From contig NIVC01003124.1 in the NCBI GenBank assembly GCA_002269645.1, positions 1 to 64,000 of the forward strand: 64,000 bases of DNA. The letters run 5' to 3'. Positions 1 through 64,000 of this stretch are shown piece by piece. The notes beneath the pieces are model-generated. The model was not told the DNA's origin and did no database searches. It saw only the letters and a list, made by a program, of their open reading frames with translations. This DNA comes from Macrostomum lignano. Its lineage: Eukaryota. The translations under genes were made by a program, and so were the position numbers. Each line of letters opens with the position of its first letter. The stretch's first letter is position 1.

Positions 1-1533
1 CTTCCTTAGTCTCATTTAAAAAGCCTGCGATAAGTCGCTCGTTTTCTGAGTCATTTCTCTCAAGAAGCTCATCGAATACTTGTGGATCGCTGAGAGAAAA
101 TGCACTGTAAATGCACTCTCTCATCCATTCAATCCTTGGGTCGTCCATCCTCTCTTTGATGATTTTCAAAGAGTTTCGGACTATCTTACTTACACAAGTT
201 ACTTTGCATACAATTTTTTCTAAGCTTTCTCTCGTAGTTCAATTATTAACATTTTTCACCATAGAAACAAAAATATACAATAAAATTGAAAAATCGCAAC
301 TTTTTTACGTAATTCTTTTAGTTAATTTTATTCAAGCATAAAATAAGAAACATTGCAAAAGCTTTTAATCCTAACAGGATGTTTCTTTTGTTTTACCTTT
401 TTTTGACTATAGTTAAATAAGCCGGTGCTTTGTTCAGACCTGAATAAAAAAAGTTATGAAAAAAGATTGGCGAAAATTACTTTCGATGTCCAACCAATAA
501 GTAAAGAGTTATAGAAAAAACTGTGCTATTCTTCATTTTTTGCTTTTGTTGTGTTGTTAGCACGATAATATTATCCGTTGACAGTGATCCACTTTATATC
601 GGTCATCATTTTTACGCAACGTTTAATATGCAACGCCTGGCTTTAGGCCCTATAATTATATTATAAGGCCTAGGCCTAAGCCTACTACAATTATAGTTCG
701 ACTGTTTTCTATTCTTCGACCACTTTTGTTTTGTCTATTGATAGGCCTAGTAAAACAATACAGTAAATCATATCTCGACAAGACTATCAGAATATGAGGT
801 CGAGGAGAGTGGCCAAATCTATGACAGCTGACAGCATAGGCTTAGGCTAGGGCCCTACATAGGCTTTTAAATGTTTATGCCTTTATAATTGGACATTGGC
901 TTTTTTCATGGGCCTAGCAGTGATGCAAACTAAACTGCTAAACAAGTTTATTAGGCCTAAATTAGTTGTCCTAGTATATGGGCTACAGGGCTATGTCTAT
1001 TATCAGGCTATGTTTATTTGAGGCCTAGGCCTATTAGGTCTATATTATAGGCTAACTGAAAGAACCCTAAAGACTAGGGCCTAGTCTAAGCCAGGGCCAG
1101 GCCTATATTAGTATTACTAGGCCTAATTAAGCACAATTTCAATGACTATTTGCTTAGTAGGCCTATGTCATAGGCTAGTCTATCGAATATAGAATGGCTA
1201 GGCCTATATATTATATATTCAGCCTAAAGTGTTATTTATTATAGACTATATGTATTAGCTCTTATATGTACATTCATATATAAAATCCAAACAATGCTAG
1301 TGAGAGAGAATTGTTCTAAAGAATCAATGTGGAGAGCTACAAGATAGAATATAGACAATTTCTAATCAATACCATCATCCTTAGATACTAGTACTTGCTA
1401 GCCATACCAATGTTGTGCCCCTTGGATCTCTTTAAAAGATGCAACAATCAAAAGATACGAACAATAGTGTAAAACAAACAATAGTGAGAGCAACTGGGGT
1501 AACAAAGTGATGATACTAAATGTCAGTGCATTA

Positions 1534-2262
1534 GGGCCATTTCATATAATTATGGTTGTAACATGACAGACTATTTTTACTTATAAAATGAAATCTAATA
1601 ATAAAATATACTAAACCAATATTTTGAATGAAAGATTATTTTGTCAAGAATATGTTTATAAAGTTTCATTATAGATATCATCATTATTATAGATGCTATT
1701 AAACCTTGAATAGCACTTATGGTTGTAACAACAAGATTTTTGACATATAGAAACTAAAAGGTAAAAGTCTTATAACATTTTTCATTTTTTATATTTTGCA
1801 ATAATTTTTTTTAATTTGACTAAGAACATCTTTAGAAGTCATACTCTTATTAGAATATATAAACTCAAAAGGCAACAAAGATACAAAAGAAAAGGCAGCC
1901 TTATGGTCGTAATATTATGGTCGTAACATATTTTTTTCTGTCAATTCAGACTTATTCAGTAACTTTGAAATACTAATATATTTTAAAAATATAATAGATT
2001 ATATGGTTGCTAATGTTTTTATCTGATGATGCAAGTACTATAATTTTATATATAGTTTGTTTTAACCTTCTAAAGCTTTCTATTTGTTTTTAAAAGGTAC
2101 ATAAGCTTAATGATATATTTTGTATCATTTATTTATTCTTAGATTGTATACATTATATACAAAAAAGATTTGGTAAAAAAATTGGCTGATAAGGCAATAA
2201 CAAGCAAAAATATTGACTTTTTTCTATTTTCCAAATATGTCCATCTTATATGGAATGGGCCA
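1534..2262. mobile_element. Probable PIF/Harbinger-like MITE (non-autonomous, AT-rich)
   Basis: Imperfect TIRs GGGCCATTTCATATAA (1534) / TTATATGGAATGGGCCA (to 2262); TTA on both flanks (1531-33, 2263-65); internal repeats of TATGGTYGTAAC. Confidence 0.5.
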
Positions 2263-3300
2263 TTAAGGATGCAACAAATGTCTCAAAGGGTTGTAGAAAA
2301 AATCATATTAGTCACAACTGATCTATATCATTGTGAATAGTGTTCAGAAGGCCACCAAATACAGCTGCTTTTGTTGCAACCATGGTTGTCAGGTGGGGGT
2401 TCATAGGCAATTGCTGTCTTCAAGGTTGATCTTCTTCCCCAGCATCAGCATCAGCTTATCTTCATTAAACACCTGCAAGGTTCTGGAAAAGCTTGCATCC
2501 CTGCTTGCGCCCTAAGGGGTAGGGTCTGCCCTTGATTAAGAAAGCAATCACATTGTAACTGCAGCCCAGTGTTGCGCATCTTACTGCCCAAGAGCACAAA
2601 GTTTTACACCTTAAGACAGCATTAGAATGAGACATGGTACTCTGATTTCTTGACAAAACTCACTAAGGCTACTCTCTTCTGTAAATTTGATGTCTTTAAG
2701 AATGCTCGAAGACCCAGAAAAATAATTGGTTAAGCTTGCACTGGTAGCCCCTGGTTGCAACAGATAGTCCTCAAAGTAGACAAAAGAAAGAAAGAAAGAA
2801 CTCAGCATTGTAGATATTTTAATCACACAATCCAAATGAGAAATTAAAGAACTTCGTGGCAGATCAGATTTCAATTGTGAAGTCTGCTAACTACGCTTAT
2901 AGCTCATTAAAGGTGCAATATTGAAATGAGGATGTTTTTAATTTATTGGGAGGGGCACAAAGTAATAAAAGTGGTAAGAACATGCATTTTTTAAAAGGTA
3001 TTGCATGAAAGAAGAATTTCTAGGAATCGAATTTACTCATCTCATAATCATCTGATTGCTTTAACTAGGAATTTTGCCATTTCACAGCATCTCTGCTTTA
3101 TCTGACTAATGCTTAATTAGTACTGTGGATTGTAAAGTGTGTTGTAGTAAATTGGCAATTCAAGATACTCAGCAGAATTTTGGGACTCCACTAGTACTCG
3201 TGGATATCGTGACTAGAAAAGAAGTGATAGCATGCTCCAAATGATAAGTCACAAATCGCTAATGAGAGCTGAGCTCTTCAAGCCATATTAAGCTCATGGG

Positions 3301-4096
3301 TAGGGATGTCAATTCCTGGGACTTTCTACTCCCCGGGGTCCCCTGGGGAATTTGAACCCTTTCCCAGGGAATCCTTGGGGTTTCCCCGGGGTTTCAAGGT
3401 TTTGCATCTCCTAGCAGATACTTCAAAATAATAAAAACTTACTAAGAATAAGAACTAAAATTATATAAAAACTTTCAAACCATGAATCCATGACCTCAAG
3501 GCCACAATATATGAACACAACTACACAAGGCATTGCTGCACTATTTATTATCTTATCAATCAATCTTATTAAATATCTTATCATAATCAATAGAAACAGA
3601 TCTTACACACATTGTTTCCATTAGTTTAGATCAATATAGCAAATGTATTTGAAAAAGGCTATGAAAATATAAAATGGTCCTAATTTGGTCAGACAGGCAC
3701 TTAGGATTTTATCTTCAACAGTTTTAGATACTTGAGACTAAGAAACTTATTTAACTAATCAATTATTTATTCAAATTTCATTGAATCTATTTACATTTAT
3801 TTTATGATATTGACTTTACCTTAATGTATTTAACTTGGTATGTTTGTTTTCTTTGGCAATTTTTCGCTGAAACACTACTTTCACTGGAAGCACTGTGTTA
3901 CCTTACTGTGTATAGAATTAGATTCTTTTGTTAAAATAGGCTTGTAGAATAGTTAGGTTGGAGAGAGTCTTATCTTTTTTCATTGTTTCATTGCTCATTG
4001 TTTTTTTTATCCTGGGATGAGGATCCCCGATGGACCTCCCCGGGGTGCCTCCCTGGTGGTACACCCCGGGGAGTGCTCCCCGGGATGACATCCCTA
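3301..4096. mobile_element. Non-autonomous hAT element (MITE)
   Basis: Perfect 11-bp TIR TAGGGATGTCA (3301-3311) / TGACATCCCTA (4086-4096); 8-bp TSD CTCATGGG (3293-3300) / CTCATGGA (4097-4104); subterminal CCCCGGGG repeats at both ends. Confidence 0.85.
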
Positions 4097-4887
4097 CTCA
4101 TGGATGTGTCAAGTCCACCTGGTCTCACTAATTCCCATTTACAGTCTCTGACACCACAGCAACCAAGCTCAGTATTTTTACATTAAGATGATCGATTGAC
4201 TCTGAAATGTATGAAGTATTGAATAGTTAGCTCAGTATATAGCTCGTATATAGAATGTACCGCACCTAATTCAGTTTAATTTCACATTGGCATTAATAAA
4301 TTAAATTATAGAATATATTTTCCCCTTAAAAACGCTACTGAGACAAGAATCGCTAAAGAATCATAGCAAACAAAATCATAGCAAACAACTCACTACTCGT
4401 ACAACTAAGAGGTAACTGTTGAGTCACGTGAGTTGCAGAATTGTAAAAAGAGTCGCTGTGTTAGCGCTTAACTTTCTACTAACTCAAGTAGACTTAAATA
4501 GAGTTGTTATAAATGCGAAATTCGATTCTAATTAGGCGACGCAGATGTACTTTAGACGCAACTCAGTGACTCTACAGCAACTCTGGCACGCCTCAGATCT
4601 GACTCTACGATCCCAGAGTCGTTTCAGAGTCTCAGACAAAAAACGCCTCAAATTGACTCTTAGGCGACTTGTACCGTGACATCCAGAGTCACTTCTTTCC
4701 TATTTTACCTGTGTTACCTACAACGATTATGGGACGCTGAAATTTGCCTGTTTTCATCGGGTTTGTTATCTGTCTTATTAATATGTATATAAATAATTAT
4801 TAACAATTCCAGTTTGCATCCCCTTCCCCTGCATGCTTGCGACAAAGTTCATTAAATAATTTTAAATAATCAAAACAATTTCACCTG

Positions 4888-6879
4888 ATGGCTAGCGGCT
4901 CCGGCAGTAGCTCTTTTGAAAAGACTCAAGATTTTAAGAAATTCCTATCCCAAAGTCGCAGCGATTGGGACCCAGAATTTGCGCCAAATGCTCCACTACC
5001 GGCGTCATGTTTGGCCCGGGTGAAAAATGAACTAGTGTCAATCTTTAACGATCCCATTCCTGGGATATTTGTTGTGCAAGACGACGCCGATTTGGGAAAA
5101 GTGCACGCTCTGCTAACTGGCCCATTTGAGACGCCGTATGAAGGCGGTTTCTTCTACATTATCATGCGAGTGCCGCCGCAGTATCCCAATCAGCCGCCAA
5201 GGGCTCGTCTAGTTACCACTGGCAATGGTCAGGTGCGATTCAATCCGAATCTGTACAAGAATGGCAAGATTTGTTTGAGCATACTGGGCACCTGGCAGGG
5301 ACCGGGTTGGACGCCTGTAATGAGCCTGCGTAGCGTCCTGCTATCCATTCAGACTTTGCTTAACGAGCGGCCGTATCACAATGAGCCAGGCTTTGAGGTG
5401 AGTTATTGATTGATTGAGAATTATACAACTTGCTGTGATTAGTATAGTGCTTGAGCTTGAGCTAACTGGTTAGTCTTCCAGATCCTCATCTGCTGGGCCA
5501 GCCTCTCAGATCCTCAGTTGCTAGGCCAGCCTCCCAGATCCTCAGTTGCTGGGCCAGCCTCTCAGATCCCCAGTTGCTGGGCCAGCCTCCCAGAGTGTCA
5601 GTTGCTGGGCCAGCCTCTCAGATCCCCAGTTGCTGGGCCAGCCTCCCAGAGTGTCAGTTGCTGGGCCAGCCTCCCAGATCCTCAGTTGCTGGGCCAGTCT
5701 CCCAGATCCTCAGTTGCTGGGCCAGCCTCCCAGAGTGTCAGTTGCTGGGCCAGCCTCTCAGATCCTCAGTTGCTGGGCCAACCTCTCAGAGTGTCAGTTG
5801 CTGGGCGAGCCTCTCAGATCCTCAGTTGCTGGGCCAGCCTCTCAGATCCTCAGTTGCTAGGCCAGCCTCCCAGATCCTCAGTTGCTGGGCCAGCCTCCCA
5901 GATCCTCAGTTGCTGGGCCAGCCTCCCAGATCCTCAGTTGCTGGGCCAGCCTCCCAGATCCTCAGTTGCTGGGCCAGCCTCCCAGATCCTCAGTTGCTGG
6001 GCCAGCCTCCCAGGTCCACATTGCATTGCTACATCAATGAATTGCCCAGGTGGAGCGTCAGCAGGGAGACGCCCAGGCCTACTATGACATTATCACGCAC
6101 GAGACGATTCGAGCCGCAGTCTGCGACATGCTCGAACGCCGGGTTAGCAACCTACCGAAGCCGTTTTATCAGGTGCGCACCTTTACCTTGACTTGTCCGT
6201 TAGCTCTATTGAATTGAGCTCTTCTGAATTGAGTAGATTGAAACACAAACTCCTGATACGTTTATGAAATTTCCTAGTCCATTCACAACATCCTGCTGCC
6301 TTCACACAATCCCCGGTTACCTCACCGCAATCTTTTGGTCTGTTCACACAATCTTATGATACTCGTACATTCACACAGCTTCTTATGCGTTCACACGACC
6401 TCCTGGTGAATTCACACAATCTGATATACGTTTCCACAATCTCCTGGACCATTCACACAATCTCTCGATGCGTCCACATAACCTGATGTATTCACACAGT
6501 TTTCTAAAGCATACACACGATCTCCGGTTACCTTCCCGCAATCTCACTGGTCCGTTCACACAAGCCCCAATCAGATTCACAGTCCCCATAATCTATTCAG
6601 CCAATAGTCCAAGTCCAAGCATACCATCACCCCAACAATGCTCGCCAGGTGATGCAAGACAATTTCCCGGACTATTATCAGCACTACACTGAGATCTGCC
6701 GACGCAACCAAGCCAAAGACGGCACACAGATGCGCGACCCGTTTGGCGACAGTCGGCCGAAATTTAATTACACAAATCTGCTGGCCCGCCTGGAGGCAAT
6801 CTATAAGAGCTGTGTCTCGTCATCCACTGCAGCAGCGGCTGGCGGGTCTGGCAGCAACAGTGGAACCATCGGTCACTAA
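4888..6879 (+). CDS. UBE2Z: Ubiquitin-conjugating enzyme E2 Z (USE1), 3 exons, ~287 aa
   Basis: Exons 4888-5397, 6050-6172, 6649-6879 (phase 0, GT-AG). UBC fold with [19 protein letters not shown] (catalytic Cys); UBE2Z-type C-terminal extension [12 protein letters not shown]...[14 protein letters not shown]. Confidence 0.93.
5479..6013. repeat. 28-bp minisatellite in UBE2Z intron 1
   Basis: Unit CAGATCCTCAGTTGCTGGGCCAGCCTCC, ~19 copies. Confidence 0.95.
6280..6590. repeat. Degenerate tandem repeat in UBE2Z intron 2
   Basis: Recurrent TTCACACAATCT motif. Confidence 0.7.
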
Positions 6880-7099
6880 GACCTTCTTCAGGTGACAAGT
6901 AATTCTTCAAGTCATTAACATAATATAACCTGTGTTGTTGTTGTTTGTAAACAAGTAGCACTGTTAGTAGTATGAGAATCTACCTTTGTCTAGATAGATT
7001 TTTAATGCATTCCCTCATATTCAATAGGTTTGAAGTTATTGAATAGTGGGAAATCTTATTTTTTCATATATGACCATAGAAACTGTAATAGGAGTAGTT

Positions 7100-7312
7100 A
7101 TTATTGATTACACCTGCCCCGATGGCCTGATGTGAAACCGACATCTCAGCCGCAGCTATTTGCGCGGCACATCAGAAGGCTGCGTACGGCTGTTCAGTCC
7201 AATGACTGGGGAGGGTGGGGGTCGCCACCCACTCTCTCAATTACCCCAGCTAATGCTGGCACCCATTTTACAGCTGAGTGAACTGAAGCAATGCAGAGTT
7301 ACCATAGGCCGA
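7100..7312 (-). mobile_element. CORE-type SINE copy (5' truncated)
   Basis: Reverse complement aligns by eye to 40460-40650 over ~200 bp, including the MIR-core-like segment CATTGCTTCAGTT...TGTAAAATGGGTGCCAGCATTAGCTGGGGTAA. Confidence 0.8.
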
Positions 7313-8184
7313 ATATGCAAGCACCACTTCTTGCTAAATTAATATCAATAGTTGTAAAAAGACAAGACTTTCCGCCTCTGAATGACTCCAAAACAATCTA
7401 GTGCATTATATGTCAAAGTAAATTGAGTTACATCAGAGACCTTTCAAATCTATAAGCAGTTGCAGATTAAATTACGGGACTATGCTACTTAAATCAACTC
7501 GTTATTATTGTGCGTATTCCTGCACATAAATGCGAAAATACTGTTATAACAAATATTGGTTTTTAATAAATCTCTCAAACTCGCTTCTGTATGAATAATT
7601 AACCCCCTGGCACCTAAGTATGCTGTGTCCGTGTCTTTTAGTAAGTTTTTTGGATAAAAGAGAAACTTATAGGTAGGTACACCTATATAATCATCCCGTT
7701 TCGTTTTGCTATTTGAAAAACAATAATAACCTTGCCCTAAATAAACTTTGCACCTAATCTTCATTTACAGTTTTCCTACTTTTGTCAACTATGTCTGCTT
7801 ATACTGTGTCTGTTTTAATAAGATCAAGTTTAAAAAAACAATTTAAAAACTAACTGTGTTTTGTCTTTCACATTTTGTTTCTGTTACGTAATATTAGGCT
7901 ACTTATTAAAGTTGCTGTAATAATCAATATTTTCTTTGTTAACCATGTAAGTAGTGCATAAGTAGTCTGTTTAGCGTATAGAAAGATGAACTGAAATGAA
8001 CTGATAGTAAAGTACCTAAGTAGTAATACGTTAGGCAGTGCGTTGTGTTAATTGTGCTCTCTATTGTCCACCTGCACCTTAACTATGCATAATTTAATTA
8101 TATTCCCGCTTTTTGGTGTCTCCAGGTAGCTCTGGTGACATTTCTATATTTTTGTGTGTAATGCTGATGCCCACAAATAACTTC

Positions 8185-8815
8185 TACTCTCTCTCTCTCT
8201 CTACCCTCCTCTCTCCTCTACCCTCCTCTCTCCTCTACCATCCTCTCTCTCTTCTACCCTCCTCTCTCTCCTCTACCCTCCTCTCTCTTCTACCCTCCTC
8301 TCTCTCCTCTACCATCCTCTCTCCTCTGCCCTCCTCTCTCCCTCTACCATCCTCTCTCCTCTGCCCTCCTCTCTCCTCTACCATCCTCTCTCCTCTACCA
8401 TCCTCTCTCCTCTGCCCTCCTCTCTCCTCTACCATCCTCTCTCCTCTACCATCCTCTCTCCTCTACCATCCTCTCTCCTCTGCCCTCCTCTCTCCTCTAC
8501 CATCCTCTCTCTCTTCTACCCTCCTCTCTCTCCTCTGCCCTCCTCTCTCTCCTCTACTATCCTTTCTCCTCTGCCCTCCTCTCTCCCTCTACCCTCCTCT
8601 CTCCTCTACCCTCCTCTCTCTCCTCTACCCTCCTCTCTCCCTCTACCCTCCTCTCTCCTCTGCCCTCCTCTCTCTCCTCTACCCTCCTCTCTCTACCATC
8701 CTCTCTCTCTACCATCCTCTCTCCTCTGCCCTCCTCTCTCTCCTCTACCATCCTCTCTCCTCTGCCCTCCTCTCTCCCTCTACCCTCCTCTCTCCTCTGC
8801 CCTCCTCTCTCTCTC
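8185..8815. repeat. Polypyrimidine CT-rich tandem repeat
   Basis: Units such as CCTCTCTCCTCTACCAT. Confidence 0.95.
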
Positions 8816-9235
8816 TTCCCTTATCTCTCCCTCACTACCCTAATTCTCATCAGCTATCAGTTTCACTCAAATCACATCGCTTAAATTCTCTTTCCGTCTC
8901 AACAATGCCAATCAGCGGGAATCTCTTCTTACTTCTTAATTATATTGCCAGCACTTTTTTTAAAGTACAGCAGTATGTCATGTACTTTTTATCAAGCAGC
9001 TTGTATTAGTAGCGTTTGTCCGTAACTGTCTTGTAGGTTTGTTGCCATTAAAAAAACAAACCGTTTTCCTGCTATTGCGTCCCGATGCTCTGCAGCGAGA
9101 ATTCAGTTAGTTGTATGCTTTTTTAGTTTCTCTGGCATCACTTTTTGTTGTTACTCTGTCTCGTCAAGTGTTTGTAAGCGATCTTTCTTACTGTTTCAAT
9201 TCGAAACTAAATTGCTTGCTAAATTGTCCAGTTAG

Positions 9236-10075
9236 GGTCCTACGACAACTGACTGCTGCTGCAAATGTATTGCCCTAACTTTACTTTGCCCTAATTGCCC
9301 TAACCTAATCCTAATTACTAAAGCCTGTAACCATAACTAACAACCTAAACATACCCGCTTAATGTTAACCCAAAGCTATTGTAACTTAGAACCTATCCTA
9401 AACCCCATTCTAAACAACAATCTAAACCCTATCCTTAACCCCAACCTAAACCCTATCCTAAACACCAACCTAAATTCTATCCTATACCCTATCCTAAACA
9501 TTAACCTAAACCCTATCCTAAACATTAACCTAAACCCTATCCTAAACACCAACCTAAACCCTATCCTAAACACCAAGCTAAACCCTATCCTAAACACCAA
9601 CCTAAACCCTATCCTAAATACCAACCTAATCCCTTTCCTGAACCCCAACCTAAACCCTATCCTAAACATTAACCTAATCCCTATCCTAGACATTAACCTA
9701 AACCCTATCCTAAACATCAACCTAAACCCTATCCTAAACATCAACCTAAACCCTATCCTAAACACCAACCTAAACCCTATCCTAAACACCAACCTAAACC
9801 CTATCCTAAACATTAACCTAAACCCTATCCTAAACACCAACCTAAACCCTATCCTAAACACCAACCTAAACCCTATCCTACTAAATACCAACCTAATCCC
9901 TTTCCTAAACATCAACCTAAACCCTATCCTAAACATTAACCTAAACCCTATCCTAAACATTAACCTAAACCCTCTCCTAAACACCAACCTAAACCCTAAC
10001 CTAAACATAAACCTAAACCCCAACCTAAAAGGTAGGCAGGAAGTCATGTGTCTGGCAGTGAATTGCCGTGCTCCC
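9236..10075. mobile_element. Inverted-repeat-bounded element (HINE/Helentron-like or MITE) containing a telomere-like 24-bp array
   Basis: GGTCCTACGACAACTGACTG (9236-9255) is an imperfect inverted repeat (~14/20) of CAGTGAATTGCCGTGCTCCC (10056-10075); internal array AACCTAAACCCTATCCTAAACACC at 9375-10025. Confidence 0.5.
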
Positions 10076-10654
10076 GTCCCGTTAATAATATACAGGTAGG
10101 AGCGTATAATAAAAATTATAGGTATTTGTTCTAATGTTGTTTGTTTTAGATTTAGCGTTGCTAAATGATTAGGAGCTTGTAAAAAATTGATAAGAATTTA
10201 TATTTATTATTCAAATATATTTGCCCCTTATACTAGAATGTATCTATTATCATGCTCTGTTGAATGCTTCGAATTTAATACAATGTACACGCGAGTGTTT
10301 TTTTAACTTTGAAGAGTTGATTAAAGTTTATACAGTAATATGTTCTTCTGTAGCAACTAAAATCTATATAGTGTTTTTGGTCTTGGTAAATAAGATAATG
10401 TAAGTCTGCAAAAATCAGCACTTACATACAGTAATTATATAGTCCTTAAATACATGTAATACTACGAGTAAAGCTAGTTAATAATTACAAATCTAATAAC
10501 TGTATACATGTAAGCCATGCTTGTTATTTATGTTACGATTACTAATTCAGTTGGAATTTTTGTTAGACTTACCGTAGGCGAGCCACTTACACACCTGCTG
10601 TGCTGCCATATTAACACTGAAGCAGTGTTTCAATTGAAATGCTTGTCACCCTGC

Positions 10655-11900
10655 ATCTCACAACTATCACCCTGCATACATGTATTACTACTATCACCCT
10701 GCATCTCACTACTATCACCCTGAATACATGTATTACTACTATCACCCTGAATCTCTACTATCACCCTGCATCTCACTACTATCACCCTGGATCTCACTAC
10801 TATCACCTTGCATCTCACTACTCCCTGCATCTCACTACTATCACCCTGCATCTCACTACTATCACCCTGAATACATGTATTACTACTATCACCCTGAATC
10901 TCTACTATCACCCTGCATCTCACTACTATCACCCTGAATACATGTATTACTACTATCACCCTGAATCTCTACTATTACCTGCATCTCACTACTATCACCC
11001 TGCATCTCACTATTATCACCCTGCGTCTCACTACTATCACCCTGGATCTCACTACTATCACCTTGCATCTCACTACTATTACCCTGAATCTCACTAGTAT
11101 CACCCTGAATCTCACTACTATCACCCTGGTTCTCACTACTATCACCTTGCATCTCACTACTATTACCCTGGATCTCACTACTATCACCCTGCATCTCACT
11201 ACTATTACCCTGAATCTCACTACTATGACCCTGCATCTCACTACTATGACCCTGCATCTCACTACTGTCACCCTGAATCTCCCTACATGTACCATGACCC
11301 TGTATCTCACTACTATCACCCTGCATCTCACTACTGTCACCCTGAATCTCCCTACATGTACCATGACCCTGTATCTCACTACTATCACCCTGCATCTCAC
11401 TACTGTCACCCTGAATCTCCCTACATGTACCATGACCCTGCATCTCACTACTATGACCCTGCATCTCACTACTGTCACCCTGAATCTCCCTACATGTACC
11501 ATGACCCTGCATCTCACTACTATCACCCTGCATCTCACTACTGTCACCCTGAATCTCCCTACATGTACCATGACCCTGTATCTCACTACTATCACCCTGC
11601 ATCTCACTACTGTCACCCTGAATCTCCCTACATGTACCATGACCCTGTATCTCACTACTATCACCCTGCATCTCACTACTGTCACCCTGAATCTCCCTAC
11701 ATGTACCATGACCCTGTATCTCACTACTATCACCCTGCATCTCACTACTATCACCCTGAATCTCCCTACATGTACCATGACCCTGCATCTCACTACCATG
11801 ACCCTGCATCTCACTACTGTCACCCTGAATCTCCCTACATGTACCATGCATGACCCTGCATCTCACTACTATCACCCTGCATCTCACTACTGTCACCCTT
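10655..11900. repeat. 21-bp minisatellite with 69-bp higher-order unit
   Basis: Unit CCCTGCATCTCACTACTATCA; at ~11270-11850 a 69-bp composite unit (CCCTACATG at 11281, 11350, 11419). Confidence 0.95.
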
Positions 11901-12630
11901 CTGAATCTCCCTCCTGTTTCCCGGGCTATGGGCACCCTGGCGCAATGCCTTCGGCGACTTCGGTAGATTTTAAGAGTAGATTTTTTACGGACACGTGACT
12001 CTACAGACTCTATAAGTATTCTAAACTGGGACATTTTTAGCCACTCACTCGTCTACACGGGCTATTTTATTTTATGGTGTGGTGCAGACTGGAGGCGGAT
12101 TTGGATCAATTGACGCGAAAATTTGGACATGACCAATTATCTCCCTCCTTGAATGTAATTAACACCTTTACGTATAATCCAACTTGTCTTGTTTGTGCCT
12201 CGCAGTTCTACGAGGATGTAGCTGCTGATCAACCAGCAAATCGCGGGGTTAGTTTTTAATTACTTAATTACCTGTAATTATCAATTAGATTTATTTGGAT
12301 TGGTCACAATTTAGTCCGACTCTATCTAACAAACCTGGTAATATTGTCAGCGGTGGACAGGTGTAATAAGTATAGTTATCTATTATCTAATCAGATAATT
12401 ATTTGATAAAAGATTCCTACACGTCAGTAGAAACTAATTACATGTACTCAGTAGTGTGTTGAATTACACTCTAATTACATGTATTAGCAATGTTATCTGT
12501 CGTTTAAATAGCCGGGGTCTGGGTGTTATGCTGGCTAATGGCCATGAGTGGCTCGTATTTAAGGAAGAGAATTTATATTTTGCATTGATTTTCAAGACAT
12601 TGTCTTTAGAAAATTTCTTTGTTATTCAAA

Positions 12631-15600
12631 ATGGAGCAGTTATCTATTGTTTACCTGTTGATTGTGGCCATTCAACTGCTCCCTGCACCTGTTGCTGGGC
12701 AATTTCCTGTGGCCTGCTTGAGCAATTCTACTCAGCCTAATGCCGTGTGTTGCCCTGCGCCTCAAGGTGAGCAACCAGTGATATTCCTTGCACTCTACCA
12801 GAGATATCCCCTGCACTCTACCAGTGATATACGCTGCACTCTACCAGTGATATACGCTGCACTCTACCAGTGATATCCCCTGCACTCTACCAGTGATATC
12901 CCCTGCACTCTACCAGTGATATCCCCTGCACTCTACCAGTGATATTCCCTGCACTCTACCAGTGATATCCCCTGCACTCTACCAGTGATATCCCCTGCAC
13001 TCTACCAGTGATATCCCCTGCACTCTACCAGTGATATCCCCTGCACTCTACCAGTGATATCCCCTGCACTCTACCAGTGATATCCCCTGCACTCTACCAG
13101 TGAAATTCCTTGCACTCTACCAGTGATATCCCCTGCACTCTACCAGTGATATCCCCTGCACTCTACCAGTGATATCCCCTGCACTCTACCAGTGATATCC
13201 CCTGCACTCTACCAGAGATATCCCCTGCACTCTACCAGTGATATACCCTACACTCTACCAGTGAAATTCCTTGCACTCTACCAGTGATATCCCCTAAACT
13301 CTACCAGTCATATCCCCTACACTCTGCCAGTGACCCTTCACTAGACTGACTCCACTATTGACTTAAACTACCCTAACCCTACATGTATACCATTTGACTC
13401 ACCTTAAAATCCAACAGTGACCTACCTTACAATTGACCCTTGGCATCCTAGCAACCCTCCATGAGCTTCGACTTCTCAGCAATTCACCCCGAGCCTTAAC
13501 ATCTCAACACCAAGTGCACCAGCAATACAAAAGTAACTATATTCAGCTTGTCCGCACACGAAGGTTCCGCCGTCCCCTGCGGCGGCCCCCAGCGCGGCGC
13601 CTGCGTCGCCATAACGACGGCCGCTGTAGACGAAGATCCGCCCAGAGAAGAGCTGCGCAATGACGACCGGCTGTCCTGGCCGCTGAGATTCTTCGCCTTC
13701 GCCTGCCAGTGCCGGCCGGCGTTCTGGGGCGCCGACTGCGGCGAATCCGCGCCGTTGCGCCCTCGATTGCGCAAAAACGCGCTTAATATGAGCGCAGAGG
13801 AGCGACTGCTGCTGCGACAGGTGGATGCTTAATTAGCGTTGATGTCTTATGCTTTTGCTCCATGTTTTCTAAACTAACAATTTTTTTTAGCTTTAATTTT
13901 ACTCATTCTAAATTCGAACCCGCGACTTTCGGGTTGAAGATTTCAGCGCGATAGACCACTGACCCTCTGTCACAAACAATCAATACGAACGTTAGTTATA
14001 TGCGTAAAGTTTATATAAACTATACTTAAATAACTCTATCACAAGTGAGACTCGAACTCGCGTCCTTTAGATTATTGGTTAAATCCGCTAGACCACCATG
14101 CTACGATCTGCCTCGCTTCTTATGGAATATTTCAAACTGTAGAATCAATCGCTAAACACCACAAGGTTCTGGTTGCATCAAAGAACGAGTCGAGCGGTTG
14201 GGCCGTCCTGAACATCAGCAGCTCAGCCAATGGCGACCCGGCTACGCCAGACAAAGTCTCTTTCGTAAACGTCAGCGTATACGACCTCTTAGTCTATCTG
14301 CATCTGTACTCATCGAGGAGCACCCTGCTCGAGCCGGTGATGCCTGACGAAGGAGCTGCTGGCGAGGACGGCGGCGAAGAGGGCTCGTGTCCGAGGTCCC
14401 GCCATCAGCTGGACTTTGCTCACCGAGGTCCGGGGTTCCTGCCCTGGCATCGGCACTATCTTCTACTAGCGGAGGCCCTATTCGCCAACATTGCTAAGAG
14501 CCGCTTTGGAGCCGAGGACTTCTCGTTACCCTATTGGGACTGGACTGGAAAGTCTGTTTGCGACGTCTGCACCAGCGATCTGGTCGGGCCAGTTGGAAAT
14601 GCAACCGGTAGATTAAAAGTGTACATTCGATTGGGAGTCCTTGGGATTGGAGATGGAGTGGATTGGATTGGAGTGCATTGAAATTTGCACAGTGAGAATG
14701 GGAATCGTGAAGGTAATTACACAGTAATAGAGAAGGTGATTACACAGCAATAGAGAGGGTGATTACACAGTATTAGAGAAGGTGATTACACAGCAACAGA
14801 GAAGGTGATTACACAGTAACAGAAGGGGTGATTACACAGTAATAGAGAGACTGATTACACAGTAATAGAGAAGGTGATTACACAGCAACAGAGGGTGATT
14901 ACACAGTAACAGAAGGGGCGATTACACAGTAATTCACCGCCAATCCCAACCATCCCCACACAGCGGACGACTCAGATCCCGATTCAGGTTTTGTCGGCGG
15001 CGATTTTGCCAACTTTCGCGCCTTCTGCCCGCGCCGTTCATCCCCGGGCGCCTGTCACACCTGCGACCCGGCCAAGTTCCAGGACGTCGGCGGTGACGGA
15101 AGCAACGCGGAGCCATTGTGGAGGTCGTACAATGCCGATTTTTTCAATCAAGACAATGGTGATGCTGGCGGATTGCCCAGCATCGAGGAGACAGCCTACC
15201 TGCTGGTCAATGCAAGCCGCTATGACTCACCACCCTACAATCAGTCCGCAGCCAATGACAGCTTCCGGAACCTTCTGGAAGGCTTTGTCAACAGTAGCGG
15301 AGATTTCAGCACCGCTGGTCGGCAGTTTATGCATAACCTGGTGAGAATTGACGAATTGCAATTTGGAACTGATGACACCCATTTTAGGGGTAATGACACC
15401 CATTTTAGGGGTAATGACACCCATTTTAGGGGTAATGACACCCATTTAGGAGGCAATGACACCCATTTTAGGGGTAATGACACCCATTTTAGGGGCAAAG
15501 ACACACAATTAGGAAGCAACGACACCCATTTTAGGGGCAATGGCACCCATTTTAGAAGTAATGGCATCCTTTTTGGAGATAATGAATCCTAATTTGGAGG

Positions 15601-17296
15601 TAATGACGCCCATTTTGGAGGTAATGACACCCAATTCGTTTTAAAAAATTTTTTCAACGTTGACAAACATTTTGACACATTTGGTGTGCAACATTTCACC
15701 CTGACAGGTGCACAGCTACATGAGAGGCACCTGGCTAGACGTGGCCCTCAGCCCGAACGATCCGCTATTCTGGCTTCATCACTGTTTCGTTGACAAACTA
15801 TTCGAAGTGTGGCTTCGATCCAGCCCGGATGCAGCCAATCCCGATAAAAATCTGCCAGTCGATGGTGCACCGGTTGGTCACTCGCGTCGCTCAAATATGG
15901 TGCCATTTTTTCCGCCCGTGACCGTGGCTGACCGGTTTGCCAGGTCCGACAGCTTGGGATTTGGTTACGACACCCTGCAGCTGGAGACCGGGCTGGATGC
16001 TCTGGCGCTGAGGGGAGCTCCGGCCGCTGCTGAGTCTGGTAGAGTAGGAAAGGGGTAGGGTCGGTTGAGTAGGTTAGCTAGGGTTTTGGGTAGGGTAGGG
16101 TAGGTTTTGGGTAGGGTTTCGGTAGGTTTTTGGTAGGGTTTCGGTAGGTTTTGGGCAGGGTTTCGGTAGGTTTTGGGTAGGGTTTCGGTAGGTTTTGGGT
16201 AGGGTTTCGGTAGTCTTTGGGTAGGGTTTGGTAGGTTTTGGGTAGGGTTTTGATAGGCTTTGGGCAGGGTTTCGGTAGGTTTTGGGTAGGGTTTCGGTAG
16301 GTTTTGGGTAGGGTTTCGGTAGGCTTTGGGTAGGGTTTCGGTAGGTTTTGGGTAGGGTCTCGGTAGGTTTTGGGTAAGGGTTTCGGTAGGCTTTGGGTAG
16401 GGTTTCGGTAGGTTTTGGGCAGGGTTTCGGTAGGTTTTGGGCAGGGTTTCGGTAGGTTTTGGGTAGGGTTTCGGTAGTCTTTGGGTAGGGTTTTGGTAGG
16501 CTTTGGGCAGGGTTTCGGTAGGTTGTGGGTAGGGTTTCGGTAGGTTTTGGGTAAGGTTTCGGTAGGTTTTGGGTAGGGTTTCGGTAGGCTTTGGGTAGGG
16601 TATCGGTAGGCTTTGGGTAGGGTTTTGGTAGGTTCTGGGTAGGGTTTCGGTAGGTTTTGGGTAGGGTTTCGGTAGGCTTTGGGTAGGGTTTCGGTAGGTT
16701 TTGGGTAGGGTTTCGGTAGGTTTTGGGTAGGGTTTCGGTAGGTTTGGGTAAAGTAGGTAGGTTTTAGGTAGGGTTTCGATAGGGTGAGTAGGGTTTGGGT
16801 AGGATGGGTAGTATGGTCAAGGACTACGAGACTAGACTCATTCTATAACGAAGTTTTTCTAGTGGTCCTTGAGTTGGGTAGATATAGGTGGAATTTTGAT
16901 GAGTAGAGTCAAATCAAATTCAGATAAAATCAATAAGATAGTAGATGAAATCAAGATAAAAATGGGATTTTAAAACCCTCAAACCCTCACCTTGCTGACC
17001 CAGGCATTCTGGCAGTGCCAGCCGACTCACCTCTGGCCGGGTGGAACTTCCGCCTAATATCGCTGGTAGAATTTCTCGTGCTTGCCGTCTGCCTGTGCGT
17101 CATTGCCGGTTGGGCTTGCTTTATCCTGAGACAGCGTCGAGGACTTGGCGGTCAGTATCGCCAAGTGGAAGGTCCAGATCCAACAGCAGACGGCGGCAGT
17201 GACCATCAGCGACAAGAGGAGAAAGAGAAGGAGGAAGAGACGCCTCTGATTGCTGATAAGCGGTCTGGGAAACGAAAAATTCCGATCTACGTTTGA
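12631..17296 (+). CDS. TYR: Tyrosinase, type I membrane (TYR/TYRP family), 6 exons
   Basis: Exons 12631-12766, 13564-13820, 14166-14607, 14964-15340, 15708-16038, 17004-17296 with consistent phases. Signal peptide + QFPVAC..CCP; Cys-rich domain DDRLSWPLRFF..CQC; CuA (YLHLYS, DFAHRGPGFLPWHR); CuB (MHNLVHSY, SPNDPLFWLHHCFVD); TM helix; cytoplasmic EETPLI. Confidence 0.9.
12773..13335. repeat. 23-bp minisatellite in tyrosinase intron 1
   Basis: Unit GATATCCCCTGCACTCTACCAGT beginning a few nt after the donor site. Confidence 0.95.
13912..14105 (-). mobile_element. Two tRNA-like (A/B-box) heads in tyrosinase intron 2
   Basis: Minus strand CGTAGCATGGTGGTCTAGCG...GAGTTCGAGTC (14105-14047) and GGTCAGTGGTCTATCGCG...GGGTTCGAAT (13964-13912); no clean cloverleaf. 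Confidence 0.5.
14710..14935. repeat. ~23-bp minisatellite in tyrosinase intron 3
   Basis: Unit GTGATTACACAGTAATAGAGAAG. Confidence 0.9.
15370..15635. repeat. 21-bp minisatellite in tyrosinase intron 4
   Basis: Unit AATGACACCCATTTTAGGGGT. Confidence 0.9.
16045..16800. repeat. 22-bp G/T-rich minisatellite in tyrosinase intron 5
   Basis: Unit GGGTTTCGGTAGGTTTTGGGTA. Confidence 0.95.
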
Positions 17297-17974
17297 CAGA
17301 CACCTGAACAAGTTAAACTATTGAGGCAGTGTTCAATTGCTTGCCGAGCTCATTTGTTTCATCTTCATTTTAAATATTTTTGCCATGAAAGTTTTTTCAG
17401 CCATTTTTGAAATTTTAAGCATCATATTACATTGTTGTACTAACAGTAGCTTGTCGGCGTTTTTTACTATCTACATGTACTGGGCAATTTTTATCCAGCA
17501 ACTCACGGTCTAGGTTTTGTAATTAAACGATCAAATAAAATAAGTGCCGTTTTAACAAATTTAAAACAAATTAACAACGCCTATAGTGGTTCACTATCAG
17601 CAGCAAAGTTGATAATATATTTTTTAATTATTTTCTTACAGAAATTTACTGCCCTTAATTTTAATTGAATTAAAATATCTGACAAACAGCAAGGTTGTAC
17701 TTTAGGCAAAATTAATTTAACTATTGACGAGATTAGCTAATTAATGGCAGTTATAAATAAGTTGCTGCAGCTTATACCACATTGTCCTCAGCATGTCTAA
17801 AATTCGAATTTGCAATTAAAAAGTTAGTTATAACTTTCGTTTTGCACCAACGCAATGAATTTCATAAATACGCTGTGGAGCTTTGAGAAAAACAAAACAA
17901 GTATTATATTTGTAACCAGAAAGAATATTTGACTAATTTTTGTTAATTTCTGGGTGATAAAATAAGCTAGCAAC

Positions 17975-18181
17975 TCAGGACTCTGGTCTGCAGCCCAGCA
18001 ACTGCAGCAGGTAGGTGGCCACGGACTCGAATCCTGACGGCATGCCGTAGTGCTTCTCGGCCTCGAGGTTAAAGGAGGTGTTGCTGTTGATGTCGATCAC
18101 ACAGGCTTCGCCTGATGAGTTCCTGATGAACTCAAACGCTATGTTCTCTGCGTCTGTAGCCTGCGTGAGATAGATTAGATG

Positions 18182-18276
<95 letters not shown>

Positions 18277-18353
18277 GGATAGATAGATAGATAGATAGAT
18301 GGACAGACAGACAGGCAGACAGACAGACAGAGACAGAGGACAGACAGACAGAA

Positions 18354-18414
<61 letters not shown>

Positions 18415-18421
18415 TACACTA

Positions 18422-18454
<33 letters not shown>

Positions 18455-18483
18455 GGCAGGCAGACAGACATACAGACAGAGAC

Positions 18484-18524
<41 letters not shown>

Positions 18525-21500
18525 GCAGACAGACAGACAGACAGAAAGACAGACAGGCAGACAGACAGACAGACAGACAACACTCACCTGAATGAACTCC
18601 TCCATGCGCTGCCGAATCGGGTGCTCAAATTGCCGCGACAGGCGATAGTTTTCCACCTTGTTGGCGCAGGGGCACATGTTGAAGCCCGGACTCTCTGGGT
18701 CCACCTGTTGAATGCAAAAGATTTCAGTCTATATCTGCATGCATGCACCATACTCTATACTTTCTACTTGTAAGTAGTCGAACTCTCACAGCAACTATAA
18801 AAGACTGACCAATATTTCAGCGAGGTACAGAAACTTCTTCCCGACAAATTCCGCTCGATAGAATCCGCAACTCCTATCCAGGTACTCCTGGAACAGGTAT
18901 AGCCCAGTTGGACATGGATTCTCCGCGAAATAGGTCGTCCGCCCAGACTCGAATTCGTCAACGGTGTCGAATAGTCGAACTCCGCTGCCGGAACCGCCGC
19001 GATCCGGTTTCAGGATGAAGGGCGCTGGAAGCTGGGCCGATACAAGTGACGAAGTCCTGACACTAACAGTGCCGATGAGAGTTCTTGGCACTGGGAGCCC
19101 GACTTTTCGGCACTGGAGGAGTTTGATGTTTTGTAATCTTTATGGTCTTTACATGTACGGAGTCTTGTTGGGTGCCCCTGTTTCCTAGTTGGAGCCCCTG
19201 TCTCCTAGTTGGCGCCCCTGTCTCCTAGTTGGCGCCTCTGTTTCCTAGTTGGCGCCCCTGTTTCCTAGTTGGCGCCCCTGTTTCCTAGTTGGCGCCCCTG
19301 TCTCTTGGTGGGCGCCCCTGTTTCCTAGTTGGCGCCCCTGTTTCCTAGTTGGCGCCCCTGTCTCTTGGTGGGCGCTCCTGTTTCCTAGTTGGCGCCCCTG
19401 TTTCCTAGTTGGCGCCCCTGTTTCCTAGTTGGCGCCCCTGTCTCTTGGTGGGCGCTCCTGTTTCCTAGTTGGCGCCCCTGTCTTCTAGTTGGCGCCCCTG
19501 TTTCTTGGTGGGCGCCCCTGTCTCCTAGTTGGCGCCCCTGCCTCTTGGTGGGCGCCCCTGTCTCCTAGTTGGCACCCCTGTCTCTTGGTGGGTGCCCCTG
19601 TCTTCTAGTTGGCGCCCCTGTTTCCTAGTTGGCGCCCCTGCCTCTTGGTGGGCGCCCCTGTCTCCTAGTTGGCGCCCCGTCTCCTAGTTGGCGCCTCTGT
19701 CTCCTGGTGGGTGCCCCTGTCTTCTAGTTGGCGCCCCTGTTTCCTAGTTGGCGCCCCTGCCTCTTGGTGGGCGCCCCTGTCTCCTAGTTGGCGCCCCTGC
19801 CTCCTAGTTGGCGCCCCTGTCTCCTAGTTGGCGCCCCTGTCTCCTAGTTGGCGCCCCTGTCTCCTAGTTGGCGCCCCTGTCTCCTAGTTGGCGCCCCTGT
19901 CTCCTAGTTGGCGCCCCTGTCTCCTAGTTGGCGCCCCTGTCTCCTAGTTGGCGCCCCTGTCTCCTAGTTGGCGCCCCTGTCTCCTAGTTGGCGCCCCTGT
20001 CTCTTGGTGGGCGCCCCTGTCTCTTGTTGGGCGCCCCTGTCTCCTAGTTGGCGCCCCTGTCTCTTGGTGGGCGCCCCTGTCTCCTAGTTGGCGCTACTGT
20101 TTTCTAGGTGGCGCCCCTGTTTCCTAGTTGGCGCCCCGTCTCCTAGTTGGCGCCCCGTCTCCTAGTTGGCGCCACTGTCTTCTAGTTGGTTGGAAAACCG
20201 ACTGCCACTTCGATAACAGTGCATATGAGCTATATATATGAGAGTCGATATAGTGTTCTCTATATGCTCTGTCGGGACTCGGGTTATATTGTTTCCATCG
20301 CGATTTAAAAAAAAATAGTTTTCTTTATTGTAGCTCGTATATTACGAAACAAAAAATAGTTTTTCCCTATCTAGATATTAATGGCAAACGTTAGCGTAAC
20401 GTATTTTCAACGCACCCTGATCATGCCTATGCTTGGTCGGTACTCGGTAGCTTTCTGATCTTTCGTGTTAACAATTCTTATCTGTTGAATCCGCGGTGCT
20501 AATTAATGTCATGCACCTGCTGCAGTAAAAAAAATAGAGATAAGCAAGAGAGACAGAGAAAATGAAACGAAGAGTGCAGACGACGCGGTGCTTGCGGTGC
20601 TTGCTCGTTGACTGAGGACTCAATATGTGTACTTTTGAGATTTTTGCATTGAGCAGTACAGAGAGCTCTCTATATTTGCTTATCTCTTATCGCGCATCTG
20701 CATGCCTTTGCTCTTGAAGTATTCCATTGCCATCTACTGTGACTTTAGCATCATTCAATACTGACTTTGGCATCATCCAAGACTGTGACTCTGGCATCAT
20801 CCAAGACTGTGACTCTGGCATCATCCAAGACTGTGACTCTGGCATCATCCAATACTGACTTTAGCATCATCCAAGACTGTGACTCTGGCATCATCCAATA
20901 CTGTGACTCTGGCATCATCCAATACTGTGACTCTGGCATCATCCAAGACTGTGACTCTGGCATCATCCAATACTGTGACTCTGGCATCATCCAATACTGT
21001 GACTCTGGCATCATCCAAGACTGTGACTTTAGCATCATAAAAATGTGACTTTAGCATCATAAAAATGTGACTTTAGCATCATTCAATACTGACTTTGGCA
21101 TCATCCAAGACTGTGACTCTGGCATCATCCAAGACTGTGACTCTGGCATCATCCAATACTGACTTTAGCATCATCCAAGACTGTGACTCTGGCATCATCC
21201 AAGACTGTGACTCTGGCATCATCCAATACTGACTTTAGCATCATCCAAGACTGTGATTCTGGCATCATCCAATACTGTGACTCTGGCATCATCCAATACT
21301 GTGACTCTGGCATCATCCAAGACTGTGACTCTGGCATCATCCAATACTGTGACTCTGGCATCATCCAATACTGTGACTCTGGCATCATCCAAGACTGTGA
21401 CTTTAGCATCATAAAAATGTGACTTTAGCATCATAAAAATGTGACTTTAGCATCATCCAAGACTGTGACTTTGGCATCATAAAAATGTGACTTTAGCATC

Positions 21501-23564
21501 ATCCAAGACTGTGACTTTAGCATCATCCAAGACTGTGACTCTGGCATCATCCAAGACTGTGACTCTGGCATCATCCAAGACTGTGACTCTGGCATCATCC
21601 AATACTGACTTTAGCATCATCCAAGACTGTGACTCTGGCATCATCCAATACTGTGACTCTGGCATCATCCAATACTGTGACTCTGGCATCATCCAATACT
21701 GTGACTCTGGCATCATCCAAGACTGTGACTTTAGCATCATAAAAATGTGACTTTAGCATCATAAAAATGTGACTTTAGCATCATCCAAGACTGTGACTTT
21801 GGCATCATAAAAATGTGACTTTAGCATCATCCAAGACTGTGACTCTGGCATCATCCAAGACTGACTTTAGCATCATCCAATACTGACTTTAGCATCATCC
21901 AATACTGACTTTGGCATCATCCAAGACTGTGACTCTGGCATCATCTAAGACTGTGACTTTAGCATCAAAAAAACGTGACTCTAGCATCATTCAATACTGA
22001 CTTTAGCATCATCCAATACTGACTTTAGCATCATCCAATACTGACTTTAGCATCATCCAATACTGACTTTAGCATCATCCAAGACTGTGACTTTAGCATC
22101 ATCCAAGACTGTGACTTTGGCATCATAAAAATGTGACTTTAGCATCATCCAAGACTGTGACTCTGGCATCATCCAAGACTGACTTTAGCATCATCCAATA
22201 CTGACTTTAGCATCATCCAATACTGACTTTGGCATCATCCAAGACTGTGACTCTGGCATCATCTAAGACTGTGACTTTAGCATCAAAAAAACGTGACTCT
22301 AGCATCATTCAATACTGACTTTAGCATCATCCAATACTGACTTTAGCATCATCCAATACTGACTTTAGCATCATCCAATACTGACTTTAGCATCATCCAA
22401 GACTGTGACTTTAGCATCATCCAAGACTGTGACTTTGGCATCATAAAAATGTGACTTTAGCATCATCCAAGACTGTGACTCTGGCATCATCCAAGACTGA
22501 CTTTAGCATCATCCAATACTGACTTTAGCATCATCCAATACTGACTTTGGCATCATCCAAGACTGTGACTCTGGCATCATCTAAGACTGTGACTTTAGCA
22601 TCAAAAAAACGTGACTCTAGCATCATTCAATACTGACTTTAGCATCATCCAATACTGACTTTAGCATCATCCAATACTGACTTTAGCATCATCCAAGACT
22701 GTGACTTTAGCATCATAAAAACGTGACTCTAGGATCATCCAAGACTGACTTTAGCATCATCCAAGACTGTGACTTTAGCAGTATCCAAGACTGTGACTCT
22801 AGCACCATCTATGACCACATGTACATGTAAATAAACCCCATCTGAGCGTAAAACGATGGTTCAATACCATCATCTATCTGATGTGATTGTGATTCTACCA
22901 ATCAGCTGTATCCATGGGACAGAGGTCACAGAGCAGCATATCGATAATCGCGCCTAGCTTAGCATGTCGATCTATAAAAGTGCGTGCCTGAGTACCGTAT
23001 TGGCAACAGCTTGTATGTGCTGAGGAGTTCGCGGAATGGACAGAATTGCTTTAGTGTTGGATGGTTGCGGGACAATGTCGCTGAAGGCATATTTATTAAG
23101 AATTTTCTATTCAGCCGAATATTTTCAACCAGCAACCCGACGCTGCCAGAACGGTAATATTATTGCTTTTAATTGCCGTTTAGGCGTTGGAGAAATGCTT
23201 CAAACGCTCGATTGCTCACCAGTCGAATTTGCTCTGTTTTGCTGCCCTCCATTTCCATGACGTCGCCATTGACAACCCGCCGGTCCCAGGCGGTCAGCCA
23301 GCCAAGGATGACGCGAAACGCTTCAAACGAATTCGGCGCCTGTCGCTGAGCAGCCGAGGCTGAGCAGAAGGCGAAGTACAGCGCCTCGGGCGGCTCGCTG
23401 TCAGCGTCGATGGCCATCTCGGCGGCATGCCAGTAGGTCACCGGCAGATCGGGACATTGGCGCTGCAAATTGGCCACAGTATCTGCTATCCAATGGGCAT
23501 CGTCGAATACAATTATGAGTCCTTTAGAGTACTGCGGTTTGAGTTGGCACGAGTTTGTTGACAT
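17975..23564 (-). CDS. RimK-like / glutathione-synthetase-like ATP-grasp ligase, bacterial type, 4 exons, ~316 aa
   Basis: Exons 23564-23220, 19112-18810, 18704-18588, 18160-17975 (all phase 0, GT-AG). Motifs WDRRVVNG..MEMEGSK, PVPRT, FILKPDRGGSGSGVRLF, LFQEYL, YRAEFVG, FNMCPC, VIDINSNTSFN follow the ATP-grasp order. Confidence 0.85.
18168..18579. repeat. Compound (GATA)n/(GACA)n microsatellite filling ATP-grasp intron 3
   Basis: (GATA)n ~18168-18300 followed by (GACA)n ~18301-18579. Confidence 0.97.
19170..20190. repeat. 20-bp minisatellite in ATP-grasp intron 1
   Basis: Unit GGCGCCCCTGTYTCCTAGTT, ~50 copies. Confidence 0.97.
20742..22810. repeat. 22-24-bp minisatellite with 318-bp higher-order repeat in ATP-grasp intron 1
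   Basis: Unit CTGTGACTCTGGCATCATCCAAGA; marker TCATCTAAGA at 21941, 22259, 22577. Confidence 0.95.
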
Positions 23565-24299
23565 GTTTCTGATGTGCTCCGTCTCAAAGCAGAAATGCAA
23601 TATTTGATAGCATAAAGTTAATTAAGTAGGTTATTAATGCACTGCCAATATCCAGCGCCGCGTTTTAAATAGCAGAGGTTTGGGGTTGCTCTGAATTCGT
23701 GCATACTTGCATGGTTGGTTGATTCGATGTTCATGCGGCTTGTATGCAGTTCTGTCACTAGTGTCACTGTATGCACGCTGTCTTTTACTTAATTTACGAT
23801 TTTCAAAGCTTTCAAATGTGCCGCGCCTCTGAGGGAGGGTGAGGGCTTGGCTGAGTACACATGCATGCGCATGGGAGGCAAGCCGCGATTGAAAAGACTA
23901 GATAAGAGAGAGACCAAAAATATAAAGCCATGAACAGAACAGAAAAAGAAGATCGCGCGCCCGGTGTGTTTTTGGAAGTCAAAATAGGGGCTCGACTCGA
24001 CGTTTATGCATGGTGTGGACACGAAAGGTTATTTATATTCACTGAACACATCGTAAAACCTGACCACATGTAAGATCAGACTCGACGACTTCATGAAAAT
24101 GATGTCTGTGTGTTTTTGCCGGACAAAATTTCGATGATGATCCAGACGTATTGCTATCCCTGACATCCATACCTATTTAACGGGTCCACTTGCCACATGC
24201 AACCGGACCTTTGCCAACCAGAACGTTCGTTAAATAAGCCGCGGGATGAAGTTAATAATTGCCTTCAAAGCCATTTACACTCGATCGCGGGGGGGGGGG

Positions 24300-24660
24300 G
24301 GCGTAGCCCAGCGGTAGCGCAGCTGCTCTGATGTGCCAGCGACCCAGGCTCGATTCCAAGTGCAGGCACATTCATTTGGGGCTGAATTGGAATCTCGGCT
24401 TGGCTCTGCTCGTGCAAGTAACGGCCTTGAGAGCCAACCCCCCAAGGCGCAGTGAAGTGTACATGCCTAACGATAATATAAAGTTAGGGCCGCTGTACAC
24501 TCCTGTGTGAGTGTGTGCCTGCGTACGTATCCGCGCGCTTGTATGCCTGCTCAGGGGAGTCGGCGGAATGGGCAGTAGTGCCTCTCGCCGGTTGTGTGCC
24601 TATATGTCGCTTAAAGTGCGCCAGGGTGCACACAACCCCCCTGCCTCTAATAAAAAAATA
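24300..24660 (+). mobile_element. tRNA-derived SINE (family 2)
   Basis: A box GGCGTAGCCCAGCGGTAG, B box GGCTCGATTCC, A-rich tail near 24650; body GTGTACATGCC...AAGTTAGGGCCGCTGTACAC...TGTGTGAG shared with 48465-48530 and (reverse) 44880-44930. Confidence 0.75.
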
Positions 24661-26544
24661 ATACACTTGATCGCTAACTCCAAAAGGGAAACGTCGAAAC
24701 TTATACTACGGATCCACAGAGCGTAGTAGTGAAGAATGTCCATTCTGCCTCTCAGATGTTAAGTATGCGAATTGAAGCGTTTCATCTGTGACATGCCTTG
24801 CGTGCCTTTACTCGGGACAGGAAAGGCACGCAAAAAATAGAAAAAAAAGGCTCGGAAAAAATACTTATTTTCCAGCGACGCCAATAGCTAGACGTCGGAA
24901 AGCGTCGGCCAACGTCACCGACGTCAGATGGCTGCTGTATGGCATGTACGGGAACGCCCTTAGTTCAATCCCCATAAAGCTAGTCATGATAGCATGTGCA
25001 TGTATACATGCATGTACATGCGCAATGGCAAGATCCAAAAATACATTCATTACATGCTTGCAGATCGTCGTGACCAGTCGATCATCACAAATAAATTGTC
25101 ATGGGCCATGAATATACATGTAGTCCAGCAATGATCGATCCGTTTTAAACTGGCAAAGTCGGCTGGCCATTCCCTCGTTCCTTGCCATCTATACAAACGA
25201 CTTTATATGGCTGCAGTTACACACTGCAGGCATGCAGTTTGAGCTGCATACATGTAATTTAATTTGACCCAGCGCTCTGGCCGGTTGACCCGACATGTTC
25301 CCTTGTACAGGAAGCGAGAAAAAATTAGCTCCGTTTGATCGGAGCAGACTAAAATTCTTTAAAGTGCCTTTAATTTGGATCGAATAATAAAAATGCATGT
25401 TTAGAATTTTGATATATAATAAAAAAACTGTGCCTCGCCGGCCACACGCAAATCGCGCGCGCAATTCAATGATGTCGCAGCTTGTACGTCGCTGTGATTT
25501 CGCCAGGCGAGTTATCGCCGCATATCGCTTCGCAATAGTAAAGCAAACCGTTCGCGAAATCTTTGGTTACGTGGGTACATACATGTAATTTGCGTCCCGT
25601 GGAGGGATCGACCGCACTATAATTTAAGTGATTTGGTTGTTGACGACATGATGCCGTATTCGATCAACCGTCAGAGCACAGAAGACGCACGGTCTGTTCC
25701 CCCATCATCGCTCTGACAGGTCATATGCAGCATAGTGTATAAGTGTATTCTACCGAATATGGCGTAGGCAACACTCTTGCACGAGGGCATGCAGAAATAA
25801 TAATTAAGCTTGCTAAATGTACTTTACACAGAAGTCTTTGCTAGGATTTTTTAATGGTGCAAACTACAAATTAGCTCGACTGCGCATGTTTGAAGATAAT
25901 TTTTTATCTTCAGCACAACTTATGTTCTCTATAGTTCATTCAGGAGATAACAGAGATTTAGAGAGATTACTTGTGTAAAGTTGTAATAATGTGAAGGATA
26001 AAGTATTAGTTTTACGGTTTTTCGTGACTTAGCATCAAGTCAACATGCACAAATAAATGCACAAATAAATTTTTGTGAATTATAGACAAAGAAATTAGCT
26101 TAGTATCAAAGGACATTTTGCTTCTCAAAATAGTGTTTAAAATATCGTTCCAGTCAAGCTGCTTTGTTAAAGTGTATTAAGGTCTGAGAGATATTTTTAA
26201 CATTTAAAAAGCATTTTACTTTATATAACATTTTAAATATCTCGAAGCTGAATTTTTTGTCACGAAGTCGCTAGACTGTGAACATTTTAGCAACTTATAA
26301 TAGAAGTCGTAGTAAGCAAGTTTCGAGGATACCGTAGGAGTGGTCTTAATAAAAAGTGGCTTTTCAAATAATATAAAGACTTTGAGTGATATGATTGATT
26401 TACAGCAAAACTAATAAAACTAAAAGTAGGCCTACTAGTAACGTCTAGTTTTCTTTTACATCAACATCCGCCTAACCTTCGCCTCCAGGATTCTATCTAT
26501 TTACTATTCTGTCGATTTGATCTAAAAAATATCTGCTTCAAAAA

Positions 26545-29500
26545 ATGCCTCTCAAGCGAGGCAAATTTTCAGCTCGATTTCCTGCTGTAAGTTGGCTTAT
26601 TCTCTATGACTATGGCCTTTTATTTTTAGGCCCAATATATACTCAACATGTAACATTGAGTTCAATGCATTCATTAGACTGGGCCTAAACTAATGTCTTA
26701 GTCTTGCTGTGACTGATTAGAGAAATAGGCTTAGGTCTAAAGTAGAATATATATTATAGGCTTACCTTACCTCTAGTTTTACAAAAATAGGCCTAGTTTG
26801 CATTATTAACTTTTCATGATCTCTATGACTGAGTCATGTATGATTATGACAAACAATTGATCCATTTTGGCAAAGTTTTTTTCTATGTTGCAATTAAGTG
26901 GGCCTACCAAATGAAAAAATAGTAGGCCTAGCTGCCTAGTTAAAATAGCTAGCAACTTTATAGATTATATTATTAGTGTTGAGCATTTCCATTACCAAGT
27001 AACTTGCAAATGGTAACGCAAGTTACTTTTTTGTAAAGTGTTCCTTAAGCAAGTTACTTTCCTATCTTGGTAACAGTAAGTTACTCATTTTGAAATTCTG
27101 GTTAGGGCCATAGTTACTTTGTAACAATTGCAATATTTAAATTTAAAACTGATATGCTTGGCTATTATGCCAGTTGTCACATTTTTTAGCATTTTTCATT
27201 CCTAAATACAAAATTAAGTGAATAGAATTTTATAGTATTGTGCTATAATTAATAAAAAATACTTGAAAAATGTTTTTACTTTGTTAATATAATAGGCATG
27301 ATTGCTCTCACTGAAATTATCCCTCTACTGATACCAAAGTTGATGTAGTGGTTACTTCTGTCTTTATAAATAATCTCACAATGCTACCAGCTGTTACAGG
27401 GCTAATTTAATTAATGTATTTTTGCACAAATGTACTTATATTGATTGGTAGCATGACTATTCCTCTATCTACTTCTATATTGGTACCCCATTGGAGCAAA
27501 TAGGGGTTTTTGCAGACAACGTCCGGCGCGCTTGTGAAAAATTGCCTGCGCGGCTGCGCAAATGTTACTAGCATATATGTAGATCTGCACGCAGCGCGCA
27601 CCATGCACCTTGTGCGCGTAATGTTACTAGCATATATGTAGATCTGCACGCAGCGCGCACCATGCACCTTGTGCGCGTAATGTTACTAGCATATATGTAG
27701 ATCTGCACGCAGCGCGCACCATGCACCTTGTGCGCGTAATGTTACTAGCATATATGTAGATCTGCACGCAGCGCGCACCATGCACCTTGTGCGCGTAATG
27801 TTACTAGCATATATGTAGATCTGCACGCAGCGCGCACCATGCACCTTGTGCGCGTAATGTTACTAGCATATATGTAGATCTGCACGCAGCGCGCACCATG
27901 CACCTTGTGCGCGTAATGTTACTAGCATATATGTAGATCTGCACGCAGCGCGCACCATGCACCTTGTGCGCGTAATGTTACTAGCATATATGTAGATCTG
28001 CACGCAGCGCGCACCATGCACCTTGTGCGCATAATGTTACTAGCATATATGTAGATCTGCACGCAGCGCGCACCATGCACCTTGTGCGCGTAATGTTACT
28101 AGCATATATGTAGATCTGCACGCAGCGCGCACCATGCACCTTGTGCGCGTAATGTTACTAGCATATATGTAGATCTGCACGCAGCGCGCACCATGCACCT
28201 TGTGCGCGTAATGTTACTAGCATATATGTAGATCTGCACGCAGCGCGCACCATGCACCTTGTGCGCGTAATGTTACTAGCATATATGTAGATCTGCACGC
28301 AGCGCGCACCATGCACCTTGTGCGCGTAATGTTACTAGCATATATGTAGATCTGCACGCAGCGCGCACCATGCACCTTGTGCGCGTAATGTTACTAGCAT
28401 ATATGTAGATCTGCACGCAGCGCGCACCATGCACCTTGCGCACATAACGTAGCGTATGTAGATTTGGTATAACAAACAGCTGTGCACCCTTGTGCCTTTC
28501 AGGCTTTCACTAGTGTCTTGTATGCTTTATAAATTTACATATGTACATGTACATGCAGGTGCAATGCTACATGAGTGAATGCCAGTGCCTGATCTGCACC
28601 CACACCTTGTTCACCTATATACATTTATGTCATGTACTATATAATACATTTATACGTACATGTAGGTGCGATGCTACATGTAAAGCAGTTAGGCATGTAC
28701 CCGTGCCTTGCACCCGCACCTTGTGCGCTTATAAGTTCAGTATACATTTATGTATTAAAGTACAATGTTACTAGCAGTGCTCACCCATGCCTGCTTAATT
28801 GCACCTGCGCCTTGTGCGCTTACTCAAGTACATTTAACATGTATGAGCCAGCAGCCAATTCTACCCTTAATGGACTTTGCAGATTTGGTATTGTATATTT
28901 AGATGATTTAGTATATTAAGATAAGATTTAGTATATTGTGAAAGATAGTTGGATTGGTAGCTACTTAATTTTTTGTGTCTAGCAATTTAATGCAATGATA
29001 TAATAGCTAATTGGGACGAGAAGCGGAGCAAAGACATAGAAGCAAAGAGAGAGTGGCTACTGACTGCAAGTGTATATATAGAGATTACAACACCCCTAAT
29101 CCAAAACCTAGACAAACCCCCACGTAATGTGCAATGTACAAATAATCGATAAAATATATCATGCAAGAATATCATACGTCAGTATATGTACAAATATGGA
29201 ACTGCTTTACAAGAAATAATATAACGATATGAATGAAATACAAATAATACAGATAGTCATGTTTGAATAGTTTATTTCAAAACAATATGCAATTCTACCG
29301 GTGCATGCCTATGTTCGATGCACAATGTAACGTAAACATGTGTACAACGTAATTTACTCGTGTTAGATTTTCTTAGAAAAATTCAAATTTTGTAGGCTTA
29401 ATTTAGTCGTCACTGACATCCGTAAATCTAGCGCTCCTATCCAACGAATGATAGCATCCCTGAACTGGCTGCACCGCAAAATTCAACGCGGAAAAATTCT

Positions 29501-32500
29501 TGTGAAGGCATACCAAGTTGCCAAACGAATCCACGACAGGCGCGCTAGAAAGACAAAATCTTTCAGCAAAACACGTTTTGTCTCGTCCAGCTTCACCATG
29601 GTGCAGGCTACTGTAACGGAGCTCCGAATTTGGCTGACGACACTAAACGAGACGCCTCTGTCTCGCAAAAACCGCGAAGTTTTAGCGTACCTGCAGTCCA
29701 CGGCTTTTGTTACTGAGTTGCTGATCTTCAGCGAAGTGATGAAACTGTTCTGTGCAACTATGCTACGCTGCCAGGATCTACAGCTGCCTGTCTGGAGCAT
29801 GGTCGAGGATATCTCGAGGCTGTCTGTGGAGCTGGAGCAAAAAAAACTGCTTTATCCCAATTACACGAGCTCGCGAACATGGATAGAGAGCTCGATTCAT
29901 TTGCGTCAGCTACTGCAGCAAATCATGATCTCCGGCAGCATCTGCCACTGCTGTTTACCAACTTAACTGACCCACAGCAGGGTGTCTACCACGACGTTGA
30001 TTTGGCCACTACCACCACTGTTCCTCGGTGTATTTTAGATCGTAGGTGCCGGCACGTCAGTGACAGTGAGGACTCGAGCAGCGACTCAGAGTCAGATTCT
30101 GAATTGGAGGTTAGGCACGCTGGTCGCAACGTCAGATCAACTTTTAAATCGGCCTTGTCAGCAGGCGTTGAGTTGGTGACAGCCTTAGGTGACCGTCTCA
30201 GTGTACGAACGTCCCACTCCATCCCGAGTTTTATTAACCTTCTGTCGTCGGCGTTTGGCCTTGCTGGTTATGTTGGAGCCATGTGCGGTCATCTTTGTCG
30301 TGGTTCTTCCGGCGCCACAGTGTTTTTGCGGCATGAAGCGCACTTCGTGGTCTATGGTCGAAATGCTTTCAGCATGGCCGCTGAAGCCGCTCGTTCACGA
30401 CGCAGTCTGCGCGACCTATTCGATTCAGCCGACTTGCAACCAGTTGATCTGCACACCCTCTGGCGCGACACGCTGAAACAGATTGTCTGGAGTGAAGATA
30501 GCACCTCGGCCCACTGTCGGCGAGTGCTTTTCGGTGACACTGTGCCAGACGACCGAGTGCTGACGCTGGCGTTAACCGAAGTGTCAGATGAATTTGCGAT
30601 TGATTTCGGACAAGGACCTGTTAAACTGAAAGTACAGGAACAGGCGTTTATTAAAGCTATGTACAACGACGACCAACTGTACACACGATTTGGCAAGCCA
30701 CTTTGTGCGCTCTTAGATTGGGCCCTTGCCAAGGGCTGCCCTGAGGCCATCGTGGAGAGCTTGTACACTTCGATGGAGCGGCGATGCATGCAAGGCGCAC
30801 TTCAACTGTCTAGTACGCTAGAGTTGCGCACCCGCTTGGCGTGGCATTTACCGCGTACTCTTGCTGCCATACCCACGAATGTACTTGAACGGATTAGTCG
30901 CGAGTGGCTGACGTCGCACCCGGTTACGTTTTTGTCTGCTGGATCAAATAAGCGGAAGCAGGAGGTGCTAGAGCGACTGAAATCTGAAGAAGGTCGTGTT
31001 CGGCTGAAGTAGATTTTATTATACATGATGTATAACATGTTACTGTCACATCATTTAGCTAGCAACGATTTTTTATCTGCCCTCGTTTTCTGTTGTTGTC
31101 CGCTCATCACTGCATGAGAGATGAGACTATTTCTCTAGGCTGCAGAATATAGTTCGACTTGAACGAGTAAGGCCACTTAGGAGCCTGTGGCAGCACGCCA
31201 CTGCTAGTTGAGCTGTATTGTATCCAGTTAAGGCCACTTAGGAGCCTGTGGCTGCATGCCACTGCTAGTTGAGCTGTATTGTATCCAGTTAAGGCCACTT
31301 AGGGGCCTGTGGCTGCACGCCACTGCTAGTTGAGCTGTATTGTATCCAGTTAAGGCCACTTAGGGGCCTGTGGCTGCACGCCACTGCTAGTTGAGCTGTA
31401 TTGTATCCAGTTAAGGCCACTTAGGGGCCTGTGGCTGCATGCCACTGCTAGTTGAACTGTATTGTATCCAGTTAAGGCCACTTAGGGGCCTGTGGCTGCA
31501 TGCCACTGCTAGTTGAACTGTATTGTATCCAGTTAAGGCCACTTAGGGGCCTGTGGCTGCACGCCACTGCTAGTTGAGCTGAGAATTGAGCTGTACAGTA
31601 TTCAGTGAAAACGGATAATCTACATAGACATTGATACTGCATAGATTGAATGCAGCTGAGCTTTACTATAATTTTTTTTTATTTCTGCTTCCAATTTTTA
31701 ATCACACTAAGAAACTGAAAACGCCTTTATCTCGTCTACAGTGAACTTGTTACTTGAATCTTAGCATTTTTTTACTTTGCCAGTTAAGATCTTTTACATG
31801 CATTACAGGTGCAAAATTCTGTGCCTAAATTCTTTTCATTTCTAAGTATATCTATTCAATTTTAGTATAGTTGTTATCACATTTATCATGTTGTGTGAAG
31901 GCAATCTATTGACACGTTGTTATTAAAAGAAAGAGAATTCAATCATATCAGTTTATATTTCAAGTTAGTTGTTCATACTTTTTACGAATGTAGTTTTGTT
32001 TTCAAGTTGGTTTGTTTGTTGTTAACTTTGCTTTTAAGAACTCAAAAAATACTTGTTTGCAATTTTCCACTCCTGATTAGAGTGATTGCGCGTTTGCGCT
32101 CTTTTTCTCAAAACCAATTGCGCACCTGCGCACCTAGCAGGAGTGTCCGCAGCTTTTTTAAATTTGCTCCAATAGGGTATTGGTAGCATCTACTTATCTT
32201 ATTGGTAGCGTCTACATGTACTGTACTCTTTGGCCTGAGTAGTCTAATAGCACTGTTTACTCTATTTACTCTTATAAGTTTTCTCTCAGTCCTGGGTGTT
32301 CCTTGGATCAGAGGGTCATAGCCTTGCACTCTTTCTCTGCCCTGAAGTGGTTTTTCTGTCCTGAGGTGCTTCCTCACTGATTAGTGGGCTTTTTAATACT
32401 ACTTCCAATTTAGGGCTCTAGGAAATGAATAAATGAATAACTACTCTAGGAAATGAATAAGTTTTTAGGAATCTTGCAAATGAGATTTTATAAAACTAGA

Positions 32501-35500
32501 TTGGCTATTATTCTCGCGATTAGCAGTGAACAAAGAAGTTCCAAGTTAACTTCTCCTGGCCCATTCTGGGCTTCTATTTATACTACTTGTACAGTATATT
32601 TAAAAGAAAAAGTTTTTTGGTAAAATATTATTTGATTTCACAACATTTTCACAACATAAATTATTTTTTTTGTATAAATTCAAATACAGTACTTTCTAGG
32701 AAATGTTTCATGGATTTAATACTTATACTGGAAGGCTTTTTACTATAAAACAAAGCATACTGCATCATTAATTTTGGTAGAATATTTTTGCTTTTCATTT
32801 TAAGTTAATAAAAGTATTTTGTTTCAGCCTAGTTCTTAAAAACAAACAATAAAAAAAGAAATTCATCTATAGCCTCCACAAGTCCACTAGCACTACATTG
32901 CACTATACCATTTTATATTGTTCTATTTATTTTACTTTATATTGATTATTGATTACCATTGCCCATTGGTCTATCTACTTGCTTTACATTGTATCGCCAA
33001 ATCTTGCTTCTATCTATTAATTGGTTAAACACAATGCCCAATGGCAAATTTCAGTAACAACAATGTCAATAATGAGTTAGAATCTGTATCTACCACTGGT
33101 AGTAGTAGATATGGTAATAGTAAATCAACTGCTATTAATTTTGTTAATAACATAGGTAATAGAAGTGAGTAACAGACAATAACTTAAAAGTTACCAGATT
33201 TTTGTATAAAGTTACTAAGCTAATATAAGCTACTTTTTAAAGTGGTAGGCTAACTTAAATTATAGTATGCAAGTTACTTTTTTGAGCAACTTGCCTAATA
33301 CTGTATATTATATATTGATAACTAAAATAGAGTCATTTATATTTCAAACTGCGATGAAAACAAAATCTAAAAGCAAAAGGTTTGACAAAATTAATTGAGC
33401 AAAGATAGGCCTAGTAGTTCTCTTGGTTACACTGCTATATTTTAAAAGGAACTAAAAGAAGGAAAAAGAGTAAAAATTGGCAGTATGCATGCCATATATT
33501 TATAGACATGATTTTTTAAATATTTAATCCCTTTAGCATCAAGCAATTTCTTAGCCACAATGCATATACCATCTCAGAAACATTTTTGATCAAACAGTGC
33601 AAGTTTGAAAAAAATCGATTGAGCCATTTCTTCTTTAATTGATCATATAAATACCTACTTACTTATTAACAAACCATTTTTTGTACATGGAGAGATTTAG
33701 TATATTTGGATTTAGTTTTCTTAAAAGTTTTAGAAGTATTTCTTATACTAGTATAACAAATTTAAAGAATATACAGATTATGGATTATAAAAGGCCTTGC
33801 ATATTAAGTTTTATACAATGTGAAATTTTAGTTTTATAAAGTTTGGTCTTGTGAAATAAGGTTTTCAGCATTGTGAAATTGTGGTCTTATGAAGCCCCCT
33901 TCCCCTTCTTGAGATGCACAATTGTGCTCCACTTTTCTTTCCTTGTATAACAAGACAATTTTCCAAGATCACTACTTGTAGGCAGTTGCAAAATGAAGCA
34001 CAACTTCAAAGCAGTGGCAATGCTAGTGGCTCTAAATATTGTGACTTACTTGTCTTGCATTTGAAAGCCCACAGCAGTTGGTACTAAAATTGCAGCAATC
34101 GCAGCAGTATGCTTTTTTTCATTTTCATGTTGTTTCAGCACCTGAATACCTGACTGCTACAGACACAGGTTGTTAGCATGTTGCTCTGGTTCAAGTTGAA
34201 GCATTATCTAACAAATATACATATTTATATTTTAGGGCCGCATCAAGAAGATTATGCAATTGGACAAGGAGGTTGGAAAAGTGTCAGCTACTGTTCCACC
34301 TGTTGTGTGTGAGGTTCTTTTATTTTTTGACAAATCAATTTTGTAATCAGTTTTCTTTGAATCGAGGCTGGTCTAGACAAAATCAATCTATTAAAAATCG
34401 TTTTTGAAATTTTTTTCAGCTCGCGCTTTGGAACTGTTTGTTGAAAATCTCATTAGCGAATCGTTTCAATTGGCTCAGCGAAACAATTTAACAAAAACTA
34501 TCTCTGTGTCGCATTTGTGAGTGTTACACAAGTTTTTCGATTGCTTTGACATTCTAGCTAAGCGTCTAACTAATGGCAGAAGGATTTATTATATGAAGGA
34601 AGCCACAATGGGGTAGCAGAGGCACCTGATGAAGGCAACAATGGGGTAGCAGAGGCACCTGATGTAGGCAACCACAATGGGGTAGCAGAGGCACCTGATG
34701 AAGGCAACAATCGGGTAGCAGAAGCATCTGATAAAGTCAACAATGGGGTAGCAGAAGCACCTGATAAAGGCAACAATGGGGTAGCAGAAGCACCTGATAA
34801 AGGCAACAATGGGGTAGCAGAGGCATCTGATGAAGGAAACAATGGGGTAGCAGAGGCATCTGATAAAGTCAACAATGGGGTAGCAGAGGCATCTGATAAA
34901 GTCAACAATGGGGTAGCAGAGGCATCTGATGAAGGCAACAATGGGGTAGCAGAGGCATCTGATAAAGTCAACAATGGGGTAGCAGAGGCATCTGATAAAG
35001 TCAACAATGGGGTAGCAGAGGCATCTGATAAAGTCAACAATGGGGTAGCAGAGTAGCAGAGGCACCTGATAAAGTCAACAATGGGGTAGCAGAGTAGCAG
35101 AGGCACCTGATAAAGGCAACAATGAGGTAGCAGAAGCACCTGATGAAGGCAACCACAATGGGGTAGCAGAAGCACCTGATGAAGGCAACCACAATGGGGT
35201 AGCAGAGGCACCTGATGAAGGTAACAATGGGGTAGGAGAGCCATCTCACGAAGGCCAACATGACTCACCCTCCGTCCAGGAAGCACGTGATTGAACGCGA
35301 GGAGAAGTTCAGCTTCGCCAGAAAGTTGGTCCGCAATGTGCAAGAACTGCAAATCAAGGCTCTTAGCGACACTCTGCTTAGCGATTCCACCACAGCTGCC
35401 GGCTCTGCGTCTTCTTCGTCGGCAATTTTTGCAGCCTCCGTCGGCGGCGCGTCTTCATCGTCGACGGCGCCAAAAAAGCGCGGCAGAAAACCGAAACGAC

Positions 35501-35883
35501 TCCTAGAAGCGGCAGACTCTGCAACAACAGCAGCAACAATATCGGCTACAGCGGAGCCGCGTCAGAAAAGGAAATATACAAGGCGAGCTCCCACTGCCGC
35601 TCAATTGGCTGCCGCGGCCGCCGCCTCTGCGGTTGAAGAGCCCGAGCCCGTTCTGAAATCAGCCAAAGCAGAGATTAAGCCTATTGAGACTGTTGATGCA
35701 GAAGAGGATGACAATGATGGAGAAGAAGATATTGACGATGAGAACGATGATGATGATAATGATGATGATGATGATGAGGCTGCGGAAGCTGCAGCCGCTG
35801 CGGCCGTGGTTTCTGCCGACGTTTATCCTGTTGGTCAGGCTCAGCATCTTGACAACGACCAGGATGGTGAATATGACGACTAA
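26545..35883 (+). CDS. DRAP1: Dr1-associated corepressor / NC2-alpha (histone fold), 4 exons, ~271 aa
   Basis: Exons 26545-26586 (MPLKRGKFSARFPA), 34236-34308 (GRIKKIMQLDKEVGKVSATVPPVV), 34420-34516 (SRALELFVENL...SHL), 35280-35883 (KHVIEREEKFSFARKLV + basic/acidic tail); phases 0,1,2 consistent. Confidence 0.9.
27560..28438. repeat. 59-bp near-perfect tandem array inside the inner transposon
   Basis: Unit GTAATGTTACTAGCATATATGTAGATCTGCACGCAGCGCGCACCATGCACCTTGTGCGC, ~15 copies, followed by degenerate copies to ~28900. Confidence 0.97.
29407..31012 (+). pseudogene. hAT-like transposase (C-terminal part), frameshifted at an A8 run
   Basis: ORFs 29448-29966 and 29879-31012 join at AAAAAAAA 29839-46. 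KSFSKTRF resembles the hAT TRW motif; LDWALAKGCPEAIVESLYTSM...LELRTRLAW resembles the hAT dimerisation region; ORFs lie within TIRs. Confidence 0.65.
31168..31580. repeat. 61-bp tandem array inside the inner transposon
   Basis: CTGCTAGTTG at 31201, 31262, 31323, 31384, 31445, 31506, 31567. Confidence 0.95.
34585..35235. repeat. 36/39-bp minisatellite in DRAP1 intron 3
   Basis: Unit GGGGTAGCAGAGGCAYCTGATRAAGKCAACAAT. Confidence 0.95.
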
Positions 35884-36019
35884 TTATTGACGTTCGAATC
35901 GCTGCCGTAAGCTTCTTATTTTATGGCAGAAATTGTAGATTGCTGCTTTTTAGTTTACAAAATCAGTTGATTTGCCGTTCGATTCTAAAATCTTGGGTCC
36001 CTCCATTGCAGGGGGGGGG

Positions 36020-36620
36020 TCCATTCCGCTCTTCCATTTCCCCTATCCCATAGACACCTTGCGGAGGTCAATGCCCCCTCTTCCCCTCTTCTATTAATCC
36101 CCATCTTACAGACACGTTGGGGGTCACTGGCCTTTCTGTTATCCCATAGACACCTTGTAGGGGTCAGTGCCCCCTCTTCTTTTGATCCCTATCTCACAGA
36201 CACCTTAGGGGGGTCATTGCCCCTTCTGTTATCCCATAGATACCTTGTAGGGGTCAGTGCCCCCTCTGTTGATCCCTATCTCATAGACACCTTAGGAGGG
36301 GTAAATACCCCTCTTCCGTTGTTCCCCATCTCTTAGACACATTGGGGTCACTGCCCCTCCTGTTTTCCCATAGACACCTTGTGGGTTCGCTCGCATTTTT
36401 CCTATGTCACTTACTGGCTCCATCGGGTCAATGCCCCTCCTGTTATCCCATAGACACCTTGTGGGGGTCACTGCCCCTTCTGTTATCCCATAGACACCTT
36501 GTGGGGGTCAATGCCCCTCCTGTTATCCCATAGACACCTTGGTGGTGGGGCAATTCACCCTCTGTTGGTCTCATCCCATAGACACATTGCAGTGTTCCTT
36601 TTTGACCCCCGTTCCACAGA
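36020..36620. repeat. Degenerate tandem repeat downstream of DRAP1
   Basis: Recurrent CCCATAGACACCTT...GGGGTCA...GCCCCT. Confidence 0.75.
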
Positions 36621-37244
36621 CCCCCATTTTGTTTGTTTATGCTATAATAACTACTTAATTAAAGTAAAATCTCAGTAATGTACGTTGATCTTGATAATGC
36701 TAGCTATAAAAATTGAGAAAACTAACTGCTGTTGTGCTGCATTGTCATTATAACAGCGCAGATTTGAGCTCGCCTCATATGGTGCTTCGGTAAATATAGG
36801 ATTGGTTGTACTTTTAACAAATACATTTAGACCGACTTATATTCTGTGTAAAAACTTTGCTGTTAAATGTGAATTATTGTTGGTGTTTAAATTGAAAAAA
36901 ATCCATTGTATTCGCCGTTGTAAATAGGAGGCATTGACAACTTTATAATTGTGACTGACTATTGTTTGTATGCTTCTGTTAATATATTCTGTGGGTTTAC
37001 CTATTAAATCATATTTTCCTGCTTATTTCATAACTTCTTTCTTTTCGGAACTATGAAAAATTCTCTCTTTGCCAATACGTCGCTTATAGTTAATTTATTT
37101 ATTTCGTTTCCGTTACAATTTATGTACTTTTCAGGTGTTTTTTGCAAAATTACAATTAATTGCTGTTCCAATACGGCTTGTTGCTGTTGCTTTTGGAGAT
37201 TCGCTTTTTCCGTTTTTTTTCATTTTAGTTGCTTAAAATGCCTC

Positions 37245-38200
37245 ACAATCTCAGATAATCTCACCCTGGATTCTCAGATAATCTCACCCTGGATTCTCAG
37301 ATAATCTCACCCTGGATTCTCAGATAATCTCACCCTGGATTCTCAGATAATCTCACCCTGGATTCTCAGATAATCTCACCCTGGATTCTCAGATAATCTC
37401 ACCCTGGATTCTCAGATAATCTCACCCTGGATTCTCAGATAATCTCACCCTGGATTCTCAGATAATCTCACCCTGGATTCTCAGATAATCTCACCCTGGA
37501 TTCTCAGATAATCTCAACTTGGATTCTCAGTTAATCTCACTCTGGATTCTCGGATAATCTCACTCTGGTTTCTCAGATAATCTCACTCTGGTTTATCAGA
37601 TAATATCACCCTGGATTCTCAGTTAATCTCACTCTGGATTCTCGGATAATCTCACCCTTGAATTTAAGATTATCTCACCCTGAATTCATAGTTAATCTCC
37701 CCTTGAATTTAAGTTAGTCTCACCCTGAATTCATAGTTAATCTCCCCTTGAATTTAAGTTAGTCTCACCCTGAATACATAGTTAATCTCCCCTTGAATTT
37801 AAGTTATTCTCACCCTTGATTCTCAGTTAATCTCACCCTTGAATTTAAGTTTACCTCACCCTTGATTCTCAGTTAATCTCACCCTTAAATTTAGAATAAT
37901 CTCACCCTGAATTCTCAGTTAATCTCACTCTGTATTCTCAGATAATCTCACCTTGAATTTAAGTTAATCTCACTCTGGATTCAAAGTTAATCTCATCATT
38001 GAATTTAAGTTAATCTCACCCTGAATTCTCAGTTTATGTCACCTAAGAATCTAGACCAGTATCATTTAAATCTCACCTGAGAAGCTAGGTCAATCTCACC
38101 GAAAATCTAGATCAATCTCATTCTAATCGCACCTGAGAATCTAGGTCAAATCTCACCTAAGTGTCAAGGCCAATCTCATTCTATTCTCACCTGAGAATGT
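37245..38200. repeat. 23-bp minisatellite upstream of TMEM35, degenerating rightwards
   Basis: Unit TCTCAGATAATCTCACCCTGGAT. Confidence 0.95.
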
Positions 38201-38298
38201 AGGCCAATCTTGGCTAGGAGTCTTGTGATGAATCTCGCCAGCACAAACCAGACAGTCTCTCACTGACAAAAACTTTTGCTGCTAACCAACCCTTTACA

Positions 38299-38772
38299 AT
38301 GAGCAACTTGGCTCTGAACGCAATCAGCATCACAGTCGGCCTGTTTTTTCTATTCTTCGGCATGCTGAAGCTGTGCCCGCTATTCTCCGATCAGCTTTAC
38401 CGAGACATGAGAAAGATATTTATTCAAACAGCCGGCACATTCCCGTTGCATTCCATCACCGGTTGGGCGCCTAATCCTCATTCTTGGCGCCGAGTGTACG
38501 GTTCGGCAGAATCGGTTGCTGGGCTGTTGCTAGCCGTGTGTCCCGGGCCAATAAGAGATGCCAGCAATCTAGCCCTGCTGGGCCTGTTATTAATTAATTT
38601 ACACGCTGTGTGGAGTCTTGGCCAAGGATTGAAGGAAGCTTCGCACGGAATGGTATTCGGTCTATTGTTGCTATGCCGCTTAGTGATTCGAGTGCAGGTG
38701 TGGCAGCGGGAACGCGAACTGGCGGCCGAGACGGCAGAACTCGAGCAGACTTATGGAAAGAAGAATAGTTGA
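38299..38772 (+). CDS. TMEM35: TMEM35/NACHO nicotinic acetylcholine receptor chaperone (DoxX-like), single exon, 157 aa
   Basis: LGLFF-type first helix (VGLFFLFFGMLKLCP), WRRVYGSAE..AG, HGMVFGLLLLCRL; four hydrophobic segments; C-terminal KKNS. Confidence 0.85.
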   Translation: MSNLALNAISITVGLFFLFFGMLKLCPLFSDQLYRDMRKIFIQTAGTFPLHSITGWAPNPHSWRRVYGSAESVAGLLLAVCPGPIRDASNLALLGLLLINLHAVWSLGQGLKEASHGMVFGLLLLCRLVIRVQVWQRERELAAETAELEQTYGKKNS

Positions 38773-38847
38773 ATTATGGAAACCGGAACTGCAATACTAC
38801 AAGTAATAATCTTAGAAAATATTTTAAGGCCAGCTTTACAAGATCTT

Positions 38848-38917
38848 GGGTTGTAGCCTAGTGGTCAGAGCGTCAGACTCACTACTTAAAAGGTCGGGGG
38901 TTCGATTCCTGATCCCA
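38848..38917 (+). mobile_element. tRNA-like element (SINE head or tRNA pseudogene)
   Basis: A box TAGCCTAGTGGTCAGAGC, B box GGTTCGATTCC; acceptor and anticodon stems mispaired. Confidence 0.55.
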
Positions 38918-40119
38918 CTGAAACATTTTCTAACTCTCTTGCTTCGAATGGATAAAGTTTGCAATTGATTTTGAAAAACTGTTAGTTAAATATAACAAAT
39001 GTATGCTTATGTTACGTTATAATCTCTCTGTCATTTTATTCTCTAGCATAATTGTTTTTATCCTCTAATTGCTGCTATCTTTCAAAATAATACTATAAGT
39101 AGTATTTGACGAACTTGAAGTTTTCTTAAATAGTAAATTAAACTCCTGCTGTGTGTTGTATTACTTTGTTCTGAATTCTGCACATTTTTGCGGTTGTCTT
39201 GTGCGAGTATAGTAAAACTATTAAGTTCTATGCTTAGAATCAAAGCCCTGCTCACATTTTATGCTTATCTGCAATCAACTCTAGTCAGAGCTCTGGATCC
39301 ACTGCATGCTGAGTTTCCGTGTTTTTTTATGTTCAGTTTATCTTATTAATTTATTTGTCCGATTTTGAAGCTAATAAAATATGAATACTTACTAGTAAAA
39401 TCTGTTATAAACATACTTCTTCCGTTCTTTGAGACTTTACCTTCAACAAAAAAACTAGTTTGCCTGAATTTCGACTTAAAGTTATTTCACGTTTATGCAT
39501 TGGCGAAATATGATATGCTCAGTATTTTGTAGCCGCTAAATTGATTTATATCTTATGTTCCGAATCCGGTGGGCCGTAGCCTGGTGGTCTAGCGCGGCGC
39601 TCTTGGTTAAGATGCCATGGCTCACTGGGGAGTTGCTGAGATGCCAAGTCTCAGTGGGGGAGTTGCTGAGATAACAAGGTTTAAAGCGGTTGCAGATATG
39701 CTAAAATGTCAAGCTATACTGGAAAGCTAAATGTCAAGATTAATGCTTTTTGATTGATTATAAACTGGAAAAACTGACAATAGACTTTTTGTATTGTAGA
39801 TGGCAATTTGCATGTTGAGTTTTATTAGATCATTAATTTCAATTCCATCTGTGACCCCCCCGGGGGGCTAAGAATGCTAGTCAAATATACAAGAAAATTA
39901 TTGCAAAGAAACAAACGAACACTTCCTAACTCCTAACCATTTCCAAGTGCAGAAAAAAGGCAGATGTTTATGATATCTATTAATCAAGCATTTGTAAGCG
40001 CTGTATCTAAAAGTAAAACTGATAAACACATTACATGTATAAGGACAGCGATAACAATTAAATTGTTCTACGCACTCTTATAGCAATAAAATACTGTCAG
40101 CTAATTAAGCTTCAGCTGG

Positions 40120-43100
40120 TTATTTGCAGTTAATTCTTCTTAACTTCTTAGTTGGAGTTCCGGTCAGCATATCAAGCGACTTCCACTTTTTCCAATGCTT
40201 AAACAGCCGATGCAGTAGGCGCGATTTCCACGAAAGGAATTTGCGTGGACAGGTGGCACATCGTCTGACAATGGCTGGAATTTTTGGGTCAGAATATTTC
40301 GATTTTAGATTGAGGAATATGTAGCATTTTGCTTTAGAACTGATGCAATGAACTGAAGAATCTCTTTATTTTTCAAACCTAAACGGATTGTACAACCTTA
40401 GTGGTGAGCGTCTTGCTCCCGACTGAAAGGTCCACTGGGAACCATTTCTGTCTGAGCAAGACACAACTCTGCATTGCTTCAGTTCCCCAAGTTGTAAATG
40501 GGTGCCAGCATTAGCTGGGGTAATTGAGGGGTTGTGGGTGGCGACCCCCCCCCCTCCCCCCAGTCCTTGCACTGAACAGCCGTACGCAGCCTTCAGATGC
40601 GCCGCGCAATAGCTGCGGCTGAGCTGTCGGTTGCACATCTGGTGGCTATCCAAGTATTCTGGTTAGGTACCCATTGAAGTGACTCAATTAAGGACTTAAG
40701 CGTCGGCATCAAGGCCGGAGCACCATGCAGCAGCGGTGGAAATGCAACAATCTTAGAAATGCAAAAAATGATTAAAAAATCCCGCCTCACACGTCGATTT
40801 CTTGTGACGCGTCGTTCGAACCGATGCTTTACCGATGCTGATTTCGTTGAGTCGTCTCGATCGTCTTGATGACGTCATTGTCGTTGCGCCATTGATGACT
40901 GGATGGGACGTTTTCTCGGCTGCCGAATTCTGACGGGGTGACGTCACTGGCTCGCTGCTCCGGCTGACCAGAGCCGTCAAGTGAACCAACCGATGACTTG
41001 TCAGGTCGTCCTCTTTTGTGAAGCCTTTGTCGCACACCTGACAGGTGAATTTTCCGTTCACTTTGCTGAAGTAGAAGCCGGACAGATCGCGAGAGGATGT
41101 CGAGGATGTGGATGCCGTCACTGACGATGCAGGTGCCTTTGGATGCGCTATCCGTGATGTTGCTGTTGAGGTGATCGAAGCAGATGCTGATGCTGAGGCA
41201 GAAGCAGTGGCAGTGGCGGCAGCCATGACAGTTTTTGTCGCTTCAAAGGCCAGCGAATTGAGCTGAGCATAGGCCATCGCTAGAGAGTCGGCCGAGGATG
41301 CTGTCGGCTTGATGTTAGCACAGGCGGCGGTCGTCGGTGGCGGCGCGGAGACGGCGTGCTGCTCAACCAGGTGCGTCCTGAGTTGAGCCGGGCTGTCAAA
41401 AGTCTGGATGCAGAATGGGCAAAGCGTCGCCTTGGTAACGTCGCATGCGTCACATAGCAACGGAGCGGCAGCGTCCATGGATTTGCGTTTTAGCGTCGTT
41501 ATTAACGACGTTGAAGTCTTTGCAACTGGTCGTCCGCAGGTTGTACAACGATGTGCCGCTGTTGTTGATTGAACTTTTGAACTCTCATCAGATCGACGCT
41601 TTGCGTTTTGTTCAGCGTCGATAGCGCTTACATGGCTATGGTGATTGTTGCCGGTATGATCGTGCTGAGGCGGTACTGGCTGAGTTTGATGTCGATGACG
41701 CGTCAGTTTGTGCTGTTCCAGCTGACTGTGGCTGCCGAATCTGGCAGGGTTGGGAGTTGGTGGGTGTGGCGCTGGACAAAGTAATGCAAAAGACACAGTC
41801 ACACCGAGTCATTTTCGGGTGAAAGACAACCTCAGAAGGAGCTCCTGAGCACTGATGATGCGCTATGATGAAATTGTCATTCAAAAATTTAATAAATCGC
41901 TTACTTTTCGTCGCAAATCTTGCACCAATGCTGCTGCAGTTGTTTATCCGCGTCAGCTCCCACCTTGCCGAAAACTCGGTGCACCGTCTTCAAATGTCGA
42001 TCCAATTCAGAATTGCTCCTAGCTTGGTGACCGCAATAGGAGCAGCAATGATGATGCAATAGCGACGGCTTCGCCTGTTTCTGCTGGCTACCATGATTTG
42101 TTGCTTCAGCCGAATTTGTTGTTGCTGTTGTGGTTTGCGCTTCGCAATCTGACTCTCCATTCCCTAATCTGTGCTCGCGAACTTGGTGCTCGAGTACTTT
42201 ATGCTCGTCTGGGAATTGGCGGCCACAATAACTGCATAGTTTGGCCAGCTCTTGGGCCACTCTGGACAAAACTAGCGGCGATGGCTGCTGCAGATGAGGC
42301 TGAGGGGTCGACTGGCGCGGTGTAGGGGCGAAATTGAAGGGAAGAGGGTTTGATTTTGTTTACTTAAGAGAAGGTGACACTCAAGAGGATGTCTAAATCT
42401 GACGAAGCAGTAATGTACACTGTAGTAAGGAATGTAACACTATAAGGAATGTAACACTATAAGGAATGTACACTATAAGGAATGTAACACTATAAGGAAT
42501 GTACACAATAAGGAATGTACGCTATAAGGAATGTAACACTATAAGGAGTGTACACTATAAGGAGTGTACACTATAAGGAGTATACACTATAAGGAATGTA
42601 CACTATAAGGAGTGTACACTATAAGGAATGTACACTATAAGGAGTGTACACTAAAAGAAATATAACACTATAAGGAATGTAACACTATATAAGCGACAAA
42701 AGCCAATATTCACCTGGCGTTCCTTCTCCTTCGTGTTCGATTGTCGCTTTTCCGATTGCTGCTGCTGCTGCTGCGCTATTAGGGGCAGAGATGTCGGTAT
42801 TGTTTGCGACGGCACCTGCGGCGGCGGAGCTGCGGCGTAGTTGGCGCCGGCGGCGGCAAAGTGAGCGCCGACCAGGTGCTCGTACAGGTCGCCATGCCGG
42901 TCGAACAGCCGCCCGGGGCAGAGCGCGCAGGCCAGATTGCGCCTCTCCTGCGCGTGAACCCGGAGGAAGTGCGCCTCAGCCGAGTCGGCCGTCTCGGACA
43001 GGACGCCGCAGCCGACGGCGGAGCAGCGGTACACCTGGGCAGTGTGCACCTGACTAGCGTGAGCTCTCAGACTCTCCGGATCCCGGCACTGGCATCCGCA

Positions 43101-46100
43101 CACGCCGCAGGCGTACTGACACTCCTGCCTAGCGCAGTGCGCGATCAGATGGTAGACCGCTTCGCTCTGTTTAGTTGCTAGGGCGCCACAGAAGCCGCAG
43201 ATGGACGGAGAAAACGGAGTTGATTGGGCCAGCAGAGCTGCTTCGGGAGCACCGATTTGATGCAGTGGATAGTGCTGCTGCTGCTGCTGATGCTGATGAT
43301 GAAGGTAGAGGCTGAATTCTGCCGCCGAATCCACGGCAAGCTGCGACGTCTGTGGCGACGCGATGATTGACACGTTGTTAGTGTCCGTTGCTAGGGCGTT
43401 GCTATCCGCGCTTAGTCTACTACTGTTAGTAGGGCTTTGGTTCTGATTTTCGAGGAGGTCGACTTCTTGGTGGCTGAGTTGCGTTTCTGCGCAGCATTTT
43501 GATGCTGAGGTTGAAGCTGATGACGAATGGTGCTTGATGTCACTGTGCTGCTGGCTTGCCGAGCTTGACGAGTCTGAAAGGTTGATTAAAAAAGGAATAT
43601 GTTAGAAGGCTGGGTGTTAGAGGTACTCAACTTTGAACATTCAAACTTATAAGTATAATACATCTTATGTCAAGACGGAATGAGATCAGACATGAGCAAT
43701 CAAGATAGAATGACATGAGACTTGATAAATCTGAGATAGAATGAGATAGGACATGAGAAATGAAGATAGTGTGAGATGAGACATGATAAATCCATATTGA
43801 ATGAGATAGGACATGAGAAATCAAAATAGAATGAAATAGGACATCAGAAATCCAAGATGGAATGAGATCAGACATGAGAAATCCATATCGAATGAGATGA
43901 GACTTGATAAATCCGAGATGGATTGAGATAGGACATGAGAAATGAAGATAGAATGAGATGAGACATTAGAAATCAAGACTGAATAAAAACAAGAATTAAT
44001 GAGATGAGACGTGATACATCATGATAGAATAAGATGAGACATGAGAAATCATTGAGAGAATACATGAGACCAAATCTGAACTGATCTAATGAAGGAACAG
44101 TAAAAAGTTATGACGGAAATAATTCAGTTTGTGCTTTTTTTCTCTAAAAATTCCATAAAACGCTATATTTTCTACTTTGAGTAGCAGCTTGAAAATAGAC
44201 TCGCACCTTTTTCGTATTCAACTTCTTCATCGTTTCTATGGCAACGTCGTCGCTTCGTCATTTTCGCCGCTTCGACTACGACGCCGACTTCGAGCTCGTC
44301 CTCTTGCTCGCCGTCCATGGCCTCAATTGTCCGCCGACTGTCCGAGTTCGAATCCGATCGTTTCCTCTTTGCCGAATGAGTCCGAACGTGCGAGCGCAGG
44401 TGGTCGGATCGGACAAAGGCGGCGCTGCAGAAGGCGCACTTGTGCTTCCTGACGCCCGAGTGCAGCTGCACGTGGCGCTGCAGACTCTTCTTGTGCTTGA
44501 ACAGCTTCTTGCACACGGAGCAGCGGAGCCGACCGCTGCTGTCTGTGGATGACGGATCTGAGGATAATTCTTCCGAGTCTTCTTCTTCTGTTGCTGCTGC
44601 TTCTTCTTCTTCAATGTCGTCTGCTTCTTGTTCCTCGTTGTTATTGTCATTGTTGTTGATTGTTTCAACAACCATATGGTGCTGCGACCGCGGCTCCGCC
44701 TTGATTGGCCGGTTCAGTGAGGTAGCGTCTGCCGCACTGCCGCTGTCGCATTCATCTGTGATAATGTCGCATGTGTCAGCGGGCAAATGTTTTGAATAGT
44801 TGGTGTACACGCATAGTCATAAAGAATAAATGCAGGGAAGCTGTGGGCGCCCTGGCTCCTGAGCACTACAAGCGTACTCGTACGCAGGGTGTACAGCGGC
44901 TCTGACTTTCTGTCATTAGTCAGGAATCTTCACTCTCTGTGCCTTGGTGGACAGAGAAGTAGACGGGTGAATAGAGAAGTAGACAGGTGGATAGAGAAGT
45001 AGACAGGTGGATAGAGAAGTAGACAGGTGGATAGAGAATTAGACAGGTTGATAGAGAAGTAGACAGGTGGATAGAGAAATAGACAGGTGGATAGAGAAGT
45101 AGACAGGTGGATAGAGAATTAGACAGGTGGATAGAGAATTAGACAGGTGGATAGAGAAGTAGACAGGTGGATAGAGAATTAGACAGGTGGATAGAGAATT
45201 AGACAGGTGGATAGAGAATTAGACAGGTGGATAGAGAAGTAGACAGGTGGATAGAGAAGTAGACAGGTGGATAGAGAAATAGACAGGTGGACAGAGAAGT
45301 AGACGGGTGAATAGAGAAGTAGACAGGTGGATAGAGAATTAGACAGGTGGATAGAGAATTAGACAGGTGGATAGAGAATTAGACAGGTTGATAGAGAAGT
45401 AGACAGGTGGATAGAGAAATAGACAGGTGGATAGAGAAGTAGACAGGTGGATAGAGAATTAGACAGGTGGATAGAGAATTAGACAGGTGGATAGAGAAGT
45501 AGACAGGTGGATAGAGAATTAGACAGGTGGATAGAGAATTAGACAGGTGGATAGAGAATTAGACAGGTGGATAGAGAAGTAGACAGGTGGATAGAGAAGT
45601 AGACAGGTGGATAGAGAAATAGACAGGTGGATAGAGAAATAGACAGGTGGATAGAGAAATAGACAGGTGGATAGAGAAATAGACAGGTGGATAGAGAAGT
45701 AGACAGGTGGATAGAGAAGTAGACAGGTGGATAGAGAAGTAGACAGGTGAGTAAATAGGTAGAATCTTAAGCTAGAAGACACTTGACATGAGGTAGAAAA
45801 TAGTGCTTCATATTATTTCACCTCCGTGATCTGCGCATGGCAACTCAAGAAATGCCCGACTGCTGGATACTTAAGTCTTTCTTTCTCTCTCCCACTCTCA
45901 CCCTTGGCTGCTCATCCCAAAAGCTCCATCCTCGATCATTCTCTCTCCAGCTGGCCTCGCAGTCTGTCTACATGGAACTCTCCCTAACCCCCCCCCTCTC
46001 CCAAAAGAGTTCTCCCGAGAGAATTCGACAAGCTAAGCAACCTGAAAAGCAGCGCGAACAGAGGTAGAGACAGCAGCAAAAAGCATTTTGGTAGTCAAGC

Positions 46101-48770
46101 AAGCAATGCGAGACGGGTCTTTACAGCAGCGGCAAGCCGAATCCCTAGGGATATTTCCGAGGCTAGACAGGCTGAGGGAGAAGAAATGATTGTTTTCCCT
46201 GGGAAAGGAGAGAGAGAGAGAGAGAGAGTTGTCTCCCGGTCGCTCCCCCAATAGGGATTTCAGCTGCTGGAGACCGAGATGGAGACCGAGAGACGCTGGG
46301 AGGAGGCGGGTAGAGGATCAGAGAGCGGTTCAGTGAGAATTCCCTAGCGGGGGGGATCCGCGCGAGGCGCTCATGAAGGTCGAAGTTGGGAGCGGCGTGG
46401 AGCCTTGGGGATTTTGTTGGTCCCAGTGCAATCCCCTTTTTCACTTCCCGCACATCGCCCCCCCCCTGGCCACACACAGCCTCGCCTCGGTGGCGGCGGA
46501 GGCCGTCAATTCTGCATCTCGCGCGCGCTTCGCTTCTCAAAACACCTCCCCAGGGAGGACCCCGCGACGGTATTAGTTTAGGGAGGCTGAGGGCCGCTCG
46601 CCGCCCCCCTCCCAACCTCTCCCGGCCTGATGGGGCCGCCTGCCCACGGACGAATGATGGCTTTCTAGTATAGAGAAGGCTCTGGTCCGCTTTTAGACCC
46701 GTGCGATATATGCAATATGTCTAGTGTTAGCGGCACAGTATACCTTTGACAACAAAACAACACACCAGCTAATGACAATACAAACAACACCAACCCAACA
46801 ACAACATTAAACGGAGACCCCTTCCCAACACAAACGACAACAACACGAAAGACAACAAAACAAACGACAGTAAGACAAACGACACCACAAATGACAACAA
46901 TACAAACGAAAACATCAAAAACGACAGCAGCACAAACGACAACAGCACAGACAGCAACAACACAAACGACAGCAACACAAACGACAACAGCACAAACAGC
47001 AACAACACAAACGACAACAGCACAAACAGCAACAACACAAACGACAACAGCACAAACAGCAACAACACAAACGACAGCAACACAAACGACAACAGCACAA
47101 ACAGCAACAACACAAACGACAGCAACACAAACGACAACAGCACAAACAGCAACAACACAAACGACAGCAACACAAACGATAACAGCACGAACAGCAACAA
47201 CACAAACGACAGCAACAAACGACAGCAGCACAGACAACAGCACAAACAGCAACAACACAAACGAAAGCAACACAAACGACAACAGCACAAACAGCAACAA
47301 CACAAACGACAGCAACACAAACGATAACAGCACGAACAGCAACAACACAAACGACAGCAACAAACGACAGCAGCACAGACAACAGCAAAAACAGCAACAA
47401 CACAAACGACAACAGCACAAACAGCAACAACACAAACGACAACAGCACAAACAGCAACAACACAAACAGCAACAACACAAACGACAGCAACACAAACAAC
47501 AACAGCACAAACAGCAACAACACAAACGACAGCAACACAAACGATAACAGCACGAACAGCAACAACACAAACGACAGCAACACAAACGATAACAGCACGA
47601 ACAGCAACAACACAAACGACAGCAACACAAACGATAACAGCACGAACAGCAACAACACAAACGACAGCAACAACACAAACGACAGCAACACAAACGACAA
47701 CAGCACAAACAGCAACAATACAAACGACAGCAGCACAAACAGCAACAACACAAACGACAACAGCACAAACAGCAACAACACAAACGAAAGCAACACAAAC
47801 GACAACAGCACAAACAGCAACAACACAAACGACAGCAACAGACAGCAGCACAGACAACAGCACAAACAGCAACAATACAAACGACAGCAGCACAAACAGC
47901 AACAGCACAAATGACAGCAACACAAAAAACAACACAAACGACGCCAATGAGCAATAATAACAACACAAATCACAGCACAAACGACAAGCGACAACATAAA
48001 CCATTGTGTTCAGCATTTCTCTGAGAAAATCTGTCTCAATTTTTGAAAGAAAAATTTTCTTTGTTATTTTGAAGAAACAATTTCAGTGTCGGAGCAAAAC
48101 CTCAGCCAAGCCTTCCGCAACACAAACGTTTTTTCTAATGATAAAAACGAATTCAATTCATTGCCATAAACTAATGCGCAGTAGTTTCCTACAGGCATTA
48201 CAGATGCCACAACCGGCAGTAACCGGCTTCTCCGCGATGCAAAAATCTGTTTGATCCAAGAAGTCACTTAAATTTATACTTTTCTGCTGAAAATTTCAAT
48301 GCCCAATCCGCAAAGGCTGGCCGCAAAGACTAAAATCCCTTGGGATTGATCACTTTTGCATCTTCGGAGGAGGCAGAGCACTCTCGCGTCGTCAAGACCC
48401 CTGGTTTGAATCCAAGGGCCCGCGTATAGTTATGAGATTCGCAGCCATGAGGGCCAAGGCTCAAGGCACAGGTGCACATGCCTGCCGATTAGAAAGTCAG
48501 GGCTGCTGTGCACCCTGTGTGAGCGTGTGTGAGCCCTCCGAATATGAATTCTCTGATAGCATACCAGGACGATTTTTTTAGAGGCTCCAGAGGGGCACAG
48601 TTTTATTCTGTAATCCCATCCATACTCAAACATTAGACATTGGAAGCCAAGACCAAGCGATACTCGGTCGATAAACAACACTCACCTGCGGCAACGACTA
48701 CATCGACACCAAGAATGCCGGACATTCGGCTGTACTGCGACTGCGGCGCCAGCTGTTTCCGACGGCCCAT
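40120..48770 (-). CDS. ZNF423: ZNF423/ZNF521 (Oaz)-like multi-C2H2 zinc-finger transcription factor, 6 exons, ~1001 aa
   Basis: Exons 48770-48686, 44755-44207, 43573-42714, 42311-41905 (acceptor ambiguous among nearby in-frame AGs), 41740-40791, 40274-40120; 3006 nt in frame. N-terminal MGRRKQLAP; fingers CKKLFKHKKSLQRHVQLHSG..CSAAFVRSDHLRSHVRTH match the ZNF423/521 finger pair. Confidence 0.8.
40392..40655 (+). mobile_element. CORE-type (MIR-core-like) tRNA SINE in Oaz intron 5
   Basis: tRNA-like head CCTTAGTGGTGAGCGTCTTGCTCCCGA; core TGAGCAAGACACAACTCTGCATTGCTTCAGTTCCCCAAGTTGTAAATGGG resembles the MIR core; second copy at 7100-7312. Confidence 0.75.
42415..42690. repeat. 16/17-bp minisatellite in Oaz intron 3
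   Basis: Unit ACACTATAAGGAATGT(A). Confidence 0.95.
43660..44070. repeat. Degenerate tandem repeat in Oaz intron 2
   Basis: Recurrent GAGATGAGACATGAGAAATC. Confidence 0.8.
44830..44935 (-). mobile_element. Fragment of SINE family 2
   Basis: Reverse complement GAAAGTCAGAGCCGCTGTACACCCTG matches 24300-24660 and 48360-48560. Confidence 0.6.
44950..45745. repeat. 20-bp minisatellite in Oaz intron 1
   Basis: Unit AGACAGGTGGATAGAGAA(G/T/A)T, ~40 copies. Confidence 0.97.
46750..47995. repeat. A/C-rich low-complexity tandem repeat in Oaz intron 1
   Basis: Units ACAAACGACAACAGCACAAACAGCAACAAC. Confidence 0.95.
48360..48560 (+). mobile_element. SINE family 2 copy in Oaz intron 1
   Basis: B box GGTTTGAATCC; body GTGCACATGCCTGCCGATTAGAAAGTCAGGGCTGCTGTGCACCCTGTGTGAG. 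Confidence 0.65.
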
Positions 48771-49849
48771 GACTGTCGTTACTGCCTGAGAATCCCCAAC
48801 TGGGAGCAACCAATGTGGAATTGGGAAATTCCTAATGTCTATATTCTATATAAATACAGATGAAGCTGCGGCTCCAGGCGATGGGGGAGGAGGGGTGGCT
48901 GTGTTTGGGGAGGGCGGCTGCGGCAGGCACGGGGGCTCTCAATTCATCCAAATCCCATTGGGGAATTCCAAGAGCGGCCTCGGCTCCATTCTCCATTCAG
49001 GCGGTGGGGAGCTTCGGGTTGGGGGGGAGATGAAATAGGCTGGGGCCGACCGACCCCCCCCCCCCCGAAAGCTTTTGGCGACGGCCCCGAGGGACCCTTG
49101 TAAACGCGGGGATGAGAACCGACTTTAGGGATGATGGGAACTGGGGGGAGCTGAGCCTTCCAAGATCCCTAGGGAACCATGGGCTTCCCCTTCCAGGCCG
49201 GAACCAATCCGCCGCAGCCTCGCAGAGCCCCCCACAGAGTCCGAGAAAATATATAATAAAAAGGCAGCCGAACTGGCTTGGGATGGGCGAGGCATCCCTG
49301 GGGATCGCAGGAGAGAAAGAGGGAACGGCAGGGAGATGGAGATGGGAAAAGGAGAAAGGCCAACAGAGAGAGAGGATATTGCAAGGGTCGTCGGCGCGGC
49401 AACCCGTTACCCGCCACCCATCTTCATATTCGCCTCGACCGTGTCCCGCGCGTGGGGCGACCCTTGGCAAGCAGGCATAATAGCGATCGGGACTATGGGA
49501 GCTGCATGGTTCTTCATTTGTTAGAAGGTCGGTGCAGCTAATTCCATGCATATATATGCTACCTGCAGTCGCTGTAAGATCAATAATTCAAGCTGGATCT
49601 GACAGTCAGGGCTGCTACAGCAGCGTGATTAAGACCAGTTTCTGAGCTGACGCCATGAGCTCGTGTTCCGCTTCGAGAGAGCTGCCTTGAAAACTGCATG
49701 TGGTGTGAAGCAATTTCACCCCGATCAATCGGATCCAGCGTTTCCATATGGCAAGGATTTGGATTATCTTCTTACTAGTAAGCGACAGCGAGAAAGACGC
49801 AAACCCAGAGACCTTGATGCGAAATCAAACAATTATTGAATTCCTTATT

Positions 49850-50635
49850 GCATGAAATCAATTAGTAGCTGAAATACCCCGTTGCATGAAATTAATAGTA
49901 GCTGAAATACCCCGTTGCATGAAATCAATAGTTAGCGTAAATACCCCGTTGCATGAAATCAATATCTAGCTGAAATACCCCGTTGCATGAAATCAATATC
50001 TAGCGTAAATACCCCGTTGCATGAAATCAATATCTAGCTGAAATACCCCGTTGCATGAAATCAATATCTAGCGTAAATACCTCGTTGCATGAAATCAATT
50101 TCTAGCGTAAATACCCGTTGCATGAAATCAATATCTAGCGTAAATACCCCGTTGCATGAAATCAATATCTAGCTGAAATACCCCGTTGCATGAAATCAAT
50201 ATCTAGCTGAAATACCCCGTTGCATGAAATCAATATCTAGCGTAAATACCCCGTTGCATGAAATCAATATCTAGCTGAAATACCCCGTTGCATGAAATCA
50301 ATATCTAGCTGAAATACCCCGTTGCATGAAATCAATATCTAGCGTAAATACCCCGTTGCATGAAATCAATATCTAGCTGAAATACCCTGTTGCATGAAAT
50401 CAATATCTAGCGTAAATACCCCGTTGCATGAAATCAATATCTAGCGTAAATACCCCGTTGCATGAAATCAATATCTAGCTGAAATACCCCGTTGCAAGAA
50501 ATCAACATCTAGCGTAAATACCCCGTTACATGAAATCAATATCTAGCGTATATTCCCCGTTGCATGAAATCAATACCTAGCGTAAATACCCCGTTGCATG
50601 AAATCAATACCTAGCTTAAATACCCGTTGCATGAA
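49850..50635. repeat. 34-bp tandem array between the Oaz promoter and the POLR3B 3' end
   Basis: Unit GTTGCATGAAATCAATATCTAGCKKAAATACCCC, ~23 copies. Confidence 0.97.
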
Positions 50636-50980
50636 TTTTTTCCAACTGTCAAAAGTAAACAAATCATAACAACAAAATAACTCTTTATTAAAGTGCATAA
50701 CATCAGGCAAAAGTTCACACCAAATAGAATGAAACAAAATAACATACACCGGTGAATTTCTACCGTTGGCCTTTATTCACTGAAAAGGGTATTATAAATC
50801 CCCCCAGTCTTGACAAGTCATGCACTAATTCAAACTTTAAAACAAGCTGATTTTACAATTACAAAAAACAACCAGCATAACAACAAAGGAGAGTCATATG
50901 ATGAACACGTATTCATTCTAGTTAATTTGAAACCATGATCCATGATAAATAAAATGCAACTCAAAACGTCAAGAAGCTTA

Positions 50981-53900
50981 TTAAATCTTGTTGCAGTCCT
51001 GCAGAGTCAGCCGGGGCGCAATATTCATGCTCTGCAACTCCTGGAACAGCAGTTTGCAGGCGTATGGCATGCGAACGGAGCACACGGCGGTGCTGCTGCG
51101 GCAGTACTGGCACCAGGCCCGGCCGCAGAGCAGGCCGCAGGCTGAGCACACCTTAGTATCGAAGGCATCAGACGAGAGCATCAAACGTTCAACCAGCAGC
51201 ATGGAGGCTCCATAGCCGATCAGACAGTCGCGCTCCATCTCGCCTAGGCGTAGCCCGCCGTCCCGAGCTCGACCCTCAGTCGGCTGTCTGGTGATAAGAG
51301 TACAGGGACCCCTAGCCCTGGCGTGAATCTTATCCAGCACCATGTGCTTCAGCTTCTGATAGTAGATCGGTCCGGAGTACACGTAGGCTTCCATGGTCTC
51401 GCCAGTCACGCCGGAGGTCAGCACGTCCTTGCCGAGACTGTTGAATCCGTGCTCGCGCAGAATGGCTCCAAGCGTCTTTGAACGCGCCGTCCAGTACAGC
51501 CGCTTTGCTGCCCAACAGTTCAAGCAGTTTGCCGACTGTCATCCGACTCGGGTAGCCGTGCGGATTCATTATGATATCCGGGACGACTCCGTCACGAGAG
51601 AACGGCATGTCAGCCTGATCGACAATCAATCCGCAGACGCCTTTCTGACCGTGTCGGGAGCTGAACTTGTCGCCAATTTCTGGTCTGCGAGTTTGACGCA
51701 GCTGCAGTTTCACCAGGCCGTGATTGTCCTCGGTGTTGGCCACTATCACTTTCTCTACGTAGGCCGGCTCCATGCCCTGGATTGGGGTGTAGGTTGAGCC
51801 ATTTCCTATTTAGCTGGCCACACGAATTCAGATTCCAACTGCGACATGCTAATCCCCAACTCCCGACATTCTAATCCAAACTCCGACATTCTAATCCCAA
51901 CTTCGACACCATAATTCCTAACTCCCGACATGCTAATCCCAACTCTCGACATTCTAATCCCAACTCCCGACATTCTAATCCCAACTCCCGACATTCTAAT
52001 CCAAACTCCGACATTCTAATCCCAACTCTGAAATTCTAATTCCAACTCCCGACATTCTAATCATAACTCCCGACATTCTAATCCCAACTTCGACACCATA
52101 ATTCCTAACTCCCGACATGCTAATCCCCAACTCTCGACATTCTAATCCCAACTCCCGACATTTTAATCCCAACTCCCGACATTCTAATTCAAACTCCGAC
52201 ATTCTAATCCCAACTCTGAAATTCTAATCCCAACTCCGACATTCTAATCTCTAACTCCGACATTCTAATCCCCAACTCCGACATTCTAATTCCAACTCCC
52301 GACATTCTAATCATAACTCCCGACATTCTAATCCCAACTTCGACACCATAATCCCATCTCCGACATTCTAATCCCCAACTCCCGACATTCTAATCCCAAC
52401 TCCCGACATTCTAATCATAACTCCCGACATTCTAATCCCAACTTCGACACCATAATCCCATCTCCGACATTCTAATCCCCAACTCCCGACATTCTAATCC
52501 CAACTCCCGACATTCTAATCCCAACTCCCGACATTCTAATCCGAACTCCTGAATCATAATTTCAACTCTGACGTCAAAACCTAAACTTCCAACATTCTAA
52601 TTCCAACTCATCAGAATTTTGAGCCTAAATTTTAATCCCGACAATGAGAGTTCAATCCCGACTACGACATGATCTAATCTGACCAATGAGAGTTCGACCA
52701 ATCCGACATAACTATGCTAGATTACCTTGTAGTCCTGCGGCACACTCTTGTACTCAACATTACTATTCACGGCTGCCGACATTGTAGCGGACACAATCGG
52801 CATCTCTTTATTAACCAGAACCTGTCGATCCGAGACCCTAGCTCCAACGTAGGCTACACCGTCCGCTTCAAGGACTTCGTGGCCACGTCTGGGCAGTCCG
52901 GTGTTGATGTCCACCATGGGCCCCATCAGCCTGTCTGTGGACTGGTTGGCGTCGGCGTAGCGCTTCATCTGGACTGACTGCCGCCTGTTTGAGTTCGGGA
53001 AAATTTTTTTGGACTAAGAATTAAAAAAGAGTAAAAATCCACTAAGAATTTTTACAGCGTATAAAATACCCTACTGTTGAAACAATGCTGAAATCCCGCA
53101 TTAAGATCTCAACACTTAAAATCCTACAGTCAGAACCCCATCCCTAAAATCCCACAGTCAGAACCCCATCCCTAAAATCCCACAGTCAGAACCCCATCCC
53201 TAAAATACCACAGTCAGAACCCCATCCCTAAAATCCCACAGTCAGATCCCCATCCCTAAAATACCACAGTCAGAACCCCATCCCTAAAATACCACAGACA
53301 GAACCCCATCCCTAAAATCCCAAATTCAGATCCCAATCCCTAAAATACCAAATTCAGATCGTCTTTCCTAAAATCCAAAATTCAGATCTCATCCCTAAAA
53401 TCCCAAATCCAGATCCCAAATTCAGATCGTCTTTCCTAAAATCCAAAATTCAGATCTCATCCCTAAAATCCCAAATCCAGATCCCAAATTCAGATCGTCT
53501 TTCCTAAAATCCAAAATTCAGATCCTCATCCCTAAAATCCCAAATTCAGATCCCAATCCCTAAAATACCAAATTCAGATCGTCTTTCCTAAAATCCAAAA
53601 TTCAGATCTCATCCCTAAAATCCAAAATTCAGATCCTCATCCCTAAAATCCCAAATTCAGATCCTCATCCCTAAAATCCCAAATTCAGATCCTCATCCCA
53701 AAAATCCCAAATTCAGATCCTCATCCCTAAAATCCCAAATTCAGATCCTCATCCCTAAAATCCCAAATTCAGATCCTCATCCCAAAAATCCCAAATTCAG
53801 ATCCTCATCCCAAAAATCCCAAATTCAGATCCTCATCCCAAAAATCCCAAATTCAGATCCTCATCCCAAAAATCCCAAATTCAGATCCTCATCCCTAAAA

Positions 53901-56900
53901 TCCCAAATTCAGATCCTCATCCCTAAAATCCCAAATTCAGATCCTCATCCCTAAAATCAAAAATTCAGATCCTCATCTCTAAAATCCCAAATTCAGATCC
54001 TCATCCCTAAAATCCCAAATTCAGATCCTCATCCCTAAAATCCCAAATTCAGATCCTCATCCCTAAAATCCCAAATTCAGATCCTCATCCCTAAAATCAA
54101 AAATTCAGATCCTCATCCCAAAAATCTAGTCAGATCCCCATTCCAAAAATCCCATTCAGATCCCCATCTTTAAAATCCCAGTCAGACCCCCATCTCTGAA
54201 ATCCCAAATTCAGATCTCAATCCCTAAAATCCCAAACTCAGATCCTCATCCCTAAAGTTCCACAGTCAAATCCCAATCCTTAAAATCCCCACACAGCCAT
54301 ATCCTCTCCACCTATAGTAGAAGCAGCGACCAAAGCCGCGGTCAAGCGACGCCTTATTGACAACCAGAGCGTCCTCGATGTCGTAGCCCGAATAGGACAT
54401 GACAGCAACGCATGCATTTTGACCAGCCGGCAGCTCGTGATAGCCGATCAGTTCCAGCGGCTTAGTCTGCACCAGCGGCCTCTGCGGATACACGAGCAAG
54501 TACTGCACAGTGTCGAATCGTTCGTTCTGATTATAGGCCAGAGTGCCCATGGCCTGCTTGCCCATGGCGCACTGGTAGGTGTTGCGCGGGCTCTGGTTGT
54601 GATGCGGGTAGGGAATTATACCAGCGCACACGCCTGAGGACGGACAGGTTTTTTGAAGGGGCGATTCTTTAGAAATGTATAAACCAAAAACCGCAATTTC
54701 ATAAATCATAATTCATAAGCTAAAAACCCGAAAAACCCGAAAACATAAAACCCGGAAATTCATAAATCAAAACCCAGGAATTTACCAACTAAAAAGCCAA
54801 TCATTCATACAAAAAGCTGAAAATTAGTAAACAATCAACCCAAAACTTATAAACCGAAAAACTTGGAAATTTATAAACAATAAACCCGGAACTTTTTATA
54901 AGCGAAAACCCAGAAATTCATAAACAATAAACCCGGAAGTTCGTAAACAATAAACCCGGAACTTTTTATAAGCGAAAAAGTTGGAAGTTCATAAACAACA
55001 AACCCGGAACGTTTTGTAAGCGAAAAACCCGGAAATTCATAAACAATAAACCCGGAAGTTCGTAAACAATAAACTCGGAAAATCGTAAACAATAAACCCG
55101 TAAATTTATAAGCTAAAAAACCGGATACTCTAAAACCCTGGAACTTCATAAATAAAAACCCGGGAATTTACCAACTTAAAAGCCGAAAATTTATAAGCCA
55201 AAAAGCCAGTAATTCATAGAACATAAAACTTCATAGGCTTGTGAAAATGGGTTGAAAACTTTGTCACGCAGTTTTTATAATAAACAAAACTAACCCAGCA
55301 AAGTGAACGGCTCAATCTCCAAGTGAGTAGTATCATCGGTGATGTCCTTTACGTACACGGCAATCCTACAATCGTTCTCCTCGTTAACGTCCAAATACTC
55401 GATCAGCCCTTCGTGTAGGAAATCTTCCCAATCGCGCAGGCCGCTAGCCAGTTCGTCCAGATGGCGCCGAGCTACCAGAGGTCGCCCAGCCTCTACGATG
55501 ATGTACGGCCGACAGAGTCTGCCCCCATCCGAGGCGACGTGAACCGCTTTATGAGCGGCGTGACTGTGCACCGAGACGAACTGGTGAAGGCGACCGGCAC
55601 GGCGGAGTCGGCGAAGATGCCGGACTAGCCGGGGCCACTGCCGACAAGAGCCGACTAGCAGGCCTGGTTGGGGCAGAGAGATTGGGATATTGCCTGTTTA
55701 AAAAATCGCCCTAAACTCAGACACCCGATTCGCTCACCGGAGTGCTAGATTCTTGATACAGGAGAATCCCAGATCCCTAACACAGGGAAATCCCAGATCC
55801 CTAACACAGGGAAATCCAAGATCCCCAACACAGGAGAATCCCTGATCCCTAACACAGGGGAATCCCAGATCCCTAACACAGGGAAATCCCAGATCCCTAA
55901 CACAGGAGAATCCCTGATCCCTAACACAGGGGAATCCCAGATCCCTAACACAGGGAAATCCCAGATCCCTGACACAGGAGAATCCCAGATCCCAAACACA
56001 GGGAAATCCCAGATCCCTAACACAGAGAAATCCCAGATCCCTAACACAGGGGGATCTCAGATCCCTAAAAAAGGAGGATCCCTAACAAGGAGAATCCTTG
56101 ATCCCTAACACAGAGAAATCCCAGATCCCTAACACAGGGAAATCCCAGATCCCTAAAAAAGGAGGATCCCTTACAAGGAGAATCCCTGATCCCTAACACA
56201 GGGGAATCTCAGATCCCTAACACAGGGGAATCTCAGATCCCTAACAAAGGGGAATCAAAGTCCCTAACACAGGGGAATCCCAGATCCCCAACATGCGGGA
56301 ATCTCAGATCCCCAACAAAGGGGAATCCCAGATCCCTAACACAGGGGAATCTCAGATCCCACAACACAGGGGAATCCCAAATCCCTAGTATCGGGGAATC
56401 CAAGATCCCTAACCAAAGGTAAATCCCAGATCAATAACAAAGGTAAATCCCAGATCAATAACAAAGGTAAATCCCAGATCAATAACAAAGGTAAATCCCA
56501 GATCAATAACAAAGGTAAATCCCAGATCAATAACAAAGGTAAATCCCAGATCAATAACAAAGGTAAATCCCAGATCAATAACAAAGGTAAATCCCAAATC
56601 AATAACAAAGGTAAATCCCAGATCAATAACAAAGGTAAATCCCAGATCAATAACAAAGGTAAATTCCATATCAATAACAAAGGTAAATCCCACATCAATA
56701 ACAAAGGGGAATCCCAGATCAACAACAAAGGGGAATCCCAGGTCCTTAATCCAGCCATATCTAAAAAACAATCACCGTTAAGAAAGACTAAAAAGCTGTG
56801 CTCAGCGTGCAGCTGCTGACCCCGCAGACTGTCCACGGGTTCAACGCCCAGATCGAGTATGAGGCGAAGCAGCGGCGCGTCGTCAACGTCCATAGTCACG

Positions 56901-59900
56901 TGACTCATCAGAGCGAGGTTCTTGACTAATCCGCAGCTCTCGCCCTCGGGCGTGTCGCTAGGACAGAGCATGCCCCATTGGCTGGGCTGCAGCGACCGGG
57001 GACCGCTGACTTTGCGGGTCTTCTCGAACTGAGAATTGATGCGAGTCATGTGACCCAGGGCCGAGATGTAGGACAGACGGGTTAGCACCTGAAATTGATG
57101 AGCGATAGCTTACTTTAAGTAGGCAAGTTAATATTGCAATTAACTTTTTTCGGTGCTAGAAATGCTGGATATATTTTTAATCCATTTCTAATCCAATCAC
57201 AAAAAAATCTGACATCACGATGACCAATCGGACACGTCATTAATTTAAAAAATCGACTTTTTCTAAATCAATCGGAAAAATCTATGAACGAATAGACAAA
57301 CTAATGACCAAACCAGAGACCTAATGACCAAACTAACTAGAGATCTAATGGCCGAATCAGAGACCTAATTATTGAATTAGAGACCTAATTATTGAATTAG
57401 AGACCTAATTATTGAATTAGAGACCTAATTACCGAACTAGAGACCCAAAGACCAAACCAGAGACTTAATGACCGAATATAAAGAAACTAATGACCGAGTT
57501 TACAAATTAATTACCGAACTAGAGACCTAATGGCCGAATTCGAGACCTAATGACCAAACTAGAGACCTAATGGCCGAATTAGAGACCCAATGAGCGAACT
57601 AGTAATGGCCGAACTAGAGACCTAATGACCGAACTAGAGAGCTAATGACCGATCTGAAAAGTTAATGACCGAACTAGAGACCTAATGCCTGACCAAATGA
57701 CCAGAATTGAAAAATTGATGACCAAATAGATAAACTTATGACCGTTTCTACATGACCAAATTGCATAAACTTAAAATGAACCTACCCTACAAAATAAAAC
57801 ACAAACCTGAGTGACTCCCTGACGTTCCATTCGGAATCGTTTGATATTCCAATTGCCAGACGAGATGGCGGCAACCAAGCCGTTAGTGATCAGATCCTGC
57901 CGGATGTGCTTGTGAATGTCAAAGGCGGTCGCTTGATTTTTAGGCAGCATCTCGTTGGCAACGAAACGCAAATTATCGTTAAACTTTTTGAAATGATCTT
58001 CGAACAGCAGAGCTAACAGAGAGCCCGCCAATTCAAGCCTTTTATTGCCGTAGTAGTCGCGATCGTCTGGAGGGATCAGGCCGGCTTGGGCCAGGATCAG
58101 CTTGCGCAACATCAGGCACAGGTAGACGCACTTCTGATGGAAATTCCAATGTTCGACTGGCACGTGGGCTAGGACTATGTCCTGAGGGATTCGAATGGTA
58201 GCGTAGATAGGAGGGGGAACGATTTAAAAGTGCAAATATATTTCATAAGTACAAAAAGAAAGGCGCTACTAAAAGTACATATAAGGGCAATTCTAAAAGT
58301 TCAAAGTCTATTCGAAAAGTACAAAGACAATTCGAAAAGTGCAAAGAAGGGCCATTCCAAAAGTTCGAGGGAGGGCGACTCTAAAATTGCAAGGAAGGGT
58401 GATTCTAAAAGTGCAGTCTATTCTGAAAGTACATAGACAGTTTTAAAAGTGCAAATTTCGAGGAAGGGCGAATCTAAAAGTACAAAGTCGATTCTAAAAG
58501 TGCAAAGGGCTAATAAAAAATGCAAAGGAGGGCGATTCTAAAAATTCAAAGGACTATTCCAAAATTGCAAGGAAGGGAGATTCTAAAAGTGCAAAGAAGG
58601 GCTATTACAAAAGTGCAAGAAAGGGCGATTATAAAAGCGCAAAGATGGGGATATAGTAGATAGGAAGTAGATAGGGGATATTAAGGAAAGCTAAAAGGAT
58701 ATTATCATCTGTAAGAACAATTCTTTAAAAACTTTCACATCATCTTCGCTGTGCCAATACAAACCTTCAAAGTCTGCCTACAATCGTCAATACGACCTTC
58801 GGCGTCTTTGCGTTCTCGACTGGCTTTCCAAGCCGGGCCGTAGGTCTTCGCAACTCGGATCTTGTTAGATAGCCAGGCTAGGGCCTGATTCTGAGTGAAC
58901 AGCTTCAGCTTGTGACACTGCTCTAGACAGGGCAATAGCGCTGATAGAACCTCATCCTCTGTACCAATAGTCTGTACAATCTCTTGATCGCAAATCATGC
59001 CCATAGCTTTTAGTACAACAACAGCTGGCACTAGTTCGCCAAACGAATTGTGCTCGACGTGGAAAATGCCTTTCTTGGCTACTAGGCCGGTTTTAGATTT
59101 GCGCTGATGTGTACTGGATGTGACGCTGCACATTATGTGGCCTGTGGGAGATGGGGGAATAATTGGAAATATTATCCCCCATAACGATTTTGCGGACAAA
59201 AGTGACGATGTGGGAGTGTGACAAGAGTGACGATGTGGGAGAGTGACAAGAGTGACGATGTAAGTGTGACAAGAGTGACGATGTGGGAGAGTGACAAGAG
59301 TGATAAAAAGAAATGTGCCTACAAGAAGAATGCCGATTTTTATTTGAGAGTGACGAGAGAGCGACGATGCTGAGAGGCTGACAAGACTGGAGTGAGGAAG
59401 TTAGACAGAATCACAAGAGAAAAATGACACAAATGACAAGAGATCCTTCGAGAGTCTAGAACCAAACGTACAAACCTTTATTATCATCCTCAACAATAAT
59501 CCGATTCTTAGACAGCTGTTCCTGCAGTAGAATGACCTTCTCTGTGCCGCGAATAATAAAATAGCCGCCAGGATCAAGGGGACACTCGCGTAATCTAGTC
59601 AATTCGTTAGGCGTCTTGCCAGTTAACAGACAGTTGGAACTTCGCAGCATGATAGGTATGGATCCAATTGGCACACGGTCCATGTTGACTCTCTGATCGC
59701 CTCGTATATAAGCGATATCCACTAGTAAGGGAGCAGCGTAGGTCAAATCCCTAAGACGGCACTCGTGCGGGCTAATCTCTTTAACAATGGGCCCCTCTTC
59801 AACGGATGGCCTGCCAACGTAAATATTTTTATATTCCAAATACCAGCGCTGGTCTGCGTCGCACACGACTCTCTGATTGGCTAGCATGATAGCTCGAACT

Positions 59901-60031
59901 TCGGTGTTAACAAAATGATTAAACGATTCGATGTGCTGTTTAACTAGGCCGCGAACTTTTAAAAAAGCCGGCACTAATTTCCATTTGTCTTCGAGGCTTT
60001 TTATCGATTTGTTTAAATTATCGACGTCCAT
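50981..60031 (-). CDS. POLR3B: RNA polymerase III second-largest subunit (RPC2), 8 exons; last exon frameshifted at 51479
   Basis: Exons 60031-59476, 59141-58765, 58181-57807, 57088-56776, 55663-55295, 54633-54312, 52984-52726, 51776-50981. Motifs [81 protein letters not shown]. Total 3367 nt, not a multiple of 3. Confidence 0.93.
51830..52610. repeat. 21-bp minisatellite, POLR3B intron 7
   Basis: Unit AATCCCAACTCCCGACATTCT. Confidence 0.95.
53120..54290. repeat. 28-bp minisatellite, POLR3B intron 6
   Basis: Unit CAGATCCTCATCCCTAAAATCCCAAATT. Confidence 0.95.
54680..55250. repeat. Degenerate repeat, POLR3B intron 5
   Basis: Recurrent AAACCCGGAAATTCATAAACAAT. Confidence 0.85.
55760..56750. 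repeat. Two related 24-bp minisatellites, POLR3B intron 4
   Basis: ATCCCAGATCCCTAACACAGGGAA followed by AATCCCAGATCAATAACAAAGGTA. Confidence 0.95.
57290..57760. repeat. ~20-bp degenerate repeat, POLR3B intron 3
   Basis: GAACTAGAGACCTAATGACC. Confidence 0.85.
58200..58630. repeat. Degenerate repeat, POLR3B intron 2
   Basis: GCGATTCTAAAAGTGCAAAGAAGG. Confidence 0.8.
59190..59450. repeat. Degenerate repeat, POLR3B intron 1
   Basis: GACAAGAGTGACGATGTGGGAG. Confidence 0.8.
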
Positions 60032-60169
60032 TGTTTTAGGGAATGCGCATTGACGGCCAACTGAAGTAAAGTTTTATGAATTCATTTTCAACGTCTTTAT
60101 CTGTACGAGATGTATCGCGAATTTTTTTCTACTAGATGCTATTAGTAGGGTGCTAAGTGAAAGCTTAGT

Positions 60170-61190
60170 GGTATTGTGTGTTGATTTGTTCCTTCCTTCC
60201 TTTACAAGCCGTCAAAACATCCAGCTTATCCCACCTCTAAAACCAGGCAATCTGAGTTTCTATTTGCTCTCAAAGATCCATAAGGATCTCAAATTGTGGC
60301 TGATTCCCACAGTCCCACCCGAGCAGCCGACAGTCTCTGACTGCAGCGCCAAATTTATCAAACCTCTTTCTACAACCAATTCCTAAAGAACAAGACTCAT
60401 TCATCTACGACACTGATTGCTTTCAAGCTGTCATTGATGGTCTGAACTTTGCTAAGGAGGAAAGTGCTCTCTTGGTTACAATGGACATATGGGCCATATG
60501 CAGAAAGCTCTGTCTAGGGTACTCCAGTCTTGAAAAGCTAGTCTAGACTTGGATTTGGTATGCAGAAACACAAAGTTAGACCAGTTTACTATAGCAGAAC
60601 TAGGCTAGCTAGACCATAGACTATAGACTGAACTACCCAAGTCCAGACTAGCTAGTCTGGACTAGGCTTTCTGCATATGGCCCTTTGAGTCCATTTACAT
60701 AAACATTCCAATAGACAAAGGTCTGGGTGTAGTAAGGCATGCCTTTGAAAGTCCCAAGAGTCGGTAAGGCCAGACTAACACATACTTGACTGCTTAGATA
60801 TTAACCTTAACCAGAATGACTTTATCTTCAGCAACAAGGGGTATTTGCAGATATAAGGCACTGGCATGGGGAAAGCCTTTGTGCATTCTTATGCCAACAT
60901 CTTTATGTTAGACTGGGAGCCTAGGGCCCTAGAAACCACATCTTTTGCTCCCTAACTGTATTTAAATGCTATATTTATGTCATCTTCATGGTCAGCTCAC
61001 ATTGATTTTCACAGTAATATTCAGCTCACATTGAACAATAGCCAGATTACTGCTCAAATTTTTATAGCTATGTCTAGCTATGACTTGCTCAATCTACTCT
61101 GACCCAGACTTTTCATTTTGCCAAGTACTGGATCAAACTTTCTTCATCCTAAACACACCTTCAAAGGGATCATGAAATCCTTTGAATAAA
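60170..61190 (+). mobile_element. Penelope-like element reverse-transcriptase relic
   Basis: Decayed motifs FYLLSKIHKD..W..PTVPPEQPTVSDC; LVTMDI/ESIYINIP; INLNQNDFIFSNKGYLQI*GTGMGKAFVHSYANIFM; SFHPKHTFKGIMKS; stops and frameshifts. Confidence 0.8.
60491..60683. mobile_element. 193-bp Harbinger-like MITE inserted in the Penelope RT
   Basis: Perfect 18-bp TIR GGGCCATATGCAGAAAGC / GCTTTCTGCATATGGCCC; flanks TAT/TTT; splits the MDI/ESIY RT motif. Confidence 0.85.
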
Positions 61191-62760
61191 TTATTCTATA
61201 TACTAAAATTGGATCTAAAACTATATATTATATATAAATTGATAACAAGAAAAGATAGAGCTAGGTTCATAAACTGTTATCAAGCTTTAAAAAGGCTCAT
61301 CTTATGACATATTTGCATATGCATCTTGTGTACAATAAAAAATCTAGCACTACCATTGCCTGTTTGCCATCCCTATGATTTGGCCATTGGCATTTGCTAT
61401 TTTTTTGCCAAAATAATAGCTTATATCATACATGATATACCATTGCCATTGCAATGTGTTTAATAAATAACTTTTAATGTAACATAAGTCTTAAAGCTCT
61501 AAATTTAATGTTACATTGGTGACTTGGTCAATTGGATAGAATAGAAGCTCTTCTATATCTTAGAAAGCTATTTATCAATATTTGCCTATTTGCTCTAGGC
61601 CTAATGTGGTAATGGTATGAATTTCTATAATACAAATTGCATATGTGATATATGACTGCAGTGTCAGACTTAGAGTTAGACTAAGAGAGACTTATCTTTT
61701 TTGCATAATTTATTTTCTATTCTGCTAATTTTGGCAACTTCTTTTTGGTCATATAATTGGTTAAAAATAATTGCTTCAATTTTTTAAAAATATCAAGTTC
61801 AATTACTTTAGGCCTACTGGCTATGAAAATAATGTCTCTTGGTATGATACAATGATAGTCTTATAATTGGTGTTAACATTATAAAGTACTTTTTTTATCT
61901 AGAATTTAATCATTTTGCTTAGTCTATATACTAAAAATCTTAACCTAACAGTGCTAATAGTAATGACTTTGGATTCATGCAATTGCAAATTAATATAGAA
62001 CTAAAGTATTAAATATGATATAACAATGTAAGAAAATTTATGTAATCTCATAATTTTGCTTTTAGCATCTAGCATTCTAATTAATGTATGCCAATCTGAA
62101 AGACAAATATTTCATTCAATTTTCATATAAATACACTATACTCTATGATATATTATATTTTACATGTCCTAACATTGTATACATTACTGGTTATTAGCTA
62201 GTGAGCAAATATAACTAAACAATCACATTTTCTTCAACAACAGGTTCTTCTGGACCACTTGGATGCAATGTGGCTAGATGCATAGGCCAATATCATAGCA
62301 CAAATGGCAACAAAGTGACCTGCTACTAGCAAGCCTATTGGGCACCCTCCTACCTAGTTTTTTAAGCCATCAGTGCCCCTTGCTAGCCAAAGCAGGGTGA
62401 CAATACTAGACTATCACTTTTGCCTTGGTTGCCAAAAAGTAGCTTAGATCCTAAAAAGTGCAAAATCATTCAAAATGATACCATCTCATGTAATAAGCCA
62501 CTTCCAAGTAAGGATAACTGAACTCAATAGTGCTTATAAATTAAAAATCTGGCATATTTAGGTAGTGGCACAAGCAGAAATTTGAGGTAGATAGATTTTA
62601 GGTAAAATTTTGGAAAAAAGAAAGCTGTTCCGGTTGGATTTTCTGGAATTTTTCACCTGGAACACTACTGAATTCTGGGTGTAGACCTGAATTCCAGTCC
62701 CCTACATTTCCAAGCTTACTGCTATTTACAGAAGTCGAATATCACACCCCTTTCGGCACA

Positions 62761-63783
62761 ATGGATCACAACGAAGGTTCCGTGTTGCTGGATGTAAAGA
62801 AGAAAATTGCCGACGTACTTGCTAGCATCAATGCTATCTTACTGTACCCAGCACATCGGGGCTGTCCAGTGCCTTGTGTGCATATTGAGAGTGTAGTGAC
62901 ATCTTACTGACGCTTACTAGGAGCAGAAATCCCACTCGCTGACTGCAGATGTGGCAGCGTTGGCGAGCTGGTAGGCAGTTACAGTCAAAGAATCGGCACA
63001 GACAGTGTGTGGCTTTGACTCACGGATTCTGTGGCCGGAGCCAGCGTCACTAGTCAACCAGATTTGCCAGGCAGGGCCAAAGCCGGCGGCGTGGCGCAAC
63101 TGACAGTGGCCAGATGCTAATGTCGACGCCGTTCTGAAGCAGTGGCAGTGGTACCTATCATCTCGTAAATTGCCCCTCAAAAAGCCGCCGCATCGGTCGC
63201 CTGTGAATTCTGGACCGGAAATATATGTCACCGCTAATCAGTCGAAACACTTGGCGGCGCAGTTGAGTTTTGAAAGCCACCAGCACGAGGCGGCGGCTTC
63301 CAGTCAGTGCGGCTGCAGTGCAATCAGCGCTGTACAGCAATGGCCTCTGCGGATGCTCCGCGACGTCCTCGGTCTCCTCACAACCGCCGTAGAAAGTTCA
63401 AACGAATCTCAGCATGGCTCCGGCTGCTGTGCTGGAGCTGCTCATTGTCGTTCAAGTCGGCTTATGGGACGTTCTCCAGCGTGGCTGCGGCCTTAACTGT
63501 TGCTTCCACCTGATCAGATGTTGGGCTCGGGAACTGGATATGGGCCTGCGCTTGTCAGAAAAAAATCGGGAATAGGAAAACCCACCATTATGGGCACGGA
63601 GCCCTTGGCTGACCGAGCGGACGCTCTGATAGCGCTACTCTGTCAGGAGGCAGGCAGATTCCATGTGGCCTATCAGCGCGAAAGTGGTTGGAAAGACCTC
63701 ATTGGTTTCCTGCTCCAGATGCTGCTGAAGGAGGGCATTCCCCATGGCTACTGCACAACGGATAATATCGCTGTGGTGTGGAG
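62761..63783 (+). pseudogene. Decayed LOTUS (OST-HTH)-like protein gene, possibly TDRD5/7-like; may continue past the window end
   Basis: From ATG 62761: LASINAILLYPAHRGCPV..VVTSY*RLLGAEIPLADCRCGSVGELVGSY resembles a LOTUS domain; in-frame stops at 62908, 63016, 63118, 63166; donor-like GAG|GTAAG near 63783. Confidence 0.4.
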
Positions 63784-64000
63784 GTAAGATAGTGTAGCTT
63801 TAGTGCGCAATTAATGGTCCGCAACTCAGCACTACTGGCAGTGTCTAGCACAGGCCTTACCTCGCGGGGGCTCATTTTTTACCCTGATGAGCCGATGCCC
63901 GACACGGCGGCTGGCGTTGCGAGCACCATGGCCAGCCTCGAACCGCAGCCGGATTCCGAGCTGAACACCGCAAGGGCGAAAGGGTGTATTAAACTGACAA

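What the first reader, a model, noticed from the sequence alone, without database searches (positions are those of the whole stretch)
17975..23564. Intron-containing ATP-grasp ligase of a bacterial RimK-like family: candidate horizontal gene transfer
The spliced 316-aa protein follows, over its whole length, the bacterial 'RimK family alpha-L-glutamate ligase-like' proteins as I recall them (approximately W..AHGRRVVNG..VLELEVSK, P.T, FITKHNQGGKGLGVRLF, LQEY, RAEFVGG.FLY, FELCPAD, YDVNTNTNYN), rather than animal RIMKLA/B, carnosine synthase or eukaryotic glutathione synthetase. Three phase-0 GT-AG introns and flanking animal genes argue against contamination and for a domesticated gene. Its product would be an unknown peptide or amino-acid conjugate in an animal.
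Basis: partly seen in the sequence, partly recalled or inferred. Interest (0 to 1): 0.8.

Follow-up and report, generated by a model that had tools for sequence, protein, structure and literature searches.

The report
Ancient patchy animal ATP-grasp ligase gene
This is a real, intact, four-exon flatworm (Macrostomum) gene for an uncharacterised ATP-dependent ligase whose family is mostly bacterial. It is not a recent bacterial import: snails, abalone and amphioxus carry the same gene, and amphioxus shares two of its intron positions.

Summary
On the minus strand, exons 23564-23220, 19112-18810, 18704-18588 and 18160-17975 join through three GT-AG phase-0 introns into a 316-aa ORF. It is 97% identical to Macrostomum lignano BOX15_Mlig013055g1, whose model comes from RNA-seq.

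The protein is a complete ATP-grasp ligase. The AF2 model has pLDDT 90.5 and its best structural matches are ArgX, LysX and RimK. All catalytic residues are kept. dN/dS against the paralogous copy is 0.11.

The family is uncharacterised and is labelled 'alpha-L-glutamate ligase' in at least 592 bacterial species. It scores far below the RimK family cut-offs.

The HGT reading is only partly supported. Orthologues exist in Haliotis, Batillaria and Branchiostoma, and the animal sequences form one clade (NJ bootstrap 94-99%). Two of the three Macrostomum introns match amphioxus introns in position and phase. The gene was therefore already intron-bearing in the bilaterian ancestor and was later lost widely.

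The deeper origin is unresolved. The animal clade is never placed with a specific bacterial clade. In most analyses its sister group is protist or giant-virus-like sequences.

The substrate is unknown. Domain fusions in homologues point to acidic amino acids or dicarboxylates and to thiol redox control.

The parts
23220..23564 (-). Exon 1 (codons 1-115). It encodes the N-terminal pre-ATP-grasp domain, including the family motif CSASAAQR (S68, S70, R74), W89 and RRVVNG. It starts at the ATG at 23564 and the donor is CTG|GTGAGC.
   Evidence: 100% tblastn match to aa 1-115.
19113..23219 (-). Intron 1 (4107 nt, GT-AG, phase 0). Its position and phase are identical to the amphioxus intron after L150. 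It is filled by two minisatellite arrays: 19174-20189 (20 bp x 51) and 20736-22809 (24 bp x 90, with a 318-bp higher-order unit).
18810..19112 (-). Exon 2 (codons 116-216). It encodes the central ATP-binding domain: GLPVPRT, ILKPDRGGSGSGV (K150 and the Gly-rich loop), LFQEY (Q190) and YRAEFVG (R201, E203).
18705..18809 (-). Intron 2 (105 nt, GT-AG, phase 0). Its position and phase are identical to the amphioxus intron after Q257.
18588..18704 (-). Exon 3 (codons 217-255). It encodes the Cys-containing loop GFNMCPC, which is the shortened form of the bacterial FELCPADxC...CP loop, and the start of the C-terminal domain.
18161..18587 (-). Intron 3 (427 nt, GT-AG, phase 0). This position was seen only in Macrostomum. 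It consists almost entirely of (AGAT)n/(AGAC)n microsatellite (18168-18579).
17975..18160 (-). Exon 4 (codons 256-316 plus the stop codon at 17975-17977). It encodes the Mg/ATP-binding residues of the C-terminal domain: E265 (FEF), and D278 and N280 (VIDIN).

Best explanation
**Identity.** The locus is a functional Macrostomum gene for a soluble ATP-grasp carboxylate-amine ligase. The enzyme has three domains and no signal peptide or transmembrane segment. It belongs to an uncharacterised family that is a distant relative of RimK, LysX and ArgX.

**Mechanism (inferred from the superfamily).** ATP-Mg binds between the central and C-terminal domains, using K109, K150, Q190, E265, D278 and N280. 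A substrate carboxylate is phosphorylated to an acyl-phosphate. An amine then attacks it to give an amide or peptide bond. The most likely substrates are an acidic amino acid or dicarboxylate, or a Glu-ending peptide or protein. The Cys-containing loop (CPC in animals, CPADxC...CP in bacteria) may lie over the active site and be redox-sensitive.

**Evolution (shown here).** The gene is not a recent flatworm acquisition. It is one member of an animal clade that also includes gastropods and amphioxus. That clade already had at least two of its introns in the last common bilaterian ancestor and has since been lost from most animals.

**Deeper origin (unresolved).** The family is overwhelmingly bacterial. 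However, the animal clade tends to group with protist and giant-virus-like members rather than with any particular bacteria.
For: **Gene model and expression**
- The gene model is exact.
- The protein is 97% identical to the M. lignano model P0001, which has the same four exons.
- The GenBank annotation holding P0001 was derived from an RNA-seq transcriptome assembly (PMC5730564).
- Against the paralogous copy, dS = 0.10, dN = 0.011 and dN/dS = 0.11.

**Fold and active site**
- The AF2 model has pLDDT 90.5 and pTM 0.89.
- The top Foldseek PDB matches are ArgX, LysX and LysX/ArgX (TM 0.7-0.8), followed by Ddl, PsnB and RimK.
- A family profile against PDB sequences gives RimK 4e-10, LysX 8e-9 and ArgX 1e-7.
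- The family-invariant catalytic residues are kept in all animal sequences.

**Animal orthologues and phylogeny**
- Orthologues occur in Branchiostoma and in four Haliotis species and Batillaria.
- Animal monophyly has NJ bootstrap support of 0.94-0.99.
- All animal sequences share the substitutions N152D, G198, Y200 and I277; D184T and L116A/C are shared by most of them.
- Two intron positions are identical in position and phase between the flatworm and amphioxus genes, verified at nucleotide level.

**Non-bacterial relatives**
- A Paramoeba protein (P0140) belongs to the family.
- One homologue lies on a protist-like contig (L013).
- Others lie on contigs of densely packed, intronless genes with mostly unrecognised products. 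These carry an AEP_C962R primase and RNR (L003), an uninterrupted RPB1 (L010), or RNR (L012).
- The sister of the animal clade is composed only of such sequences in 72-78% of NJ bootstraps.
- Y200 and I277 are derived states shared between animals and these groups.

**Substrate hints from domain fusions in homologues (sequences)**
- Na+:dicarboxylate symporter (SDF).
- Mitochondrial carrier.
- A thioredoxin domain inserted inside the Cys loop.
- Glutaredoxin.
- FAD/NAD reductase.
Against: - No biochemical data exist for any member of the family, and bacterial gene neighbourhoods are not conserved. The substrate proposal therefore rests only on analogy and on a few fusion proteins.
- Macrostomum has diverged at N-domain positions that are nearly invariant elsewhere: HEN has become FDD and NRMSASSHTR has become AFCSASAAQR. 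Its specificity may differ from that of other members.
- Batillaria's three introns are at other positions and the Haliotis CDS is intronless. The shared-intron argument therefore rests on one species pair.
- The sister-group result is weak and method-dependent. Support falls to 53% with the slowest half of the sites. Under Dayhoff-6 recoding it is 26%, against 42% for a sister made only of 'core' sequences. Long-branch attraction cannot be excluded.
- Only distance trees could be built.
- Most homologues are unlabelled metagenome proteins.
Confidence: 0.7

Rival explanations
1. Lineage-specific HGT: a bacterial gene entered the Macrostomum lineage relatively recently and gained introns there.
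For: The family is overwhelmingly bacterial. The top non-animal hits by E-value are alphaproteobacterial proteins at 32-37% identity. No homologue was found in other flatworms.
Against: The best non-Macrostomum hit is amphioxus (E 1.6e-48, against 1e-36 or weaker for all non-animal hits). The animal clade has 94-99% bootstrap support. Two introns are shared with amphioxus in position and phase. Orthologues lie on chromosome-scale mollusc and amphioxus scaffolds among animal genes. Identity to any bacterium is only about 35%.
Confidence: 0.04
2. A single ancient HGT directly from a bacterium into a stem animal before the bilaterian radiation, followed by intron gain and massive loss. Under this view the protist and giant-virus branches are separate acquisitions.
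For: The distribution across animals is patchy, covering three phyla. The family is present in at least 592 bacterial species. With Dayhoff-6 recoding, 42% of bootstraps give an all-'core' sister group. The window protein is more similar to bacterial members (1e-36 to 1e-39) than to the divergent virus-like group (1e-16 to 1e-19).
Against: No specific bacterial sister clade is recovered; the best single candidate reaches at most 14%. Derived residues Y200, I277 and D152 and the CPC loop are shared with protist and virus-like groups but are rare (1-5%) in the core set. 72-78% of standard bootstraps give a sister group made only of eukaryote- or virus-type sequences.
Confidence: 0.3
3. Independent acquisitions in each animal lineage, for example through giant viruses or from marine microbes, which would give the patchy distribution without massive loss.
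For: All carriers are marine or intertidal invertebrates. Giant-virus-like contigs carry related genes. The Haliotis CDS is intronless and Batillaria's introns are at unique positions.
Against: The animal sequences are monophyletic and share animal-only substitutions. The two introns shared between flatworm and amphioxus are very unlikely to coincide by chance: my estimate is roughly 2e-5 for random placement and about 2e-3 if sites are ten-fold restricted. No close relative was found in IMG/VR or BFVD.
Confidence: 0.06
4. Contaminant, assembly artefact or decaying pseudogene.
For: None beyond the bacterial look of the protein.
Against: The gene has spliceosomal introns filled with the same minisatellites as the rest of the window. 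It is flanked by eukaryotic genes. A second, collinear copy exists in an independent assembly. The ORF is intact, the catalytic residues are kept and dN/dS is 0.11.
Confidence: 0.01

Closest known systems
Uncharacterised bacterial family annotated 'alpha-L-glutamate ligase' or 'ATP-grasp domain-containing protein' (e.g. Planococcus maritimus P0291, Lottiidibacillus patelloidae WP_094925755.1, Pelagibius, Stellaceae and Acetobacteraceae MAGs)
   Same: The alignment is full-length (84-97% coverage, 30-37% identity). The three-domain layout is the same. The invariant residues are shared: S68, S70, R74, W89, N99, K109, Q112, K150, G155, G157, Q190, R201, E203, Y211, C227-P228, E265, D278 and N280.
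   Different: The animal proteins have N152D (KPDRGG in place of KPNRGG) and, in most, D184T. The Cys loop is shortened from CPADxC...CP to CPC. The Macrostomum copy has also lost the HEN and NR..SSHTR motifs. The name in the databases is by similarity only, since bacterial members also score far below the RimK cut-off (52 against 143 bits).
RimK (ribosomal protein S6 poly-alpha-L-glutamate ligase; TIGR00768, PF08443)
   Same: Both have the ATP-grasp fold. RimK is the closest solved relative by sequence profile (E 4e-10, central domain only), with Foldseek TM about 0.68-0.73.
   Different: TIGR00768 scores 28.3 bits against a cut-off of 143.4, and PF08443 scores 11.2 against 21. Identity is about 15%. 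The N-terminal domain motifs and the Cys loop are absent from RimK.
LysX / ArgX (amino-group carrier protein LysW ligases; 3vpd, 3vpb, 5k2m)
   Same: These are the best structural matches to the AF2 model (E about 4e-16, TMt 0.79-0.82). They have the same compact three-domain size of about 280-320 aa.
   Different: Identity is 13-18%. TIGR02144 scores 21.9 bits against a cut-off of 275.6. No LysW-type carrier gene or AAA/arginine pathway context is evident in the window or in the bacterial neighbourhoods.
Animal RIMKLA/RIMKLB, carnosine synthase and eukaryotic glutathione synthetase
   Same: All are ATP-grasp amide-bond ligases present in animals.
   Different: The window protein gives no significant hit to their family models, only sub-threshold generic ATP-grasp hits. 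It belongs to a different, mostly bacterial subfamily.

Membership tests
ATP-grasp superfamily | Three-domain ATP-grasp fold (N, central and C domains enclosing ATP) | tested here: met
   The AF2 model has pLDDT 90.5 and pTM 0.89. 683 PDB matches at E<=1e-3 were found, and all those listed are ATP-grasp proteins.
ATP-grasp superfamily | Conserved ATP/Mg ligands: two Lys, a hinge Gln/Glu, and the acidic-acidic-Asn triad | tested here: met
   K109, K150, Q190, E265, D278 and N280 are conserved in the window protein and in all animal orthologues.
ATP-grasp superfamily | ATP-dependent carboxylate-amine (or thiol) ligation through an acyl-phosphate | not testable with these tools
   This needs an enzyme assay.
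RimK family alpha-L-glutamate ligase (TIGR00768 / PF08443) | Score above the curated family cut-offs | tested here: not met
   TIGR00768 scores 28.3 bits against 143.4 and PF08443 scores 11.2 against 21. Bacterial members of this family also fail (about 52 bits).
RimK family alpha-L-glutamate ligase (TIGR00768 / PF08443) | Adds L-Glu to the C-terminus of ribosomal protein S6 | not testable with these tools
Uncharacterised 'alpha-L-glutamate ligase-like' family (bacterial, with protist, giant-virus-like and animal branches) | Full-length homology with the family-invariant residues | tested here: met
Uncharacterised 'alpha-L-glutamate ligase-like' family (bacterial, with protist, giant-virus-like and animal branches) | Cys-rich loop F-E-L-C-P-A-D-x-C ... 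C-P after the RAEFVGG strand | tested here: inconclusive
   Only C227-P228-C229 (CPC) remains in animals. The same short form occurs in the virus-like group.
Uncharacterised 'alpha-L-glutamate ligase-like' family (bacterial, with protist, giant-virus-like and animal branches) | N-domain motifs H-E-N..W and N-R-x-S-x-S-S-H-x-R | tested here: inconclusive
   These are kept in Haliotis, Batillaria and (mostly) Branchiostoma. In Macrostomum they are reduced to FDD..W and AFCSASAAQR, with only S68, S70 and R74 kept.
LysX/ArgX amino-group carrier protein ligases | Equivalog-level sequence score and a LysW carrier partner | tested here: not met
   TIGR02144 scores 21.9 bits against 275.6. No carrier gene is present in the neighbourhoods. 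The similarity is structural only.
Horizontally acquired bacterial gene in an animal | Integrated in the host genome (introns, host flanking genes, not contamination) | tested here: met
Horizontally acquired bacterial gene in an animal | Nested with support inside a bacterial donor clade | tested here: not met
   NJ bootstraps never give a specific bacterial sister above 14%. The sister is of eukaryote or virus type in 53-78% of bootstraps, and in 26% under Dayhoff-6 recoding. Only distance methods were available, so this is a weak test.
Horizontally acquired bacterial gene in an animal | Restricted to the recipient lineage and absent from other animals | tested here: not met
   Orthologues occur in Mollusca and Cephalochordata, with introns shared with amphioxus. 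The distribution across Metazoa is nevertheless very patchy.

The most novel reading that the evidence does not exclude
The animal gene belongs to a eukaryote and giant-virus branch of this ligase family, marked by Y200, I277 and the CPC loop. It reached the pre-bilaterian animal lineage from a protist or giant-virus gene pool rather than directly from bacteria. It makes a still unknown small peptide or amide metabolite, or a protein C-terminal modification, in a few marine invertebrates. Its activity is gated by a redox-active Cys loop, the same loop into which some protist homologues have inserted a whole thioredoxin domain.
Probability: 0.2. Interest if true: 0.7.

Novelty: new member of a known kind. 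Interest (0 to 1): 0.45.

Why it matters
Claims of bacterium-to-animal gene transfer are often made from 'bacterial-looking' proteins. This case shows how intron positions and wider sampling change the story. The gene is old in bilaterians, survives in only a few phyla (flatworm, gastropods, amphioxus) and has protist and giant-virus-like relatives.

The family has no characterised member in any organism, although it occurs in hundreds of bacterial species. Macrostomum lignano supports RNAi and transgenesis. It is therefore a practical animal system for finding the product of this ligase and for testing whether the Cys loop is a redox switch.

If the product is a new peptide metabolite or protein modification, it would add a pathway that model animals (vertebrates, flies, nematodes) appear to lack: no homologue from any of them turned up in the searches.

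Tried and rejected
**Searches for viral relatives**
- IMG/VR viral-contig scans with two alignments found nothing. Only one peptide pattern could be used.
- A BFVD fold search found only generic ATP-grasp proteins at 17% identity or less.
- The Mimiviridae early-promoter motif AAAATTGA is not clearly enriched in the virus-like contigs.
- Relaxed Pfam scans of their large ORFs found no capsid or packaging hallmarks in the 10-kb flanks. 'Giant-virus-like' therefore rests on the primase, RNR, an uninterrupted RPB1 and a density of genes with no recognised product.

**Functional inference from bacterial context**
- Two single loci and a clustering of neighbours over 80 genomes show no conserved operon.
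- The only recurrent neighbour is a luciferase-like monooxygenase, found in 12 of 80 loci and only in Bacillales.

**Taxonomic labelling of metagenome homologues**
- Cluster look-ups gave no names for 20 of 30 proteins.
- The third homology search returned only 13 unnamed hits.
- Accession searches identified only LFIK01, which is a soda-lake metagenome. SRR12008146 was not found.

**Literature**
- No paper was found on this family in animals or on Mlig013055.

**Readings rejected**
- Contamination, pseudogene, RIMKLA/B orthologue and LysX equivalog.

Full report
**1. The observation**

Reading the minus strand of 17975-23564 gives four exons: 23564-23220, 19112-18810, 18704-18588 and 18160-17975. 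They are joined by three GT-AG introns, all in phase 0, and encode a 316-aa ORF that ends at a TGA at 17977-17975. tblastn finds only this one copy in the window.

Intron 1 (4.1 kb) is filled by two minisatellite arrays, one of 20 bp x 51 and one of 24 bp x 90. Intron 3 is almost entirely (AGAT)n/(AGAC)n. The motifs are literally present in bacterial members such as P0029.

**2. Source organism and whether the gene is real**

The protein is 97% identical to Macrostomum lignano BOX15_Mlig013055g1 (P0001, 316 aa). That gene lies on NIVC01000173.1 with the same four-exon structure. The two loci are collinear over more than 20 kb at 86-94% nucleotide identity, including the intronic minisatellites. 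This fits the duplicated, hidden-polyploid genome of the species.

The GenBank annotation of that assembly was produced from a genome-guided RNA-seq transcriptome assembly (PMC5730564). The identical exon model therefore has transcript support, at least for the sister copy.

Between the two copies dS = 0.10, dN = 0.011 and dN/dS = 0.11, so both are under purifying selection.

The window also holds a UBC E2 domain ORF, C2H2 zinc-finger ORFs and an Rpb2 exon. The sister locus is flanked by a histone-fold (CBFD_NFYB_HMF) gene. Contamination and pseudogene readings are rejected.

**3. What the protein is**

Pfam and NCBIfam give only sub-threshold ATP-grasp hits. RimK PF08443 scores 11 bits against a cut-off of 21. 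TIGR00768 scores 28 against 143, and LysX TIGR02144 scores 22 against 276.

An AlphaFold2 model built on a 101-sequence alignment is confident (pLDDT 90.5, pTM 0.89). It is a complete three-domain ATP-grasp fold. The best PDB matches are ArgX, LysX and LysX/ArgX (TMt about 0.8, 13-18% identity), followed by Ddl, PsnB, RimK and DcsG. A family profile finds RimK (4e-10), LysX (8e-9) and ArgX (1e-7), but only over the central domain.

Residues invariant across the family are all present in the window protein and in every animal orthologue. These are K109, Q112, K150, G155, G157, Q190, R201, E203, Y211, C227-P228, E265, D278 and N280.

By the established ATP-grasp mechanism the enzyme should phosphorylate a carboxylate with ATP and then couple it to an amine. 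This step is inferred, not shown.

**4. The family**

The family is large and uncharacterised:
- The first search returned 130 proteins (E<=1e-3), led by two animal proteins and otherwise made up of metagenome and alphaproteobacterial proteins.
- A profile search returned 1150 proteins at E<=1e-10.
- The exhaustive search returned 487 clusters at 50% identity.
- A scan of GTDB species genomes confirmed at least 592 species. These span Alpha- and Betaproteobacteria, Bacillales, Clostridia, Nitrospira, Vicinamibacterales and others.

NCBI names these proteins 'alpha-L-glutamate ligase', but bacterial members also score far below the RimK cut-off.

Gene neighbourhoods are not conserved. Clustering of neighbours over 80 genomes found only a luciferase-like monooxygenase, present in 12 loci, all Bacillales. 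I found no literature on the family.

**5. Other animals**

The best hit outside Macrostomum is not bacterial. It is an amphioxus protein (Branchiostoma LOC144914130, E 1.6e-48).

The exhaustive search and cluster look-up added four Haliotis species, Batillaria attramentaria and two unlabelled animal-type contigs. These genes sit on large scaffolds, at chromosome scale (23-63 Mb) for Branchiostoma and Haliotis; the amphioxus gene lies among animal genes (Bap31, a threonine-synthase-like gene, an MFS transporter), and nothing informative was called beside the two gastropod genes.

In NJ trees of 127 sequences and 295 columns, the nine animal sequences are monophyletic with 94-99% bootstrap support under several distance corrections. 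All animal sequences share N152D, G198, Y200 and I277. Most also share D184T and L116A/C.

**6. Introns**

At nucleotide level:
- Macrostomum intron 1 (IRL|CRKVGLPVPRT) and the amphioxus intron after L150 (CVL|AKKYGVPVPKT) fall in the same alignment column, both in phase 0.
- Macrostomum intron 2 (RAEFVGKKFLYLAEIL|VDP) and the amphioxus intron after Q257 (RAEFVDGRLLYVFHVQ|VSD) also coincide, both in phase 0.
- Amphioxus has one extra phase-2 intron, and Macrostomum has one extra phase-0 intron.
- Batillaria has three introns at other positions (phases 0, 1 and 2).
- The Haliotis CDS is intronless.

Two exact coincidences out of three introns are very unlikely by chance. My estimate is roughly 2e-5 for random placement and about 2e-3 if usable sites are ten-fold restricted.

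The simplest reading is that an intron-bearing gene was present in the protostome-deuterostome ancestor. It was later lost in most lineages, and its introns turned over in gastropods, possibly through a retrocopy.

**7. Deeper origin**

Many homologues are not bacterial:
- One is a Paramoeba atlantica protein.
- One group lies on a protist-like contig that carries fragmented kinase, MORN and IFT122 genes (L013).
- Two groups lie on contigs of up to 143-337 kb made of densely packed, intronless genes with mostly unrecognised products. These contigs carry an AEP_C962R primase and RNR (L003), an uninterrupted 1674-aa RPB1 and a metacaspase (L010/L011), or RNR, JmjC, DSPc and thioredoxin genes (L012). 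That pattern suggests giant viruses. However, no capsid hallmark lay in the flanks, and IMG/VR and BFVD gave no close relative.

The animal clade groups with these sequences in most analyses. Its sister consists only of eukaryote- or virus-type sequences in 72% of bootstraps with all sites, 78% with the slowest 75% of sites and 53% with the slowest half. Under Dayhoff-6 recoding the figure falls to 26%, against 42% for an all-'core' sister. No particular bacterial clade is ever favoured.

Derived states are shared between animals and these groups:
- Y200 is found in 100% of animals, 75-77% of the protist and virus-like groups and 5% of core sequences.
- I277 is found in 100% of animals, 88-100% of two eukaryote/virus-type groups and 1% of core sequences.
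- D152 is also shared with part of the virus-like group.
- The three-residue shortening of CPADxC to CPC is shared with the virus-like group.

I regard the deeper origin as unresolved, with a lean towards a eukaryote- or virus-associated branch. Long-branch attraction is a real alternative, and only distance methods were available.

**8. Function**

The substrates are not known. Three lines give weak direction.

(a) The closest solved relatives all attach an amino acid to a Glu carboxylate of a protein (RimK, LysX, ArgX).

(b) Fusion proteins among homologues join this domain to several partners:
- a Na+:dicarboxylate/amino-acid symporter (P0149);
- mitochondrial carriers (P0197, P0201);
- an FAD/NAD reductase (P0159);
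- glutaredoxin (P0204);
- a thioredoxin domain with a WCxxC site, inserted inside the Cys loop between CPADSC and the following NCP (P0191, P0192).

(c) The Cys loop itself is conserved: C227 in 94% of core sequences and P228 in 98%.

I therefore commit to an ATP-dependent ligase that acts on an acidic amino acid or dicarboxylate, or on a Glu-ending peptide. I also propose that its Cys loop responds to thiol redox state. My confidence is about 0.8 for the generic chemistry, about 0.4 for the substrate class and about 0.25 for the redox idea.

The Macrostomum copy has lost several N-domain residues that are nearly invariant elsewhere (HEN to FDD; NR..SSHTR to AF..SAAQR). Its acceptor specificity may have shifted, although selection is still purifying.

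**9. Verdict**

The gene does belong to a mostly bacterial family and is very patchy in animals, so a foreign origin at some point is plausible. It is not a Macrostomum-lineage transfer and is not demonstrably nested in bacteria. It is an old bilaterian gene retained in a few phyla.

It is a new, uncharacterised member of a known kind of enzyme. Interest is moderate.

Noticed in passing
window 5478-56749 (about 20 arrays, e.g. 8183-8830, 9422-10029, 10646-11899, 12774-13333, 16082-16803, 27561-28438, 44946-45749, 46826-47942, 53091-54289): The window is packed with minisatellite arrays (periods 15-104 bp, each 0.4-2 kb), often with strong strand composition skew. Several long ORFs lie inside these arrays and had no Pfam hit (8113-9009, 9362-10099, 10889-12034, 34570-35352, 46665-47966). 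They are probably repeat artefacts, not genes.
   Followed up: partly
window 19174-20189 and 20736-22809 (intron 1); 18168-18579 (intron 3): The introns of the ligase gene are built largely of tandem repeats. Intron 1 holds a 20-bp x 51 array and a 24-bp x 90 array with a 318-bp higher-order unit. Intron 3 holds (AGAT)n/(AGAC)n. The paralogous copy L001 carries related arrays in intron 1.
   Followed up: partly
window about 23000-37400 versus L001 (NIVC01000173.1 705556-729636): A second, collinear copy of the whole locus exists in the M. lignano assembly at 86-94% nucleotide identity (97% protein identity). It includes a neighbouring histone-fold (CBFD_NFYB_HMF) gene. This fits the duplicated, hidden-polyploid genome.
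   Followed up: partly
window 4888-5409 (+), 40753-41802 (-), 42651-43373 (-), about 56900-57088 (-): Flanking eukaryotic coding sequence is present: a ubiquitin-conjugating enzyme (UQ_con) ORF, two C2H2 zinc-finger ORFs and an exon matching RNA polymerase Rpb2 domain 3. Their full gene models were not built.
   Followed up: no
homologues P0149, P0159, P0191, P0192, P0197, P0201, P0204: Domain fusions of this ligase occur in protist-like and unlabelled homologues. The partners are an N-terminal Na+:dicarboxylate symporter, C-terminal mitochondrial carriers, a C-terminal FAD/NAD reductase and an N-terminal glutaredoxin. In two proteins a thioredoxin domain (WCxxC) is inserted inside the conserved Cys loop.
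   Followed up: partly
L003, L010/L011, L012 (metagenome and assembly contigs): Divergent homologues sit on contigs of densely packed, intronless genes with mostly unrecognised products. These contigs carry an AEP_C962R primase, RNR small subunit, an uninterrupted RPB1, a metacaspase, and JmjC and DSPc genes. GC content is 50-62%. They look like giant-virus genomes or insertions. L003 comes from a 1.2-million-contig assembly (GCA_017891565.1) whose organism I could not identify.
   Followed up: partly
L002 10973-13662 (Branchiostoma CM033045.1): In amphioxus an RNA_polI_A34 gene is called inside the long first intron, or alternative 5' exon region, of the ligase gene. Isoform X1 carries a 46-aa N-terminal extension from an upstream exon that has no counterpart in other family members.
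   Followed up: no
P0121 (UniProt A0A1I8IX04, M. lignano, 163 aa): A second database model of a M. lignano copy of this gene (about 90% identical) is a truncated, mis-joined version. It skips parts of exons 1, 3 and 4 and changes frame near the start, so it should not be used as the reference protein.
   Followed up: partly
L008 6001-6921 (Haliotis rufescens) versus L009 6001-9330 (Batillaria): The abalone CDS is a single exon, while the Batillaria orthologue has three introns at positions not shared with flatworm or amphioxus. This suggests intron loss, possibly by retrocopy, and regain within gastropods.
   Followed up: partly

What the first reader, a model, noticed from the sequence alone, without database searches (positions are those of the whole stretch)
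46142..49304. Five perfect EBF/COE sites clustered around the first exon of the EBF-partner gene ZNF423/Oaz
TCCCNNGGGA occurs at 46142, 46547, 48336, 49166 and 49295, several with extended palindromic flanks (ATCCCTAGGGAT, AATCCCTTGGGATT), plus three one-mismatch sites. I noticed no perfect site elsewhere in the window. An 8-bp-specified motif is expected roughly once per 65 kb at uniform composition. The sites sit in two GC-rich non-repetitive islands (46100-46670, 48780-49550). Vertebrate ZNF423/521 bind EBF proteins and are linked to EBF in feedback regulation, so this suggests an ancient COE-to-Oaz circuit retained in this invertebrate.
Basis: partly seen in the sequence, partly recalled or inferred. 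Interest (0 to 1): 0.75.

Follow-up and report, generated by a model that had tools for sequence, protein, structure and literature searches.

The report
COE-site cluster at flatworm Oaz/ZNF423 gene
Five perfect binding motifs for the COE/EBF transcription factor lie around the newly located first exon of an unannotated ZNF423/Oaz-like gene in the flatworm Macrostomum lignano, which suggests that a COE-to-Oaz regulatory link already shown in flies and mice also exists in flatworms.

Summary
TCCCNNGGGA occurs exactly five times in the 64 kb window, all within 46142-49304. Local shuffles expect 0.12-0.15, and 0 of 5000 reach 5. Only the 2-bp spacing is enriched, isolated half-sites are not, and the five sites have unrelated flanks.

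The window is Macrostomum lignano (Mlig_3_7, contig NIVC01003124.1). The sites lie upstream of and inside intron 1 of an unannotated minus-strand C2H2 gene. I located its first coding exon at 48770-48686. It encodes MGRRKQLAPQ..., the N-terminal motif of ZNF423/ZNF521, and ends in a consensus splice donor. Two sites lie 400 and 530 bp upstream of the ATG. Three lie in intron 1 (+0.43, +2.2, +2.6 kb).

Finger-by-finger comparison with a scorpion ZNF423-like protein gives collinear matches, but the flatworm protein has only about 12 fingers. Direct COE/EBF input into Oaz/Zfp423 is already published for Drosophila and mouse. The scorpion gene also has a COE-type pair about 460 bp upstream of its MSRRKQ exon.

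All sites are intact in two diverged copies of the locus, but divergence is too low (pS about 0.024) to be informative. Binding and regulation are untested. Verdict: a real, probably functional COE-site cluster, and a new member of a known kind.

The parts
49295..49304 (.). COE-type palindrome TCCCTGGGGA (extended form ATCCCTGGGGAT), 530 bp upstream of the ATG
   Evidence: Core intact in L001 and L002; the 5' flank changes A>G in both copies.
49166..49175 (.). COE-type palindrome TCCCTAGGGA, 400 bp upstream of the ATG
   Evidence: Identical in L001 and L002.
48846..48856 (-). TATA-like element TATTTATATAG, 76-86 nt upstream of the ATG. It implies a transcription start near 48820-48826.
   Evidence: Direct reading of the minus strand. 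The transcription start is an inference; no transcript data were available.
48686..48770 (-). First coding exon of the Oaz/ZNF423-like gene: ATG at 48770, MGRRKQLAPQSQYSRMSGILGVDVVVAA plus 1 nt (phase 1), then the donor G|GTGAGT
   Evidence: First 82 nt 100% identical in L001 and L002; one Ala>Asp change at codon 28, donor kept. The scorpion exon 1 has the same architecture.
44756..48685 (-). Intron 1 (about 3.9 kb), holding three COE sites, GC island 1 and two minisatellites (44946-45749, 20-bp unit; 46826-47942, 15-bp unit). An alternative in-phase acceptor would put the 3' end at 44729.
   Evidence: The phase-1 donor fits the acceptors 'atcacag|AT GAA' (exon 2 starts at 44755) or 'ggcag|AC GCT' (exon 2 starts at 44728).
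48336..48345 (.). COE-type palindrome TCCCTTGGGA (14-bp palindrome AATCCCTTGGGATT), intron 1, +430 from the ATG
   Evidence: Identical in L001 and L002.
46547..46556 (.). COE-type palindrome TCCCCAGGGA (14-bp palindrome CCTCCCCAGGGAGG), intron 1, +2.2 kb
   Evidence: Core identical in L001 and L002.
46142..46151 (.). COE-type palindrome TCCCTAGGGA (12-bp palindrome ATCCCTAGGGAT), intron 1, +2.6 kb
   Evidence: Core identical in L001 and L002.
46195..46205 (.). Near-site TTCCCTGGGAA (1-bp spacer, or one mismatch). Other one-mismatch sites are at 46013-46022 and 49085-49094.
44175..44755 (-). Exon 2 open frame: acidic region plus two canonical fingers (LRCSVCKKLFKHKKSLQRHVQLH, HKCAFCSAAFVRSDHLRSHVRTH). 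The 3' boundary was not mapped.
   Evidence: These fingers match P0196 ZF2/ZF3 with scores 83 and 80; for the first finger the next best score is 57.
42654..43601 (-). Open frame holding exon 3 (four atypical fingers); boundaries not mapped
   Evidence: Collinear with P0196 residues 594-704, E 3.7e-5.
41904..42359 (-). Open frame holding exon 4 (two and a half fingers)
40756..41808 (-). Open frame holding exon 5: C4-like CTTC-x27-CDAC, the 'FDSPA' ZF28-like finger and one more finger
50981..60031 (-). Upstream neighbour: POLR3B (RNA polymerase III subunit RPC2). Its 3' end lies 1.7 kb from the most distal COE site.

Best explanation
The five palindromes form a homotypic cluster of binding sites for the single flatworm COE (Collier/Olf/EBF) factor, which binds DNA as a homodimer. 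They lie in the promoter (-400, -530) and first intron (+0.43, +2.2, +2.6 kb) of the Macrostomum lignano orthologue of Oaz/ZNF423/ZNF521. In COE-expressing cells, COE dimers would occupy these sites and set the transcription of Oaz, a zinc-finger cofactor that in other animals binds COE/EBF and restrains it. That closes a feedback loop between a factor and its partner. Shown here: the sites exist, are far beyond chance, are specific to the 2-bp spacing and arose independently; the gene identity; and the exon 1 position. Inferred: COE occupancy, the direction of regulation and the feedback.
For: Statistics: 5 sites against 0.12-0.15 expected locally, 0 of 5000 shuffles reach 5, and only the 2-bp spacing is enriched. 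The core equals the published COE consensus TCCCNNGGGA / CCCnnGGGA (PMC4512700, PMC4312928). Four of five sites extend the palindrome beyond the core, as expected for a symmetric dimer. No perfect site lies at any other gene in the window or elsewhere in the 28-30 kb paralogous loci, so this is not a generic promoter word. The sites straddle exon 1 of a gene with the ZNF423 hallmarks MxRRKQxxP, the ZF2/3 pair, a C4-like segment and a ZF28-like finger in collinear order. The gene is constrained: frames stay open in 3 copies, all indels are multiples of 3, and pN/pS is 0.34-0.45. Precedents: Drosophila Oaz carries 4-6 Col ChIP peaks and its Oaz_Col enhancer dies when the Col site is mutated (PMC4512700). 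Mouse/human Zfp423 introns 3 and 5 carry conserved EBF/ROAZ motifs, and the intron 5 enhancer is Ebf1-dependent (PMC3675209). C. elegans unc-3 uses the same geometry of promoter plus first introns (PMC13192591). In the 81-kb scorpion ZNF423-like locus, the only perfect site (0.32 expected) and a second near-site lie 450-480 bp upstream of the MSRRKQ exon.
Against: There is no ChIP, accessibility or expression evidence for the flatworm. I could not confirm here that M. lignano has a COE gene; I rely on the literature statement that all invertebrates have one. The flanking base is A/T-swapped relative to the SELEX optimum (ATCCC...GGGAT rather than ATTCCC...GGGAAT). The EBF1 GH loop reads that flank through the minor groove without sequence specificity (PMC4312928), so this is not disqualifying. 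Retention of all 40 core positions in the two other copies is expected by chance at P about 0.13. The planarian coe(RNAi) tables list no ZNF423-like gene. The gene has no annotation and no transcript evidence in the data I could reach.
Confidence: 0.6

Rival explanations
1. The palindromes are autoregulatory sites bound by the Oaz/ZNF423-like protein itself, alone or in competition with COE. Vertebrate ZNF423 binds an inverted repeat with the same CCCNNGGG core and occupies such sites in its own introns.
For: ZNF423 fingers 2-8 bind inverted GCACCC repeats (10.1101/2020.03.09.984518). Zfp423 occupies overlapping ROAZ/EBF motifs in its own introns 3 and 5 and represses the intron 5 enhancer (PMC3675209). 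The flatworm protein keeps the two best-conserved fingers of that DNA-binding cluster.
Against: All five sites read TCCC/GGGA rather than ACCC/GGGT at the discriminating position, and none has GCA/TGC flanks. Only 2 of the roughly 7 fingers of the DNA-binding cluster are present, so the ROAZ specificity is unlikely to be retained. This rival does not exclude the COE model.
Confidence: 0.12
2. A different dimeric factor that recognises ATCCCNNGGGAT binds the cluster, for example a Rel-homology-type or lineage-specific flatworm factor. On this view the match to the COE core is a coincidence.
For: Three sites are perfect 12-mers with A/T flanks that differ from the COE SELEX optimum. Two perfect Rel/NF-kB-type decamers (GGGAAATTCC at 48823, GGGGAATTCC at 48960) lie next to the putative core promoter. 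The COE DNA-binding domain is structurally Rel-like (PMC4312928), so related half-sites are read by more than one family.
Against: I know of no other factor with a TCCC-N2-GGGA specificity. The association of this exact motif with Oaz/ZNF423 loci recurs in fly, mouse and scorpion (PMC4512700, PMC3675209). In the scorpion the flanks are canonical (GTCCC, ATTCCC).
Confidence: 0.13
3. The cluster has no function. It would be a by-product of local composition, of a mutational process that makes palindromes, or of an unrecognised dispersed repeat.
For: The islands are GC-rich and rich in C and G runs (CCCC 63 vs 37 expected). The genome is more than half repetitive (PMC5730564). Only about 125 kb of this genome could be searched for other copies.
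Against: Block-wise local shuffles never reach 5. Only spacing 2 is enriched. The site contexts are unrelated and no second copy of the islands exists in the window. The islands are among the least variable non-coding stretches across the three copies (4.9% variable columns against up to 22% next to them).
Confidence: 0.1

Closest known systems
Drosophila Oaz locus Col-bound cis-regulatory modules (Oaz_Col; de Taffin et al. 2015, PMC4512700)
   Same: Several COE motifs (4-6 ChIP peaks) in non-coding sequence of the Oaz gene, with the core CCCnnGGGA. The target gene encodes the COE-interacting zinc-finger protein.
   Different: In the fly, occupancy and site-dependence were shown by experiment. 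Here there is only sequence. The flatworm sites are concentrated within 3.2 kb around exon 1, all have the full 10-bp consensus, and the flatworm protein has about 12 fingers against 21.
Mouse/human Zfp423 intron 3 and intron 5 ROAZ/EBF sites (Cho et al. 2013, PMC3675209)
   Same: Clustered palindromes with a CCCnnGGG core inside the ZNF423 gene itself; intronic location; the intron 5 enhancer depends on Ebf1.
   Different: The vertebrate sites overlap the ZNF423 (GCACCC) consensus and are bound by ZNF423. The flatworm sites fit COE but not ROAZ flanks, and they lie in the promoter and intron 1 rather than introns 3 and 5.
C. elegans unc-3 autoregulatory COE sites (PMC13192591)
   Same: A homotypic cluster of TCCCNNGGGA sites spread over the promoter and first introns of one gene in the COE network, acting as feedback.
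   Different: There the target is the COE gene itself and the effect is repression. Nematodes such as Caenorhabditis reportedly lack a ZNF423 homologue (10.1101/2020.03.09.984518).
Scorpion (Centruroides sculpturatus) ZNF423-like locus, L004
   Same: A tiny first coding exon encoding MSRRKQ..., with two COE-type palindromes 450-480 bp upstream of the ATG. The flatworm has two at -400 and -530.
   Different: Only one of the scorpion pair is a perfect core, and there is no intronic cluster within the 81 kb. This too is prediction only.

Membership tests
COE/EBF binding site | Palindromic core TCCCNNGGGA (in vivo CCCnnGGGA) | tested here: met
   Five exact matches. Consensus as given in PMC4512700 and PMC4312928.
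COE/EBF binding site | Fixed 2-bp spacer between the half-sites (dimer geometry) | tested here: met
   k=2 gives 5 hits; each other spacing from 0 to 12 gives 0-1 in the region.
COE/EBF binding site | Extended SELEX optimum ATTCCCNNGGGAAT | tested here: not met
   The flanks are A-TCCC / GGGA-T in most half-sites. This is an optimum rather than a requirement: the flank is read in the minor groove without sequence specificity (PMC4312928).
COE/EBF binding site | Occupancy by a COE protein of the same organism | not testable with these tools
   No ChIP or DAP data. The literature states there is one COE gene in all invertebrates (PMC4512700).
ZNF423/ZNF521/Oaz orthologue | N-terminal MSRRKQ-type motif on a short first exon | tested here: met
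   MGRRKQLAPQ at 48770 followed by a consensus donor. P0196 and its gene have the same architecture. The feature is described in 10.1101/2020.03.09.984518.
ZNF423/ZNF521/Oaz orthologue | Signature fingers of the DNA-binding cluster (LFKHKRSRDRH...AFSRSDHLKIH) | tested here: met
   53% identity over 51 aa, E 4.7e-13, against about 33% for other finger pairs of the same protein. P0196 ranks 1 of 202 ZF proteins, 177 vs 147.
ZNF423/ZNF521/Oaz orthologue | C4-like CxxC...CxxC segment upstream of the EBF-binding fingers | tested here: met
   CTTC-x27-CDAC lies directly before the FDSPA finger. The published range is 10-31 residues (10.1101/2020.03.09.984518). This is a pattern-level match only.
ZNF423/ZNF521/Oaz orthologue | EBF-binding cluster (ZF28-30) | tested here: inconclusive
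   The ZF28-like finger is the best match (66 vs 53). The following finger and a candidate terminal finger map ambiguously.
ZNF423/ZNF521/Oaz orthologue | Large finger number (21-36 in described invertebrate homologues, 30 in vertebrates) | tested here: not met
   About 12 fingers in a model of about 830 aa. Some exons may be missing from my model.
ZNF423/ZNF521/Oaz orthologue | Reciprocal best hit at whole-protein level | tested here: inconclusive
   Whole-protein searches are swamped by generic poly-ZF proteins. The ZNF423-like protein emerges only from finger-specific ranking.
COE-to-Oaz regulatory module | Sites conserved in orthologous loci of other species | tested here: inconclusive
   All cores are intact in two diverged copies of the locus, but P is about 0.13 at that divergence. 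No other macrostomid genome was reachable. The scorpion promoter pair is supportive.
COE-to-Oaz regulatory module | Oaz expression depends on COE and on the sites | not testable with these tools
   Needs RNAi and reporter experiments.
ROAZ (ZNF423) autoregulatory site | Inverted GCACCC half-sites | tested here: not met
   Only the core CCCNNGGG is shared. All sites have T/A rather than A/T next to the core, and none has GCA/TGC flanks.

The most novel reading that the evidence does not exclude
The COE-to-Oaz feedback link, including its cis-regulatory layout, is a bilaterian-wide ancestral module. The layout would be a pair of COE dimer sites about 0.4-0.5 kb upstream of the tiny MSRRKQ-encoding first exon, plus intronic sites. 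It would be preserved from flatworms (Spiralia) through chelicerates and insects to mammals, even where the Oaz protein has shrunk to about 12 fingers. That would make it one of the few regulatory connections between a transcription factor and its cofactor traceable by sequence across more than 550 million years.
Probability: 0.3. Interest if true: 0.65.

Novelty: new member of a known kind. Interest (0 to 1): 0.45.

Why it matters
COE/EBF factors are terminal selectors of neuronal and other cell identities, and they are dosage-sensitive. ZNF423/Oaz is their best-known protein partner and antagonist. Direct COE input into Oaz has been shown in Drosophila and in mammalian cells. A strong, clean site cluster at the orthologous gene of a flatworm would extend that feedback loop to Spiralia and argue that it is ancestral to bilaterians. 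Macrostomum lignano is the one flatworm with routine transgenesis (PMC5730564). The prediction is therefore directly testable with a reporter of about 4 kb and five point-mutated sites. The work also reveals an unannotated, unusually compact flatworm ZNF423 homologue. No flatworm homologue is mentioned in the published survey of invertebrate ZNF423 genes.

Tried and rejected
(1) Two word-indexed homology searches with the ZF ORFs returned only generic C2H2 proteins. The exhaustive phmmer search was dominated by giant poly-ZF proteins. It became useful only after local mining for collinear, finger-specific matches.
(2) A PDB sequence search gave generic ZF structures only.
(3) Exact-protein look-ups of a window ORF and of the UniRef POLR3B representative found nothing. 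The cluster members PAA53148.1, PAA90256.1 and PAA88868.1 did work.
(4) Phylogenetic footprinting across the three M. lignano copies has too little divergence (pS about 0.024; variable columns 4.9% in the islands), so intact sites are expected by chance at P about 0.13.
(5) The dispersed-repeat idea was rejected as far as the held sequence allows: there is no second copy of the islands and the site contexts are unrelated.
(6) A half-site composition artefact was rejected.
(7) A non-coding RNA gene in the islands was rejected: no Rfam or tRNA hit.
(8) The planarian coe(RNAi) tables have no ZNF423/521/OAZ entry.
(9) A candidate terminal ZF30-like exon near 40170-40260 maps ambiguously and is left out of the model.
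Full report
OBSERVATION. An exact search finds TCCCNNGGGA at 46142, 46547, 48336, 49166 and 49295 and nowhere else in the 64 kb. Whole-window dinucleotide shuffles expect 0.74, with a maximum of 3. Half-sites are locally dense, so I re-tested with shuffles confined to the unique sequence around the sites (45750-46825 and 47943-49847), including 250-bp block shuffles that keep local composition. The expectation is 0.12-0.15, and 0 of 5000 shuffles reach 5. A spacing control is the most telling result. For TCCC-N(k)-GGGA in this region, k=2 gives 5 hits and every other k from 0 to 12 gives 0 or 1. With the five sites masked, ATCCC/GGGAT half-sites are not enriched (11 vs 8.2). Three sites are perfect 12-mers ATCCCNNGGGAT and a fourth has one mismatch. 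Four of five extend the palindrome beyond the 4-bp arms. Forty base pairs of flank on either side of the sites are 16-33% identical between sites, which is the random level. The islands have no other copy in the window. It is a spacing-specific, dimer-type palindrome that arose five times independently within 3.2 kb.

WHERE THIS IS. The window is eukaryotic and full of minisatellites (77 TRF rows). A conserved neighbour, RNA polymerase III subunit RPC2 (POLR3B; Pfam Rpb2 domains), has Macrostomum lignano as its best database match by a wide margin (1527 vs 1175 bits). Three M. lignano genome copies of that gene were retrieved with 10-kb flanks. One of them, L003, is 100% identical to window 41330-64000. 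The window is therefore assembly GCA_002269645.1 (Mlig_3_7), contig NIVC01003124.1. The other two (L001, L002) are diverged copies of the whole locus. That fits the known redundancy of this assembly, which comes from a line with extra chromosomes (PMC5730564).

THE GENE. Minus-strand open frames at 44816-44175, 43601-42654, 42359-41904 and 41808-40756 encode C2H2 fingers. No gene is called there in the NCBI record. Neither word-indexed search returned an identical or close protein. The frames nevertheless stay open in all three copies over about 1,000 codons, every indel is a multiple of three, and pN/pS is 0.34-0.45. It is a real, constrained, unannotated gene.

Whole-protein searches were swamped by generic poly-ZF proteins. 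Mining the 150 best hits of the exhaustive search for collinear, finger-specific matches singled out one protein, P0196. Its sources name it 'zinc finger protein 423-like' from the scorpion Centruroides sculpturatus.

- The flatworm's two canonical fingers match the equivalent P0196 pair (LFKHKRSRDRHIKLH.../...AFSRSDHLKIHLKTH) at 53% identity, E 4.7e-13. Other pairs of the same protein reach about 33%.
- P0196 ranks first of 202 ZF proteins for that segment, 177 vs 147.
- Finger-by-finger mapping gives a collinear backbone: flatworm ZF1 to ZF2, ZF2 to ZF3, ZF8 to ZF21, then a CxxC-x27-CxxC 'C4-like' segment, then ZF10 to ZF28 (the 'FDSPA' finger, first of the EBF-binding cluster). The other fingers are ambiguous.
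- These features (MSRRKQ start, variable finger number, a C4-like segment before ZF28-30) are the ones described for invertebrate ZNF423 orthologues. That survey mentions no flatworm (10.1101/2020.03.09.984518).

THE FIRST EXON. A six-frame search for the family's N-terminal motif found, on the minus strand at 48770, ATG GGC CGT CGG AAA CAG CTG GCG CCG..., which reads MGRRKQLAPQSQYSRMSGILGVDVVVAA. It is followed by G|GTGAGT, a consensus donor in phase 1. Two in-phase acceptors lie at the start of the next coding block: '...atcacag|AT GAA TGC' (exon 2 from 44755) and '...ggcag|AC GCT' (from 44728). A TATA-like TATTTATATAG lies 76-86 nt upstream of the ATG. The first 82 nt of the exon are identical in L001 and L002, and the donor is kept. 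The scorpion gene has the same architecture: exon 1 is ATG TCC CGG CGC AAA CAG GCT AAC CCC... (MSRRKQANPRALKR) followed by a donor. Relative to the ATG, the sites lie at -530, -400, +430, +2.2 kb and +2.6 kb, that is, two in the proximal promoter and three in intron 1. POLR3B ends 1.7 kb beyond the most distal site, so the cluster belongs to the Oaz-like gene's 5' region.

CONSERVATION. L001 and L002 each carry exactly five perfect sites at the homologous positions and none elsewhere in 28-30 kb. All 40 specified core positions are invariant. Neutral divergence between the copies is only about 2.4%, and 4.9% of columns vary in the GC islands. Full retention is therefore expected by chance with P about 0.13. 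The test is uninformative rather than supportive. No other macrostomid genome was reachable.

WHAT IS KNOWN.
- COE proteins bind as dimers to TCCCNNGGGA. The SELEX optimum is ATTCCCNNGGGAAT and the in vivo motif is CCCnnGGGA (PMC4512700, PMC4312928).
- In Drosophila, Col ChIP-seq gives 4-6 peaks at Oaz (the paper's table says 6 and its text says 4). The Oaz_Col enhancer loses activity when the Col site is mutated.
- In mouse and human, Zfp423 introns 3 and 5 carry conserved overlapping ROAZ/EBF motifs with a CCCnnGGG core. They are occupied in ChIP. The intron 5 enhancer depends on Ebf1 and is repressed by ZNF423.
- C. elegans unc-3 autoregulates through the same motif in its promoter and first introns.
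- As an independent check I fetched the scorpion ZNF423-like locus (81 kb, 32% GC). Its only perfect site (0.32 expected) is GTCCCTTGGGAG at 9524, and ATTCCCTAGGGG follows 26 bp later. Both lie 450-480 bp upstream of the ATG.
- The planarian coe(RNAi) data list no ZNF423-like gene.

MECHANISM. The most likely reading (confidence about 0.6) is that COE dimers occupy a homotypic cluster in the promoter and first intron and control transcription of their own cofactor, giving feedback. The A/T-swapped flank (ATCCC...GGGAT) is the main oddity. The EBF1 GH loop contacts that flank in the minor groove and contributes affinity, not specificity, so the flank is compatible.

There are three rivals. (1) Autoregulation by the Oaz-like protein itself. 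The sites lack the GCACCC flanks and only two fingers of the DNA-binding cluster survive, but this does not exclude the COE model. (2) An unknown factor that reads ATCCCNNGGGAT. Two Rel/NF-kB-type decamers do lie at the core promoter. (3) No function. No RNA gene explains the islands.

VERDICT. This is a new member of a known kind, not a new kind of system. Its value lies in extending a documented COE-to-Oaz link to flatworms, in an organism where the prediction can be tested by transgenesis, and in revealing an unannotated compact ZNF423 homologue.

Noticed in passing
window 3295-4102: A MITE-like element of about 0.8 kb with 17-nt terminal inverted repeats (CATGGGTAGGGATGTCA / TGACATCCCTACTCATG, 94%). 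Its subterminal regions are rich in CCCCGGGG palindromes and its interior is AT-rich. It accounts for 8 of the 20 one-mismatch TCCCNNGGGA hits.
   Followed up: partly
window 48823-48832 and 48960-48969: Two perfect Rel/NF-kB-type decamers (GGGAAATTCC, GGGGAATTCC) lie at and just upstream of the putative core promoter of the Oaz-like gene. The only other unique match in the window is at 3377, inside the MITE-like element. All remaining matches lie in a minisatellite.
   Followed up: partly
window 46164-46178 and 46579-46593: A 15-nt motif TAGRSAGGCTGAGGG (87% identical copies) lies 22 and 32 bp to the right (higher + strand coordinates) of the two COE sites in island 1. It could be a partner-factor site.
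   Followed up: no
window 40756-48770 (minus strand); L001, L002: The ZNF423/Oaz-like gene is not called in the GenBank annotation of GCA_002269645.1 at any of its three copies, and no matching protein is in the protein collections searched. The published survey of invertebrate ZNF423 homologues does not mention flatworms.
   Followed up: partly
L001 (NIVC01000173.1) and L002 (NIVC01000119.1) vs window 40.6-64 kb: The whole POLR3B-Oaz locus is present three times in the assembly at 88-98% identity. The copies differ mostly by unit number in the minisatellites and by small indels. L001 and L002 share many differences from the window copy.
   Followed up: partly
window 55758-56749: A 24-bp minisatellite inside a POLR3B intron (unit ACAGGGGAATCCCAGATCCCTAAC) carries the everted arrangement GGGA-NN-TCCC and many Rel-like decamers. 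This shows that GGGA/TCCC words are common in this genome's repeats, which is why the spacing control mattered.
   Followed up: no
window 46100-46670: GC island 1 (61% GC, nearly invariant across the three copies between 46244 and 46560) lies in the middle of intron 1, flanked by two minisatellites. It could be an intronic enhancer, or an alternative promoter or first exon. From memory, vertebrate ZNF423 has alternative first exons with and without the MSRRKQ motif.
   Followed up: no
L004 / P0196: The scorpion ZNF423-like protein model (XP_023231301.1, 1877 aa) contains duplicated blocks. Residues about 232-336 repeat 127-231, and about 1424-1877 repeat 968-1425. They map to adjacent near-identical genomic segments, which suggests an assembly or annotation artefact rather than real extra fingers.
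   Followed up: no
window 4888-5409 (+), 12.6-17.3 kb (+), 29448-31012 (+), 38299-38772 (+): Other genes in the window: a ubiquitin-conjugating enzyme exon (Pfam UQ_con); ORFs that read like a tyrosinase with a C-terminal membrane anchor (from the ORF translations only, not searched); and two ORFs with no Pfam match, one of 377 aa and one a 157-aa membrane-like protein. None has a perfect COE site nearby.
   Followed up: no
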